Source of the DNA: a virus
Taxonomy: Duplodnaviria > Heunggongvirae > Uroviricota > Caudoviricetes
Strand: one strand, 5' to 3'
IMG/VR virus record: IMGVR_UViG_2657245570_000017
Coordinates: 1-36,299 of that record
Length of the DNA stretch: 36,299 nucleotides
Part shown: in pieces, positions 1 to 36,299 of the stretch
Layout: every line of letters begins with the position of its first letter
Position numbering within the stretch: position 1 is the stretch's first letter
Translations under genes and position numbers: made by a program
Notes under the pieces: model-generated
Database searches by the model: none
What the model was told of the DNA's origin: nothing
The model's input: the letters and a program-made list of their open reading frames with translations, nothing else

Positions 1-1005
1 TTAATCCCCCGTGGACACTGCGTGGACACTCACGCCACCTTTCAGCGGATTAAGGGCCACCGCATCCTGCAGGTAATCCGGTGCAAAATGTGCATATGCC
101 ATTGTTTGCTGAATGGTTGCGTGGCCAAGAATCTTCTGAAGCGCAATAATGTTTCCTCCGTTCATCACAAAATGGCTGGCGAACGTATGCCGCAGCACAT
201 GTGCAGCCTGGCCTTTTGGTAAATCGGGCTTAACTCTTTTCAGCGCCAAGCAGAATTCCCGGTACTTCACCTCAAACAAGCCGCCTGTTTCTCTGGTTTT
301 GATCGCCTCACAAACTGCCTGCGAAATTGGCACTGTTCTCTTTCGGCCATTTTTGGTTTCAAGAAACGTCACTCGGTTATGAACTATCTGTTCACCACGG
401 AGCTTACAGGCTTCACTCCAGCGCGCTCCTGTGCTTAAACACAAAAGAGCAACACGCCAGTAATCGCCCTCCAATGTATCGAGCAATAACGCAACTTCCT
501 TCTGTGACAGGAACGCCATTTCTCGTGGAGATACATAAAGAATAGAAATTCCCCTTACCGGATGTTCTGCATCCCAAAGACCTATTTTTTTCAGCACGGT
601 AAACATTCCGGATAACCGATTCATGTACCTGTTAGCAGATGACGGTTTCAATCCATCAGCTATCTTTTGAGAACGCCACGCGATAATTTTCAGCTTATCA
701 AGATCCACAGCCTGCATATCAGCGCCAAGCTCATTGATTATGTTGCGCAGTTGTTTTCGGTCTTCTTCCGCCTTACGCCTGTGTTGACCGTGATACATCC
801 ACCACAACTCAAGCAAATCATTTAGCGTTCGGCGATCACGGTAGCCCTGTATATATTCCCGCTTTTCAGCGTTCGCCATGATGTAGCGTTCAGTGGCCAC
901 CGCTACCGATTTTTTGTCAAATACCTTACGCACGCGCTTTCCCTTGCGTCCGTTCGGCCTGATGTCCAGCAAATAACGACCATCTTCGAGCTTCTTAATT
1001 GACAT
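1..1005 (-). CDS. int: Tyrosine integrase, P2 Int-like
   Basis: 334 aa from ATG at 1005 with GGAGGG RBS; N-terminal MSIKKLEDGRY and C-terminal HTFASHF, ILGH, YAHF motifs match the P2 Int family as recalled; stop codon at 1-3. Confidence 0.9.
   Translation of the reverse strand: MSIKKLEDGRYLLDIRPNGRKGKRVRKVFDKKSVAVATERYIMANAEKREYIQGYRDRRTLNDLLELWWMYHGQHRRKAEEDRKQLRNIINELGADMQAVDLDKLKIIAWRSQKIADGLKPSSANRYMNRLSGMFTVLKKIGLWDAEHPVRGISILYVSPREMAFLSQKEVALLLDTLEGDYWRVALLCLSTGARWSEACKLRGEQIVHNRVTFLETKNGRKRTVPISQAVCEAIKTRETGGLFEVKYREFCLALKRVKPDLPKGQAAHVLRHTFASHFVMNGGNIIALQKILGHATIQQTMAYAHFAPDYLQDAVALNPLKGGVSVHAVSTGD
11..28. repeat. Putative attL core (direct repeat with 35119-35136)
   Basis: GTGGACACTGCGTGGACA here versus GTGGTCACTGCGTGGACA at the right end, 17 of 18 identical; lies in the last codons of int. 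Confidence 0.5.
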
Positions 1006-1101
1006 TGCGAAGCCCTCCAATGAACCGCTCTACAATTTCTCCAGCCTCTTTCCAGCAATAATCAGACCAGACAAAGAGCAGGTCTAACCAGTTTTCTGGC
1101 C

Positions 1102-1422
1102 TTAGCGGGGTGATTTTTGGTTTGTTTCGGTTGAAACCTGATCGCCCTCCGAATCGAAGAAGCCATCAAGAGAGAGAGGCGGAGCAATCTGCCCCGTCGC
1201 AGCATTAGTTTGATTAAACATCACCCAATCCGAATACTTCCGAAAACGAGGATGATTCAAAATCAGGAGTAGCGTTTCTCCAGGTATCATTCTTCCCAAT
1301 ATTTCATAATTTTTGAGATTGTTTTGAGATACCCCTGTCACCTCTTCCATCTCTCTACGTGACAATCCCTCTGCCTCTCGAATCAGGCGAAGTTTTTCTC
1401 CAAGGCTTGATTTATGGATCAT
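1102..1422 (-). CDS. C: Immunity repressor, P2 C-type (HTH)
   Basis: 107 aa from ATG at 1422; C-terminal FRKYSDWVMFNQ...GQIAPPL resembles the P2 C repressor as recalled; divergent from cox. Confidence 0.8.
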   Translation of the reverse strand: MIHKSSLGEKLRLIREAEGLSRREMEEVTGVSQNNLKNYEILGRMIPGETLLLILNHPRFRKYSDWVMFNQTNAATGQIAPPLSLDGFFDSEGDQVSTETNQKSPR

Positions 1423-1440
1423 ATGTGATCTAAACTCCAC

Positions 1441-1537
1441 GATATTGGGTTACATGTAATACAAAACATTCAAATAGCCAAAATAAGCCTATATAAGCCA
1501 TTTTGGGCCATTTGGACGAATTAAGGAGATTACCACA
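1441..1537. promoter_or_regulatory. Lysis-lysogeny switch region (divergent early promoters and operators)
   Basis: Candidate rightward promoter TTCAAA(1469-1474)-17-TATAAG(1492-1497); direct repeats ATAAGCC at 1483-1489 and 1493-1499, 10 bp apart, flank the -10; second repeat pair GCCATTT at 1497 and 1507. Confidence 0.5.
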
Positions 1538-1825
1538 ATGAGCGAATCAGAGCTTGAGGGGTTCATTCAGGTAGCACCATATCCACTTGAAGCGGTGCCA
1601 TATCAACTATTTGCCAAGATGATTGGTCGCAAAGAATCAACCGTCAGAACCATGATTGACGCTGCAAAGTTACCAACGATTGACTTTGTGAAACCAGGTT
1701 CAGTGAAGACGCGAGCATCAGAAAACTGGGTATATCTGCCAGCATTTAACGCAGGTATGCGCAAAGCGTTTTTTGATCAGCCGAAAGAACGCCGCGATGC
1801 ATGGTTGTTGTGGCTGGGGCTTTAA
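1538..1825 (+). CDS. cox: Cox/Apl-like excisionase and early regulator
   Basis: 95 aa, AGGAG RBS, first gene of the rightward early operon opposite the repressor. Confidence 0.7.
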   Translation: MSESELEGFIQVAPYPLEAVPYQLFAKMIGRKESTVRTMIDAAKLPTIDFVKPGSVKTRASENWVYLPAFNAGMRKAFFDQPKERRDAWLLWLGL

Positions 1826-1831
1826 TCATAA

Positions 1832-2038
1832 ATGACCAGCAATATCACCAGCGCCATTTTGGACCTTGTATTCCTAGAAGTGGGTGTAATAGCGATTTAT
1901 CTGCTTAGCAAGCTAACAGGACAAAAAGAACGCTTTATTGTTCTCAACGTTCATTACCTCGCCGCTTATGCCAGAGGTCTTTTTCCGATCACCATTGGTG
2001 CGCTGCTCATGGCGTTTGTTATTTGGCTCATCGGGTAG
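1832..2038 (+). CDS. Small two-helix membrane protein, hypothetical
   Basis: 68 aa with two hydrophobic stretches; no clear RBS. Confidence 0.35.
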   Translation: MTSNITSAILDLVFLEVGVIAIYLLSKLTGQKERFIVLNVHYLAAYARGLFPITIGALLMAFVIWLIG

Positions 2039-2049
2039 AGGCACGAAAA

Positions 2050-2508
2050 ATGAATAAGCAACAGCGAAATGGCAAGCCCCATAACACGGGATTTCGTCGC
2101 AATTACTTTGAAAATGGGTGTTATGCCGGGGAAGTAAATCGGCACGGAGTTTTTGACATGAAGCAACAGCGCAATTCTTCACAGCAACGCTTCCGCAACG
2201 GGGCGGAACGCCACGCTAACCGTTTCGCTACCAGTGCATCGCGTAGCAACTCTCGCTACAGCCTGAGCGAAACACACGCAACACCGGATGGCCACGCTGT
2301 AAAACAAATCGGCGAGCATGCCTGGCTGATTGAGAAAGCTGGAATCGTGGTCCACAAATGCCCACGCAATCCGTTTACCGGAAACCGCATTTTTGCATTG
2401 AGCTGCGGCGACAATCACTTCGGGCAGGATTTCACATTATACGAAGCGCTTCGCACGGTTGATCGTCTGCTTCGCGGGCAAAGTTTTATTAAACAGGCTG
2501 ATTTATAA
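2050..2508 (+). CDS. Early regulatory protein, hypothetical (186 CII-like position)
   Basis: ATG at 2050 with AGAGG RBS, 152 aa, basic N-terminus; position matches the gene following apl/cox in 186-like phages; function not established from sequence. Confidence 0.5.
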   Translation: MNKQQRNGKPHNTGFRRNYFENGCYAGEVNRHGVFDMKQQRNSSQQRFRNGAERHANRFATSASRSNSRYSLSETHATPDGHAVKQIGEHAWLIEKAGIVVHKCPRNPFTGNRIFALSCGDNHFGQDFTLYEALRTVDRLLRGQSFIKQADL

Positions 2509-2528
2509 CAGGTGCTTTATGACCAAAG

Positions 2529-2797
2529 AGCATGCACAAGGTGTATTTATCCGTTTTATTGATTTTCGCGGTGAACTGTTATTACGCGCATCAGCCATTG
2601 ACGGAGTTGTTCCATCCGAAAAAAACGCAGCTACTTACGTTTATCTGAACGGTACGCGCCTGACTGTGGAGCTTCCGTACCAGACCGTACGAGAAATCAT
2701 TAGCGAAGCTGAAAAGGCACGTCAGGTTAATGGCGATGAACCCTATATCGAAATTATTTGTATGGATTCAGAAGCTGAAATTCAGAAAGCAGATTAA
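2529..2797 (+). CDS. Hypothetical early protein
   Basis: 89 aa from ATG at 2529; packed in the early operon. Confidence 0.5.
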
Positions 2798-2808
2798 AAG
2801 GCATTGCG

Positions 2809-3051
2809 ATGGGCAAAGAATATAAAACTCTCATTAATAAAGCACTTGAACGATTTTATTTTCGCTTAAGTGCATCAGGCGCTCATGCTGAACGTGCAGC
2901 CCGTGACTCATTGACCAGGGCAATCCGGAGTTTGTATGACGTCGCTTTTTACGCTGATGATCTGGATGCACTTAACGAACTTTCCGAGCTGATCTGTGCC
3001 GCAGAATGCGGGGAACATATTGAACCGTATAAGCTGGGGAATATCGCATGA
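2809..3051 (+). CDS. Hypothetical early protein
   Basis: 80 aa; ATG at 2809. Confidence 0.5.
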   Translation: MGKEYKTLINKALERFYFRLSASGAHAERAARDSLTRAIRSLYDVAFYADDLDALNELSELICAAECGEHIEPYKLGNIA

Positions 3052-3161
3052 GTATATTTATCTCATGGCTTGTTCTGATTATTTCGGTGGCCTGCGCCAT
3101 TGGGATTATGCGAATTATTCATTCAGTAAAAAAGATTGAACGCTTTTTCACTGACGAATAA
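3048..3161 (+). CDS. Small hydrophobic peptide (37 aa), hypothetical
   Basis: ATG at 3048 overlaps the upstream stop (ATGA); MSIFISWLVLIISVACAIGIM is a single predicted transmembrane helix; AT-rich; below the ORF-track size cut-off. Confidence 0.35.
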   Translation: MSIFISWLVLIISVACAIGIMRIIHSVKKIERFFTDE

Positions 3162-3253
3162 CAGCTTAAACAAAACACCAGATTAAACCCGAAAACCTGA
3201 AAACTATCCGCATTCGCGGAGGTATTCGCACACGTAAATAACGGAGATATAAA

Positions 3254-3670
3254 ATGAACGCAAAAGAAGAAGGCATTATCGACACATTAAAAAAAATATC
3301 AGAAGCGGAAGATGAAATGGCTAAAGATGCCGTGAAGCGTAGCCAACATATGGCAGCACTTCACGCACTGACCATTGCAAAAATCACCGCTGACGCAGCC
3401 AAAATTATTGAGGAACAGAGCAAAGAAATCGACACTCTTAAAACACAGTCAACAGTTGCAGCCATGAATCCGTCCAGCATTGGACGCTGCATTTATATTC
3501 TTGGTTCAGCAATGATGCTGCAATACACCATTATTGCCGAACTGCACGGCAAATACCTGATAACGCCTTACCACACAAAAGAGTCAGAGCTTCTGACAAA
3601 TCTCCGCCTGATAGAACGCTCTCAAGCTGTATTCATTGATGACGCGCAACGTGCCGTATTTAACGCATAG
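3254..3670 (+). CDS. Hypothetical protein, AT-rich moron-like
   Basis: 138 aa; GGAG RBS; lower GC than flanking phage genes; charged N-terminal half and hydrophobic central segment. Confidence 0.55.
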   Translation: MNAKEEGIIDTLKKISEAEDEMAKDAVKRSQHMAALHALTIAKITADAAKIIEEQSKEIDTLKTQSTVAAMNPSSIGRCIYILGSAMMLQYTIIAELHGKYLITPYHTKESELLTNLRLIERSQAVFIDDAQRAVFNA

Positions 3671-3694
3671 GGTTACTGGACAAAGGGGGGCGCA

Positions 3695-3898
3695 ATGGCA
3701 ATTAAGCATTTTTCCGTCGTTCGCTTTACCTCCAGAGGGCGCGAATACGAGGTCGACGAACGCCTGATTACCACTATCGACAAACATCGTTCGGAAAAGG
3801 ATGCACACCACATCTACCTCACTGACGGCACTTACTTCTGCGCCACCAACGTGGCGCGAGTAAATCTTATCCGACAGGTACAGGAGCCACGCAGATGA
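3695..3898 (+). CDS. Hypothetical early protein
   Basis: 67 aa ORF, stop overlaps next start. Confidence 0.5.
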   Translation: MAIKHFSVVRFTSRGREYEVDERLITTIDKHRSEKDAHHIYLTDGTYFCATNVARVNLIRQVQEPRR

Positions 3899-4161
3899 CC
3901 ATTCTGGACTACATCGCTACTCATCCGGGGTGTAGCGGCGGAGAGATCGCCGCAGCACTGAATACTCCAACCACAGCCATTAATGCTGAGTTACGCCAAC
4001 TTTGGCGCGGCGGCTTAGTCATCAGAACAAACCGCAGCACAGGTGGTCGCGCTCGCAAAACAGGAGGCCAGGCTTCTTACCACGTAAACCCGATGCCGTT
4101 CGGGTGTAGCAATCCACTTACTCACATGTTTAACCAGCTACTGAAGGAAGCCAGAGCATGA
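3895..4161 (+). CDS. Putative winged-helix DNA-binding protein
   Basis: 88 aa; MTILDYIATHPGCSGGEIAAALN...LRQLWRGGLV looks like a winged HTH. Confidence 0.5.
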   Translation: MTILDYIATHPGCSGGEIAAALNTPTTAINAELRQLWRGGLVIRTNRSTGGRARKTGGQASYHVNPMPFGCSNPLTHMFNQLLKEARA

Positions 4162-4457
4162 GCACCATCAACCACCAGAAGCTACGCGAACTGGCATTTG
4201 CCCTGCAACGAATGGCAACGCCTCAAAAATTACTGGCATTTCGCGCAATGCTCTCGCCGTCTGCTGTGCTGGCACTGCTGGATGAGCTGGAGCACGCCAG
4301 AACCACGGCTCCTGCCATTCGCCTGACGCTCCATCATGAAATCGCTGATTTCTGCGCGACGTTGGAGGCGCCGGGCGAACCGGAAACGCCGGAAGCAATA
4401 CAGCAAGAGCTGCTGCAACGCATTGACAAGGTTTTTGATTTTTTTCTGAACCAGTAA
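4158..4457 (+). CDS. Hypothetical early protein
   Basis: 99 aa, translationally coupled to the upstream ORF. Confidence 0.5.
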   Translation: MSTINHQKLRELAFALQRMATPQKLLAFRAMLSPSAVLALLDELEHARTTAPAIRLTLHHEIADFCATLEAPGEPETPEAIQQELLQRIDKVFDFFLNQ

Positions 4458-4489
4458 GAAACCAGAACATGCACACACAAAAAAACCGC

Positions 4490-4518
4490 TTGCCATGCCG
4501 CAATCAGTCAGGTTACAT
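4490..4518 (+). promoter_or_regulatory. Candidate sigma70 promoter
   Basis: TTGCCA(4490-4495)-17 nt-TTACAT(4513-4518). Confidence 0.35.
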
Positions 4519-4524
4519 TTCCGC

Positions 4525-4599
4525 TGCACCTCATAAAACGGGTGCCGGGTTTCGCAGCCTGCTGACTAGCAAAGCGCACAACCGCGCCAGCGGTTTTTT
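4525..4599 (+). ncRNA. Candidate small structured RNA (about 75 nt)
   Basis: Between the promoter-like motif and a hairpin plus T7 run (stem 4580-4593, T-run 4593-4599); no RBS-led ORF in this interval. Confidence 0.3.
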
Positions 4600-4779
4600 T
4601 GTGCGTACTGTATTGCCACGTCTTTTTCGCACACGAATTATGGCGGGGCGTACGGGGCCGACTTCGGTCGGGCCGGGTTCTTTGCTAGCCGGTACTGCGA
4701 ACCTCGTACGTCTCGCCACCCACAGTTTCGCAGCTCTGGATGGTGAGTTTTCAAAACTTACTAGCAAAGAGGCCACACC

Positions 4780-5010
4780 ATGGCAAACCGCAAACAGCAC
4801 CGCGCTATCGCGGAGCGTCGTCACATCCAGACTGAAATCGATCGCAGACTCACCCGCGCTGCACACATCGCCTTTATCATGCAATCCAACACATTGCACA
4901 GACTCAACAGCACTATTTCAGCCGACTACTGCGCCGCTGTATTCAGCTATCTGGCGGAAGACCTCCTGTCTCTTCAGGATCTCATCCAGCAGCAAAACAA
5001 ACCCCATTAA
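4780..5010 (+). CDS. Hypothetical basic protein
   Basis: 76 aa; strong RBS AAAGAGG 7 nt upstream of ATG at 4780. Confidence 0.5.
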   Translation: MANRKQHRAIAERRHIQTEIDRRLTRAAHIAFIMQSNTLHRLNSTISADYCAAVFSYLAEDLLSLQDLIQQQNKPH

Positions 5011-5083
5011 TTCCTGTTCCGGGCCTTTCCTGCACCTTGCGGCGGGAGGCCTTCGCACATCTGTAGTAAAGAGGATTGCCGCA

Positions 5084-5449
5084 ATGATTCTCGCCAACGA
5101 CTTTCTTGAATACCTGCTCAACACAGAGCGTGATCTTGCCGTTCGCGTGCGTGAACGTTATGACATGTACCTGAAATCCCTGCCTGTACCGCAGCTCGCT
5201 GACGGAAAATTTGTTATTGATGGTCGCTACATGATTGACAGCCACGAGGGGAATTACAGGCTTTACCGCATTGAAGGCGGCACCCCGTCCGTTATTGGCA
5301 TTTACCAGCGCCCATCCTCTGCGATCGTCGATGTGATTGCCGACAGCATCCGCATCACACACCACCATGCCGACACAGAAGACACTGTGCTGGAGATTCA
5401 GCGGCTGGCTGCCGTTTGCCGTGACACTCTGAATGGTATGACGAAGTAA
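5084..5449 (+). CDS. Hypothetical protein upstream of A
   Basis: 121 aa from ATG at 5084 (AAGAGG RBS); the 326-aa track ORF upstream of this ATG lacks coding signals. Confidence 0.55.
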   Translation: MILANDFLEYLLNTERDLAVRVRERYDMYLKSLPVPQLADGKFVIDGRYMIDSHEGNYRLYRIEGGTPSVIGIYQRPSSAIVDVIADSIRITHHHADTEDTVLEIQRLAAVCRDTLNGMTK

Positions 5450-5455
5450 ATCAGT

Positions 5456-8278
5456 ATGACGACAGAGTACATCAGGGACTGGCAACAACCGCGCCACGCA
5501 GTAGGACGTGAAGGAACGGAGATCCCCGCACCTGAATCCGCGCTTTCCTCATGGCTGGATGCCTACCGGGTAGAGAACGAGCGCCGCCAGGAAATGGCTG
5601 ATGCGGCGTTCTCCGCCACACCGCTGGGCAACCTGATTAATAAAAGCCTGGACGCACAGGAAAAACAGGACAAAACCATCACACTGGCAGGAGACGCCAG
5701 AAAACAGGCACGCGGCGCGGTGGATGAAGCCATGGCCTCGCTGCGCCTGCTGCCGTCCTATCTGCGCGATCCGCTTATTCGCCACCTCTCCTTCCTGCGC
5801 AAAAAACAGGAAGCCGATCGCCGGAAAGGCAAAAAGAGCTGGCAGGCGGAACGCTATGCACGCGGAACCCTGCGCAAAATATTCGAACGTCTGGACCGCA
5901 CCGATCACCGCTGGCTGACACCGGGTTATCGCTCCCTTGCCGGACGCGAACGCCTGGACGATTTGCTTTACCTGCCGCAGCTCAACAAACACCAGATACA
6001 GACGCTGGCCACCATGACGGCGGCGATGTTCAGCAGCACCTTCGAAAAACTCTGCGATGGCTTTGGCGCGACCGATGGCGAGCTGACCATGGATGTAACG
6101 CTGAAGGCGTATCAGATGCTGGCCCGCATGGCGTTACACCTGCACGCCATGCCTCCACATTATGACGCACTGACAACAGACAAAGACCGGAGGAACGAAC
6201 CAGACACGGAGCTGCTGCCGGGCGCAATCCTTCGCCTGACCTGTGCGCAATGGTGGAAACGCAAACTGTGGCTGTTACGTTGCGAGTGGCGGGAAGAACA
6301 ACTCCGCGCCGCCTGTCTGGTTTCCAGAAAAACATCGCCCTATCTGAGCCAGGACGCGTTAAGCGAGTTTCGCGCACAGCGCGAGAAAACACGCGATTTC
6401 CTGAAAAGTTTCATGCTGGAAAATGAAGACGGGTTCACGATTGATCTCGAGACGGTGTATTACGCGGGAGTAAGTAACCCGGTTCACCGTAAGGCAGAAA
6501 TGATGGCCACCATGAAGGGACTGGAACTTCTGGCCGAAGCCCGTGGCGACAGAGCGGTGTTTCTGACTGTCACCTGCCCGTCAAAATATCACGCAACAAC
6601 GGAGAACGGTCATCCGAATCCCAAATGGAACGGGGCCACAATGCGCAACTCCAGCGATTACCTGGTTAACACGTTTTTTGCGGCGGTCCGCAAAAAACTG
6701 AACCGCGACGGTCTTCGCTGGTATGGCATCCGCACGGTGGAGCCTCACCATGACGGTACCGTACACTGGCATATGATGGTCTTTGCACATCCGGAAGAAA
6801 TCGACAGCATCGTGGCCATCACCCGCGATATTGCCATTCAGGAAGACCGCCACGAGCTGGGCAATGATATTACTCCGCGCTTTAAGGCGGAGTATGTCGA
6901 CGGCTCAAAAGGCACACCAACCAGCTATATCGCGACCTACATTGGAAAAAACCTGGACAGCCGCGCCGTGGATGGCATTGACCCGAAAACGGGCAAACCA
7001 CGCGTTGACCACGAAACCGGAAAATCAATGGCCGAGAGCGTGGAGCGCGCCATCGGCTGGGCGCGCCTTCACCGGGTCCGCCAGTTCCAGTTCTTTGGCA
7101 TCCCCTCCCGTCAGGTGTGGCGTGAACTGCGCCGCCTTGCCAGCCAGATGGCACGCAACCCGGAAGGCCCGCAACGACTGAAGGACGACGCAATGGATGC
7201 GGTACTCGCTGCCGCTGATGCCGGGTGTTTTGCCTCCTACATTGAAAAACAGGGTGGCGTACTTGTTCCACGCAAAGACTACCTGATTCGCACCGCCTAC
7301 GACCTCGCAGATGAGCTGAACGATTACGGCGAACAGAGTGTACAGATTTACGGGATCTGGTCGCCGCTCATCGGGGAGTCTTCCCGCGTGTGCACGCACC
7401 CGGATAACTGGAAGCTGGTAAGACGTAAACCGGAAGCGGAAGACAGCGCCCGCGAAAATGGTTTTGACCTTCAGGGCGGCCCTGCCGCCCCTTGGACTCG
7501 TGGCAATAACTGTCCCCGTGTACAGGAAACAGACAACAACGGGACAGAACAGCCGGAAGAACGGCCAGCACCGTGGCCGCAGCTTCCTGACGGCGTTGAC
7601 GTGAACGAATGGGTGCGCTCACTGAAACGGCACGAACGCCGGGCGCTGATGCGTTCGCTGCGTGACAAACAGGCAAAAAACAGCAGTGATGAAATGCAGA
7701 ACTGGACACAGAGCCGCAAACAGCCACAGCCTTTGCCTGATAACCACGAATTACTCGCTAAAGAATGGCGGGAGTCTGCTGAATCTCTCGGCCTGCATAT
7801 CGGTGAACAGCAGATGCAGCACCTGTTACGGGGCGGCAGTCTGTACGTTGACGGCAGCATCATTGCACCGCAGGGATTTGAAATTGTACGCAAACCGGAT
7901 ACCCGACCGGACAGCCGGATCACGCAGCTCTGGCAGCGCCTGAGCCGTAACCACGGCGTAAGCAGCACGGAGATCCGCCATAACCCGGTCGCCAGCTATC
8001 TGGAACAGCTGGGGGCATCAGACCCCGAAGCCGCCGCACGCCTGGCATCCACACTTCAGCAAGACCAGAACACCATGAAAACACCCGTTACCGTGCTTTC
8101 TGACATGCTGCGCGCCATCCGCGACGCAGAGCACGCACAGAGAATCAGTGAAACCACTGAACGCGCCCGCCGCAAAGCAGACCTGCTGCGGGGTGGCCTG
8201 ACCATTGGAAACAAAAAACAGACAGAAACGGGATTCACAAATCCCGTAAATGAGCAAAAAACGCGCCGCGATATATGA
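5456..8278 (+). CDS. A: Replication initiation endonuclease, P2 gpA-like, with long C-terminal extension
   Basis: 940 aa; HUH-type motif VHWHMMVF and paired catalytic tyrosines YIATYIGK; about 180-250 aa longer than the P2 or 186 A proteins as recalled. Confidence 0.85.
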   Translation: MTTEYIRDWQQPRHAVGREGTEIPAPESALSSWLDAYRVENERRQEMADAAFSATPLGNLINKSLDAQEKQDKTITLAGDARKQARGAVDEAMASLRLLPSYLRDPLIRHLSFLRKKQEADRRKGKKSWQAERYARGTLRKIFERLDRTDHRWLTPGYRSLAGRERLDDLLYLPQLNKHQIQTLATMTAAMFSSTFEKLCDGFGATDGELTMDVTLKAYQMLARMALHLHAMPPHYDALTTDKDRRNEPDTELLPGAILRLTCAQWWKRKLWLLRCEWREEQLRAACLVSRKTSPYLSQDALSEFRAQREKTRDFLKSFMLENEDGFTIDLETVYYAGVSNPVHRKAEMMATMKGLELLAEARGDRAVFLTVTCPSKYHATTENGHPNPKWNGATMRNSSDYLVNTFFAAVRKKLNRDGLRWYGIRTVEPHHDGTVHWHMMVFAHPEEIDSIVAITRDIAIQEDRHELGNDITPRFKAEYVDGSKGTPTSYIATYIGKNLDSRAVDGIDPKTGKPRVDHETGKSMAESVERAIGWARLHRVRQFQFFGIPSRQVWRELRRLASQMARNPEGPQRLKDDAMDAVLAAADAGCFASYIEKQGGVLVPRKDYLIRTAYDLADELNDYGEQSVQIYGIWSPLIGESSRVCTHPDNWKLVRRKPEAEDSARENGFDLQGGPAAPWTRGNNCPRVQETDNNGTEQPEERPAPWPQLPDGVDVNEWVRSLKRHERRALMRSLRDKQAKNSSDEMQNWTQSRKQPQPLPDNHELLAKEWRESAESLGLHIGEQQMQHLLRGGSLYVDGSIIAPQGFEIVRKPDTRPDSRITQLWQRLSRNHGVSSTEIRHNPVASYLEQLGASDPEAAARLASTLQQDQNTMKTPVTVLSDMLRAIRDAEHAQRISETTERARRKADLLRGGLTIGNKKQTETGFTNPVNEQKTRRDI
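8228..8247. promoter_or_regulatory. Palindrome 1, ACGGGATT-N4-AATCCCGT
   Basis: Perfect 8-bp inverted arms; lies in the 3' end of A, 127 bp upstream of the parM-like start. Confidence 0.5.
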
Positions 8279-8301
8279 AGCGCGCATAAAACAGGCAAAA
8301 A

Positions 8302-8321
8302 CGGGATTTCAGAATCCCGTA
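8302..8321. promoter_or_regulatory. Palindrome 2, ACGGGATT-N4-AATCCCGT
   Basis: Second copy 74 bp downstream of the first, 34 bp upstream of the parM-like start, overlapping a promoter-like region. Confidence 0.5.
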
Positions 8322-8354
8322 AACGATTAATTAATCAACATAAGGAAAAGCGAC

Positions 8355-9314
8355 ATGAAAATTTGTATCGATGACGGCTCCACCAACATCAAGCTGGCAT
8401 GGACTGAGAACGGCGAACGCCGCAACGCCATCAGCCCGAACAGCTTCAAGTCGGAATGGTCTGCGCCGTTCGGTGGCACGCAGCCCGCGAACTACATGCT
8501 TGATGGCGTGCGCTATGGTTTTGATCCGGTCAGCGATCGCTTTGTCCAGACGACCGACACGCAATACCAGTACAGCGATGTGAATGTCATTGCCATTCAT
8601 CACGCGCTGGTCAAATCAGGCATCACACCACAGGAAGTGGATGTGGTTGTCACCCTGCCACTGAGCGAATATTTCGACACAAACGCACAGCCGGACATGG
8701 CCAACATCAACCGCAAAAAAGCAAACGTCATGCGCCCGGTGGCGTACCAGAACGGAAAAGCATTCACTATCCGTAACGTACGGGTTATGCCTGAATCCAT
8801 TCCGGCTGGTTTTAAAGCACTGGCTGACATGAGTCCGTTTGAATCCCTGCTGATTGTGGATTTAGGCGGAACCACGCTGGATGTGGCAAAGGTTCAGGGA
8901 CAACTGGCAGGTATCAGCCAGGTGTTTTGCGATCCACACGTAGGCGTTTCCCTGATGGCCGATGCCGTACTGTCGGTGATGGCCACTAACGGTATGCGCA
9001 CCAGTCACCACATCGCCAATACCATTATCGAACATCGCCATGATGAAGCCTGGCTGCGCCAGCACATCCACAATGACGCGCATTACGCCAGCCTGATGGC
9101 GGTTATTCGTGAAAAGGAAGAAACACTGAAACAACGCGTGATCCGCGCGCTGGCGGTTTTTTCGGGTTACGGGCGGGTGATGGTTGTCGGTGGCGGGGCG
9201 GAGATTGTGGCACCCGCTATCCGCGAAGCCTGCGGAGTTAATGCGACTTTCATCGCGGACGGGGTGCCACAATTTGCTCTGGTTAATGGGCTGTACGCAA
9301 TGAACAAGGAGTAA
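8355..9314 (+). CDS. parM: Actin-like segregation ATPase, ParM/StbA family
   Basis: 319 aa; MKICIDDGSTNIKLAW, ISPNSFK, YSDVNVIAIHHAL, MPESIPAG, LIVDLGGTTLD, VVGGGAE and LVNGLY are collinear with R1 ParM as recalled; AAGGA RBS. Confidence 0.8.
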   Translation: MKICIDDGSTNIKLAWTENGERRNAISPNSFKSEWSAPFGGTQPANYMLDGVRYGFDPVSDRFVQTTDTQYQYSDVNVIAIHHALVKSGITPQEVDVVVTLPLSEYFDTNAQPDMANINRKKANVMRPVAYQNGKAFTIRNVRVMPESIPAGFKALADMSPFESLLIVDLGGTTLDVAKVQGQLAGISQVFCDPHVGVSLMADAVLSVMATNGMRTSHHIANTIIEHRHDEAWLRQHIHNDAHYASLMAVIREKEETLKQRVIRALAVFSGYGRVMVVGGGAEIVAPAIREACGVNATFIADGVPQFALVNGLYAMNKE

Positions 9315-9318
9315 ACCA

Positions 9319-9630
9319 ATGACGACACCAACCAGAAGAATAAGTTTCTATCTGAAGCCAGCTGCCGTCAAGAACGAAGGAGAAGCATGCGCCTGGCTGG
9401 ACAGTCTTACACCAGAAGCCCGCAAAAGCGGCCAACGCGTGGCTTTTCTGGCCGGGCTGGCACTTCTGAAGACGAATCCGGCAGAGGCTTACCGACTGGC
9501 CGCATGGGCTGATGATGAGATGTTACCTGTGACACAAATCAGCTCAAAAAAGTTTGAAGCACAGTCTGCACCAGTGGCTAAGATAACCAGCCAGATGGCT
9601 GGGAATATCCGGGCGTTATTTCCTGAGTAA
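9319..9630 (+). CDS. ParR/StbB-like centromere-binding adaptor (putative)
   Basis: 103 aa, 4 bp after the parM-like gene, AAGGAG RBS; N-terminal region ISFYLKP...RVAFLAGLALLK resembles ParR; sits at the parR position. Confidence 0.5.
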   Translation: MTTPTRRISFYLKPAAVKNEGEACAWLDSLTPEARKSGQRVAFLAGLALLKTNPAEAYRLAAWADDEMLPVTQISSKKFEAQSAPVAKITSQMAGNIRALFPE

Positions 9631-9758
9631 AAGCATCTGCGCGAAAAATGCTCACGTTTATAGAGACAGTATCATTCCATTTGGCACACTTACTTCAATA
9701 ATCGATCTGTTAAACAAATAGATTGTCTATTATCTATCGATTAAAACGATCAATTATC

Positions 9759-9786
9759 TTGACAGTAATGTGCCTTTTTGTAAGAT
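9759..9786 (+). promoter_or_regulatory. Candidate sigma70 promoter with GATC in the -10
   Basis: TTGACA(9759-9764)-16 nt-TAAGAT(9781-9786); GATC at 9784-9787 overlaps the -10; two more GATC upstream at 9704 and 9748. Confidence 0.5.
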
Positions 9787-9835
9787 CGTTCGCATTGTGA
9801 GCGACAAGATAATTGCGCGGCATTGTCCATGCAAA

Positions 9836-9865
9836 ACGCCCCAATAGCAGCAACTATTGGGGCGT
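9836..9865. other. Perfect 12-bp stem hairpin in leader
   Basis: ACGCCCCAATAG-CAGCAA-CTATTGGGGCGT; a short T-run follows only on the minus strand. Confidence 0.6.
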
Positions 9866-9994
9866 AAAACTCGGTCGGACTCACTTAACCTGATATGCGT
9901 GCCTTCCGAAGTAAATCAAAATGTGCGTCGTATATTTTATTGCTTACACGCACCTCTGTAAAGGCACGCATATTTTTCCTATGAGGTAAATAAA

Positions 9995-10264
9995 GTGCGG
10001 GCTAAAACAGGTATTTGCAAGAACCCTCATCGTTATAATCCAACATTTCTGTCTCTCCCTGAATATCAAGGACAAGAAGGTCGGCACAAATGCGCTGCCT
10101 GTGCTTTTGAGCTAGGCATAAAAGATGCGCTTGAAGGACGCGCTATGGCTCAGAATGATTTAGTTTTAGCTAACATTCCGTTTAGCCAGGCTGGAACTGT
10201 AAGGCACAGAGATGCCTATGAAGCATATGTTCGTGGTTGGCGATTAATACACAGCAACAATTGA
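9995..10264 (+). CDS. Orphan hypothetical protein (89 aa), moron-like
   Basis: GTG start with GAGG RBS 8 nt upstream; own promoter and terminator; AT-rich context; no family recognised. Confidence 0.55.
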   Translation: MRAKTGICKNPHRYNPTFLSLPEYQGQEGRHKCAACAFELGIKDALEGRAMAQNDLVLANIPFSQAGTVRHRDAYEAYVRGWRLIHSNN

Positions 10265-10273
10265 TACTTTTGA

Positions 10274-10297
10274 AGCGCCGATAAGGCGCTTTTTTTG
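10274..10297 (+). terminator. Rho-independent terminator
   Basis: AGCGCC-GATAA-GGCGCT followed by T6. Confidence 0.75.
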
Positions 10298-10379
10298 TTT
10301 GCACGATAGTGCACAAGTTTGCACAATTTTTTTGAACGACTTTTTGTACTTCCGGCCCGCGTGGTGGCTGGATCCGTCA

Positions 10380-10620
10380 AGGATCCGTACGTGCACAAAA
10401 AAACGCGTTTTTTCTGCGCGCAGGTGACGGGGGAACAGCCCGCGTTTCAGGGGGTAAATAGCATCCCCTGAACGATGTCGCAGCAACACAACAGAATGGC
10501 TGTATTTCTCACGCTGAGCGTGAAAAAGACGTGAGGGCTTTTGATTTGATGGGGTGGCAGATAAGGCCGTCAAAATCGCACTGAGGCGGCGAGAACATGC
10601 AGTCAGCGCGATGGGATTGC
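10380..10620. other. Putative cos packaging region
   Basis: Non-coding interval 3' of the portal gene, as in P2; palindrome AAAAAAACGCGTTTTTT (10396-10412); GGATCCGT direct repeat; G-rich GGTGACGGGGGAACAGCC (10423-10440) and GAGGCGGCGAG (about 10590) loosely resemble the P2/186 cohesive-end sequence as recalled. Confidence 0.35.
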
Positions 10621-10698
10621 GTAAGAGCCTGACCGTCGATGATGGCAATAAGCTGGAAGACGTCGTGAAATTATCTGATTGATACAGGAGCTGGAGAG

Positions 10699-10723
10699 TC
10701 GGGGCATAAATTTTTTATGCCCC
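10699..10723. other. Hairpin downstream of the portal gene
   Basis: GGGGCATA-loop-TATGCCCC 8-bp stem; no clean T-run on either strand. Confidence 0.4.
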
Positions 10724-10750
10724 GGCGAAGCAGCAGACAAGCGAAGCGCG

Positions 10751-11797
10751 TCAGGATGTGGGCTGGGTGTCCAGCAGTGCGTAAGGGTTAAAGCGGATCA
10801 CCTCTTCGCCAAGCCAGTCATTGATGTGCTTCATAGCCTCCATGACGGGCATCAGCTCGTTAATTGCGTAAACCCGCGCGGCCTTCTCCACATCACCAAA
10901 CGCACTTTTTTCGCCCGGCATTGCCCCCATCAGTTGCGGCGGAACGCGGTGCGCAGCCAGCACATCATCACGGGATGCCGCCTTAACATTCATGAACTCA
11001 TCCTTTGCGGTGATCTGCTGGAACGGCAAAATTTGCACCCCCTCTTTGCCCCCGTTGGGCGCGTGGATGAGCACGTTTTTAAACGCACCACCACCACGCG
11101 CACCCTGTAACGTTTCTTTCAGGGAGTCCATGCTTTCGCGGTTTACCTGCGCTGCACCGATGTAGATGATGCACCCGGCGTGGGATCCGTTGTCGTAATA
11201 CAGTTTTCTGAACATGTCCGCCGAATGAGACAGGCTGGCCGAGAGTAATGCGCCAAGATATTCCGGCATGCCGTAAATTTCCTGGTTAATGTCCGGATTC
11301 ATCAGGTGGCACACTTTGCCAGGGCGAAACTGAAACGCGTCCTTGCCATCCTGCACATACCACCATGATTCAAGATCGCTTCCGCGTCGCATGTATTTCG
11401 CCAGTGCGTGCCGTAATTTAAGTGGTTCGCCGAGCATATTGCTCCGAAGCTCAAGGAATGCGTTACCGAACACAAACCAGTCCAGCGCCAGCGCCGAGAA
11501 ATCCTGCCGGGAAAGCAGCGGGTGCGGGATGTAGCAACCGAGCAATACATTGCGCTTAAAGTAAAGCGCAGACTGATGCCAGGACGTTTGCCGGGCGGCT
11601 CTTGCCAGACCGTACCAGTCCACCGGGGTTTCATACCACCGCCCGTTATCAGCACAGTACATATTGTCCAGCAGGTCATGCCCGGTCAGGCGATAAGGAC
11701 CATCAAATGTGAATGCACTGAGCGATGATTCTTTCCTGAGCGCATCAGCGAGATCAATGCGTGAACTCATGCGCACTTTTTTATTTTTTCTGCTCAT
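10751..11797 (-). CDS. Q: Portal protein, P2 gpQ-like
   Basis: 348 aa, leftward, overlaps the terminase gene stop; size and position match gpQ. Confidence 0.8.
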   Translation of the reverse strand: MSRKNKKVRMSSRIDLADALRKESSLSAFTFDGPYRLTGHDLLDNMYCADNGRWYETPVDWYGLARAARQTSWHQSALYFKRNVLLGCYIPHPLLSRQDFSALALDWFVFGNAFLELRSNMLGEPLKLRHALAKYMRRGSDLESWWYVQDGKDAFQFRPGKVCHLMNPDINQEIYGMPEYLGALLSASLSHSADMFRKLYYDNGSHAGCIIYIGAAQVNRESMDSLKETLQGARGGGAFKNVLIHAPNGGKEGVQILPFQQITAKDEFMNVKAASRDDVLAAHRVPPQLMGAMPGEKSAFGDVEKAARVYAINELMPVMEAMKHINDWLGEEVIRFNPYALLDTQPTS

Positions 11798-13548
11798 CAG
11801 AACTCCATAACCGTGAAACGCTCGTTTTCTCCTTCGCCGCCAATTGGTTCGTTAATGACAGCAAGCATGGTTGCCCACGCAAGGTCGCCGTGGCTGATCC
11901 CCCTCGCGCGGTCCGTTTCGTAAGTGATAAAGCCGCCCGGTGTTTTCACCTTACGCACGGCGTTAAAGGCCGCGACCAGCTCGCGTTCGGCGCGATCGTA
12001 TTCCCACCGTCCGGCACGCATTATTTGCAGCATTTTCAGTACCAGCGACCGTTTGGATGACAGCGTGAAGGTGTACGGAATAGCAGCAGGGAAAAACCGC
12101 TTCACTATCTGATAAACAGCCTCCCCGTTCCCGCCCGTCACATCAATGCCGATGTGTTCCACGTTGTAGCGACACGTGAACTCTTCAATGACTCTGGCCT
12201 GTTCTTCAAACTCCAGCCCCTGAACGCGTCGCGTCTCCACCGTTCGAAAACGGCCACCAGGAACAGCCGGAGGAACCACCACGGACACAGCGCCGCTGTC
12301 GCCGTTGCCACTGCTGCCGTTTGCGTCATACCCAATCCATACCGGACGATTCCCCATCGGGCGGGGAGCAAAAGGTTTCCAGTCTTTCCAGTCGTCGTAT
12401 CCGTCAACACCGCAGCCAATCAGGATATTCAGGTTAAATGCCGATTCCCCTTCGCGGACAAACTCACACATATAGAGATTGCGGAACTCGTCTTCGGTGT
12501 TTTCATCACGAATTTCGTCAATATCGGTGTGTTTCCAGCCGTGATTAACCACATCTTCCAGCGTGACAATTTGCCGCCACGTCCGGTCAGGGCAGATAAG
12601 CCCGTTATGCAGCGTTTTCCAGTCCACAGAAAAACGCTGGCGTTTATGCGTGGCCTTTTTCTCGTTCCAGCGGTCGCCGTTCCAGTAGGCGTATGCCTCG
12701 TGCGTTTCGGTGGATGGCGTGGAGAAGTAGGTGCGCCGCAGTCCGCTGAGGGTTGCCATAGCGCCAGCCACCTTGCGCAGTTCAGCAAAGCGGCTGACCC
12801 AGAAAAATTCATCAAAATAAAAATTGCCCGTGTAGGACTGTGCCGTCGCAGCAGAAGTACCAAGAAAATGCAGCTCTGCACCGTTGGAGAGGATGATTTT
12901 ATCGCCCCCTTTCAGCTCCACATCAACTTCAGATGCAGCCTTCTGAATAATGCTTTTAAACTGGAACGCCTGACGACGCGACGCAGACAAAAAAATCTGG
13001 TTACGCTGGTAAGGTTGTGCCACATCGTCACGCAGTGCCATCAGCAGTGCTTCCTGTGCAAAATACCAGGTCGCCCCAATCTGTCGGGATTTCAGGATCA
13101 TCCTGTTACGTATCCCGGCTTCCCTGCAAAGGGTCAGAGAGTCAAACCAGCCCCGCTGATGCCACTCCAGCCTGCTGATGATTTTTTCCCGCAGTGCGGC
13201 AATCTGTTCCGGCGTGAAATGATTTTTGAGTTTTTTCGCCCGGCTTTTCTTTCCTGTGGCCGTCGCATCCGGCTGGCCATCATGCAGTTTTTTAAGCTGC
13301 CGGGTCAGCAGGTCTATTTCCTTGAAGTCACCACCTGTTTTATTCTGTTTTTCAGTAAGCTGGATGAGGCGCGCATCGATGGACTGCGTGACACGCTGCA
13401 CGGGTGGTGTTTCATCCCACTGGTCGCGTTTTTTCCACGCATAAATCGTGTTCGGGTTTATTCCCATCAGACGTGATATTTCTGCGGGCGGATAACCCTG
13501 CCAGTAAAGTTGCCGCGCACGCTGGCGCACAAAAGCGTCCTGAATCAT
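11797..13548 (-). CDS. P: Terminase large (ATPase) subunit, P2 gpP-like
   Basis: 583 aa, leftward, divergent from the capsid operon. Confidence 0.8.
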   Translation of the reverse strand: MIQDAFVRQRARQLYWQGYPPAEISRLMGINPNTIYAWKKRDQWDETPPVQRVTQSIDARLIQLTEKQNKTGGDFKEIDLLTRQLKKLHDGQPDATATGKKSRAKKLKNHFTPEQIAALREKIISRLEWHQRGWFDSLTLCREAGIRNRMILKSRQIGATWYFAQEALLMALRDDVAQPYQRNQIFLSASRRQAFQFKSIIQKAASEVDVELKGGDKIILSNGAELHFLGTSAATAQSYTGNFYFDEFFWVSRFAELRKVAGAMATLSGLRRTYFSTPSTETHEAYAYWNGDRWNEKKATHKRQRFSVDWKTLHNGLICPDRTWRQIVTLEDVVNHGWKHTDIDEIRDENTEDEFRNLYMCEFVREGESAFNLNILIGCGVDGYDDWKDWKPFAPRPMGNRPVWIGYDANGSSGNGDSGAVSVVVPPAVPGGRFRTVETRRVQGLEFEEQARVIEEFTCRYNVEHIGIDVTGGNGEAVYQIVKRFFPAAIPYTFTLSSKRSLVLKMLQIMRAGRWEYDRAERELVAAFNAVRKVKTPGGFITYETDRARGISHGDLAWATMLAVINEPIGGEGENERFTVMEF

Positions 13549-13702
13549 TGCTCCCCCTGAGTAATTACAGGAAGATTACCCGCGCGCGAAACCGTTCTCC
13601 TTAACCCCCTGTTCTGGCCGTTTTCTTACAACAAAAGCCCTTTGTATCAGCCTGTTACGCTTTGCCATCATGACTGAAGAACCAGTCAGAGGGGCAAAAA
13701 CT

Positions 13703-14539
13703 ATGACTAATGAAAAAAAGACATCCCGCAAAAAGTTTCGCGTGGCTGTCTCCGGTGTGACGGCAGACGGGCGCGAAATCAACGGCGACATGCTGAAAGC
13801 TGCCGCCACCAGTTATAACCCGTCCGTTTATGGTGCACGTGTGAATATTGAGCACATCCTGTCACCACTCCCCGGCAGCGAGTTTTCCGCTATGGGCGAT
13901 GTTGTGGGGTTGAGCACCGAAGACATAACCGATGGCCCGCTGGCAGGCCGCACGGCACTGTATGCCGAAATTGAGCCGACCGCTCGCATGATGTCCCTGC
14001 TTAACGATGGTAAAAAAATTTACTCCAGTATTGAGCTGGAACCACAGTCAACCATCACGGGAGGCCCTTACCTGCGCGGGCTGGCAATGACCGACACCCC
14101 CGCCAGCCTGGGCACGGAACGTCTGGCCTTTGCGGCACAACAACGTATGCAACTGATGACATTCAACTGTCAGCAGGGAGACGTGGCGATGTTTACCGCC
14201 GCTATGGAGTCAGAACTTATCGAACTCACCGAACAACGTCAGGAAGAAGGCACCCAGTGGTTTAACCGCGTTATGGGGATTATTGGCCGTGGCCGCAAAG
14301 CGGATGACGCCAGTTTCTCCCGTATTCAGGAAGCGCTGGAAGGTGTCGCAACATCACAGGCCGACATTATCGACCGTTTTAATGCACTGGAAACCCGCCA
14401 TCAGCAGGACAGCCAGAAAATCACTTCGCTGACCACAGAGCTGACAGCACTGAAGGAAAAACTGCGCACGCAGGACGGCGATCCGCAGAACCGGTTCACC
14501 GCAACGGGCGCAGCCTCCGACCAGCTGGCTGACTTCTGA
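13703..14539 (+). CDS. O: Capsid scaffolding protein, gpO-like
   Basis: ATG at 13703 with GAGGGG RBS; KKFRVAVSGVTADGREINGDMLKAAATSYNPSVYGARVNIEHI matches the gpO N-terminus as recalled. Confidence 0.85.
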   Translation: MTNEKKTSRKKFRVAVSGVTADGREINGDMLKAAATSYNPSVYGARVNIEHILSPLPGSEFSAMGDVVGLSTEDITDGPLAGRTALYAEIEPTARMMSLLNDGKKIYSSIELEPQSTITGGPYLRGLAMTDTPASLGTERLAFAAQQRMQLMTFNCQQGDVAMFTAAMESELIELTEQRQEEGTQWFNRVMGIIGRGRKADDASFSRIQEALEGVATSQADIIDRFNALETRHQQDSQKITSLTTELTALKEKLRTQDGDPQNRFTATGAASDQLADF

Positions 14540-14562
14540 TAAGACAAAGGAGCAAATTTTTT

Positions 14563-15615
14563 ATGAATCTGGTGATGTCAGATAATGCCCGTAACAAGCT
14601 GGGCTGCTACATGACGCGACAGGCGTCGATTAACAATATCCCGGTTTCTGGACTGGTATCGCGATTTACCGTGGAACCCGCGGTGCAGCAGCGTTTTGAA
14701 AACGCCTCAAAGGATAGCACCGAACTTACAAAAAAAATTAACGTGATCGGTGTGACCGACCAGAAAGGCGAAAAAGTCCTCATGGACACCACCGGGCCGA
14801 TTGCGCGCACAAATACCAGTTATGACGGCACAGATCGCCGCAACCCGATTAACGCTGTCGACCTGAAGTCCCGTCAGTACCAGTGTGAGCAGGTGAACTA
14901 CGACACGTTTATTTCGTATCCGCAGCTTGATGCCTGGGCGGCGCACAATGACTTCCAGACCCGCATCAGCGCACAGATTGCCCGACAGGTGGCGCTTGAC
15001 CGCATCATGATCGGCTTTAACGGCACGTCACACGCGGAAAAATCCAACTTCAGCACCAACAAGCTGCTTCAGGACGTTAACGTGGGGTGGCTGGAGCACA
15101 TCAGAACCAATGCCAGCGCGCGCGTAATGAATGACGTGACGCTGACCTCCCGCAACATGGACAACACCGTGGCGCACGCGGGTAAGTATGCGAATGCTGA
15201 TGCACTGGTTCAGGACGCACGCTCATCCCTGCTGGATGAATGGCACAAGGAAGCTGACGACCTCGTGGTGATTATGGGGCGCAACCTGTTTAACTCGCTG
15301 CGTCTGCCCGTGCTGAACAGCATCAGCGGCCAGAATCCCAATGCGGAATTACTCGCCGGGCAGCTCATCCTGTCATCGCGCACCATTGGCGGGCTGGGTG
15401 TGTTCCTTGCGCCGTTCTTCCCGGATGCAACGATGCTGATCACCTCGTTCAACAACCTGTCGATTTACTGGCAGAAAGGTTCAATGCGTCGCCTGATGAA
15501 AGACGAGCCGGAATACAACCGCATCGCCACCTACCAGTCCATCAATGACGCTTATGTCGTTGAAGACTATGGCAAGTGCGCGATGGTCACTGGCCTGAAG
15601 TTCGCCGACAGCTAA
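14563..15615 (+). CDS. N: Major capsid protein, gpN-like
   Basis: 350 aa; VGWLEHIR, LSIYWQ and DAYVVEDYG segments match P2 gpN as recalled. Confidence 0.9.
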   Translation: MNLVMSDNARNKLGCYMTRQASINNIPVSGLVSRFTVEPAVQQRFENASKDSTELTKKINVIGVTDQKGEKVLMDTTGPIARTNTSYDGTDRRNPINAVDLKSRQYQCEQVNYDTFISYPQLDAWAAHNDFQTRISAQIARQVALDRIMIGFNGTSHAEKSNFSTNKLLQDVNVGWLEHIRTNASARVMNDVTLTSRNMDNTVAHAGKYANADALVQDARSSLLDEWHKEADDLVVIMGRNLFNSLRLPVLNSISGQNPNAELLAGQLILSSRTIGGLGVFLAPFFPDATMLITSFNNLSIYWQKGSMRRLMKDEPEYNRIATYQSINDAYVVEDYGKCAMVTGLKFADS

Positions 15616-15660
15616 TCAACTCACGGCGGGCATCATGCCCGCCTGTAACGGAGAGAAACA

Positions 15661-16461
15661 ATGATTACTCCTGCACAGCAACACTGGCAGAACGTGATGG
15701 CACAGCGCGCAGGCCGGGCGAATGAAGGCGTGGACCACGCCGCGCGTACCGCGCATGAAGAGGTGCTGTATCGTCTGCGTCTGGCACAGGCCCGGCTTAA
15801 GGGCGTACAGGCCAGAAGCGCGAAAGCCGCCATCAAAAAAGAGTTGTTGCCGGATTTTTCCGGCTGGATTGAGGGAACGCTGGAGGCTGACGGCGGGCAG
15901 CAGGATGAAGTGATTGCCACGCTGATGGTGTGGGCGATTGACTGCGGCGATCTTCCGCTGGCGTTGCGTATTGGTGCGTATGTGGTCCGTCATAACCTCA
16001 TTATGCCGGATAACTTTGGCCGTACTGCTGCCACAGTGCTGACCGAAGAAATCTGCAACCCGGTACTGACGCAGGCCGGGACGGATGCCGACGCGGATTT
16101 GTCCGCCTTTATCGAACCACTGGATACCCTCCGGGAGATTGTCACCGACCAGGACATGCCGGACGAAGTGCGCGCCAAATTATGCAAGGCGTGCGCCTTT
16201 GCCCGCCGTGGCCTGAGCGATGCGGACAGCATGGCACTGTCACTGAAGCTGCTGCGCGAAGCAATGCACCTGAACCCGAACGCAGGTGTGAAACGCGAGA
16301 TTGCAACCCTTTCCCGCGCCCTGAAAAAAGCCGATTCCGCAGCCGCACCAGAAGACGCCAGCGCACAGCAGGCGCAGGACGAAAGCAGCAAAAGTAAAAA
16401 GACAACGCGGAAGCCTGCAACACGAAAAACCACCGCGACGCAGAAGGCGAAGCGCGGTTAA
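15661..16461 (+). CDS. M: Terminase small/endonuclease subunit, gpM-like
   Basis: 266 aa, basic C-terminal tail, follows N. Confidence 0.75.
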   Translation: MITPAQQHWQNVMAQRAGRANEGVDHAARTAHEEVLYRLRLAQARLKGVQARSAKAAIKKELLPDFSGWIEGTLEADGGQQDEVIATLMVWAIDCGDLPLALRIGAYVVRHNLIMPDNFGRTAATVLTEEICNPVLTQAGTDADADLSAFIEPLDTLREIVTDQDMPDEVRAKLCKACAFARRGLSDADSMALSLKLLREAMHLNPNAGVKREIATLSRALKKADSAAAPEDASAQQAQDESSKSKKTTRKPATRKTTATQKAKRG

Positions 16462-16553
16462 CGACTGACCCCGTCAGCGGGCGGCGTGCGCGGTGTTCCG
16501 GTCTGACTCCGTGACCGTTTACACCGCGCACCCACCGCCCGATTTTTTCAGGA

Positions 16554-17057
16554 GTGAACCCCATGAGTATGGTTGCCAGAACCAACCCCGGACCCGCAGA
16601 GGACGACATCACCGATACCGATGATGGTGATACCCGTATTTCAGCAGGTGCATTCTGGCCGGATATTGTGCTGCGTGAGCTGCGTCTGGCGGTACGACTG
16701 CCGGGGCGCGTGACCACCTCCCGCCTGCTGCATACCGCCACCGGGGCCGTGGCACACGTTACCCGCGAGCTGGAAGCGTGGCAGCAGGAACAGCAGGCGG
16801 CTGGCCATCAGACGCTGGCCGATGTTCCGGCACCCGTAATTAACGGAGAAAGCGTCAATCTCTGGCACTGGCGCAATGCGGTTTACACCGCCACACGCGC
16901 CCTGATTCTGGAGCGTTACCGCGATGCGGACACAACGGACAAGGGCGACCGCCGGGCGGACGCACTGGATATACAGACATCGGATTTGTGGCGCGATGTG
17001 AGCTGGGCCATCTCTGACATTCTGTGCCGCCCGCGAATCTTTGCGGAGTTGTGCTGA
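16554..17057 (+). CDS. L: Head completion protein, gpL-like
   Basis: 167 aa, position and size. Confidence 0.7.
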   Translation: MNPMSMVARTNPGPAEDDITDTDDGDTRISAGAFWPDIVLRELRLAVRLPGRVTTSRLLHTATGAVAHVTRELEAWQQEQQAAGHQTLADVPAPVINGESVNLWHWRNAVYTATRALILERYRDADTTDKGDRRADALDIQTSDLWRDVSWAISDILCRPRIFAELC

Positions 17058-17257
17058 TGAAAGTGAAGGCACTGGAAGGCGACACCGTGGATTCGCTCTG
17101 TTTCCGGTACTACGGCACGACGCAGGGCGTCACCGAAAAGGTGCTGGATGCCAACCCCGGACTCTGTCAGCAGGTATTTCTGGACGCCGGGCAGGAGGTG
17201 GAGATGCCGGAGCCGGAGAAGAAGAAACGAGAAATGATTCAGTTGTGGGGGGAGTAG
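17057..17257 (+). CDS. X: Tail protein X, gpX-like
   Basis: 66 aa from ATG at 17057 overlapping the L stop. Confidence 0.7.
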   Translation: MKVKALEGDTVDSLCFRYYGTTQGVTEKVLDANPGLCQQVFLDAGQEVEMPEPEKKKREMIQLWGE

Positions 17258-17259
17258 CA

Positions 17260-17583
17260 GTGAGCACCATTCAAACAGGGATCACAGAGCAGGTTATTGC
17301 GTGGCTCTTTGACCACCTGCCAACGGTGTATGCAGTAGGCGCGGCGGTCAGCATTTCCGCGCTGATGAGTCTTTATGACGGACGAACACTGGTTCAGACC
17401 GTAACGGGATCGCTGGCGTGCGGCGTTCTTGCCATGGCCGTGGCCGGGTCGTTGCGCTTCTTCGGGTTTCCTGAAGATGCCGTGACGTTTATCGGCGCAT
17501 CAATCGGTTTTATGGGTGCAGAGAAAGCACGCGACAAGGTTATTGCGGCCTTTAATCGCAGGGTGAAGGAGAAGGACGAATGA
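17260..17583 (+). CDS. Y: Holin (putative)
   Basis: 107 aa from GTG at 17260 (GGGGAG RBS); several hydrophobic helices and charged C-terminus; precedes the endolysin. Confidence 0.6.
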   Translation: MSTIQTGITEQVIAWLFDHLPTVYAVGAAVSISALMSLYDGRTLVQTVTGSLACGVLAMAVAGSLRFFGFPEDAVTFIGASIGFMGAEKARDKVIAAFNRRVKEKDE

Positions 17584-17972
17584 GCAACACATTTAAATTC
17601 AGCAGCCGGAGCGAAAAGAATTTGCAGGGCGTAAATCCTGATCTGGTGAAAGTGACCCGACGGGCACTGGAAATCTCGGAAGTGGATTTTGGTATCACCG
17701 AAGGGTTGCGCAGCCGTTACCGCCAGAAGCAACTGGTGGCCACGGGTAAGAGCCAGACCATGAACAGCCGCCACCTTACGGGGCATGCCGTGGATGTTGT
17801 GGCTTATATCGGCAACCAGGTGTCATGGGAATGGCCGCTGTACGAAAAAATCGCAGCAGCATTCAGACAGGCCAGCCGGGAACTGAATATTCCGGTGGAA
17901 TGGGGCGGCGACTGGAAGACCCTGAAAGACGGACCGCATTTTCAGTTACCACACGGAGCCTATCCGGCATGA
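17580..17972 (+). CDS. Endolysin, zinc D-Ala-D-Ala carboxypeptidase/M15-type peptidase
   Basis: 130 aa; SRHLTGHAVDVV and WGGDW motifs are typical of the M15 family; occupies the P2 K position. Confidence 0.7.
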   Translation: MSNTFKFSSRSEKNLQGVNPDLVKVTRRALEISEVDFGITEGLRSRYRQKQLVATGKSQTMNSRHLTGHAVDVVAYIGNQVSWEWPLYEKIAAAFRQASRELNIPVEWGGDWKTLKDGPHFQLPHGAYPA

Positions 17973-18376
17973 AGCTCTGGCCCACGCTGGGCGTCGCTTT
18001 CCTTCTGATTGCCGCATGGGGAACATCCATGCGTCTGTCGTGGTCGCTGGGCCGGGAGAACGCCAGAAACGAAGCGCAGGCCAGCGCCCTGAAAAGTACC
18101 GTCGACACCCTGAATATCATCAGCACCGGGGTACAGGATATGCAGCAGGTGCTGGCGCAACTCCGCGTGGAAAATCAACAGCGAAATCAGGACGGAGAGG
18201 CCAGACGTGAACAGCTACGCAACGATATTGCAAAAGATGAATGCGCCCACGCTTTGCCTGACGCTCGTTTTACTGACAGGTTGCGCAGGCACGCAGAACG
18301 CGCCACGGCCAGCGCCGTCAGTCCGGCTTATACCGCAGACGCTGACCATACCAGTAATGCCTCCCCCCTTCCCTGA
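17969..18376 (+). CDS. lysB: i-spanin, LysB/Rz-like
   Basis: ATG at 17969 overlapping the endolysin stop; N-terminal transmembrane helix then coiled-coil region. Confidence 0.65.
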   Translation: MKLWPTLGVAFLLIAAWGTSMRLSWSLGRENARNEAQASALKSTVDTLNIISTGVQDMQQVLAQLRVENQQRNQDGEARREQLRNDIAKDECAHALPDARFTDRLRRHAERATASAVSPAYTADADHTSNASPLP

Positions 18377-18527
18377 TACTCCCACATGGGGAAATCTCGG
18401 TATATGGGGCGACCGCCTTCTGGATGCACTGGAAACCTGTAACGCGGATAAACGGGCCATTGAATTACTGGAACAGCGCAGACTGCAACGACTGAACAAC
18501 GAGGACAACAACCATGCTGAAAACTGA
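18237..18527 (+). CDS. lysC: o-spanin lipoprotein, LysC/Rz1-like
   Basis: Starts inside lysB in the +1 frame and runs past its end; lipobox LLTGC; proline-rich. Confidence 0.65.
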   Translation: MNAPTLCLTLVLLTGCAGTQNAPRPAPSVRLIPQTLTIPVMPPPFPDTPTWGNLGIWGDRLLDALETCNADKRAIELLEQRRLQRLNNEDNNHAEN

Positions 18528-18981
18528 TTCCCTGCGTGAAGCCATGACCCGTTCATGCCGATGGTGTCAGGCCAACCCGGAAAAATTCACCATTTTCGTG
18601 GAGAGCGGCAACATTGAAACGACCGGAGAAACGCCCTCGTTTGTTTACCGCTATCAGATGGTGATGTTTGTCATGGATTACGCCGGGGAGCTGGACGACC
18701 TCACGCTGCCGCTGCTGGCGTGGTTATCCGAAAATCAGCCACAGTTGTTGCTCAACCCTGAGCGTAATCAGGACATCAAATTCTCCGCCGTTATCAATGA
18801 CGATGACAGCGCCGATCTCCTGTTTACGCTCCCCCTGCGGGAACGCGTTCGCATCACGCGCAGCAGTCAGGGCACACCGCAGGCAGAACACCTGCCGGAG
18901 CCAAAACCCCGCCTGCCATCTTCCGAAGGCGACTGGTCGCATGTATTCCAGGATGTGACGTGGGGTGAAAGCGATGGATAA
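18514..18981 (+). CDS. R: Tail completion protein, gpR-like
   Basis: 155 aa, same size as P2 gpR; position. Confidence 0.75.
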   Translation: MLKTDSLREAMTRSCRWCQANPEKFTIFVESGNIETTGETPSFVYRYQMVMFVMDYAGELDDLTLPLLAWLSENQPQLLLNPERNQDIKFSAVINDDDSADLLFTLPLRERVRITRSSQGTPQAEHLPEPKPRLPSSEGDWSHVFQDVTWGESDG

Positions 18982-19609
18982 GGCATTCACCCGCGTGGAT
19001 GAAACCTTTGAGGCCATCCGCGACAGCCTGAATCAGCAGGCCATCAATAACATCGCCAGAAAGCTGGCACAGGATTTACGCCGCGCCCAGCAGGCGCGTA
19101 TCCGGTCACAGAAAGCGCCGGACGGGACCGCGTGGACACCACGCAGACGCCGCGTAACCCGGATACAGGAACGCATTCGCTTTATCTGGAATAACGAAGC
19201 ACGCACGCTGAAAAACTGGCATCACGACACGGGGAAATACGGGCGAACCATTACCGGGTGGGATGAGGATAAAAATAATATCCGCACGTTTTACCGGGAT
19301 GACATCGACCGTTTTCTGGAAATACGCACCCGGCGCATCAACCAGGACAGCACAAAGCGCGTCCCCATGTTCGTAAAACTGCGCACCGCCCGCTACCTGA
19401 AAGCCCGTGCAGATGCTTCCGGTGTGACGGTGGGTTACAGCGGCGTGGCCGCACGTATTGCCCGCGTTCATCAGTTCGGTGAGCGCGATCAGGTTGCGCC
19501 GGGCATTTTCACCGATTACCCGGTACGTGAGCTGTTGGGTATCAGCCAGGCAGATGAGCGCCTGATTTATAACACGGTGCTGGGCCGGATTGCGGAGGCT
19601 GTACGGTGA
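18965..19609 (+). CDS. S: Tail completion/virion morphogenesis protein, gpS-like
   Basis: 214 aa (alternative start at 18974); longer than P2 gpS (about 150 aa as recalled). Confidence 0.7.
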   Translation: MKAMDKAFTRVDETFEAIRDSLNQQAINNIARKLAQDLRRAQQARIRSQKAPDGTAWTPRRRRVTRIQERIRFIWNNEARTLKNWHHDTGKYGRTITGWDEDKNNIRTFYRDDIDRFLEIRTRRINQDSTKRVPMFVKLRTARYLKARADASGVTVGYSGVAARIARVHQFGERDQVAPGIFTDYPVRELLGISQADERLIYNTVLGRIAEAVR

Positions 19610-20187
19610 GCGCAGAACTCATGCGACTGCTGAGCAATATCATCCGCACCGGGATCATCTCTGAAGTTGATGAGAAGTCCTGGCGCGTGCGCGTTCGCAG
19701 CGGCGAACTGGAAACAGGCTGGCTGCGCTGGAACACCACGCGCGCGGGAGCCTTCAATGTGTGGCTGCCGCCATCACCAGGCGAACAGGTGGTAATTGCC
19801 TGCATTGGCGGCAACCCGGAAACCGCCATGATAATTGGCAGCCTGTGGAGTGATGCCAATCCGGCACCCGGCAAAAGCCTGAAAGAAATCGTGATCAGCG
19901 CGCCGGACGGCGCGGTGTTCCGCTACGACGCGGACGCTGGCGCACTGAGCGCCAGCGGCATGAAAACGGCCACTTTACAGGCATCCGTCAGCGTGAAACT
20001 GGATACGCCCGTCGTGGAATGCACAAACCTTCTGAGAACGGCGACGCTTGACGTCACAAAAGGAGGAAAGATGAGCGGCAATATCACGCACAGCGGCGGC
20101 AACTTCACCTCAAACGGCATTACCGTGCATACGCATAAACACGGTGGCGTGAAAGGCGGCAGCGATTCGACAGGAGGCCCGCAGTGA
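19606..20187 (+). CDS. V: Baseplate spike/assembly protein, gpV-like
   Basis: 193 aa; C-terminal GGxxHxHxxGGxxGG-type spike motif. Confidence 0.8.
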   Translation: MSAELMRLLSNIIRTGIISEVDEKSWRVRVRSGELETGWLRWNTTRAGAFNVWLPPSPGEQVVIACIGGNPETAMIIGSLWSDANPAPGKSLKEIVISAPDGAVFRYDADAGALSASGMKTATLQASVSVKLDTPVVECTNLLRTATLDVTKGGKMSGNITHSGGNFTSNGITVHTHKHGGVKGGSDSTGGPQ

Positions 20188-20534
20188 CAACCCGCTACAC
20201 AGGAATGAATCCGGACGGGACGGGAAACCTGAACGATATGGAGCACCTGAAACAGTCAGTCAGGGATATCCTGACCACCCCGCTGGCAAGCCGGGTTATG
20301 CGACGGGAATATGGCAGCCTTGTGCCTGATTTGATTGACGAACCCATGAATAACACCACGCGTCTGCAATGCATGAGTGCTGCCGTGATTGCGCTGACAC
20401 GATGGGAACCCCGCATTGCCCTGGATGCCATCGACGTTGTCTGGAAAGCGGGAGGCCGCGCCGGGGTGACGCTGTCGGGCACTGTCATGCAGACCATGCA
20501 AAATGTTGAATTAACCATCACGCTGAGGGAGTAA
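20184..20534 (+). CDS. W: Baseplate wedge protein, gpW-like
   Basis: 116 aa, same size as P2 gpW. Confidence 0.8.
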   Translation: MTTRYTGMNPDGTGNLNDMEHLKQSVRDILTTPLASRVMRREYGSLVPDLIDEPMNNTTRLQCMSAAVIALTRWEPRIALDAIDVVWKAGGRAGVTLSGTVMQTMQNVELTITLRE

Positions 20535-20537
20535 ATC

Positions 20538-21434
20538 ATGCCTGCCGTTGACCTTTCCCAGTTACCGGAACCCGCCATCATCGCGGAGCCTGACTTTGAG
20601 GCAATTCTGGCTGACACAAAGGCCATGATGATTGCGGCTTATCCCGCCGAACAGCGTGAAGCCGTCTCCGCCGCGCTGGAGCTGGAATCGGAACCCCTGA
20701 ACGTTATCGCCCAGACAACAGCGTTTCGTGAAATGCTGTTACGCCAGCGGGTCAATGAGGGGGCACGCGCCTGCATGTTAAGCCACAGCGCCGGGACAGA
20801 CCTGGACAACCTCGCGGGCAATATGAACACAAAGCGCCTGACCATCACTCCGGCAACGGATACCACCGACGCGGTGATGGAGAGCGACACCTCGCTGAGA
20901 CTGCGGGCGCAGCGGGCGTACGACGGCCTGAGTGTTGCTGGCCCGTCAGGTGCATACGAGTATTTTGCCCGCAGCGCCAGCGGTCTGGTGCGTGATGCGC
21001 GGGCTATCAGCCCGTCTCCGGCAAATGTGACGGTTTCCATCCTGTCCACTGAGGGCGACGGCACAGCAACGGAGGCGTTGCTTAATACCGTTCGCGCCGT
21101 TCTGAATGCAGAGGATACCCGCCCGGTGGCCGACCGCCTGACCGTACAGAGCGCCAGAATCGTGACATGGCGGCTGAATGCAAAACTGTACTTTTACCCC
21201 GGCCCGGAATCCGAACCTATTCTGGCCGCGGCTGAATCGTCGTTCAGGAAGTGGCTGGCTGAGCAGGGGCTTATCGGTCAGGACGTGGCGTTGTCCGCCA
21301 TTGCTGCCGCACTGCATGTGCACGGTGTGCAACGCGTGGAGATAATCGAACCCACACAGAATATGACCATCAGCGACATACAGGCGGCGCGCTGTGAGTC
21401 ATTCACCATCAGCGAAGGTGGACGCAATGAGTAA
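20538..21434 (+). CDS. J: Baseplate assembly protein, gpJ-like
   Basis: 298 aa; position and size. Confidence 0.8.
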   Translation: MPAVDLSQLPEPAIIAEPDFEAILADTKAMMIAAYPAEQREAVSAALELESEPLNVIAQTTAFREMLLRQRVNEGARACMLSHSAGTDLDNLAGNMNTKRLTITPATDTTDAVMESDTSLRLRAQRAYDGLSVAGPSGAYEYFARSASGLVRDARAISPSPANVTVSILSTEGDGTATEALLNTVRAVLNAEDTRPVADRLTVQSARIVTWRLNAKLYFYPGPESEPILAAAESSFRKWLAEQGLIGQDVALSAIAAALHVHGVQRVEIIEPTQNMTISDIQAARCESFTISEGGRNE

Positions 21435-22035
21435 TTCACTGTTACCACCATCAGCCAGCAATTTCATGCGTTGTGCCGAAGCCGTCGGAACACGCATTAC
21501 AGACATTCCGGTAGACCTCAACACGCTGTGGTCGCCGGACACCTGCCCGGTGCATCTGCTGCCTTATCTCGCCTGGGCGTTTTCCGTTGACCGCTGGGAT
21601 CGCAACTGGCCGGAAGAGACAAAGCGACAGGTAATTCGTGATGCATGGCTGATACACCGACACAAAGGGACCATCAGCGCACTGCGAAGAGCCGTGGAGC
21701 CTCTCGGTTACCTGATTGAAGTAAAGGAGTGGTGGCAACTCAACGAGGAGCCGGGAACATTTCGCATTGTTGTCGGAGTACTTGATCAGGGCATCACCGA
21801 TGAAATGTATCAGGAACTTGAGCGCCTTATTGCGGATGCAAAACCAGTAAGTCGCCATCTGACGGGGCTGGCGATCAGCCTGAGTGTGAACGGAAAGATT
21901 TTCGTTGGTACGGGATGCTATCACGGCGATGCCCTGACGGTTTATCCCTACACCCCGGAGTCCATTATTGTCGAAGGGGATTATTTCCCTGCCCCGGCCA
22001 TTCATTTAATTGATAATCTGAGAGTAAACGCATGA
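21427..22035 (+). CDS. I: Baseplate protein, gpI-like
   Basis: ATG at 21427, 202 aa. Confidence 0.75.
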   Translation: MSNSLLPPSASNFMRCAEAVGTRITDIPVDLNTLWSPDTCPVHLLPYLAWAFSVDRWDRNWPEETKRQVIRDAWLIHRHKGTISALRRAVEPLGYLIEVKEWWQLNEEPGTFRIVVGVLDQGITDEMYQELERLIADAKPVSRHLTGLAISLSVNGKIFVGTGCYHGDALTVYPYTPESIIVEGDYFPAPAIHLIDNLRVNA

Positions 22036-23627
22036 CAGTGAAATACTACGCCATTCTGACTAATCAGGGCGCAGCACGACTGGCTAACGCGACGATGCTC
22101 GGCAGTAAGCTGAATCTGACGCAAATGGCCGTTGGTGATGCAAATGGTGTGTTACCAACACCAGACCCTGCACAAACAAAACTGATTAACCAGAAACGCA
22201 TTGCACCGCTGAATCTTCTGAGTGTTGACCCTAACAATCAGAGCCAGATTATTGCGGAGCAAATCATCCCTGAAAACGAGGGAGGATTCTGGATCCGTGA
22301 GATTGGTCTTTATGATGATGAAGGTGTACTCATTGCGGTGGCAAACTGCCCGGAAACGTACAAACCGCAGTTGCAGGAAGGCAGTGGACGCACCCAGACT
22401 ATCCGCATGATTCTGGTTGTCACGAACACCGAAGCCATCACGCTGAAAATCGACCCGTCTGTGGTTCTGGCAACCCGCAAATATGTGGATGATAAAATCT
22501 CAGAGCACGAACAGTCACGACGTCACCCAGACGCCTCGCTGACCGTAAAAGGTTTTACTCAGTTAAGCAGTGCAATTAACAGTGAATCAGAAACACTGGC
22601 CGCAACACCGAAAGCGGTTAAGGCTGCATATGACCTGGCTAACGAGAAATATACCGCCCAGAACGCCACCACTACACAAAAAGGGATTGTTCAGCTCAGT
22701 AGCGCCACGAACAGCACGTCTGAAACACTGGCAGCGACACCAAAAGCTGTTAAGGCGGTAATGGATGAAACGAACAAGAAAGCACCATTAAACAGCCCGG
22801 CACTGACCGGAACGCCAACAACACCAACAGCGGCACAGGGGACTAATAGTACCCAGATCGCAAGCACGGCTTTCGTTATGGCCGCGATTGCCGCACTTGT
22901 AGACTCGTCACCTGATGCACTGAACACGCTGAACGAACTGGCTGCGGCGCTGGGCAATGACCCGAATTTTGCGACCACCATGACTAACGCGCTTGCGGGT
23001 AAGCAACCGAAGGATGCCACCCTGACTGCGCTGGCGGAGCTTGCTACATCAGCAGATAAACTCCCATATTTTACAGGGGCAGATCGTGCCGCGTTAACCG
23101 CGTTGACAAGTGTTGGACGTGCCATTCTTGGCAAAACCAGCACTCAGGGAGTTCTTGATTACCTTGGTTTGGGGGAAGGCTCTGCACTGCCCGTTGGTGT
23201 ACCTGTTCCATGGCCCTCAGCCACGCCGCCAACGGGGTGGCTGAAATGTAACGGCGCAGCATTTTCTTCTGAAATGTATCCCAGACTGGCAATGGCTTAC
23301 CCCACCAATAAATTACCAGACTTACGCGGTGAATTTATCCGTGGCTGGGATGATGGGCGCGGGGTGGATGCCGGAAGGGTCATCTTAAGCATGCAGGGGT
23401 GGTTAACAGGAAGTCATTATCATAATATTCGGTCATGGGATGCGTGGGATAACACGGTACTGGTGCCAAATGACAAAGGCGGGGATAGTCTGTTGTCGAC
23501 AGATAACGCCGTCCGGCAAGGTGCAATTAACGGTAGATTTACCAGTCAATACAGAACGGAATCCTCAGAGGGGAATGAAACCCGCCCACGCAATATTGCC
23601 TTCAATTATATTGTGAGAACCGCATAA
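22032..23627 (+). CDS. H: Tail fibre protein, gpH-like (constant region plus currently expressed variable cassette)
   Basis: 531 aa; tandem SETLAATPKAVKA repeats; collar-like GWLKCNGAAFS...LPDLRGEFIRGWDDGRG; C-terminus ETRPRNIAFNYIVRTA. Confidence 0.9.
   Translation: MTVKYYAILTNQGAARLANATMLGSKLNLTQMAVGDANGVLPTPDPAQTKLINQKRIAPLNLLSVDPNNQSQIIAEQIIPENEGGFWIREIGLYDDEGVLIAVANCPETYKPQLQEGSGRTQTIRMILVVTNTEAITLKIDPSVVLATRKYVDDKISEHEQSRRHPDASLTVKGFTQLSSAINSESETLAATPKAVKAAYDLANEKYTAQNATTTQKGIVQLSSATNSTSETLAATPKAVKAVMDETNKKAPLNSPALTGTPTTPTAAQGTNSTQIASTAFVMAAIAALVDSSPDALNTLNELAAALGNDPNFATTMTNALAGKQPKDATLTALAELATSADKLPYFTGADRAALTALTSVGRAILGKTSTQGVLDYLGLGEGSALPVGVPVPWPSATPPTGWLKCNGAAFSSEMYPRLAMAYPTNKLPDLRGEFIRGWDDGRGVDAGRVILSMQGWLTGSHYHNIRSWDAWDNTVLVPNDKGGDSLLSTDNAVRQGAINGRFTSQYRTESSEGNETRPRNIAFNYIVRTA
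23152..23177. other. hix/gix-like recombination site S1 inside H
   Basis: TTCTTGATTACC-TT-GGTTTGGGGGAA; left half matches hixL TTCTTGAAAACC at 10 of 12 as recalled; right half identical to the cassette sites. Confidence 0.6.
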
Positions 23628-24238
23628 TGAATAACGCGATATTAAATGATGACCTTATTGCCGTACAGGCAGGAAACATCGTCGTTTATAACTATGATGG
23701 TGAGACACGGGAATATATTTCCGAATCAACTGAATATCTTGCTGCGGGTGTCGGTATTCCGGCAAATTCCTGTTTAGATGCCCCGGGCGCACATAAAGCG
23801 GGCTATGCTATCCGCCGTTCGGAGAATTTAAATTCATGGGAGTATACGCCAGATCATCGTGGTGAAACCGTCTATAACACTGACACGGGAAACACCGAAG
23901 AAATCACGACGCTAGGTGACTACCCGAAAAATACAACCACTATCTCCCCGTCAACACCATACGATAAATGGGATGGTGAAAAATGGGTGACAGATACTGA
24001 GGCACAACATAGTGCCGCAGTAGAAGCGGCAGAAACCAAGCGCCAGTCACTGGCTGATGCGGCAATGGCTTCCATAAGTCTGATTCAGTTGAAGTTGCAG
24101 GCCGGGCGGAAGTTGACGCAGGCAGAAACCACCCGGCTTAACGCCGTGCTGGATTATATAGACGCGCTGAACGCAATGGATATAAACATGGCACCAGATA
24201 TCAACTTGCCGGAAATACCACTGGCAGCAGCCAGTTGA
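23627..24238 (+). CDS. G: Tail fibre assembly chaperone, Tfa/gpG-like
   Basis: 203 aa; start overlaps the H stop; conserved Tfa-type C-terminus LNAVLDYIDALNAMDINMAPDINLPEIP. Confidence 0.8.
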   Translation: MNNAILNDDLIAVQAGNIVVYNYDGETREYISESTEYLAAGVGIPANSCLDAPGAHKAGYAIRRSENLNSWEYTPDHRGETVYNTDTGNTEEITTLGDYPKNTTTISPSTPYDKWDGEKWVTDTEAQHSAAVEAAETKRQSLADAAMASISLIQLKLQAGRKLTQAETTRLNAVLDYIDALNAMDINMAPDINLPEIPLAAAS

Positions 24239-24244
24239 ATATAA

Positions 24245-24712
24245 CTAAGCCGCCCTCACGATATAGTTAAATGCAATATTGCGGGGGCGGGTTTCACTAC
24301 CACCTGTGTTACCAATACTTCCTCGTGAATGAAGCGTTGGTGATGGAATCAAACTCCCTCCTGTATTTGTGGCATCAAGCCCCCTGCCTTGTGTATATGT
24401 TTTTTTGAAAATCGTGGCCAACTCCCATTCATCCTTTGTGTCATATCCATCGTTAGCTACAACAATATGGCGGTGTTTTTCCAACATCCCGGTTTGAATG
24501 CTCAATAAAGCGCGTGCTGCATCAATTCCTCGCCCATCATCCCAGCCACGAATAAATTCGCCCCGTAAATCCGGTAATTTATTGGTGGGGTAGGCTTTTG
24601 CCAGATTGGGGTACATTTCAGAAGAAAATGCTGCGCCGTTACATTTCAGCCAGCCCGTTGGTGGTGTTGCTAAGGGCCACGGAACGGGCACACCAACGGG
24701 CAGTGCAGAGCC
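24245..24712 (-). other. Silent tail-fibre C-terminal cassette (5'-truncated, promoterless)
   Basis: Encodes GLGEGSALPVGVPVPWP...collar motif...variable tip...ETRPRNIAFNYIVRAA; homologous to the 3' third of H. Confidence 0.8.
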
Positions 24713-24738
24713 TTCTCCTAAACCAACGTTTTCATGCT
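24713..24738. other. hix-like site S2
   Basis: TTCTCCTAAACC-AA-CGTTTTCATGCT, inverted relative to S1; contains the stop codon of the next cassette. Confidence 0.6.
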
Positions 24739-25229
24739 GCTCTTACGATGTAATTAAACGCAATGTTGCGTGGGCGGTTTTCGTTTGCAGTTGGAACAAT
24801 TCTTGAAGCATCAAGGCCAATCACTTTTGGGTAAACAGTGCCATCTGTTCTTTCAGTCACCATACTTCTGATTAAGGAGAAATAACTATTGTTCGTTGAG
24901 GGACTCAAAGGCACCACTGCCCCCTTAAATGAGCCTACTGATTCCCATATTGAATAATTTTCGGTGTTTACAGTCTTGAACTCACCATAGATATTACGTA
25001 TGGCATCACCTTGAGCGGATAATATTGTTCTCCCCGCATCCACACCACGTCCGTCATCCCAACCACGGATAAATTCACCGCGTAAATCCGGTAATTTATT
25101 GGTGGGATAAGCCTTTGCCAGTTTTGGGTACTTTTCAGAAGAAAATGCTGCTCCGTTGCATTTCAGCCATCCCGTTGGCGGTGTTTCTAAGGGCCACGGA
25201 ACGGGTACACCAACGGGCAGTGCAGAGCC
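24732..25229 (-). other. Silent tail-fibre C-terminal cassette
   Basis: Same conserved N- and C-terminal segments with a different central region. Confidence 0.8.
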
Positions 25230-25255
25230 TTCCCCCAAACCAACGTTTTCATGCT
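25230..25255. other. hix-like site S3
   Basis: TTCCCCCAAACC-AA-CGTTTTCATGCT. Confidence 0.6.
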
Positions 25256-25707
25256 GCCCTTACGATGTAATTAAACGCAATGTTATGGGGGCGTGTTTCA
25301 GATGCTGTGCGAACTGAGCGAGAGGCGTCGAATGTCCATACAGAAGCACCATATCCTTCAATGATCTCAGTTGGTTGTAAGCCTACTGATAATATAGAGT
25401 CAGTTTGACTAAATGGTCCTGAATTAAGCGCATCTTTAAAAAGCTGAGTACGCCCAAAAGTGCCAACTATATTCTGAATAGCGTCAGACTGTGCAGACAG
25501 TAGGTTGCGCCCATTATCAACGCCCCGTCCGTCATCCCAGCCGCGAATAAATTCGCCCCGTAAATCCGGTAATTTATTGGTGGGGTAGGCCTTTGCCAGA
25601 TTGGGGTACATTTCAGAAGAAAATGCTGCGCCGTTACATTTCAGCCACCCCGTTGGCGGCGTGGCTGAGGGCCATGGAACGGGCACACCAACGGGCAGCG
25701 CAGAGCC
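25249..25707 (-). other. Silent tail-fibre C-terminal cassette
   Basis: Third variant; the ORF-track N-terminal extension beyond the site is read-through of non-coding sequence. Confidence 0.8.
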
Positions 25708-25733
25708 TTCCCCCAAACCAACGTTTTCGTCTT
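25708..25733. other. hix-like site S4
   Basis: TTCCCCCAAACC-AA-CGTTTTCGTCTT, 55 bp upstream of the invertase start. Confidence 0.6.
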
Positions 25734-25787
25734 TATCCCTACCTATACCAACTATGTATTTTTCACGAAACAAAAAGGATGTTTTTT

Positions 25788-26387
25788 ATGCAAATTGGCT
25801 ATATTCGTGTGTCAACAAATGACCAGAACACGGATTTACAACGCAATGCACTGAACTGCGCAGGATGTGAACTGATTTTTGAAGATAAAATCAGCGGAAC
25901 GAAATCAGCCAGACCGGGATTGAAAAAACTGCTCAGAACGCTATCAGAAGGAGATACGCTGGTTGTCTGGAAGCTGGACAGACTGGGCAGAAGTATGAAA
26001 CACCTGATCACGCTTATTGAGGAATTGCGGAAAAAAGGTGTTAATTTCCGTAGTCTGACGGACAGCATTGACACATCAACACCCATGGGGCGTTTCTTTT
26101 TTCACGTCATGGGGGCTTTAGCCGAAATGGAACGTGAATTAATTGTAGAGCGTACACTGGCCGGGCTGGCAGCAGCACGCGCACAAGGACGCATTGGCGG
26201 ACGTCGCCCGAAGTTGACAAAAGAACAACACGAGCAAATAGCGAGGCTGATTAAAAACGGTCATGACAGGAAACAACTGGCGATCATTTACGACATCGGC
26301 ATATCGACGATTTATCGTTATCACCCTGTAGGCGATATACAGGCTGAAGAAACAACCAGGCAGACTCAGGAAAATGAAAACCGCTAA
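25788..26387 (+). CDS. Serine DNA invertase, Hin/Gin/Cin/Pin family
   Basis: 199 aa from ATG at 25788; GYIRVSTNDQ (catalytic Ser), TLVVWKLDRLGRS, MGRFFFHVMGALAEMERELIVERT and a C-terminal HTH match Hin as recalled. Confidence 0.9.
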   Translation: MQIGYIRVSTNDQNTDLQRNALNCAGCELIFEDKISGTKSARPGLKKLLRTLSEGDTLVVWKLDRLGRSMKHLITLIEELRKKGVNFRSLTDSIDTSTPMGRFFFHVMGALAEMERELIVERTLAGLAAARAQGRIGGRRPKLTKEQHEQIARLIKNGHDRKQLAIIYDIGISTIYRYHPVGDIQAEETTRQTQENENR

Positions 26388-26406
26388 TCTGACCATTAGC
26401 GGTTTT
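26375..26406. terminator. Bidirectional hairpin between convergent invertase and U
   Basis: GAAAACCGCTAAT-CTGACC-ATTAGCGGTTTTG, A-run 5' and T-run 3'; overlaps the invertase stop codon. Confidence 0.6.
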
Positions 26407-26413
26407 GCGTTAA

Positions 26414-26908
26414 TCAAAACAGCCCTTTAACGGAGCTGGCCGCGCTGTTAAGGGATGATGTGACCTTATCTTTGAAGCCGGACAGCATATCACTGAACGA
26501 TGAGGATTGCAGGCGCTCCCGCAAATCCTCATCACAGCGTTCAAGAGTCAGTGAAAATTCTATCTTTTTCGCCTTACCGTAGCGATCAAACTCGGAGCGG
26601 GTCGTATTCGTTTCAGTCAGTACATACATGCCGTAAATCTGCCCGACACCATCAATCAGAGGCCAGGGGCGTCCTGTATATGCCTGCGTGGTCAGCAGCG
26701 AAAGCGACACTTCGCCACCTGTAATTTCAGGATAAAGCACGCCAGAAAGCACGATGCGATCATCACCTGCACCGATATACTGCCAGCTTGCTGAGCGGTT
26801 TACGCGCTCATTTTTCACATGCCGCCAGCTTTTGTTTTGCTGTAACTGCTGATGCGGCAGTGTGCGCAGCTCAAAAACAAACATGCCGTAGATCATCATC
26901 ATGGCCAT
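26414..26908 (-). CDS. U: Tail protein, gpU-like
   Basis: 164 aa; follows the tape-measure gene on the minus strand. Confidence 0.7.
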   Translation of the reverse strand: MAMMMIYGMFVFELRTLPHQQLQQNKSWRHVKNERVNRSASWQYIGAGDDRIVLSGVLYPEITGGEVSLSLLTTQAYTGRPWPLIDGVGQIYGMYVLTETNTTRSEFDRYGKAKKIEFSLTLERCDEDLRERLQSSSFSDMLSGFKDKVTSSLNSAASSVKGLF

Positions 26909-26914
26909 GACTCC

Positions 26915-29758
26915 TCAATCTTTATCGTAAAAACTGCCACGCCCGGCACGGGCGCGCCGTTCCGTTTCTGCCCTGACCATTTCACCGACCAGTTTCGCCA
27001 GTTCGCGGGGATTCTGCGTAACAACGTTATGCAGATGAACATGAATTTCACCACCAAATCCGGAGGCAACAGGCTCCCGGTTACGGGAAGTTACAGGAAC
27101 TGATGCCACTGGAGATCGTATGGCCTCCGCCACCGGGCGGGAGCTGGCCGCAACAACAGGGACCAGCGCCGGAGGCAGCGGAGCCGGGACCACGGGGGTG
27201 ATATTAATTGCGGGGGCAGGCTTACCGACCTGCGCAATCTTCCGCTCCTGCCACTCCCCACGAACAGCAAGTGCGCGGGGCAGGTTCTTAAAGACAATAT
27301 CGCCGGGGCCAATGCGTTTTTTCGTCTCATCAACCAGCTTACCTGTGTTATCAGCAATTTTGCTGAGTCTGCGTAGTGTACCGGTATTGCTGTCTGTGAG
27401 CGGTTTGTTGTCTTTGGGTTTATCACCTCCGGTGCCATTGCCATTTTCCACAGGCTTCGGCGGATTGATTTTCGCCAGGTCCCCCTGAAGCAAGGCAACC
27501 TTGTCCTGAAGAATGGCCGCACGCTGTGCGTCTTCGATTTTCTTTCTCGCCCTTTCCGCTTCATCCGGAAGCACACCGAGTTTTTCAAGTATCCACGCCA
27601 GCGTATCCAGCAACATTTTTGCGGGCGTCAGAACAAGCTGTAACGCACCGCCAAGAACGTTACCGAATGTCTCGCCAGCACTGGTACATTTATCCAGCGT
27701 TTCCTTGCTGGACTCCATCGGTGACAGCAGCGATTTAAACCAGTTAAACACCTGACTTATCCCGCTTCCGATTGCGTCAAAAACAGGACCAAACCGTTCA
27801 AAGGTTTCGCGCAACGGAGCCAGCCGTTCCATAATCCCACTGAACACCCCGGCATAAAACGCCTTGATGGGTTCCCAGTATTTCCAGATGAGAACCGCCG
27901 CAGCCACAAACGCGGCAACAATCAATCCGACCGGACTGAACAGCGCCCCGATAGCGCCACCCAGCAACGAGATGGAACCTGTTACCATTCCCCATAGTGC
28001 TGGCAGCACCCTGACGACATTCATTGATCCTGTCAGGAGGGAAAAACCAAGACGCAGTTTTGCCAGCGGACCAGCAAGCACACCAATAGCCAGCGACAAC
28101 GAGCCAATCGTTGCAGTCATTGCCAGCAACGCACCGCCTGCAATCAGTAGCTGGCGCGTCAGTGCAGGATGCGCCTGCGCCAGCGCCGTCACCTTTGAGA
28201 CCACCTTCGTCAGCCACTGCGTGACAGAACGCAGCGGACCGTCAATCAGATCGGCAATGCGGATACGCAGCCCTTCCCATGCACTGCCGAGTGATTTCAG
28301 ATCGCCGTCAAGGTTGTTGGCCATAACCTTTGCCGTGCGTTCAGCCTCACCGCGCGCGCCTTCAAGTTCTTTTCTCAGTTTAGGTAAGGAGCCGTCACCT
28401 GCCGCATCAACGAGGGCCATAAATGATGTGAAAGCCTCTTCTCCGGCAATGTCCTTAAAGAACGATACCCGGTCAACTTCCCCGTATTTGCGGGTGGCTT
28501 TATAAAGGTCGGCCAGCAAATCCTCCATCGGGCGCATTTTGCCGTTCGCATCAGAGACGGACACGCCCAGCTCTTTCAGAGCTTCTGCCGCCGCCTTTGG
28601 CGGTGATGCCAGACGAGCCAGGCTGGCACGCATTGCCGTCCCGGCATCACTCCCTCTGATACCCATATTCGCCAACACGCCAGCCATCGCTGCGGCCTGC
28701 TCCAGCGATATTCCCAGCTTACCCGCTACCGGACCTGCATATTTCATGGTTTCGCCCAGTGCGCGAAGGTCAGTGTTGGTACGGGTAAACGCTGCGGTGA
28801 GTGTGTCACCGACCCGGTCCATCTGGTCAGCAGAAAGGCCGAACTGCGTCAGGATGTTTGAGCCAATATCCGCCGTCTCGCCGAGATCCATACCGCCAGC
28901 CGTTGCCATGCTCAGCACACCGGGAAGCGCAGCCTGAATGGCCTGTGGTGTGAAGCCAGCCATTGCAAGAAATGCCTGTCCACTGGCGGCATCTCCAGCG
29001 GTGAACTGCGTTTCAGAGCCAAGTTTTAACGCCTGCTCACGCAGCGCCTTAAACTGCGGGCTGTTCTGGTCGATTCGCGTCAGCGCCTGAACGCGGGACA
29101 TCTCTTTCCCGAACCCGATCGCAGGCTGCAAAAAACGCCCGGCAGCATAGCCGCCCGCCGCTACCGCACCAATTGCCAGCGCACCACCTGTTTTCAGTTT
29201 TTCCGCTGTTTCCTGCGCGCGCGAATACCGCTCACGCGCCCGCGTTACACGCGCAAGCGCCTGCCGTTCGCGTTCAAGCTGGTTGTTGTATTGTTCGGTG
29301 CGTCTGATGGCCTGCTGGATGGTGTTATCGCTGCCTGTCAGGGAAATGCCGTGGCGTTTCAGCTCTCCGCCAAGCTCCCGCATTTTCTGAATTTCCCGTG
29401 TGCGCGATTCATTCAGGCGTTCAAGCCGGGTGCTTAACTGCTGCATCAGCTTTTGTTGTTTTTCGCTGAGCACTGTCCCCGTGCGTTGTAACTGATTAAG
29501 GGCGTTAAGCTGGCGTCGTGCTTTCACGATGCCCGCATCCGCTTTACTGACAGCGTCACGGGCGCGCTCAAATGAACGCGCCTGACGCTCGAGATTTTTG
29601 ATCGCCCCCTGCGTTCGCTGGATGGAGTCACCAAACTGCCCCATCAGGCGGCGGGCGTTTTCGGCAGGCCGGGTCAGCCTGTCAACGGCGCTGAAAGCGA
29701 CCCGGATATCAAGAGTCTTCATTGTCTGCATTCCCGCTGCGAAGTGCCGCCCGCTCAC
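26915..29758 (-). CDS. T: Tail tape measure protein, gpT-like
   Basis: 947 aa, alpha-helical Ala/Gly/Leu-rich protein with coiled-coil N-terminal region. Confidence 0.85.
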   Translation of the reverse strand: MSGRHFAAGMQTMKTLDIRVAFSAVDRLTRPAENARRLMGQFGDSIQRTQGAIKNLERQARSFERARDAVSKADAGIVKARRQLNALNQLQRTGTVLSEKQQKLMQQLSTRLERLNESRTREIQKMRELGGELKRHGISLTGSDNTIQQAIRRTEQYNNQLERERQALARVTRARERYSRAQETAEKLKTGGALAIGAVAAGGYAAGRFLQPAIGFGKEMSRVQALTRIDQNSPQFKALREQALKLGSETQFTAGDAASGQAFLAMAGFTPQAIQAALPGVLSMATAGGMDLGETADIGSNILTQFGLSADQMDRVGDTLTAAFTRTNTDLRALGETMKYAGPVAGKLGISLEQAAAMAGVLANMGIRGSDAGTAMRASLARLASPPKAAAEALKELGVSVSDANGKMRPMEDLLADLYKATRKYGEVDRVSFFKDIAGEEAFTSFMALVDAAGDGSLPKLRKELEGARGEAERTAKVMANNLDGDLKSLGSAWEGLRIRIADLIDGPLRSVTQWLTKVVSKVTALAQAHPALTRQLLIAGGALLAMTATIGSLSLAIGVLAGPLAKLRLGFSLLTGSMNVVRVLPALWGMVTGSISLLGGAIGALFSPVGLIVAAFVAAAVLIWKYWEPIKAFYAGVFSGIMERLAPLRETFERFGPVFDAIGSGISQVFNWFKSLLSPMESSKETLDKCTSAGETFGNVLGGALQLVLTPAKMLLDTLAWILEKLGVLPDEAERARKKIEDAQRAAILQDKVALLQGDLAKINPPKPVENGNGTGGDKPKDNKPLTDSNTGTLRRLSKIADNTGKLVDETKKRIGPGDIVFKNLPRALAVRGEWQERKIAQVGKPAPAINITPVVPAPLPPALVPVVAASSRPVAEAIRSPVASVPVTSRNREPVASGFGGEIHVHLHNVVTQNPRELAKLVGEMVRAETERRARAGRGSFYDKD

Positions 29759-29927
29759 GCCAGCTAACCACTTCGCCGGGCGTCATCATGAAGATTTCGG
29801 CGGGCGACCAGTTAAAAATAACGGCAATATCTGCCACAAAGTCTTCTATGTGCTCAAAGCACACAACCGTGATCAGGCTTCCGTCGCCTGTTCGTTCTTC
29901 CCGCCAGAGTCCGCACCGCTCAAAAAA
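29709..29927 (-). CDS. E' extension reached by -1 programmed frameshift (E+E' product)
   Basis: Slippery heptamer TTTTTTG on the coding strand (plus coordinates 29921-29927) near the E 3' end; the -1 frame stays open to 29709, overlapping the T start. Confidence 0.55.
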   Translation of the reverse strand, partial: FFERCGLWREERTGDGSLITVVCFEHIEDFVADIAVIFNWSPAEIFMMTPGEVVSWRERAALRSGNADNEDS

Positions 29928-30238
29928 TTTACGGCAACCACACATAACTGAATAAAGTCACGGGATGCCATTTTTTTGATCGTCACTTCATCCAGTCGCG
30001 GTGATGTCACGCGTGACAGCAGCGTAAACATGGATTCCGCTTTCAGATTCAGCACATCAGACAGCGACAAATCTCGCAGAGATCCAGCCTGCTCAATAGC
30101 TCCGGTGATCTCCACATACGTGATTTTTTCGCCGCCTCGCTCAATTGGTTGGGTAAGTTTTACGCCACGCTCACTGGTTTCTTTCACAGTGTCAGCAACT
30201 ACCGTGTTTTCGGTATCGATGTTTTTCGTCTCTTTCAT
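29873..30238 (-). CDS. E: Tail assembly chaperone, gpE-like
   Basis: 121 aa, AAGGAG RBS; lies between the tube and tape-measure genes. Confidence 0.7.
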   Translation of the reverse strand: MKETKNIDTENTVVADTVKETSERGVKLTQPIERGGEKITYVEITGAIEQAGSLRDLSLSDVLNLKAESMFTLLSRVTSPRLDEVTIKKMASRDFIQLCVVAVNFLSGADSGGKNEQATEA

Positions 30239-30292
30239 CAGGAAACTCCTTTCAGTCAGAGGCGACGCACTGCGCCGCCTGCATATTACTTA

Positions 30293-30805
30293 TCAGCCAA
30301 GCCCAAGCGCGGAACGGATGCGATCGGGCACAATGTCCTTGCCGTCCTTCCGGTAAATGAAGTTCAGCAGGTCAATCTCCCACAACGGACGATCGTTAAC
30401 ACTCAGCTTGTAGTAGGTGTTTTTAATGGCGTAAGTGTGTGATGTGGCTTCGCCCTGTTTGGCTTCCCCCATATCAATTTCCGTCACACGTCCGCGCATT
30501 TCGACTTCATACAGGTCGCTTTCTGCATCAGTGTAATATTCACCCGCAAAACGCAGCAGCGTGCCGTCAATCGTGCCGCCATACTTAAGGAACAGCTCAC
30601 GAACTGCGCCCCCCATGACAAAGCTCGCATCAAGCGCGGAGTCGTCCAGACCGAGATCAATACTTACCGCACCCATCATGCCACCACCCCGGTAGCTGTC
30701 GGTTTTGCGCGTCAGCTTAGGCAGAGTGACGGACGTCACCTTACCCACTTCGTTTTCACCATCCACAAACAGCGTAAAAAAGCGAAGATGTTTTGGCACA
30801 GCCAT
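30293..30805 (-). CDS. FII: Tail tube protein, gpFII-like
   Basis: 170 aa; position and size. Confidence 0.8.
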   Translation of the reverse strand: MAVPKHLRFFTLFVDGENEVGKVTSVTLPKLTRKTDSYRGGGMMGAVSIDLGLDDSALDASFVMGGAVRELFLKYGGTIDGTLLRFAGEYYTDAESDLYEVEMRGRVTEIDMGEAKQGEATSHTYAIKNTYYKLSVNDRPLWEIDLLNFIYRKDGKDIVPDRIRSALGLG

Positions 30806-31989
30806 CAGGCACCTCCCAGAACCGCAAATGCGGGTTCAAAGTATTCATCAGTAAACGTCTGGTAAAGCTCCATGTCTTCCAGTGGCGGAACGGGCGTATA
30901 TTTGTAGCGAATACGCACACGCCCCTGACGTAAATCCGTGGTGCTGTTATCCACCACGTCATACCAGCACTGCGCGCCAATCAGTTTCCCGGCAGTAACC
31001 AGTGAATCCAGTTTTGCCCTGATGGCACTGATAACATCCTTCACGTTCGCAGGCGTCAGTGGACTGTCGATGGTTTCAAACTGCGCTTCCGCAATTGAAT
31101 CAGCCAGCACCTGTGCGGTTCGGGTATACACCTCAAAAATGTAGGCGTTCGTTTCCGGTGTGCGGTTGCCCCAGAAGCGGAACCCGTTGCGACGAATAAT
31201 GGTCGTGATTTCTTTGTTGTTGAGGCTGTTGGCATCGCTGTCTTCGGCCTGCAACGACCAGAACACATGCCTCGACATCCCCAGCACATTTTTAACCGGA
31301 ACGTTGGACAGCGATTTGTGCCAGCCCTGCTCATGGTCAATGTACGCACGAAGGCCGCACGCATAAGCAGGCGCGGGGAACGTTTCGTTTTCGCCACTTT
31401 TCGGGTTGTAGGCGATGAAGTCCGGCCATAAGAGCATCACTTCACGTTCGTTGAATTTCTGGCGGTAGGTAATCGCTTCAGCCATCGTGTTACAGCCGTG
31501 ACATGAGGCATACACAAATGCGCGCAGTTTACCCGCAATCACGCACAGGGATTTTGTCACCGCCTCCGTGTCCAGCTCCGGCGCGGCCAGAATACGCGGA
31601 CGGTATCCGATGCTTTCATCCTGCTCTGCAACAAGCAGCGCATACATCCCCGTATAGCTGCCGTCATCCTCAGAACCACCGATAACCAGTTGATCCTGCG
31701 TCTTTTCGTCTTCTTCTTTGTGTTCAGCCACGCGAACGACGATCACCTTTGTGCTCACCTGGTCTGCGATGGCCTTAAGCGCACGATAAAGCGTCCCCGT
31801 TGTTCCGCATTTTCCCAGCACGTCATTGACGCGGGTCAGCAGTGTGGGCTTGTTCAGCGGGAACAACTTCGCGTCCGCATCATCCGCCGTTGCCACGATA
31901 CCGATAACGCTGGAATCAACATCGTTAATCGCTGTTACCAGGTCGGTATTTTCCGTAACACGGGCACCATGAAAACGAGTTTCACTCAT
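30805..31989 (-). CDS. FI: Tail sheath protein, gpFI-like
   Basis: 394 aa; FPLNKP, LRAF, WPDF, EQGWHK, RRNGFRFWGNRT, YTRTAQV and YTPVPPLE segments match P2 FI as recalled. Confidence 0.9.
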   Translation of the reverse strand: MSETRFHGARVTENTDLVTAINDVDSSVIGIVATADDADAKLFPLNKPTLLTRVNDVLGKCGTTGTLYRALKAIADQVSTKVIVVRVAEHKEEDEKTQDQLVIGGSEDDGSYTGMYALLVAEQDESIGYRPRILAAPELDTEAVTKSLCVIAGKLRAFVYASCHGCNTMAEAITYRQKFNEREVMLLWPDFIAYNPKSGENETFPAPAYACGLRAYIDHEQGWHKSLSNVPVKNVLGMSRHVFWSLQAEDSDANSLNNKEITTIIRRNGFRFWGNRTPETNAYIFEVYTRTAQVLADSIAEAQFETIDSPLTPANVKDVISAIRAKLDSLVTAGKLIGAQCWYDVVDNSTTDLRQGRVRIRYKYTPVPPLEDMELYQTFTDEYFEPAFAVLGGA

Positions 31990-32144
31990 AGCTTCAGCCC
32001 CTTGTATCCGTTAAATGATTCGGCAACAATCATCACCCACCACGCGCGTAATCTCACCCCTGCGCCGTTCTCCCGCCACGGCGACAACAAAAAGCAGTAA
32101 CCCCCTCCGCACGCACATGCGACCATGCCACACAGGGAGGGAGC

Positions 32145-33256
32145 AGATGACCGACACCACCATGCAATTGCTCAGTCAGGGCACAGACCCCGTGAAAATG
32201 CCGGATTTTGATATTCTCGCCGAGGGTAAAACGCTGTCCGGCGTGGCAGAACGCCTGATGAGCCTGTCACTGACCGACAACCGGGGATTTGAGGCGGACC
32301 AGCTCACCATCACGCTGGATGATGCCGATGGCCAGTTGCAGCTACCGCCACGGGGCGCGCGTCTGACGGTTCTCATTGGCTGGAAAGGGGAACCGCTGAC
32401 AGAAAAAGGCACTTACATTGTTGATGAAATCGCTCACGAAGGACCGCCGGACAGGCTGACTGTTTCAGCCAGAAGCGCAGATTTTCGGGATGAATTTAAC
32501 GTTAAACGTGAGGTGTCATGGCATGATGTGACCGTTGAGCGTGTGGTATCCGCCATCGCTCATCGGTACGGCCTGAAACCGCAAATCAGCGAAATGCTGA
32601 TGGATATCGAAATCGACCACGCCGACCAGACTGAAGAAAGCGACATGTCCTTCCTTACGCGCATGGCGGAAATGCTGGGCGCAATCACCACGGTAAAAAG
32701 CGGTAATCTGTTATTCATCATGCCCGGCGGTGGCGTGAACGCACAGGGCCAGCCGTTGCCATCGTTCGCCATCACACGCAGCAGCGGCGATCGCCATCAG
32801 TTCCGCATTGCTGACCGCGAGGCGTATACGGGGGTACGCGCTTACTGGCTTGATCTTAATTACGGGAAAAAGAAAAAAGTCAGCGTGAAACGCCGCAAAC
32901 CGCCAAAACCCAAAAAGGAGAAAAGCAGCAGCCGTGAAGGTGATTATATGGAAGGCGCAGAAGGCAATGTGTTTGTGTTACGCAAGACTTATCAGAACGA
33001 GCAGGCAGCAAGACGCGCAGCGGCGGCAAAGTGGCAGCAGCTACAACGCGGAGCCGCATCATTTTCCATCACGCTGGCACGCGGACGCGCAGAACTCTAC
33101 CCCGAAATGCATGGCACGGTAACAGGATTTAAAAGCGAGATTGATAATCAGGACTGGATTATTGCAAAAGCCGAGCACACCATTGATAACAGTGGCTTTA
33201 CCACGCAGCTTGAGCTTGAGGCAAAAATCCCGGAATGGATAGCGGAAATAGAGTGA
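32145..33256 (+). CDS. D: Tail protein D (late control gene D family)
   Basis: ATG at 32145 with GGGAGGGAG RBS, 370 aa; immediately upstream of ogr as in P2. Confidence 0.7.
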
Positions 33257-33298
33257 GCAACTTAGAATAGCGGCAGCACCACGTTAAGGGAGGTCGCT

Positions 33299-33559
33299 AT
33301 GTTCCGTTGTCCGCTTTGTGGCGCATCTGCCCGTATCCGCACCAGTCGTTCGGAAAATGATTCAAACACCGTACGGAAAAAATATTACCAGTGTAACAAC
33401 CTGGAATGCGGCGTATGCTTCTCAACACTGGAAGCCTTCCATAAATTCACATCAAAACACGCCTCCGGCGTTCACTCTTCAGAAGGTATCCCGTGGCATG
33501 AGCTGCCAGCTTCACACAGGGGAAACAATCAGATGAGTTTGCCTTTACCTCAGAATTAA
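33299..33559 (+). CDS. ogr: Ogr/Delta-type zinc-finger late transcription activator
   Basis: MFRCPLCG...YYQCNNLECGVCF, a C2-C2 finger resembling P2 Ogr MFHCPLC...YHQCQNVNC as recalled. Confidence 0.8.
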   Translation: MFRCPLCGASARIRTSRSENDSNTVRKKYYQCNNLECGVCFSTLEAFHKFTSKHASGVHSSEGIPWHELPASHRGNNQMSLPLPQN

Positions 33560-33750
33560 CAGGCAGAATTGCCGGAGTAACAAAAAAGCGATAGATTACG
33601 CGCGGGTGCCTTTCGGCTGATGGTCGGAGGGAATACCCGAAGGCCAGATGTGGAAAGGCCCCGGAAAACATTTCTGTTTAACCGAGGCCCTAACATATCT
33701 ACCTTAAGCAAGTGATAGGTTAGCGCCTCTCCAACAAAGGAGCAAGCGCT

Positions 33751-33891
33751 ATGTCGCAAAAATCGCTTACGGCCATCACGTTCTGCGTGACGGTAATCCT
33801 CATCATCTGGATGCTGCACGGTTCGCTGTGTGAAATACGGATGAGCTTCTGGGGAGCGGAGTTTGCGGCGTTCTTACAGTGTAAGCAGTAA
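33751..33891 (+). CDS. Hok/Gef-family type I toxin (46 aa)
   Basis: AAGGAG RBS; hydrophobic helix ITFCVTVILIIWML followed by the family signature SLCEIR and AEFAAF (compare Hok KSLCEIR...EVAAF as recalled). Confidence 0.7.
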   Translation: MSQKSLTAITFCVTVILIIWMLHGSLCEIRMSFWGAEFAAFLQCKQ

Positions 33892-33978
33892 GGAAACCGC
33901 GACGGGGGAGCAATCCCCCGTCAATCGGTTGCTAAGGTTGGCTGAAGTGGCACCCTATCTCTCAGACATGAACAACAA

Positions 33979-34011
33979 ACCCGCAGCGTAAAAACTGCGG
34001 GTTTTCTTTTT
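33979..34011 (+). terminator. Rho-independent terminator of the hok-like transcript
   Basis: ACCCGCAG-CGTAAAAA-CTGCGGGT followed by TTTCTTTTT. Confidence 0.7.
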
Positions 34012-34054
34012 GCTACCCTCACAAATGAGGGCACCATACATAAGCAATAGGCAT

Positions 34055-34100
34055 AACAGATCGATGCAATAAATCCGATCGATAAAAACGATCGATTTGT
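34055..34100. promoter_or_regulatory. Cluster of three GATC (Dam) sites upstream of com-like gene
   Basis: GATC at 34059, 34077 and 34090, each within CGATCGAT-like context. Confidence 0.5.
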
Positions 34101-34140
34101 TATCATATCGGCAGCAGTAACCACACAAGAGGTGCCGCAA

Positions 34141-34338
34141 ATGACGCAAAATGTACGATGCAAAAATTGCAACAAACTACTTGCCCGCGCCTCATTTCAC
34201 TACATTGAAATAAAATGTCCGCGCTGCAAAACACTTAACCAGATAACGAGAGCCATCGAGCACCCCACACACATGAGGAGTTATGACCGTGGGGATCGCA
34301 ATCCGGCACCAACCAGCACATACACCGGAACACACTAA
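34141..34338 (+). CDS. com: Com-like zinc-finger translational activator
   Basis: 65 aa from ATG at 34141 (AAGAGG RBS); CKNCNKLL...IEIKCPRCK matches Mu Com CKNCNKLL...IEIRCPRCK as recalled; overlaps the downstream gene start. Confidence 0.75.
   Translation: MTQNVRCKNCNKLLARASFHYIEIKCPRCKTLNQITRAIEHPTHMRSYDRGDRNPAPTSTYTGTH
34263..34294 (+). promoter_or_regulatory. Stem sequestering the methyltransferase RBS and start codon
   Basis: CCCCAC (34263-34268) pairs with GTGGGG (34289-34294), enclosing GAGGAG and ATG 34283. Confidence 0.5.
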
Positions 34339-35074
34339 GGTTTATCAGACTGACAATGCCACGCTCTGTCGTGGGAATGCACTGGAAATATTGCCGCTGA
34401 TTGAGCCAGAAAGTATTGATGCCTTAATCACTGACCCGCCTTACAGTTCGGGCGCGACACACAAGGCCGGACGCACCAACCAGGGCAGCCACGCAAAATA
34501 TCTGAACGGCGAGAACCTTCATCGCTTTGATGGGTTTGCGGGTGAAAACATGGATGCCCGTTCGTGGGCTTACTGGACACAATTATGGATGGCACAGGCA
34601 CACCGCGCAGTCAGGCCGGGCGGTTATGCCCTGGTATTTACTGACTGGCGACAACTGCCAGCTTTAACCGATGCGTTTCAGGCCAGCGGTTTTACATGGC
34701 GTGGAATCATTGCGTGGAACAAAGGAAGGGGGTCACGAACACCCCATACGGGGTATTTCCGGCATCAGTGCGAATACATCGTCTGGGGCAGTAAAGGCCA
34801 TTTAGGTAAATCGCCTTCGGGACCGTTCGACGGCTGCATGACGTTCCCGGTTATCCCATCAAAGAAAATGCACCCGACCGGAAAACCAGAAGAACTTATG
34901 GCAGAACTGGTCAGGACTGCGAATAGTGGTGGAACAGTCCTTGATCCTTTTATGGGATCGGGAACAACGGGTGTTGCAGCACTAAAAGCAGGACGCAAAT
35001 TTATTGGTATAGAAACCAGTGATCATTATTTTGATGTAGCAACACAACGGCTCAAAACGGCGATCGAACCATAA
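34283..35074 (+). CDS. DNA methyltransferase (N6-adenine/N4-cytosine, beta class)
   Basis: 263 aa; DPPY motif (ITDPPYSS) precedes the AdoMet motif DPFMGSGTTG; alternative GTG start at 34289. Confidence 0.85.
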   Translation: MTVGIAIRHQPAHTPEHTKVYQTDNATLCRGNALEILPLIEPESIDALITDPPYSSGATHKAGRTNQGSHAKYLNGENLHRFDGFAGENMDARSWAYWTQLWMAQAHRAVRPGGYALVFTDWRQLPALTDAFQASGFTWRGIIAWNKGRGSRTPHTGYFRHQCEYIVWGSKGHLGKSPSGPFDGCMTFPVIPSKKMHPTGKPEELMAELVRTANSGGTVLDPFMGSGTTGVAALKAGRKFIGIETSDHYFDVATQRLKTAIEP

Positions 35075-35078
35075 GACA

Positions 35079-35100
35079 AAGCCCGCAATGTTGCGGGCTT
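35079..35100 (+). terminator. Hairpin after the methyltransferase (weak terminator)
   Basis: AAGCCCGCA-ATGT-TGCGGGCTT, 9-bp stem; poor T-run. Confidence 0.45.
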
Positions 35101-35118
35101 ACTCTACCTCTCGAAAAT

Positions 35119-35136
35119 GTGGTCACTGCGTGGACA
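35119..35136. repeat. Putative attR core
   Basis: GTGGTCACTGCGTGGACA, direct repeat of 11-28; phage-type genes end to its left and a host gene starts to its right. Confidence 0.5.
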
Positions 35137-35303
35137 TACGCTGATACAAATCCTTTTATATCAAGAAATTAAATCTTTGTTTTTTTCATCAACAAGGATT
35201 TTCACGTTTGTGTTACCTGTATGAGACGAGAGTTAACCGGACAAGTGTGCCATAATCTCGCGGCCAGGCATACTTGCGAAGATTTCAGGTATAAGGATAC
35301 GTA

Positions 35304-36299
35304 ATGATACAACCTATTTCCGGCCCTCCTCCTGGGCAACCACCAGGTCAGGGAGATAACCTGCCGTCTGGCGCGGGCAATCAGCCTTTATCCAGTCAGC
35401 AACGTACTTCGCTGGAAAGCTTAATGACGAAAGTGACCTCACTGACGCAACAGCAAAGAGCAGAACTGTGGGCGGGTATCAGGCACGATATTGGTCTGTC
35501 GGGAGATTCACCGCTGCTTTCGCGTCACTTCCCTGCCGCTGAGCACAATCTGGCGCAACGTCTGCTGGCCGCGCAAAAAAGCCATTCTGCCCGCCAGCTT
35601 TTAGCGCAATTAGGGGAGTATTTACGTCTGGGGAATAATCGTCAGGCGGTCACGGATTATATCCGTCATAACTTTGGTCAGACGCCGCTGAATCAGCTCT
35701 CACCGGAGCAATTAAAAAACATTCTCACCCTGTTGCAGGAAGGGAAGATGGTTATTCCGCAACCGCAGCAGCGCGAGGCGACCGACCGTCCTTTATTACC
35801 GGCGGAGCACAATGCGCTTAAACAGCTGGTGACCAAACTTGCGGCGGCAACGGGAGAACCCAGCAAGCAGATCTGGCAATCGATGCTGGAACTTTCCGGG
35901 GTGAAAGATGGTGAGTTAATTCCAGCGAAACTGTTTAACCATCTGGTGACCTGGCTGCAGGCGCGTCAGACGCTAAGCCAGCAAAATACGCCGACGCTGG
36001 AATCACTACAGATGGCGCTGAAACAACCTTTAGATGCCAGTGAACTGGCGGCGTTATCGGCATATATCCAGCAAAAATATGGTCTTTCTGCGCAATCATC
36101 GCTTTCTTCAGCCCAGGCCGAGGATATTCTTAATCAGCTTTATCAACGGCGGGTTAAAGGGATTGATCCGCGTGATATGCAACCGCTGCTTAATCCTTTT
36201 CCACCGATGATGGACACGTTGCAAAATATGGCAACGCGTCCCGCGCTGTGGATACTGTTAGTCGCGATTATCCTGATGCTGGTCTGGCTGGTTCGTTAA
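35304..36299 (+). CDS. flk: Host flagellar regulator Flk
   Basis: 331 aa; MIQPISGPPPGQPPGQ N-terminus and C-terminal hydrophobic anchor match enterobacterial Flk as recalled; stop at window end. Confidence 0.65.
   Translation: MIQPISGPPPGQPPGQGDNLPSGAGNQPLSSQQRTSLESLMTKVTSLTQQQRAELWAGIRHDIGLSGDSPLLSRHFPAAEHNLAQRLLAAQKSHSARQLLAQLGEYLRLGNNRQAVTDYIRHNFGQTPLNQLSPEQLKNILTLLQEGKMVIPQPQQREATDRPLLPAEHNALKQLVTKLAAATGEPSKQIWQSMLELSGVKDGELIPAKLFNHLVTWLQARQTLSQQNTPTLESLQMALKQPLDASELAALSAYIQQKYGLSAQSSLSSAQAEDILNQLYQRRVKGIDPRDMQPLLNPFPPMMDTLQNMATRPALWILLVAIILMLVWLVR

Follow-up and report, generated by a model that had tools for sequence, protein, structure and literature searches.

The tail fiber switches of Mu (Gin/G), P1 (Cin/C), e14 (Pin/P) and P88 use invertases of a common family and consist of a constant fiber part and an invertible variable part. 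In these two-state systems each variable part has its own chaperone gene (Sv-U / U'-Sv'), an arrangement that we observed in P88, in locus L051 and in Salmonella phage MET_P1_103_31, so that one chaperone gene is in the sense direction whichever way the DNA lies. Multiple overlapping inversions that choose among the C-terminal ends of one adhesin gene are known from the R64 shufflon, but there the recombinase, Rci, is a tyrosine recombinase, the adhesin is the pilus tip protein PilV, and no chaperone is involved.

The Min system of plasmid p15B, reportedly described by Sandmeier, Iida, Arber and colleagues in 1990-92, combines several features that we also find in the locus analyzed here; our comparison draws on secondary sources and related sequences. 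Overlapping invertible segments are clustered beside the gene for a Din-family serine invertase, several short collar-type 3' cassettes can be joined to one constant 5' fiber part, and a single 612-bp tfaE-like gene lies amid the cassettes. A region of pMCR_SCKP-LL83 is reported by its authors to have 99% identity (92% coverage) to p15B min, and their gene table contains one tfaE and seven small ORFs. P1-like loci in our own set (L024-L030) carry 3-9 cassettes and one tfa, and the invertases of these P1-like plasmid modules are 97% identical to that of our locus. Another related case is the P2-like prophage of EPEC E2348/69, whose 'shufflon' has three repeats and for which Goldberg et al. (2014, PMC4272514) report four coexisting variants, detected by whole-genome sequencing and PCR.

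The DNA studied here is a stretch of 36,299 nucleotides (36.3 kb; the window). It is a P88-like (Xuanwuvirus) prophage of the P2 family, from E. coli, and its tail fiber module is a multiple-inversion system of the Min (p15B-like) type. The features of the module are as follows.

22032..23164, + strand: Hc, constant 5' part of tail fiber gene H (Pfam Phage_tail_fib 1e-62, Phage_fiber_2 repeats); ends at the S1 core.
23152..23177, + strand: crossover site S1, TTCTTGATTACC TT GGTTTGGGGGAA, inverted relative to S2-S4 (from the alignment of four repeat copies, inverted repeats I1-I3).
23166..23627, + strand: Sv1, tip cassette now fused to Hc (Pfam Collar); collar-type tip with HxH motif.
23627..24238, + strand: tfa, 203 aa, of the e14 TfaE/HK97 Tfa type (Pfam Caudo_TAP 3e-32; PHROG 105 'tail fiber assembly' 2e-91).
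24245..24724, - strand: Sv2, silent cassette (ORF with Collar domain); shares an invertible segment with tfa, the two genes lying tail-to-tail.
24713..24738, - strand: crossover site S2, TTCTCCTAAACC AA CGTTTTCATGCT on the + strand, with the Sv3 stop codon inside.
24732..25241, - strand: Sv3, silent single-cassette segment without a chaperone gene (ORF with Collar domain).
25230..25255, - strand: crossover site S3, TTCCCCCAAACC AA CGTTTTCATGCT, with the Sv4 stop codon inside.
25249..25719, - strand: Sv4, silent single-cassette segment without a chaperone gene (ORF with Collar domain).
25708..25733, - strand: crossover site S4, TTCCCCCAAACC AA CGTTTTCGTCTT, right-hand end of the invertible DNA.
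25788..26387, + strand: serine DNA invertase of the Min/Pin/Gin/Hin type (Pfam Resolvase 2e-51 and HTH_7), outside the invertible DNA.
26377..26406, no strand assigned: hairpin, probable bidirectional terminator between the convergent invertase and gpU genes (terminator scan).

The module differs from p15B in its replicon, a chromosomal P88-like P2-family prophage; in its constant part, which is P2 H-like rather than P1 S-like; in the number of crossover sites, four (12 isomers) against six; and in the tail operon that converges on the invertase gene. The likeness to E2348/69 is closer in backbone. Locus L004, which from its three repeats and matching inversion sizes is probably the E2348/69 prophage, shares the backbone of the window, with gpI and the H N-terminus 100% identical and tfa 96% identical, and carries the same Sv1-tfa-Sv2 segment. 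E2348/69 has three sites and three tips, against four sites and four tips in the window.

The four 26-bp crossover sites are built from half-sites of the form TTCyCCyAAACC-AA. The pattern is no product of chance, because the inverted-repeat arms measure 209-240 nt and have 84-90% complementarity. Recombination at the sites is probably the work of the invertase, as opposed to an exchange by RecA between the 210-240-bp repeats. The invertase gene is intact, with a predicted catalytic Ser in the motif YIRVSTNDQ. Matches to a degenerate Fis pattern were as frequent as expected by chance (78 versus 82), and no pair of matches to this degenerate pattern at the expected 48-bp spacing occurs in 25788-26000. 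In-silico inversions between S1 and S2, S3 or S4 yield in-frame H fusions of 537, 547 and 534 aa, respectively (native, 531 aa). Since tfa lies between S1 and S2, each of these single inversions also moves it to the opposite strand, as the sequence-only reading had noted.

Different isomers occur in nature, and inversion is real. The S1xS2 isomer of the window is present as IMG/VR locus L006, which it matches contiguously over 3,685 bp at 99.89%, while the native order matches the same locus only in two pieces. Among the related IMG/VR loci, a sample drawn blind to the orientation of tfa, the sense and antisense orientations were found at a ratio of 11:12 (n=23). Locus L008 is a two-step isomer. 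The window itself shows a single isomer, and this is the one observation in favor of the idea that the silent cassettes are decaying remnants, that inversion has been lost and that tfa serves Sv1 only. The intact invertase gene, the in-frame fusions, the identical prophage found as an inverted isomer and the mixed orientations in related loci all speak against decay, as do pN/pS values of 0.08-0.24 for every cassette type and the experimental demonstration of flipping in the closely related EPEC prophage (PMC4272514). We regard decay as refuted.

A double-ended segment, e1, contains Sv1 and tfa pointing one way and Sv2 pointing the other, and the remaining DNA between the sites forms two single-cassette segments. 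The allowed orders have k single cassettes in sense, then e1 either way, then the rest in antisense, which gives 12 isomers; the arrangement rule n!(n+1)2 gives 240 isomers for six sites, reportedly the number published for p15B. All 25 informative multi-cassette loci, including the P1-like ones, obey this order, with cassettes to the left of tfa co-oriented with it and those to the right opposed. In six of the 12 isomers tfa is co-oriented with H. What the sequence-only reading did not consider is that a second inversion, across the tfa-bearing segment, returns tfa to sense and leaves the expressed tip unchanged. Sv3 or Sv4 can thus be expressed with tfa in sense, and nature provides isomers (L003, L005 and L008) in which H ends in a tip other than Sv1 while Sv1-tfa keeps its sense orientation. 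Sv2, being tail-to-tail with tfa, is the only tip whose expression obliges tfa to be antisense.

The claim that the module has only one chaperone gene was correct: tblastn with five different Tfa proteins detected no second copy in the whole 36.3 kb. No tfa accompanies any silent cassette in the window. The minus-strand cassettes abut and only 6 nt separate the stop codons of tfa and Sv2, leaving no space for further chaperone genes. The precedent for this layout had been missed. A single tfa is not unusual: the layout appears to match that of p15B and is known from many E. coli prophages, and the core segment is present in 161 of 5,426 complete E. coli genomes.

The cassettes share their two ends. 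In the tip alignment, all 52 invariant columns lie at the two ends with a variable insert between them. The last 16 residues, said earlier to be the same in all four variants, are nearly but not exactly so (ETRPRNIAFNYIVRTA, ETRPRNIAFNYIVRAA, ENRPRNIAFNYIVRAA and ETRPHNIAFNYIVRAA), each having at most one change from the consensus. Searches with phmmer matched the cassettes to the T4 gp37 tip structure 2XGF (5e-16; the collar region and the C-terminal NIAFNYIVR strand) and to 9CUY (8e-19); both are PDB matches of Sv1. By sequence the tips resemble that of T4 gp37, and their collar and C-terminal strand are invariant. In gp37 the collar is built jointly by the N-terminal collar part and the C-terminal strand, and the variable needle and tip project from it. 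Sv1 and Sv2 form one subclass, with the HxH motif, and Sv3 and Sv4 form another, with GDAIxNI in its place. The constant part, Hc, is 97-100% identical among related prophages.

The single Tfa has relatives with many partners. It is 74-79% identical to the Tfa proteins of HK97 (74%), MET_P1_103_31 and L051, whose partner tips differ; a sequence search of the PDB with Tfa gave no significant match. In the window and in these three relatives, the fiber stop codon and the tfa start codon share a base (TAATG in the window, where the Sv1 stop TAA overlaps the tfa ATG). We distinguished at least 20 tip types. At least 12 of them, including the Sv2, Sv3 and Sv4 types, have directly behind them TfaE-type chaperones that are nearly identical to one another (at least 97%), and 26 pairs of Tfa proteins with at least 97% identity sit with different tip types. 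The N-domains of Tfa proteins are 94% identical when their tips are of one type and 86% identical when the tip types differ. The order of tip followed by tfa extends to distant relatives (HK97, HK106, Aeromonas phage 56 and a Yersinia P2-like phage), and in StfE-TfaE of e14 both the tip and the chaperone are of the Sv1-tfa type.

These comparative data strongly support one of the explanations offered earlier, namely that the chaperone recognizes the conserved parts of the fiber, the evidence being co-occurrence of tips and Tfa proteins. The single Tfa would be a generalist that reads a scaffold common to all tips, probably about 85 N-terminal collar residues together with the C-terminal RPRNIAFNYIVRAA strand. 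If Tfa recognizes this invariant scaffold, extra chaperone genes are unnecessary. The T4 gp37-gp38 and lambda/HK97 Stf-Tfa pairs, which involve no inversion, offer a parallel in that our cassettes align with the gp37 collar and C-terminal strand and our Tfa with that of HK97. In sequence gp38 is unrelated to Tfa. Lambda Tfa can replace it in gp37 assembly, which fits recognition of a shared scaffold.

A different explanation is that only Sv1 needs Tfa and that Sv2, Sv3 and Sv4 fold alone or with host factors. Their lack of a chaperone gene and the distinct subclass of Sv3 and Sv4 agree with this, and T4 gp37 offers a known precedent, in principle, for bypassing the chaperone. Wherever the Sv2, Sv3 and Sv4 tip types reside elsewhere, however, they directly precede a co-oriented TfaE-type tfa. 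The Sv3 type does so in six IMG/VR loci and in MET_P1_103_31, whose tip is 97% identical to the variable part of Sv3 and has tfa directly 3'. L050 and L060 show the same order for the Sv2 type, and L036 shows it for the Sv4 type. Folding of the alternative fibers without Tfa, also suggested earlier, is disfavored by these neighbors, and a need restricted to Sv1 seems quite improbable to us.

The supply of Tfa in isomers with tfa antisense is a separate question. The best explanation, to which we would give roughly an even chance of being right, is that the module is of the Min type, that Tfa is a generalist, and that tfa is made only in those isomers in which e1 is in sense. In this model, the late V-W-J-I-H operon would end with tfa, whose translation would be coupled to that of Sv1 through the TAATG overlap. 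This position and coupling would limit tfa expression to six isomers, in Sv1, Sv3 or Sv4 states and never in the Sv2 state, and in the other six Tfa would be scarce or absent. Ongoing flipping in the lysogen population would maintain Tfa-proficient isomers for Sv1, Sv3 and Sv4. The Sv1 tip type lies directly upstream of tfa in all 23 of its copies. A standing loss of half of all lysogens on induction would carry a high cost, and the age and wide distribution of the layout count against such an orientation-limited supply.

Sv2 is also difficult to accommodate. At its position it is intact in all 18 copies, with pN/pS of 0.20 in the variable part and 0.08 for all copies of the type, and by these ratios it is under purifying selection. 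Since it is never co-transcribed with tfa, its preservation suggests that Sv2 fibers function with tfa antisense, for which a supply of Tfa limited to e1-sense isomers does not account. The alternative is that tfa is sufficiently expressed in both orientations, from a hidden activator-dependent promoter in Sv1 or by read-through from the gpU/tape-measure genes, so that all 12 isomers are functional. The conservation of Sv2 would be explained, and a layout so frequent among E. coli genomes is hard to reconcile with half of the isomers being dead ends. Because the FI-T-gpU operon of this prophage family is convergent with the inversion module, read-through from it would run in the tfa sense in flipped isomers. 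The variable part of Sv1 also has the lowest synonymous diversity of the types (pS 0.125 versus 0.20-0.29), as a signal embedded there would predict, although recent common ancestry fits this value equally well.

Expression of tfa in both orientations, also proposed by the sequence-only reading, could not be shown. A sigma-70 promoter scan, of a consensus kind that may miss activator-dependent late promoters, found 7 sites versus 6.9 expected, none of them upstream of tfa. The Ogr-type pattern TGT-N12-ACA does not occur in Sv1, and the motif common to putative late regions (CCGTTYTCY, and ACAACAAAARC) is absent from the tfa strand of the module. Inspection by eye revealed only weak sites with wrong spacing. 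Sliding-window diversity gave a flat profile with no conserved nucleotide island upstream of tfa, in a segment that is only 3-4% diverged. Read-through from the convergent gpU operon was considered as a source of tfa transcripts and found unlikely. The hairpin between gpU and the invertase gene is stable. Its stems measure 12 bp and have A and T runs beside them, so that T runs are present on both strands, and the two strands fold with energies of -16.9 and -15.6 kcal/mol (z about -4.1 for each). In L002, the one P1-like module examined, the genes past the invertase run in its direction, and with no converging operon there read-through is not a general solution. Moreover, in flipped isomers a strong late transcript would run antisense to any tfa mRNA. 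Sufficient expression in both orientations is thus possible but, in our judgment, doubtful.

There is a further, rather unlikely, pair of options: that the tfa segment acts through its orientation as a second switch, superimposed on the choice of tip and independent of it, or that an unrecognized promoter in Sv1 makes tfa independent of orientation. Were there a second switch, Sv3 and Sv4 would each exist in Tfa-plus and Tfa-minus forms and Sv2 in a Tfa-minus form only. The Tfa proteins of Mu and Ur-lambda remain on the fiber and contribute to host binding (summarized in PMC9608196), so the orientation of tfa could yield extra receptor specificities; otherwise, such a switch would amount to programmed ON/OFF variation in infectivity.

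Both the host range of phages and efforts to engineer phages and tailocins hinge on matching each tip to its folding chaperone. Our comparisons suggest that at least 12 collar-type tips can share one TfaE-type chaperone, in which case the collar and C-terminal strand common to them would be the handle to retain in tip swaps. An answer to how Tfa is supplied when tfa is inverted would extend to the P1-like phage-plasmids that bear resistance genes.

The window prophage is a P2-family phage of the P88 type (Xuanwuvirus). It has in common with P88 an unusual gene order, V-W-J-I-H-tfa on one strand and gpU-T-E-FII-FI converging on the other, and P88 and its relatives match its invertase-gpU junction at 81-84%. 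The invertible module and its flanks contain the following features:

22032-23627, plus strand: H, whose N-terminus is of P2 type, with fibre repeats and, at the C-terminus, a 'Collar' domain
23152-23177: crossover site S1, inverted relative to S2, S3 and S4
23627-24238, plus strand: tfa (Caudo_TAP, 3e-32; PHROG 105)
24245-24691, minus strand: Sv2, collar-type ORF with Collar domain
24713-24738: crossover site S2, holding the Sv3 stop codon
24732-25238, minus strand: Sv3, collar-type ORF with Collar domain
25230-25255: crossover site S3, holding the Sv4 stop codon
25249-25773, minus strand: Sv4, collar-type ORF with Collar domain
25708-25733: crossover site S4
25788-26387, plus strand: serine invertase gene (ORF and Pfam domain match)
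26377-26406: hairpin, a probable bidirectional terminator between the convergent invertase gene and gpU, with a perfect 12-bp stem and A4/T4 flanks

A repeat of 210-240 nt is present four times (84-90% identity), every copy opening with a Gin/Hin-like 26-bp site, and TTCyCCyAAACC and an AA core are common to S1-S4. Since the Sv3 and Sv4 stop codons lie within S2 and S3, and only six bases separate the tfa stop from that of Sv2, there is no room for further genes. A tblastn search of the whole window with five different Tfa proteins found no second tfa. These data bear out the sequence-only reading that tfa is single and that the silent cassettes carry no chaperone gene of their own; the last 16 residues, which it described as shared by all four fibre variants, are near-identical but not exactly so. 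Silent cassettes (window 24732-25238 and 25249-25773; 3209-3667 of L003, a related locus) appear in gene lists or annotations as 'phage tail protein' genes in their own right, with TTG or GTG starts inside or just past a crossover site, and the Sv4 ORF runs 17 codons past S4 into fixed DNA. Because no ribosome-binding site is evident for these ORFs, the separate genes are probably annotation artefacts.

Inversion of the module is real. In silico, S1 x S2, S1 x S3 and S1 x S4 inversions give in-frame H proteins of 537, 547 and 534 aa, respectively, and the S1 x S2 product aligns to L006, an IMG/VR contig, in one uninterrupted match of 3,685 bp (99.89% identity), i.e., the same prophage has already been sequenced in the flipped state. 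Using the Tfa protein as the sole query, which makes the sampling blind to orientation, we fetched 80 loci, among which 25 multi-cassette modules were readable; with L011 and L029 excluded from the orientation count, tfa pointed the same way as H or the invertase gene in 11 loci and the opposite way in 12. In EPEC E2348/69 cultures, four coexisting variants of a P2-like prophage with three inverted repeats were detected by sequencing and PCR (Goldberg et al., PMC4272514). We take locus L004, from strain E2348/69, to be this published locus, because it has a window-like backbone, three cassettes and inversion sizes agreeing with those published.

Contig ends inside or beside the module are common among IMG/VR loci (L006, L009, L010, L012-L016, L021 and others), a pattern that would arise if short-read assemblies are broken by the 210-240-bp repeats and by mixtures of isomers; draft genomes will therefore under-report the module. 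L011 (IMG/VR UViG 2541047915_000010) has at 5085-8089 two Sv1-tfa-Sv2 segments in opposite orientations, with a palindromic junction where collar matches overlap (~6422-6752). Either two isomers were joined into a chimera during assembly or the duplication is genuine, in which case one tfa would always be in sense. In the P1-like Escherichia phage vB_EcoM-673R5 (ON470615.2; L002, 1500-7600), a Min-like region has frameshifts throughout, and each of S, tfa and the invertase gene ('Hin1'/'Hin2') is split; these look like errors of sequencing or assembly, the region being invertible and rich in repeats.

Each crossover site points into one cassette, and Sv1-tfa-Sv2 is the sole segment with a cassette at both ends. 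Reachable forms thus consist of k single cassettes in sense, Sv1-tfa-Sv2 either way round, and the remaining singles in antisense, a rule that each of the 25 informative loci obeys (tfa shares its orientation with the cassettes to its left and opposes those to its right). It gives n!(n+1)2 isomers, that is, 12 in the window and 240 for six sites, reportedly the number for p15B. The claim that any S1 x S2/S3/S4 inversion puts tfa on the strand opposite to H holds for single inversions but does not describe a general problem, as 6 of the 12 isomers have tfa in sense. H can carry Sv3 or Sv4 with Sv1-tfa downstream in sense (natural examples are L003, L005 and L008), and among the four tips antisense tfa is obligatory for Sv2 only.

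Clustering of 173 cassettes revealed at least 20 tip types, all with ~85 conserved N-terminal residues, a variable middle of 50-80 residues and a C-terminal RPRNIAFNYIVRAA strand. The tip types that lack a chaperone gene in the window have one elsewhere: the Sv3 type has tfa directly behind it in Salmonella phage MET_P1_103_31, whose tip is 97% identical, and also in six IMG/VR loci; L050 and L060 show this arrangement for the Sv2 type and L036 for the Sv4 type, and HK97, HK106, Aeromonas phage 56 and a Yersinia P2-like phage show it for less closely related tips. The Tfa proteins of HK97, MET_P1_103_31 and the related prophage L051 share 74-79% identity with that of the window. A comparison of 47 Tfa proteins of 200 aa revealed 26 pairs with at least 97% identity whose neighbouring tips are of different types, and N-domain identity is 86% across tip types versus 94% within a type. 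In an alignment with 2XGF, the structure of the T4 gp37 tip, the cassette matches at both the collar and the C-terminal NIAFNYIVR strand. In that structure these two parts jointly make up the collar, with the variable needle protruding from it. Together, the tip-tfa pairings, the near-identical Tfa proteins beside different tips and the alignment at the conserved ends support a single Tfa acting as a generalist chaperone that would read an invariant scaffold, one of the alternatives offered from the sequence alone. Tfa proteins are described as binding the fibre via the N-domain and as forming trimers themselves via a conserved C-domain (PMC9608196, summarising North et al. 2019).

A different layout occurs in Photorhabdus (L097 6419-8600, L098, L101, L106 and L110): a short H with a collar tip, a free-standing 147-aa collar-tip ORF in direct orientation with its own ATG, and a single tfa, the invertase gene lying ~5 kb upstream, past baseplate genes. 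A collar fragment beyond the invertase gene in L106 hints that inversions extend across the baseplate operon.

In the window, HK97, MET_P1_103_31 and L051, the fibre stop and tfa start overlap (TAATG), which suggests that tfa is co-transcribed and translationally coupled with the fibre gene. Sv1 is the only DNA always upstream of tfa, and scans of its tfa strand revealed nothing resembling a promoter. The hairpin at 26377-26406 has T runs on both strands (-16.9 and -15.6 kcal/mol; z ~ -4.1 on both), so read-through from the convergent tail operon should be weak; the invertase gene of the one P1-like module examined has no operon running towards it. On the simplest reading, production of Tfa is confined to the six isomers with tfa in sense. 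However, Sv2 conservation runs against such a supply. All 18 copies of Sv2 lying tail-to-tail with tfa are intact, and pN/pS of the variable part is low (0.20 in these copies; 0.08 in all 22 copies of the type), which points to a functional Sv2 fibre. We see no explanation for this unless some Tfa is made whichever way tfa faces, or Sv2 folds without Tfa.

Elsewhere in the window, the motif CCGTTYTCY occurs five times (1.2 expected). The four plus-strand copies (13592-13600, 13618-13626, 19309-19317 and 32065-32073) lie 30-300 nt upstream of the starts of the capsid scaffold gene, gpV and gpD, and two of these are followed by ACAACAAAA(A)GC. The P2-type TGT-N12-ACA is absent at these places, and CCGTTYTCY may be a late-promoter element of P88-like phages. 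Only 25 bp separate the start of the longest gpD-like ORF (32015-33256) from the divergent sheath gene (region 31989-32150); by comparison with P88, the true start is probably the ATG at 32148, with GGGAGGGAG before it, which would leave a divergent promoter region of ~160 bp.

The closest known system is Min of p15B. The inversion region of pMCR_SCKP-LL83 is, per its authors, 99% identical (92% coverage) to p15B min, and its gene table lists one 612-bp tfaE among seven small ORFs, adjoining the invertase gene. The P1-like loci sampled likewise have 3-9 cassettes, one tfa and an invertase 97% identical to that of the window, whereas P88 and L051, of the same prophage lineage as the window, have the classical layout with two chaperone genes. 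The Sv1-tfa-Sv2 core is present at a coverage of at least 80% in 161 of 5,426 complete E. coli genomes, on chromosomes and P1-sized plasmids alike. The window finding thus correctly describes a module that is already known and common, here in a further replicon, and what goes beyond the literature accessible here is only the comparative support for a generalist chaperone and the paradox posed by Sv2.

Follow-up and report, generated by a model that had tools for sequence, protein, structure and literature searches.

Judged from comparative sequence data, the backward-facing tail block in the window analysed here (36,299 nucleotides of IMG/VR virus record IMGVR_UViG_2657245570_000017, Caudoviricetes) is real: a gene order fixed in the distant past and normal for the P88 group, a very common set of P2-related prophages. 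In the account that we favour, with a probability of about 0.8 for the whole, the block was inverted in place long ago together with its late promoter P_F, the new order became fixed, and a shared, Ogr-dependent dyad would now serve both FI and D-ogr.

The tail module and its closest relatives

Pfam matches and ORF strands (Table 1) bear out the earlier note's reading that FI, FII, E/E', T, and U all lie on the minus strand between two plus-strand genes, the invertase and D. The inverted block measures 5576 bp (26414-31989), set at about 5.6 kb in that first description, and the divergent starts of FI and D are 157 bp apart, where about 155 bp had been given. A complete P2-family contractile-tail module is present in the window—FI, FII, E/E', T, U, D, and an Ogr-type activator—and what is absent is the canonical co-directional operon H-G-(invertase)-FI-FII-E-T-U-D: here, FI through U occupy the minus strand, and H, G, D, and ogr the plus strand. 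On comparison across loci, this departure from the canonical order is the mark of a subclade, not a ground for exclusion from the P2 family.

The invertase, which begins with MQIGYIRVST at ATG 25788 and whose counterpart in P88 is annotated as a DNA invertase, is the left neighbour of the block and converges on U. Translation of the tape measure gene T likely starts at ATG 29722; this start overlaps the end of E', an overlap also found in P88, where T is annotated as 2808 nt. The chaperone pair carries a slippery site for a -1 frameshift (TTTTTTG, at about 29919-29925) with an overlapping E' frame; E had no Pfam match, and two tail-protein CDSs are annotated at this place in P88. The D start at ATG 32147 has a ribosome-binding site, GGGAGGGAG, upstream and agrees with the P88 annotation; the ORF list would also permit a longer form of D from an in-frame ATG at 32015, and diverged relatives have the short form only.

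Table 1. Features of the inverted block, its neighbours, and the associated control elements (window coordinates)
Feature	Position	Strand	Basis or remark
Second GTTCT-N12-ACAAC copy, P/O divergent late-gene gap	13611-13632		Reference for the phage's activator site
Invertase, Din-family (Gin/Cin/Hin-like) serine DNA invertase	25788-26387	+	Resolvase and HTH_7 domains
Bidirectional intrinsic-terminator hairpin, AAAACCGCTAAT-6 nt-ATTAGCGGTTTT	26377-26406		Sequence, terminator scan, RNAfold
U, tail gene, last in inverted operon	26414-26908	-	PF06995 Phage_P2_GpU, E 5.5e-39
T, tape measure	26915-29722 (ORF to GTG 29758)	-	PF10145, E 7e-59
E + E', tail chaperone pair	29709-30238; E alone 29873-30238	-	ORF list, sequence
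FII, tail tube	30293-30805	-	PF04985 Phage_tube, E 7.5e-47
FI, tail sheath, first in inverted operon	30805-31989	-	PF04984, PF22671, PF17482
Divergent control region FI/D	31990-32146		157 bp, FI ATG 31989 to D ATG 32147
Putative Ogr-binding dyad GTTCT-N12-ACAAC	32067-32088		Core TCT-N12-ACA 32069-32086, centre 32077.5
D, tail/baseplate hub, detached from U by the inversion	32147-33256	+	PF05954 Phage_GPD
ogr, Ogr/Delta zinc-finger late activator, downstream of D	33299-33559	+	PF04606, E 6e-14; product of 86 aa

By nucleotide identity, the window is a P88-like P2-family prophage (genus Xuanwuvirus, family Peduoviridae). The closest systems are P88 (NC_026014), P88_4B11, Citrobacter phage PhiSM, PhiR44_2, and prophage CP-933T of E. 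coli O157:H7 EDL933, the first four of which match the block as one colinear piece at 94-97% nucleotide identity. Identity to the P88 group is 94-97% outside the block as well, and ~95% overall to P88 and PhiSM: these two cover 76-86% of window positions 1-25000 at ~94.7% identity, and positions 24200-33600 are 83% covered at 94-95%. Under the ICTV convention, a phage belongs to a genus if its genome-wide nucleotide similarity to one of the members is at least ~70%, and coverage and identity against P88 and PhiSM put the window within that range for Xuanwuvirus. The comparison with P2-like relatives suggested in the earlier note recovered the same inverted order as annotated in P88, PhiSM, and P88_4B11, with the strands in P88 and P88_4B11 identical to those in the window. 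From the invertase to ogr, genes stand in the same order and on the same strands throughout the P88 group, which also shares the 157-bp FI/D gap and the terminator arrangement and differs from the window only in its tail-fibre cassettes, early region, and cargo genes.

Distribution and origin of the inversion

Of 5426 complete E. coli genomes, 1358 have an intact FI/D junction, and the block is inverted in 80/80 IMG/VR relatives, recovered by a scan with the D protein whose matches were only 99-100% identical and which served for orientation counts, not for conservation. These counts bear directly on the possibility, raised at the outset, that the block had been mis-oriented in the window's assembly. 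The departure from P2 order is all that would favour such an artefact; the same junctions recur in hundreds of independent complete genomes and in sequenced functional phages, and the 1358 E. coli genomes together with P88 and PhiSM, both plaque-forming (PMC5285337, PMC6456863), exclude it.

Diversity was assessed by an alignment-based scan with one genome per species. Among its best 80 matches, every species-level locus with a D protein at least 61% identical to the window's was inverted (29/29) and every scorable locus at 54% identity or below was co-directional (40/40), a pattern-based sample that exceptions may escape. The inverted loci come from Salmonella, Klebsiella, Kosakonia, Xenorhabdus, Photorhabdus, Providencia, Yersinia, Hafnia, Pectobacterium, and other hosts; the co-directional P2-type order that the earlier note had described is seen in Fels-2 and in a P2-type phage. 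Neighbour-joining trees of D, FI, FII, and U show the same split, with the inverted loci forming one clade, and all four proteins are 47-52% identical to their co-directional relatives. The agreement of the four trees establishes a single origin and argues for one ancient in-place inversion—a lineage-specific arrangement, as had been suggested among other possibilities, and one that the closest relatives share.

The same comparisons speak to whether the block is instead a foreign module, brought in by recombination with a different phage lineage and not inverted in place. P2-family genomes are mosaic, and homology at the U end breaks off at a mosaic joint (~26408-26412) whose left neighbours vary among relatives. 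This variation, however, sits on the tail-fibre/invertase side and not in the block; FI, FII, and U share their clade split and a similar divergence with D, a gene outside it, and the geometry of the P_F dyad is unchanged. We consider acquisition of this kind improbable.

The inversion itself would have occurred in the ancestor of a broad, Enterobacterales-infecting subclade of the P2 family and then become fixed. The inverted segment would extend from the P_F promoter through FI-FII-E/E'-T-U, with one breakpoint upstream of the P_F activator site and the other at the U/D junction; the inverted operon would have retained its own Ogr-dependent late promoter, and D and ogr would have been severed from P_F. 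At its far end, the operon would now stop at a terminator used head-on with the invertase gene. The hairpin found there lies between the stop codons of the invertase (26385-26387) and of U (26414-26416), has a 12-pair stem in the terminator scan, and is also predicted by RNAfold; a strong hairpin directly follows the U stop in most diverged inverted relatives as well.

A role for the adjacent invertase was also proposed, with the block as a programmed or accidental substrate of this Din-family enzyme at a secondary site and the window as one of two states. The invertase gene does abut the block, and a 9-bp inverted repeat lies near both borders. The repeat, TTTAACGGA, exists as the earlier note described it except that its second copy lies at 32007-32015, not 32005-32013; as a recombination relic it was rejected, because shuffling the two border windows 500 times gave a repeat of at least 9 bp in 28 cases (5.6%) and because the U-end copy is missing in P88, P88_4B11, strain H22, and a Salmonella relative. 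A crossover-site search (AAACCNNGGTTT, up to 2 mismatches) gave no match near 26400 or in 31990-32146, in agreement with the earlier failure to see a hix-like site there, and neither border has a gix/hix-like core within 100 bp; the four good gix-like sites, at 23159, 24720, 25237, and 25715, all fall in the tail-fibre segment. Nor did an inverted-repeat search find long repeats flanking the block. Junctions of the alternate orientation number zero among the 1358 E. coli genomes, the 80 IMG/VR loci, and the 29 species-level loci, and a flip of the block would part D from the dyad and undo the terminator arrangement. We therefore retain the in-place inversion as the best account of the origin and drop its mediation by the invertase, a very remote prospect given that relatives without any invertase keep the same orientation.

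The divergent FI/D control region

The earlier note reasoned that D, cut off from U, would need a promoter of its own; this is a reasonable expectation, and the FI/D gap, which spans 140-164 bp in 24 relatives measured, holds a candidate dyad. In the window, 88.5 nt separate its centre from the FI ATG and 69.5 nt from the D ATG. The motif that defines late promoters in P2 is TGT-N12-ACA (PMC3931495), from which the window's dyad departs by one mismatch (TCT for TGT); an exact TGT-N12-ACA search of the window found none in the FI/D or P/O gaps. The dyad was recognised by comparing these two gaps with each other and with relatives, and exact GTTCT-N12-ACAAC occurs in the window in those gaps only. 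Among diverged relatives, 21 of 23 carry exact TGT-N12-ACA at the homologous position with 17 different spacers (shuffle control: mean 0.67, maximum 4), counts that are not independent in related sequences of common ancestry. Two Providencia loci lack this motif and have TCT-N12-AGA instead. The closest relatives thus share the orientation together with a conserved divergent promoter region, a finding that the earlier note had named in advance as telling against its reading.

The position of the dyad relative to FI is informative about the promoter. Of 40 loci in co-directional relatives, 27 have exact TGT-N12-ACA at a distance of 78.5-86.5 nt upstream of the FI ATG, and across the inverted clade the dyad lies 80.5-85.5 nt upstream (88.5 nt in the window); the likeness of these distances indicates that P_F moved with the block. 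The block thus probably carried an Ogr-dependent promoter along, and the window's putative dyad probably drives both FI and D-ogr. Conservation extends to both flanks of the dyad, each of which has a GC-rich block and, at 32-43 nt from the dyad edge, a -10-like element; the window's D-side flank fits the clade consensus weakly, its -10-like element being GACCAT. We infer a late promoter for D-ogr on the opposite side of the same dyad-symmetric Ogr-binding site, such that one activator site near -55 would serve both divergent promoters. Late promoters that depend on Ogr, Delta, or B lack a good -35 element and have their dyad centred near -55 relative to the transcription start. Transcription start sites, Ogr binding, and bidirectional activation are predicted here from motif layout, and we put the chance that a single symmetric site at the centre of the 157-bp gap activates in both directions at about even. 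In the P/O gap, the motif and the O ATG are only 48.5 nt apart, too near for a strict -55 geometry to apply to all rightward promoters; inspection of that gap by eye found no convincing separate activator site for the O promoter.

Alternatively, the inversion may have proceeded as described while the D-ogr promoter is independent of the shared dyad, being constitutive or using an unrecognised activator site. The weak D-side -10-like element in the window would fit such a promoter, and a sigma-70-like match at 33119-33148, upstream of ogr, suggests that ogr may have its own, as ogr of P2 does. Against independence, the 157-bp gap contains no sigma-70-type match and, besides the TGT-N12-ACA one, no second conserved dyad; the D-side flank is conserved across genera at a fixed distance from the dyad, and the distance from dyad to D ATG is confined to 55-82 nt among relatives. 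We regard an independent promoter as rather unlikely, though a more serious contender than a foreign origin of the block. If the shared site is real, symmetry of the activator site would have let a 5.6-kb operon inversion be tolerated and fixed, D-ogr would have become a short late-activated unit with a possible positive feedback loop on ogr, and the hybrid half-sites (TCT...ACA in the P/O and FI/D gaps, TCT...AGA in Providencia) would reflect co-evolving activator specificity.

Significance and comparison with known systems

The inverted gene order carries little weight as a discovery because it is the reference order for a named genus and for prophages found in roughly one in four complete E. 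coli genomes. In literature on Xuanwuvirus, phage P88, P2-like inversion, and xenorhabdicin, we found neither the inversion nor the FI/D control region discussed; the mapping across the clade and the idea of a shared dyad may thus have gone undescribed, both being small increments. The text on the xenorhabdicin locus implies that the sheath gene adjoins the tail-fibre region there. As a clean shared derived character of a P2-family subclade over many Enterobacterales genera, the inversion should aid classification and prophage annotation, and it provides a tidy natural case of an operon split by inversion with its regulation preserved, apparently via a symmetric activator site. It also cautions against taking departures from P2 order for misassemblies.

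Among known systems, the P_F operon FI-FII-E-E'-T-U-D of P2, 186, and Fels-2 corresponds to the window in its genes, their internal order, the E/E' frameshift site, the Ogr-type activator, and a dyad ~80-88 nt upstream of the FI ATG. That operon is co-directional with H-G and runs into D, with U and D overlapping or abutting, whereas in the window the segment from P_F through U is inverted and D is detached and starts on the other strand, 157 bp away from FI; the proteins of the two systems are only 42-54% identical. The P_P/P_O pair of P2-family phages resembles the FI/D pair in having divergent late units with a dyad-symmetric activator site between them, and in neither case is sharing of the site more than a prediction; in Stenotrophomonas phage Smp131, a single TGT-N12-ACA was predicted to serve both divergent promoters, P and O (PMC3931495). 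Unlike P_P/P_O, the FI/D pair does not exist in P2 and was created by the inversion. Finally, the invertible segments served by Gin, Cin, Hin, and Pin (the G segment of Mu and the C segment of P1) have a like system next door in the window, an invertase with four gix-like sites. The FI-U block, in contrast to those segments, lacks crossover sites and flanking repeats and shows the alternate orientation in no relative: it is a fixed rearrangement, not a switch.

Gene order and annotation of the locus

The window is a temperate phage genome of the P2 family, and its tail locus is a P2-family module with the full gene set. The gene names of the earlier note were each confirmed by Pfam; E had no match in that search and was placed by position, and it has a slippery site of the P2 type, TTTTTTG, and an overlapping E' frame. 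The strands also stood as described—the 5576-bp block from U to FI on the minus strand, the invertase and D on the plus strand—so that the canonical co-directional order is absent here, a departure that is the defining mark of the subclade. D begins at an ATG preceded by a GGGAGGGAG ribosome-binding site, and the starts of FI and D are therefore 157 bp apart. An in-frame ATG at 32015, present in the ORF list, is unsupported as the D start: several diverged relatives have the short form alone, and its use would wrongly lengthen D by 44 codons across the promoter region. The P88 annotation has a 43-codon CDS, probably spurious, spanning the same control region, and the naming of D varies among RefSeq genomes (H26-H49) between "hypothetical protein" and "phage late control D family protein".

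Features of the window and the basis of their assignment
Feature	Position	Strand	Basis
Integrase	1-1020	-	genome map
Early region	between integrase and replication gene A		genome map
isrK	4526-4600	+	Rfam; early region
C4 antisense RNA	4636-4723	+	Rfam; beside isrK
Replication gene A	5456-8278		genome map
Q and P	10751-13548	-	genome map
Late genes O-N-M-L through V-W-J-I-H-G	13670-24238	+	genome map
Tail-fibre inversion region	23156-25773		genome map
Three silent inverted H C-terminal cassettes	24245-24691, 24732-25238, 25249-25773		Collar domain in each
Din-family invertase	25788-26387	+	genome map
U	26414-26908	-	Pfam
T	26915-29758 (ORF)	-	Pfam; most likely start ATG 29722
E	29873-30238	-	position of tail protein annotated in P88
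FII	30293-30805	-	Pfam
FI	30805-31989	-	Pfam
D	32147-33256	+	Pfam; start ATG 32147
ogr	33299-33559	+	Pfam

Between the convergent stops of the invertase and U lies a hairpin (26377-26406) with a 12-bp stem and an A run and a T run on either side, and most diverged relatives likewise have a strong hairpin directly after U. The sole sigma-70-type match in 25500-33700 falls inside the 3' end of D (33119-33148), about 150 nt upstream of ogr, and may be ogr's own promoter. Two relatives (L088 and L105) have a D-to-ogr distance of about 1.4-1.5 kb, versus about 45-100 bp elsewhere, which suggests an insertion.

Elsewhere in the window, G (23627-24238) is the only tail-fibre assembly gene and lies within invertible DNA, so some inversions would leave it facing the wrong way. 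C4, an immunity RNA of the P1/P7 type, sits here inside a P2-family prophage. Replication gene A is followed (8355-9630) by genes for a ParM/StbA actin-like segregation protein and plasmid stability protein B, a pair also annotated in EDL933 prophage CP-933T; both are partition genes of the plasmid type, yet the phage integrates. Cargo 3' of ogr (34283-35074 and 35304-36299) includes an N6/N4 DNA methylase gene, and its 331-aa ORF at 35304-36299, with sub-threshold GemA-like similarity only, reaches the window end.

Occurrence of the inverted order and evidence against an invertase role

Positions 25794-33600 gave one colinear match, at 94-97% identity, to P88, P88_4B11, Citrobacter PhiSM, and others, these phages also match the remainder of the genome, and the window belongs to the genus Xuanwuvirus. 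Comparison of gene order with related prophages, which the earlier note had proposed, found the same strands annotated in the P88 and P88_4B11 records (plus for the invertase and D, minus for U-T-E'-E-FII-FI). In 1358 of 5426 complete E. coli genomes, a 761-bp probe across FI/D found the junction intact (coverage of at least 80%, identity mostly 95-99%), and FI is opposite to D in each of the 80 IMG/VR loci that the D protein retrieved. An assembly artefact, one of the explanations first offered, is excluded by this recurrence in P88, PhiSM, the E. coli genomes, and the IMG/VR loci. The inverted order is also functional, given that its carriers are active phages: P88 is inducible and lyses E. 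coli strains (PMC5285337), and PhiSM is spontaneously active and by description fully functional (PMC6456863). The arrangement is thus already known, since public reference genomes have it, as do a quarter of the complete E. coli genomes; we found no literature remarking on it, and the clade mapping and shared-dyad proposal below may be small new points. A prophage 96-98% identical in protein to the window phage occurs on a contig labelled Vagococcus sp. WN89Y (L088, NZ_JBQPOM010000071.1), a Gram-positive genus, probably through contamination or a mislabelled assembly.

The evidence also speaks against the adjoining invertase as the cause of the inversion. The block is kept inverted without an invertase beside U in strain H22 and in CP-933T, and no opposite orientation occurs among relatives (the 1358 E. 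coli genomes, the 80 IMG/VR loci, and the inverted loci of the species survey). The gix/hix core (AAACCNNGGTTT) has good matches only in the tail-fibre segment (23156-25773), at four crossover-like sites (23159, 24720, 25237, and 25715); long inverted repeats also sit there, and nothing comparable flanks the block, in keeping with the initial failure to find hix-like sites at its borders. The 9-bp inverted repeat TTTAACGGA reported at those borders does exist, its second copy lying at 32007-32015 rather than 32005-32013 (the first at 26426-26434), but its reading as an inversion relic fails: shuffling the border windows 500 times gave a repeat of at least 9 bp in 28 cases, and the U-end copy, inside the last U codons, is missing in P88, P88_4B11, H22, and a Salmonella relative. 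The repeat is a chance occurrence. The block is not a Din-type invertible segment.

Age and probable single origin of the inversion

P2, 186, phiCTX, and R-type pyocins have the co-directional order, so the inverted order is the derived state; in Fels-2 and a P2-type phage of E. coli T22, the invertase is followed by co-directional FI-FII-E-T-U-D-ogr. The species survey searched a single genome of each bacterial species using an alignment built from three D proteins; 10 kb of flank was taken, and the tail genes were placed by tblastn. Among the best 80 matches, all 29 loci with D 61-99% identical to that of the window were U-, T-, E-, FII-, FI-, D+, ogr+ (in Salmonella, Kluyvera, Kosakonia, Klebsiella, Enterobacter, Citrobacter, Xenorhabdus, Photorhabdus, Providencia, Morganella, Rouxiella, Dryocola, Hafnia, Yersinia, and Pectobacterium), and the 40 scorable loci at lower D identity (47-54%) were without exception co-directional, bearing out a lineage-specific arrangement.

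Neighbour-joining trees were built for D, which lies outside the block, and for the block genes FI, FII, and U; in each, the inverted loci fell into one clade, with identities down to 40-60% within the clade and medians of 47-52% between clades. Acquisition of the block by module swap is the less simple account, as genes inside and outside share this split at similar divergence. The simplest account is that the block was inverted in place once, in a common ancestor, and has long been fixed, so that the inversion first proposed survives as an ancient event.

The divergent FI/D control region

An Ogr-bound TGT-N12-ACA dyad marks P2 late promoters (PMC3931495, citing Christie and Calendar 1985; Julien and Calendar 1995). 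An exact dyad precedes the FI ATG by 78.5-86.5 nt in 27 of 40 co-directional relatives, Fels-2 among them, and by 80.5-85.5 nt in 21 of 23 diverged inverted loci (17 different spacers; in shuffled gaps the mean was 0.67 and the maximum 4). This common distance argues that P_F, the late promoter of the FI operon, travelled with the block; the left inversion break would then lie upstream of its activator site. The gap (140-164 bp) holds a single conserved dyad, roughly central and 55-82 nt from the D ATG. Anchored on it, the D-side flank has conserved GTTGTCT, a CGCGCG-rich block, and GGCAATCATG at +32 to +42 from the dyad edge, and the FI-side flank CGTGATT and a -10-like element at +35 to +43. 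No sigma-70-type promoter was predicted in the gap.

We propose, at roughly even odds (about 0.5) on sequence grounds, that this one symmetric putative Ogr site activates in both directions, serving P_F and a new promoter, P_D, with D-ogr as a short late unit.

The window's own putative site is TCT-N12-ACA (32069-32086), and its weak D-side -10-like element (GACCAT) is a point against the proposal. Two Providencia relatives (L097, L105) have TCT-N12-AGA (GTTCTC...GAGAAC) in the gap, versus TGT-N12-ACA in other genera, and in these loci Ogr has diverged much further than D (33-48% against 61-75% identity), which suggests that activator and site co-evolve.

P2-type phages have a gap before V, the seat of the P_V late promoter, whereas in the window an S-like ORF (18965-19609) overlaps V (19606-20187), leaving none; no dyad was found in 18965-20187. 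The extended form of the window's site, GTTCT-N12-ACAAC, occurs exactly twice in the 36 kb, in the FI/D gap (32067-32088) and the divergent P/O gap (13611-13632), and the hybrid TCT-N12-ACA has the same orientation in both. P2 late promoter dyads centre near -55, and the P/O motif, 48.5 nt from the O ATG, is too close for that rule applied strictly. The FI/D layout resembles the divergent P/O late pair, for which one dyad common to both promoters was predicted earlier in phage Smp131 (PMC3931495).

What the first reader, a model, noticed from the sequence alone, without database searches (positions are those of the whole stretch)
33560..34011. Hok/Gef-family type I toxin locus carried between ogr and the com/methylase module
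Seen: a 46-aa ORF with good RBS, an N-terminal transmembrane helix and the SLCEIR...AEFAAF signature of Hok/Gef/SrnB/PndA toxins, a GC-rich terminator hairpin, and about 190 nt of upstream leader with a long-range inverted repeat (GCCTTTCGG...CCGAAGGC). Established: hok-family mRNAs have long structured leaders and are controlled by a short antisense Sok-like RNA. Inference: post-segregational killing or abortive-infection cargo; the antisense RNA and mok-like frame were not located with confidence.
Basis: partly seen in the sequence, partly recalled or inferred. Interest (0 to 1): 0.6.

Follow-up and report, generated by a model that had tools for sequence, protein, structure and literature searches.

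The report
Known prophage hok/sok toxin–antitoxin module
This is a real but already catalogued hok/sok-type toxin–antisense RNA cassette at the end of a P2-like (P88-type) E. coli prophage; its one unusual feature is that it lacks the "mok" leader frame that the textbook plasmid R1 system needs to translate the toxin.

Summary
Window 33751-33891 (+) encodes a 46-aa Hok/Gef toxin (Pfam PF01848, 30.1 bits against a cut-off of 22). It sits in a ~407-nt mRNA (33604 to ~34010) with the R1-type RNA layout:
- a 5'/3' tac/fbi closure, with compensatory changes among homologs;
- ucb, GAGG and dcb boxes;
- a protective 3' stem-loop and a terminator.

I located the Sok-like antisense gene on the minus strand (about 33711 to 33652). 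Its -35/17 nt/-10 layout is kept in 14 of 14 homologs.

The locus is not new. It is 99.6% identical to phage P88 gp52, and RefSeq annotates it "Hok/Gef family protein". It occurs in 1,637 of 5,426 complete E. coli genomes. The exact peptide is listed in a 2025-26 Hok survey, which reports toxicity for a variant differing by one residue.

One point is not described in the papers I could search. This 46-aa subfamily has no mok frame, yet the hok Shine-Dalgarno is predicted to be paired in every mRNA state I modelled. How Hok is translated from the native mRNA is therefore open.

The biological role (prophage addiction, phage exclusion or lysis help) was not tested. Verdict: correct call, ordinary finding, low interest.

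The parts
33569..33597 (+). Predicted hok promoter: -35 TTGCCG (33569-74), 17-nt spacer, -10 TAGATT (33592-97).
   Evidence: Read. The -10 TAGATT/TAGAAT sits 6 nt before GGGTGCC and is conserved in homologs. The geometry matches R1 (TATGAT, T at -7; PMC9841398). It matches only 8 of 12 consensus positions, so the generic scan did not flag it.
33604..34010 (+). Predicted full-length hok mRNA, about 407 nt (R1: 398 nt).
   Evidence: MFE -174 kcal/mol, z = -6.58. The 5' end is inferred from promoter geometry and the invariant GGGUGCC. The 3' end is inferred from the terminator.
33604..33616 (+). tac element (5' end, GGGUGCCUUUCGG).
   Evidence: Pairs with fbi in the full-length MFE of all 14 homologs. 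Its alternative partners are ucb (repeat I5) and a local hairpin with 33621-33638 in the truncated fold, which resembles R1's metastable hairpin.
33656..33664 (+). ucb box (AGGCCCCGG).
   Evidence: Pairs with 33682-89 in the closed form, with one compensatory GC to AU pair in 4 sequences. Pairs with tac in the open form, 96% of cells paired.
33682..33689 (+). GAGG box (CCGAGGCC), homologous to the mok Shine-Dalgarno of R1 and hokC. No start codon follows it here.
   Evidence: Alignment with R1-type hok and K-12 hokC. The position 7 nt downstream is AUA (33695-97), followed by 6 codons and then UGA. It is not conserved in homologs.
33684..33729 (+). Sok-target hairpin of the open form: GAGGC:GCCUC plus CUAACAUAUC:GAUAGGUUAG, with loop 33700-33713.
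   Evidence: 84.5% of cells paired across 14 loci and 3 pairs with compensatory change; slid controls give 33-57%. The open form is the MFE or within 4.8 kcal/mol of it once the 3' end is removed.
33722..33750 (+). Hairpin that sequesters the hok SD: AGCGC:GCGCU and anti-SD CUCC (33729-32):GGAG (33739-42). The SD AAGGAG is at 33737-42.
   Evidence: helices 4 and 5. The predicted unpaired probability of the SD is 0.00-0.08 in 13 of 14 loci, in every state modelled.
33751..33891 (+). hok coding sequence: 46-aa Hok/Gef toxin.
   Evidence: Pfam PF01848 at 30.1 bits, above 22. PHROG 251 at E = 2.5e-23. dN/dS is 0.12-0.39 against 7 homologs. RefSeq WP_000078920.1 is named 'Hok/Gef family protein'.
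33856..33871 (+). Coding-region segment (GCGGAGUUUGCGGCGU) that pairs with the hok start region 33751-33766.
   Evidence: 14-pair helix, 99.5% paired in 14 loci (helix 6). Repeat I1.
33895..33930 (+). Stem-loop after the stop codon. Predicted 3' end structure of the processed (truncated) mRNA.
   Evidence: 5 of 9 inner pairs show compensatory changes (helices 7 and 8). Its R1 counterpart protects the truncated mRNA from exonucleases (PMC9841398).
33943..33955 (+). fbi element (UGAAGUGGCACCC). It pairs with tac and locks the full-length mRNA closed.
   Evidence: 7-bp perfect repeat I11. The three extension pairs (alignment columns 10-12 with 359-361) are all compensatory in 4-5 of 14 sequences. 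Forcing the open form costs 2-17.6 kcal/mol only while fbi is present.
33977..34012 (+). Intrinsic terminator of the hok mRNA.
   Evidence: 10-bp stem followed by TTTTCTTTTT. In homologs the position holds terminators of different sequence.
33717..33745 (-). Predicted Sok-like promoter: -35 TTGCTC (33745 to 33740), 17-nt spacer, -10 TAACCT (33722 to 33717).
   Evidence: Same position relative to the dcb box as R1's promoter hexamers, which I recalled from memory. -35 TTGCTC/TTGCCT/TTTACT, exactly 17 nt, and -10 TAACCT/TATCCT occur in 14 of 14 loci. It matches only 6 of 12 consensus positions and was not flagged by the scan.
33652..33711 (-). Predicted Sok-like antisense RNA, about 55-60 nt. 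It has a single-stranded 5' tail complementary to the target-hairpin loop, then the stem-loop GGCCUCGG...CCGGGGCC followed by UUU.
   Evidence: Folds at -22.1 kcal/mol, z = -3.5. Collinear with the annotated sokC of K-12 and with the Rfam sok model hit. The ends have not been mapped experimentally.

Best explanation
This is a hok/sok-type type I toxin-antitoxin cassette, about 440 bp (33569-34012). It is carried as an accessory gene (moron) next to the right attachment end of a P88-like (Xuanwuvirus, P2-like) prophage of E. coli.

Mechanism, with each step's basis:
1. A moderate promoter makes a ~407-nt hok mRNA. Its 5' end (tac) pairs with a 3' element (fbi). In this closed form ucb pairs with the GAGG box, and the hok SD and start codon are buried. 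The structure is supported here by covariation and energy calculations; its function is inferred from R1.
2. Slow 3' trimming back to the stem-loop at 33895-33930 removes fbi. tac then pairs with ucb, and the GAGG box pairs with dcb to form the target hairpin. The calculations show the two forms become nearly isoenergetic. The processing itself is inferred.
3. A short, unstable Sok-like RNA is transcribed from the opposite strand (about 33711 to 33652). Its 5' tail binds the target-hairpin loop, and RNase III destroys the duplex. This step is inferred from R1 and from hokW-sokW.
4. When transcription of the cassette stops, Sok decays first. The cause could be prophage loss, host shut-off by a superinfecting phage, or prophage induction. 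The 46-aa Hok is then made, inserts into the inner membrane and kills the cell. Toxicity is reported in a preprint for a peptide differing by one residue.

Unlike R1, there is no mok leader frame. Hok must therefore start directly from its own AAGGAG-8 nt-AUG site, and how the SD hairpin is opened is unknown.

The most likely role is selfish stabilisation of the prophage. Phage exclusion or earlier lysis could be side effects.
For: Protein:
- Pfam HOK_GEF is above threshold, and PHROG 251 'MokW-like host killing' matches at E = 2.5e-23.
- There is a transmembrane helix.
- dN/dS is 0.12-0.39.
- The exact peptide (id 1628) is in cluster 72 of the Hok survey. Its representatives 72_1621 (one residue different) and 72_1589 were cloned, and neither is among the three non-toxic constructs.

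RNA:
- The Rfam sok model hits at E = 1.5e-9.
- In the closed structure 95.2% of cells are paired, against 31-47% in slid controls. Nine pairs carry compensatory changes, and 0 of 500 shuffles reach the covariation score.
- tac/fbi forms in the MFE of all 14 homologs. The open form costs +2 to +17.6 kcal/mol at full length but only 0 to +4.8 after 3' truncation.

Antisense: promoter layout conserved in 14 of 14 loci. Stable terminator stem-loop. Collinear with the annotated sokC.

Modularity: Stx-phage relatives match only window 33583-33955, from just upstream of the -10 box to fbi. The same cassette follows ogr in Salmonella P2-like prophages, lies next to lom in Stx phages, sits on plasmids, and occurs in tandem pairs.
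Against: - No transcript ends, processing, RNase III dependence or toxicity were measured for this locus.
- Both promoters match the sigma-70 consensus weakly (8 of 12 and 6 of 12), and the scan did not report them.
- The Rfam hit is below the gathering score (47.9 against 59).
- The mok frame, which R1 needs for Hok synthesis (PMC9841398), is absent.
- The hok SD is predicted to be paired in all modelled states, so native expression of Hok is not demonstrated.
- The open-form helices are conserved but show little covariation.
Confidence: 0.8

Rival explanations
1. Lysis or release helper. As for hokW-sokW of Stx2 prophage Sp5, induction of the prophage depletes the Sok-like RNA. Hok then permeabilises the inner membrane ahead of holin and endolysin, which increases or speeds up phage release. 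This uses the same molecular mechanism but gives a different selective benefit.
For: Takada et al. 2021 (PMC8621323) showed that mitomycin C removes sokW RNA in a RecA-dependent way. HokW then appears about 1 h before the endolysin, and deleting the locus halves released phage. The cassette here is phage-borne, and a close relative lies in Stx phages.
Against: HokW is a different Hok (51 aa, hokC-like leader), not this 46-aa subfamily. The same cassette also occurs on plasmids and at chromosomal sites without phage genes, where a lysis role makes no sense. Nothing was tested here.
Confidence: 0.3
2. Abortive-infection or phage-exclusion cargo. A superinfecting lytic phage shuts off host transcription, the Sok-like RNA decays, and Hok kills the cell before the invader completes its cycle. 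This protects sister lysogens.
For: It follows from the differential-stability logic of hok/sok. From my own memory (not checked in the library), R1 hok/sok was reported to partly exclude T4. The locus lies beside other moron-like cargo (com and a methylase) at the prophage end.
Against: No PADLOC defence model matches the protein. [quoted passage not shown] Nothing was tested here.
Confidence: 0.25
3. Translationally silent relic. Loss of the mok start codon left a cassette that is still transcribed and folded but makes essentially no Hok. It persists by hitch-hiking with the prophage.
For: In R1, mutations of the mok start codon abolish Hok synthesis. Here no uORF reaches the hok SD, and the SD is predicted to be paired in every state. 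Truncated 25-29-aa 'partial' Hok entries exist among relatives.
Against: The 46-aa frame is intact in all loci sampled down to 61% identity, with dN/dS 0.12-0.39. All RNA elements and the antisense promoter are conserved with compensatory changes, which is not expected for a dead locus. The cassette has spread to several kinds of replicon.
Confidence: 0.12

Closest known systems
hok/mok/sok (parB) of plasmid R1
   Same: Hok/Gef toxin with the LCE motif. The promoter-to-+1 geometry matches. It shares the tac/fbi 5'-3' closure, the ucb, GAGG and dcb boxes, a target hairpin, a protective 3' stem-loop, a cis-antisense RNA whose -10 box abuts the dcb box, and a full-length mRNA of about 400 nt (PMC9841398).
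   Different: No mok reading frame: R1 has an ATG at -57 from the hok start and a 70-codon frame, and there is none here. The toxin is 46 aa rather than 52, with only 39% identity over 31 residues. The first 5' hairpin differs. The Rfam sok model scores 47.9 bits here against 87.2 for an R1-type locus. It is carried by a prophage, not a plasmid.
Cluster 72 of the Hok survey (Escalera-Maurer et al., bioRxiv 10.1101/2025.08.07.668861) = RefSeq WP_000078920.1 = phage P88 gp52
   Same: The same gene. The exact peptide is their id 1628. The DNA is 99.6-100% identical to phage P88 and to E. coli GF66.2. Cluster representatives are reported as toxic.
   Different: None at the protein level. That study did not analyse mok, Sok or mRNA structure, which is what this report adds.
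hokW-sokW of Stx2 prophage Sp5 (E. coli O157 Sakai)
   Same: A prophage-borne hok/sok type I system, shown experimentally to depend on RNase III and Hfq (PMC8621323).
   Different: HokW is 51 aa (its gene begins ATGAAGCAGCAAAAG) with a hokC-like leader, so it belongs to a different Hok cluster. The Stx-phage relative of the present locus is a separate 46-aa gene next to lom.
Chromosomal hokA and hokC (gef) of E. coli K-12
   Same: HokA is the best-scoring named NCBIfam model (E = 6e-9). hokC has the same GGGUGC 5' end and the same CCCCG and CGAGGC boxes.
   Different: The score is far below the HokA equivalog cut-off (35.8 against 89). hokC carries an annotated mokC and sokC. The K-12 copies are disrupted by IS elements, whereas this locus is intact.

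Membership tests
Hok/Gef toxin family (Pfam PF01848) | Profile match at or above the curated gathering score | tested here: met
   30.1 bits against a cut-off of 22, residues 7-44 on profile positions 5-42 of 42. PHROG 251 at E = 2.5e-23.
Hok/Gef toxin family (Pfam PF01848) | Peptide of about 50 aa with one N-terminal hydrophobic helix and the conserved L-C-E motif | tested here: met
   46 aa. Residues 6-22 have a Kyte-Doolittle mean of 2.58. L26-C27-E28 is invariant or nearly invariant in 28 relatives. It corresponds to L30/C31/E32 of the survey logo.
Hok/Gef toxin family (Pfam PF01848) | Kills or arrests cells when expressed | not testable with these tools
   The preprint reports that 42 of 45 constructs were toxic. 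The three non-toxic ones do not include 72_1621 (one residue different from this peptide) or 72_1589.
HokA (NCBIfam NF007290 equivalog) / Hok subfamily NF007279 | Score at or above the curated cut-off | tested here: not met
   35.8 bits against 89 for HokA, and 23.6 against 73 for the Hok subfamily model. The protein is not HokA. It belongs to a separate 46-aa subfamily.
hok/sok RNA family (Rfam RF01794) | Covariance-model score at or above the gathering score | tested here: not met
   47.9 bits against 59, E = 1.5e-9, full model 1-157. All 14 scored copies from 11 related loci of the 46-aa subfamily score 36.5-57.2 bits. The controls pass: K-12 hokC at 118.3 and an R1-type locus at 87.2. This is a significant but divergent relative.
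R1-type hok mRNA regulation | 5'/3' tac/fbi pairing that closes the full-length mRNA | tested here: met
   7 bp are perfect and 3 further pairs are all compensatory. The pairing is present in the MFE of 14 of 14 homologs.
R1-type hok mRNA regulation | Switch to tac/ucb plus a target hairpin after 3' truncation | tested here: inconclusive
   The energy calculations fit. The open form costs +2 to +17.6 kcal/mol at full length and 0 to +4.8 after truncation. The helices are 88% paired. Covariation is weak, and processing itself was not observed.
R1-type hok mRNA regulation | Cis-encoded Sok antisense RNA with its own promoter | tested here: inconclusive
   The -35/17/-10 layout is conserved in 14 of 14 loci and the terminator stem-loop is stable. 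The promoter matches only 6 of 12 consensus positions, the scan did not report it, and no transcript data are available.
R1-type hok mRNA regulation | [quoted passage not shown] | tested here: not met
   No ORF with an ATG, GTG, TTG or near-cognate start reaches within 20 nt of the hok ATG in the window, L002 or L006. None is conserved among the 14 loci. The R1 and hokC controls have an ATG at -57.

The most novel reading that the evidence does not exclude
The 46-aa Hok subfamily (survey cluster 72) is a naturally mok-less hok/sok lineage. It is present in about 30% of complete E. coli genomes, and also in Salmonella, Citrobacter and Klebsiella.

If the locus is functional, the Sok-like RNA must control Hok without blocking a leader peptide. 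It could act through RNase III-mediated decay alone, or through a structural, standby or 5'-processing route that opens the sequestered hok SD. That would be a second regulatory solution inside the paradigm type I toxin-antitoxin family.
Probability: 0.4. Interest if true: 0.45.

Novelty: already known. Interest (0 to 1): 0.22.

Why it matters
As a gene call it adds nothing. The locus is annotated in RefSeq and in the phage P88 reference genome. It is found in roughly a third of complete E. coli genomes, and the peptide is listed in a recent Hok survey that reports toxicity for a near-identical variant.

What may be useful is the RNA-level map made here: both promoters, the tac, ucb, dcb and fbi elements, the processed 3' stem-loop and the Sok-like gene.

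This widespread, prophage-borne subfamily keeps every R1-type RNA element yet has no mok frame. In R1, mok translation is indispensable for making Hok. The subfamily is therefore a natural test case for how much of the textbook hok/mok/sok mechanism is general.

Tried and rejected
1. Search for a mok frame. I translated all three frames. I then scanned the leaders of 14 homologs for uORFs, allowing near-cognate starts. No conserved frame was found. The 31-codon ATG ORF at 33620-33715 lacks an SD, ends 22 nt before the hok SD, and is broken in close relatives, so I rejected it as mok.
Base-pair probabilities do not support this. The mean unpaired probability of the SD is 0.03 at full length, 0.07 truncated and 0.02 truncated with the Sok site blocked.
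3. The generic promoter scan found neither the hok nor the Sok-like promoter. Both rest on homology and conservation only.
4. An alternative Sok promoter inside the hok ORF (TTGCGA at 33760 to 33755) has no -10 box at a suitable distance. Rejected by eye.
5. At gathering threshold Rfam found only C4 and isrK elsewhere in the window. The sok hit appears only in E-value mode.
6. The species-representative genome scan gave only 7 loci. Three are in implausible hosts (Planococcaceae MAG, Vagococcus, Xanthomonas pisi) and are probably contaminating enterobacterial contigs.
7. PADLOC gave no match.
8. Literature searches for a described mok-less hok lineage found nothing in the held library. This does not prove that none exists.

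Full report
**What is in the sequence**

Window 33751-33891 (+) is a 46-codon ORF, MSQKSLTAITFCVTVILIIWMLHGSLCEIRMSFWGAEFAAFLQCKQ. AAGGAG lies 8 nt upstream of its ATG.
- It passes the Pfam Hok/Gef model: 30.1 bits against a gathering score of 22.
- It matches PHROG 251 'MokW-like host killing' at E = 2.5e-23.
- It has one strongly hydrophobic N-terminal segment: residues 6-22, Kyte-Doolittle mean 2.58, against 2.66 for R1 Hok.
- It does not reach NCBI's HokA or Hok-subfamily cut-offs: 35.8 against 89, and 23.6 against 73.

The next gene is the host gene flk, so the cassette sits about 1.3 kb from the right end of the prophage.

**Whose DNA this is**

The first 25 kb of the window is 94-95% identical, over 76-86% of its length, to Xuanwuvirus (P2-like, Peduoviridae) phages such as P88, PhiR44_2 and Shae_phiSM.

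The 481-bp locus is well known in the databases:
- It is 99.6% identical to phage P88, where the ORF is gp52, 'MokW-like host killing / hok/gef family protein'.
- It is 100% identical to E. coli GF66.2, where RefSeq names it WP_000078920.1 'Hok/Gef family protein'.
- At least 80% of the locus is present in 1,637 of 5,426 complete E. coli genomes, and on a few plasmids.

Relatives in Stx phages match only window 33583-33955. That span runs from just upstream of the -10 box to the fbi element, so it marks the cassette as a mobile unit.

Protein relatives form a tight 46-aa subfamily in Escherichia, Shigella, Salmonella, Citrobacter and Klebsiella, down to 61% identity. They occur in several settings:
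- after ogr in Salmonella P2-like prophages;
- next to lom in Stx phages;
- near a relaxase gene, probably on a plasmid;
- as tandem pairs.

**RNA anatomy**

In E-value mode, the Rfam sok model (RF01794) aligns end to end with 33604-33761 (+) at 47.9 bits, E = 1.5e-9. This is below the gathering score of 59. All 14 scored copies from 11 related loci of this subfamily fall at 36.5-57.2 bits, whereas K-12 hokC (118.3) and an R1-type locus (87.2) pass.

I aligned the window with 13 homologous loci and with R1-type hok and hokC. This gave the following map:
- hok promoter: -35 TTGCCG 33569-74 and -10 TAGATT 33592-97.
- Predicted +1 at 33604. The geometry matches R1's TATGAT box, whose last T is at -7.
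- tac: 33604-16.
- ucb: 33656-64.
- GAGG box: 33682-89.
- Target hairpin: 33684-33729, with loop 33700-13.
- dcb/anti-SD and the SD hairpin: 33722-50.
- hok: 33751-33891.
- Stem-loop after the stop codon: 33895-33930.
- fbi: 33943-55.
- Terminator: 33977-34012.

**Is the structure real?**

The full-length RNA folds at -174 kcal/mol, z = -6.6.

On the 14-sequence alignment, the closed structure gives these results:
- 95.2% of cells are paired, against 31-47% when the partners are slid by 1-3 columns.
- Nine pairs carry compensatory changes.
- 0 of 500 shuffles reach the covariation score.
- All three pairs that extend the tac/fbi helix are compensatory (CG/UA, GC/CG, AU/GC).
- Five of the nine pairs in the stem after the stop codon are compensatory.

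In all 14 homologs, the MFE of the full-length RNA pairs nucleotide 1 with the last C of fbi. Forcing the 'open' form (tac/ucb plus the target hairpin) costs +2 to +17.6 kcal/mol at full length. It costs only 0 to +4.8 after the 3' end is trimmed back to the stem-loop, and in 5 loci the open form then becomes the MFE.

This is the behaviour described for R1 hok mRNA (PMC9841398). The open-form helices themselves are conserved (88% paired) but nearly invariant, so covariation neither adds to nor detracts from them.

**The antisense gene**

On the minus strand, -35 TTGCTC (33745 to 33740), a 17-nt spacer and -10 TAACCT (33722 to 33717) occupy the same position relative to the dcb box as the Sok promoter hexamers of R1. 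I recalled the R1 hexamers from memory; no fetched paper gave them.

All 14 loci keep TTGCTC/TTGCCT/TTTACT, then exactly 17 nt, then TAACCT/TATCCT. The predicted RNA runs from about 33711 to 33652. It has a largely single-stranded 5' tail complementary to the target-hairpin loop, then a 10-bp stem-loop and UUU (-22.1 kcal/mol, z = -3.5). It is collinear with the annotated sokC of K-12.

Caveat: the two promoters match only 8 of 12 and 6 of 12 consensus positions, and the generic scan reported neither. The antisense gene is therefore inferred, not shown.

**The missing mok**

In R1 and hokC, an ATG lies 7 nt after the GAGG box, 57 nt before the hok ATG. It opens the mok frame. In R1, mutations of that start codon abolish Hok synthesis.

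In the window the homologous triplet is AUA (33695-97). It is followed by six codons and then UGA, and other members have CAU, CGU, CUU and so on. No ORF with an ATG, GTG, TTG or near-cognate start reaches within 20 nt of the hok ATG in the window, the Stx-phage copy or the Salmonella copy. The sporadic uORFs in other copies share neither position nor frame.

The hok frame is nevertheless intact and under purifying selection, with dN/dS 0.12-0.39.

I tested one idea: that the conformational switch acts directly on the hok SD, because dcb doubles as an anti-SD. Base-pair probabilities do not support it. The GGAG is predicted to be paired in the full-length, truncated and Sok-blocked truncated states alike, with mean unpaired probabilities of 0.03, 0.07 and 0.02. 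How Hok is translated from the native mRNA is therefore unexplained.

**What is already published**

The bioRxiv survey by Escalera-Maurer et al. (10.1101/2025.08.07.668861):
- lists this exact peptide as id 1628, in cluster 72;
- cloned two cluster-72 representatives, one of which differs from the window peptide by a single residue;
- reports that only three other constructs among 45 were non-toxic;
- states explicitly that Mok, Sok and mRNA structure were not analysed.

Takada et al. (PMC8621323) showed that a different prophage hok, hokW-sokW of Sp5, is a working type I system dependent on RNase III and Hfq, and that it speeds lysis and doubles phage release after induction.

I found no paper in the held library describing a mok-less hok lineage.

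**Verdict**

The locus is an intact, conserved hok/sok-type cassette that works, as far as sequence and structure can show, like the R1 paradigm. The exception is the absent mok frame.

It is already annotated, extremely common and catalogued, so its novelty as a finding is nil. The biological role (prophage addiction, phage exclusion or lysis help) cannot be decided here. The only point that might repay bench work is how translation proceeds without mok.

Noticed in passing
window 4526-4723 (+): Two Rfam hits above the gathering score lie side by side: isrK (4526-4600, 65.5 bits) and C4 antisense RNA (4636-4723, 82.8 bits). This is a P1/P7-type c4 immunity RNA module inside a P2-like prophage.
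   Followed up: no
window 34059-34096 (+): Three GATCGAT motifs (GATC at 34059, 34077 and 34090) lie within 38 bp. They overlap the palindrome CGATCGATAAAAACGATCG and the only promoter-like site the scan found (TCGATA-16-TATCAT, 34079-34106), just upstream of com and the methylase. From memory, this resembles the Dam/OxyR-controlled mom promoter of phage Mu.
   Followed up: partly
window 35075-35303: The prophage right end must lie in this 229-bp gap between the methylase gene and the host gene flk. The gap starts with a hairpin, AAAGCCCGCAATGTTGCGGGCTT. The att core was not identified.
   Followed up: no
L019 1354-2206 and L020 1355-2206: Two Salmonella contigs carry tandem pairs of complete 46-aa hok cassettes about 490 bp apart, each with its own tac, fbi and terminator.
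   Followed up: partly
L014 1301-1500: One Salmonella copy, beside lambdoid tail-fibre genes, keeps ucb, the target hairpin, hok and fbi. It lacks the GGGTGCC tac element and the -10 box, because its 5' end has been replaced. It may be deregulated or dead.
   Followed up: no
L004, L005, L008: Hok cassettes 74-100% identical to the E. coli protein turn up in assemblies labelled Planococcaceae MAG, Vagococcus sp. and Xanthomonas pisi. These are most likely contaminating enterobacterial contigs.
   Followed up: no
L009 1809-1995 and L012 1795-1992 (-): In two Salmonella loci (L012 a P2-like prophage) the hok cassette is followed directly by the sRNA gene STnc540 (172-186 bits). In L012 the Pfam families of the next genes suggest ihfA-pheT. 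This hints at the integration site.
   Followed up: no
protein hits P0049-P0068: Many database entries are 25-29-aa 'partial' Hok/Gef proteins, 79-100% identical to the C-terminal half. This suggests frequent truncation or pseudogenisation of this cassette in E. coli and Salmonella.
   Followed up: no

Follow-up and report, generated by a model that had tools for sequence, protein, structure and literature searches.

A Mu-type com cassette precedes a beta-class DNA methyltransferase gene at the end of a P2-like Escherichia coli prophage

The window analysed here, by which we mean the whole stretch of 36,299 nucleotides, is approximately an entire P2-like E. coli prophage, with an integrase fragment at its left edge. 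At the right end lies a module in which a com gene overlaps the start of a DNA methyltransferase (MTase) gene. The features of this end, by window position, are as follows.

32015-33256: gpD, right end of the prophage
33299-33559: Ogr/Delta zinc-finger gene, after gpD
33751-33891: Hok-family toxin ORF, between ogr and the com module
33977-34004, plus strand: intrinsic-terminator-like hairpin with a 10-bp stem (AAACCCGCAG...CTGCGGGTTT), then the T-run TCTTTTT
34056-34092, no strand assigned: predicted OxyR-type site with three Dam sites, homologue of the Mu Pmom GATC region
34079-34106, plus strand: predicted sigma-70 promoter, a consensus match with a -35-like TCGATA (34079-34084) and a 16-nt spacer
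34141-34338, plus strand: com, encoding a 65-aa CCCC zinc-ribbon homologue of the translational activator (alternative start GTG 34132)
34248-34264, plus strand: putative Com-binding RNA motif, GAG-AG-CC-AUC-GAG-CA-CC, within com codons A-I-E-H-P
34263-34294, plus strand: translation-inhibition (TIS) hairpin, CCCCAC 34263-34268 with GUGGGG 34289-34294, 6 bp and a 20-nt loop
34283-35074, plus strand: gene for a beta-class DNA amino-methyltransferase of 263 aa, start AUG 34283 or GUG 34289
35079-35100, no strand assigned: GC-rich hairpin with a 9-bp stem, directly 3' of the MTase stop, where the prophage meets the host DNA with flk
35304-36299: flk, a host gene (NCBIfam Flk, E 1.9e-152)

The terminator-like hairpin at 33977-34004 would close the upstream hok-like unit and insulate the com module. 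Since com and the MTase gene overlap by 56 nt with no terminator between them, the two form one operon. The hairpin beyond the MTase stop has a terminator-like score on the minus strand and lacks a T-run on the plus strand. In the free phage Chuche, which is 96.6% identical over 33900-35200, an integrase gene comes after the same module where flk follows here; the com-MTase module thus occupies the ogr-to-att 'moron' position, and the placement at the prophage end made in an initial annotation of this DNA is borne out.

Com contains the pattern CKNC...CPRC and matches both Pfam PF10122 Zn_ribbon_Com (E 9.5e-12; score 44.6 bits, cutoff 22.9) and phrog_13819, 'gpCom control of modification' (E 2e-17). 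Its identity to Mu Com is 60% over 42 aa, with all four cysteines aligned. A good Shine-Dalgarno sequence (SD), GAGG at 34129-34132, lies 8 nt 5' of the ATG at 34141. The downstream gene product matches PF01555 N6_N4_Mtase (E 3.5e-33), and its DPPY (residues 51-54) stands before FMGSG (223-227), an order of motifs that marks the beta class. The initial annotation had described a Com-like zinc-finger ORF overlapping a beta-class amino-methyltransferase by about 55 nt, and it was right in each of these respects.

The nearest PDB chains to the MTase are 5hek and 5hfj (DpnA in the depositors' naming; E 1e-20), followed by CcrM, and no closer characterised homologue was found. Beta-class adenine methyltransferases are the best structure matches, with N4-cytosine enzymes weaker, and the DPPY motif likewise favours N6-adenine, so that the enzyme is probably an N6-adenine methylase. 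It has no PF02086 match, and its motif order is opposite to that of the D12/Dam-related alpha enzymes. Homology of the downstream gene to Mom was not found either, PF01555 being matched instead, and the Mom-coupled loci group separately. Identity with M.EcoGII, a beta-class enzyme likewise borne by an E. coli prophage, was considered and ruled out: M.EcoGII has 349 aa and resides in another prophage, and its paper mentions neither com nor mom (PMC5778455). M.EcoGI and M.EcoGII are known as non-specific enzymes.

Alignment to the right end of Mu (NC_000929; L002), which served as our reference, indicates that the region is DNA-homologous to Mu com/mom, a relationship that goes beyond similar logic. 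The homology takes in the GATC triad and com and ends with GUGGG. Both loci lie at a phage-genome end and have in common the triad with its spacing, a related Com, the Com RNA motif, the TIS arms and the overlap of com with its target gene. That overlap is 56 nt here and, in Mu, 80 nt from the annotated ATG or about 50 nt from the GUG. What follows the homologous segment differs: the cargo is Mom in Mu and a beta-class, SAM-dependent methyltransferase here.

The GATC sites lie at 34059, 34077 and 34090, and each is part of a GATCGAT heptamer, of which there is no other in the window. Their spacing of 18 and 13 bp is exactly that of Mu Pmom (860, 878 and 891 in the Mu right end), and the 45-bp blocks carrying the sites are identical at 30 of 45 bases. 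From GATC density alone, so close a triple would turn up in 36 kb with a probability of about 0.23; we therefore dropped clustering as a statistical argument and used the spacing and the sequence homology instead. Because all three sites are GATCGAT, unique in the window and at Mu's spacing, the triad reflects homology and not chance. The three clustered GATC sites noted earlier are accordingly present where they had been placed, upstream of the module, and draw their weight from the likeness to Mu.

Scored against the OxyR tetramer consensus ATAGnTnnnAnCTAT-N7-ATAGnTnnnAnCTAT, taken from PMC2909390, positions 34056-34092 match at 15 of 20 bases. This is the best match in the window, where just 9 of about 36,260 positions score at least 13/20. 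Its register relative to the middle GATC is the same as in the validated sites of Mu (13/20) and agn43 (14/20). The agn43 locus, like the window, has three GATCs, spaced 19/13 as in two other com-mom loci, and an OxyR site that overlaps the promoter; P22 gtr has a 13-bp GATC pair within an OxyR half-site, and there too the OxyR site overlaps the promoter. The agn43 and gtr switches control surface structures and have been shown to phase-vary.

The predicted promoter is built around an extended -10 element, TG-t-TATCAT at 34098-34106, directly after the third GATC; its -35 hexamer matches at 4 of 6 positions, and it is the sole promoter-like match within 33700-35350. Transcription would be expected to start near 34113, which would put the GATCs at about -54, -36 and -23, so that bound OxyR would occlude the promoter, as at OxyR(BC) of gtr. 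This arrangement departs from that of Mu, where the promoter depends on the activator C. Absent here is the stretch of Mu from AACCACAC to the com SD, which carries the Mu -10 (TAAGAT) and start site; the C-activator site belongs to this promoter region of Mu as well. The carriers differ as well, Mu-like there and P2-like here, and the window holds no homologue of Mu C or Mor (best E 0.75). Lacking a C-dependent promoter and having an extended -10 against the GATC triad instead, the module need not be expressed at the same time as that of Mu. The earlier proposal that the same logic as in Mu operates here is supported, and more strongly than its author could see, since the cis elements are one by one homologous in sequence to those of Mu; the C-dependent promoter of Mu is absent.

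Most window-type variants keep the triad with its exact spacing; the middle site is missing in one (L014), a single site is left in another (L004) and none in L039-41, and these GATC-reduced variants retain the promoter, com and the MTase. Those lineages can therefore do without OxyR/Dam control. In every window-type variant, even where the triad has been lost, TGnTATCAT stays unchanged.

The RNA target of Com in Mu has been characterised by SELEX, EMSA and SHAPE, which defined a motif CC(N)2-3GAG; Nowacka et al. describe a bipartite SELEX motif, GAG(N)2CC, and a TIS stem that contains the mom GUG start, and binding of Com beside this stem activates mom translation (PMC6483171). In the window, the CC-N3-GAG core lies at 34253-34260 and matches the bipartite consensus. 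The block GCC-NNN-GAGCAYCCCAC is kept in all Mom-coupled and beta-MTase-coupled com genes that we recovered, and the Com RNA motif is conserved in 35 unique 3' regions of com genes that precede Mom or the window-type MTase. In Mu, in the other Mom-coupled com genes and in the window type, GUGGG comes after this block. Over about 37 window-type loci, both CC-N3-GAG and the four Com cysteines are strictly conserved while neighbouring synonymous sites vary. The hairpin that would present the motif is less uniform. In the 4-bp form homologous to that of Mu, the second pair is an A.A mismatch, leaving the hairpin weaker than Mu's, and the minimum free energy (MFE) fold predicts a different 3-bp hairpin at the motif. 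At the hairpin junction, Mu has U and the window C; this nucleotide could alternatively close the Com hairpin, with a partner that covaries, A or G in Mom types and G here.

These observations also bear on the reading that Com is a DNA-binding transcription factor acting on the promoter of the operon. Its one argument is a product name: RefSeq (PGAP) calls the pair in E. coli 'Com family DNA-binding transcriptional regulator' and 'DNA-methyltransferase'. The Com family member that has been characterised binds mom mRNA and works at the level of translation (PMC6483171), which makes the name misleading, and the conserved nucleic-acid motif lies in the transcript, beside the start-site hairpin and outside the promoter. 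We consider such a role for Com very improbable and read it as a translational activator.

The TIS hairpin encloses the MTase initiation region. Its 20-nt loop contains the SD GAGGAG (34275-34280) and the AUG at 34283, and the in-frame GUG at 34289 lies in the 3' arm. The initial annotation had put the methylase ribosome-binding site and start inside the stem; they are indeed enclosed by CCCCAC/GUGGGG, but the SD and AUG stand in the loop, outside the paired arms, and only the in-frame GUG, at the position of the Mu start codon, is in the stem itself. The CCCCAC/GUGGGG stem is present in every predicted MFE fold. The fold of 34240-34305 has -17.5 kcal/mol, which 6 of 200 shuffled sequences matched; z is -1.65 for 96 nt and -2.23 for these 66 nt, a modest thermodynamic signal. 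An inner helix, CAUGA/UUAUG, which would pair the AUG, was rejected, as it is not conserved and is broken in natural variants. An Rfam search returned no family for the com/TIS RNA, the sole match being a sub-threshold sok upstream.

Two overlapping reading frames constrain the arms, so their invariance alone says little. All 16 unique sequences have 6 of 6 standard TIS pairs with none disrupted. As the outermost pair, every Mom-coupled sequence has U-A and the window type C-G, a compensatory double change that is synonymous in both frames. One variant has U.G for C-G in the stem. Pairs were counted by anchored positions, as MAFFT misplaced the 3' arms owing to the differing loop lengths. The loop is 11 nt in Mu and 20 nt here, with a new SD and AUG.

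The sequence leaves two candidates for the MTase start codon: GGAG stands 2 nt before AUG 34283 and 8 nt before GUG 34289. L093, a Mu-like phage lodged within an Stx2c phage, has identical arms and a homologous 20-nt loop, and no start is possible there other than GUG. A com-less homologue of the MTase opens with TTG-ACC-G, resembling AUG-ACC-G of the window.

The same geometry gives rise to an account in which the regulatory elements are a relic: the MTase would be made by plain translational coupling, with no Com-RNA interaction and an inert triad. The com ORF extends 44 nt past the hairpin, so that ribosomes reading com have to melt it, and part of the activation may be plain coupling; the Com hairpin lacks the strength of Mu's, and the triad-less variants keep the com module intact. 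Against this, the overlap geometry is the same in Mu, and there the Com protein is reported to be required (refs 13 and 14 cited in PMC3299994; PMC6483171). The strict conservation of CC-N3-GAG and of the Com cysteines amid variable synonymous sites, and the retention of the exactly spaced triad in most variants, also speak for elements in use. We hold the relic account to be quite unlikely and favour a Com that acts on the hairpin.

The origin of the module is suggested by L090, another P2-like prophage of E. coli, where an MTase of 78% identity stands directly behind ogr and com is absent. That enzyme is without the N-terminal residues that the com overlap encodes in the window, which fits a com cassette grafted onto a pre-existing P2-type MTase moron. 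Our comparisons document how the module is built, that each of its elements has homologues and that the elements are conserved among related loci, and on this sequence evidence we regard the locus as a bona fide Mu-type com cassette that recombined onto a beta-class MTase 'moron' at that end of a P2-like prophage which runs from ogr to att. Scans with Com gave about 35 loci with window-type modules, all with gpD, ogr or hok upstream, as well as Mu-type and other com-mom loci; a Com search of genome contigs with narrow patterns gave 6 loci. The MTase ORF is disrupted in 3 of 37 window-type loci.

That an MTase stands in place of mom under com is not new. The initial annotation presented a methyltransferase driven instead of Mom; the enzyme is confirmed, but the arrangement was already known (PMC3299994, PMC3091744). 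Com-like genes precede MTases at the mom position in FluMu (Hin1523), Pnm1 (Nma1821), Hia5 and B3, with putative Com sites noted at the 5' end of hin1523 (PMC3299994). These systems (for B3, ORF47/48) share with the window a Com homologue immediately 5' of an MTase that replaces Mom; their enzymes, however, are alpha-class and Dam-related with motif I before DPPY, whereas the enzyme here is beta-class, PF01555. Those of FluMu, Pnm1 and Hia5 are non-specific m6A MTases in transposable Mu-like phages, unlike the P2-like phage here. Independent pairs in P2-like phages stand in the GenBank/RefSeq records of KS5, annotated in 2010 with a 'Com translational regulator' (gp21) overlapping an N4/N6 methylase (gp20) (PMC3091744), and of Smp131 (gp05/gp04), both Peduoviridae with a PF10122 Com overlapping a PF01555 MTase; the window MTase is 42% identical to KS5 gp20 and 48% to that of Smp131. 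Their modules are placed elsewhere, beside tail-sheath or portal genes, and the stretches of KS5 and Smp131 that were read show no GATC triad of the E. coli type. Their hairpins, also predicted to sequester the SD, differ in having an anti-SD, CCUC(C), directly after the Com motif. Regulation of the Com/MTase pair is absent from the discussion in the KS5 and Smp131 papers. Phage Chuche is itself annotated with 'gpCom control of modification' and 'DNA methyltransferase'.

We think it probable that the module works by Dam/OxyR-gated transcription followed by Com-dependent opening of the hairpin, with a phage-protecting beta-class MTase as the product. Dam and OxyR control mom (PMC2909390), and for the present locus we infer a comparable control from its sequence elements. 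Transcription would start from the extended -10 sigma-70 promoter, which abuts or overlaps the OxyR site with its three Dam sites. While the GATCs are unmethylated, OxyR would bind and repress; methylation by Dam would exclude OxyR and permit transcription. From the resulting bicistronic mRNA, Com would be translated first, from its good SD, and the CCCCAC/GUGGGG hairpin would keep the MTase initiation region closed. Com would then bind the adjacent CC-AUC-GAG, the hairpin would open and the MTase would be translated. The enzyme would be expected to modify phage and host DNA, probably as an N6-adenine methylase, and the most plausible purpose of this modification would be to shield progeny DNA from restriction.

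When the module is expressed is a separate matter. It may be silent in the lysogen and come on only in lytic growth, through read-through or under a phage factor, Ogr for instance, a course that we regard as possible though the less probable one; much the same tentative weight falls to the associated proposition that the predicted extended -10 is not the functional promoter. Lytic-only expression is compatible with the mechanism set out above, because it concerns timing. The com-mom operon of Mu is a late function, and prophage MTases are often silent in lysogens, as in the tight silencing of M.EcoGI and M.EcoGII (PMC5778455) and for the ST131 prophage MTases (PMC4659465). Pointing the other way are the terminator between the module and the upstream genes, the lack of a C or Mor homologue in the window and the invariance of the TGnTATCAT element.

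A TGT-N12-ACA dyad is the signature of Ogr-type late promoters. None lies 5' of com, and such a promoter was set aside as a candidate; this is a weak test, since the pattern marked even the prophage's own late operons poorly.

Where Mu has an activator-dependent promoter, the window has a constitutive-looking one inside an OxyR-Dam site of the agn43/gtr type, so that the module may be expressed in lysogens and in a phase-variable manner. Heritable ON and OFF states of the agn43 kind strike us as rather unlikely all the same, and phase variation has been called an open question even for mom (PMC2909390). No usable published methylome was found for carrier strains (O145 RM strains, P2-like). Expression in lysogens would give the 171 of 5,426 complete E. 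coli genomes (about 3%) that hold a window-type module a further methylome layer, unrecognised so far and possibly switchable; were the module lytic-only, it would be an ordinary anti-restriction function. Under phase variation, a prophage MTase switched by Dam and OxyR would amount to a 'phasevarion' of a new mechanistic type, in which Com and the TIS hairpin would add a second, translational threshold.

The Mu com cassette emerges from these comparisons as a portable unit, composed of a Dam/OxyR site, com, the Com RNA site and a hairpin that hides a start, which is joined right after the GUG-GGN start to unrelated DNA-modification genes and moves between Mu-like and P2-like phages. The value of the present locus lies in a clean demonstration of this modularity and in the question of lysogen expression; it brings no new principle. 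Mom, alpha-class m6A MTases, beta-class MTases and a C5-cytosine MTase all occur as cargo. Among the loci recovered here, com is coupled to D12 alpha-class MTases (PF02086) in Azonexus (L006) and Acinetobacter (L007), and to the C5-cytosine methyltransferase (PF00145, E 2e-42) in the Mu-like phage with the GUG-only start. Com-like genes have also been described ahead of bacteriocin and other genes in Pseudomonas (PMC6240691).

The GATC triad upstream of com is reduced in several natural variants of the window-type module, the loci that carry the same com and beta-class methyltransferase pair (L004, L014 and L039-L041; locus positions ~2420-2500). A single site is left in L004, where the loss apparently arose by recombination between GATCGAT repeats; the middle site is gone from L014, and L039-L041 have none, reading AATCAAT instead. 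None of these triad-reduced loci has lost com, the methyltransferase, the hairpin or the extended -10.

The methyltransferase gene itself varies at its 3′ end and is occasionally broken. In 3 of the 37 window-type loci (L011, L026 and L035), com is intact and the methyltransferase reading frame is truncated, to 66, 173 and 97 codons, respectively, counted from the normal start, an outcome that could reflect either prophage decay or counter-selection of the enzyme. Among the window-type loci, the protein occurs in two C-terminal length variants of 263 aa and 268 aa, which correlate with whether the host gene flk or other DNA lies downstream, and which probably reflect different att or integration contexts. 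A com-less relative is found in E. coli strain 2-1 (NZ_CP097198.1), where a 78%-identical methyltransferase directly follows ogr (L090, 2944-3708) in another P2-like prophage, integrated beside copA. This gene begins with TTG and lacks com, the GATC triad and the hairpin; we regard it as likely to represent the "un-grafted" state of the methyltransferase cargo gene.

The Com cassette can also carry a different class of cargo. L093 (LC727881.1) comes from a Mu-like phage that has inserted into an Stx2c phage. Here, at 1937-3207, a Com homologue 65% identical to that of the window precedes not Mom but a 350-aa C5-cytosine DNA methylase (PF00145, E 2e-42), and the GUG start of the methylase lies inside a CCCCAC/GUGGGG hairpin whose arms are identical to those of the window, with two of the three GATCs present, 13 bp apart. 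No C5-cytosine methylase serving as Com-cassette cargo was found in the literature examined.

More distant com–methyltransferase pairs, two of them from P2-like phages (KS5 and Smp131), differ around the Com motif in the following stretches:
KS5 (L096), 1221-1403, minus strand
Azonexus (L006), ~2600-2640
Smp131 (L092), 2110-2165
Here, the Com motif takes the form CC-ACC-GAG or CC-CA-GAG and is either directly followed by CCUC(C) or sits within AGAGCC, segments able to pair with the downstream SD (GAGG, GGAG or GGCUCU). This predicted pairing points to an anti-SD form of the Com switch. A separate com–mom group (L042-L059), located at the ends of ~34-36 kb viral contigs, encodes a 61-aa Com behind only two GATCs, 18 apart, and a different, C-rich leader (CCCCCAGCCCTCCGGG). 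Since no similarity to gpD, ogr or hok was detected in the 2.5 kb upstream, these loci are probably Mu-like rather than P2-like.

In the RefSeq annotations (L089), PGAP names the window 34141-34338 protein a "Com family DNA-binding transcriptional regulator", and no NCBIfam model captures it above cutoff. The characterised member of the Com family is an RNA-binding translational activator; the product name is therefore misleading.

Between ogr and the com module lies a hok/sok-type type I toxin–antitoxin unit (window 33604-33891), followed by an inverted repeat that lies downstream of the hok terminator and ahead of the GATC triad:
33604-33761, sub-threshold match to Rfam "sok" (E 3.5e-9; 47.9 bits, where the gathering score is 59)
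33751-33891, Hok-family reading frame (PF01848, E 3.7e-7; NCBIfam HokA, E 6e-9)
34017-34032, perfect inverted repeat CCCTCA-caaa-TGAGGG
A divergent Hok (48% identical) replaces that of the window in about half of the related loci. The inverted repeat is kept in most window-type variants, with unrelated sequence in its place in others (e.g., L001, L009 and L017).
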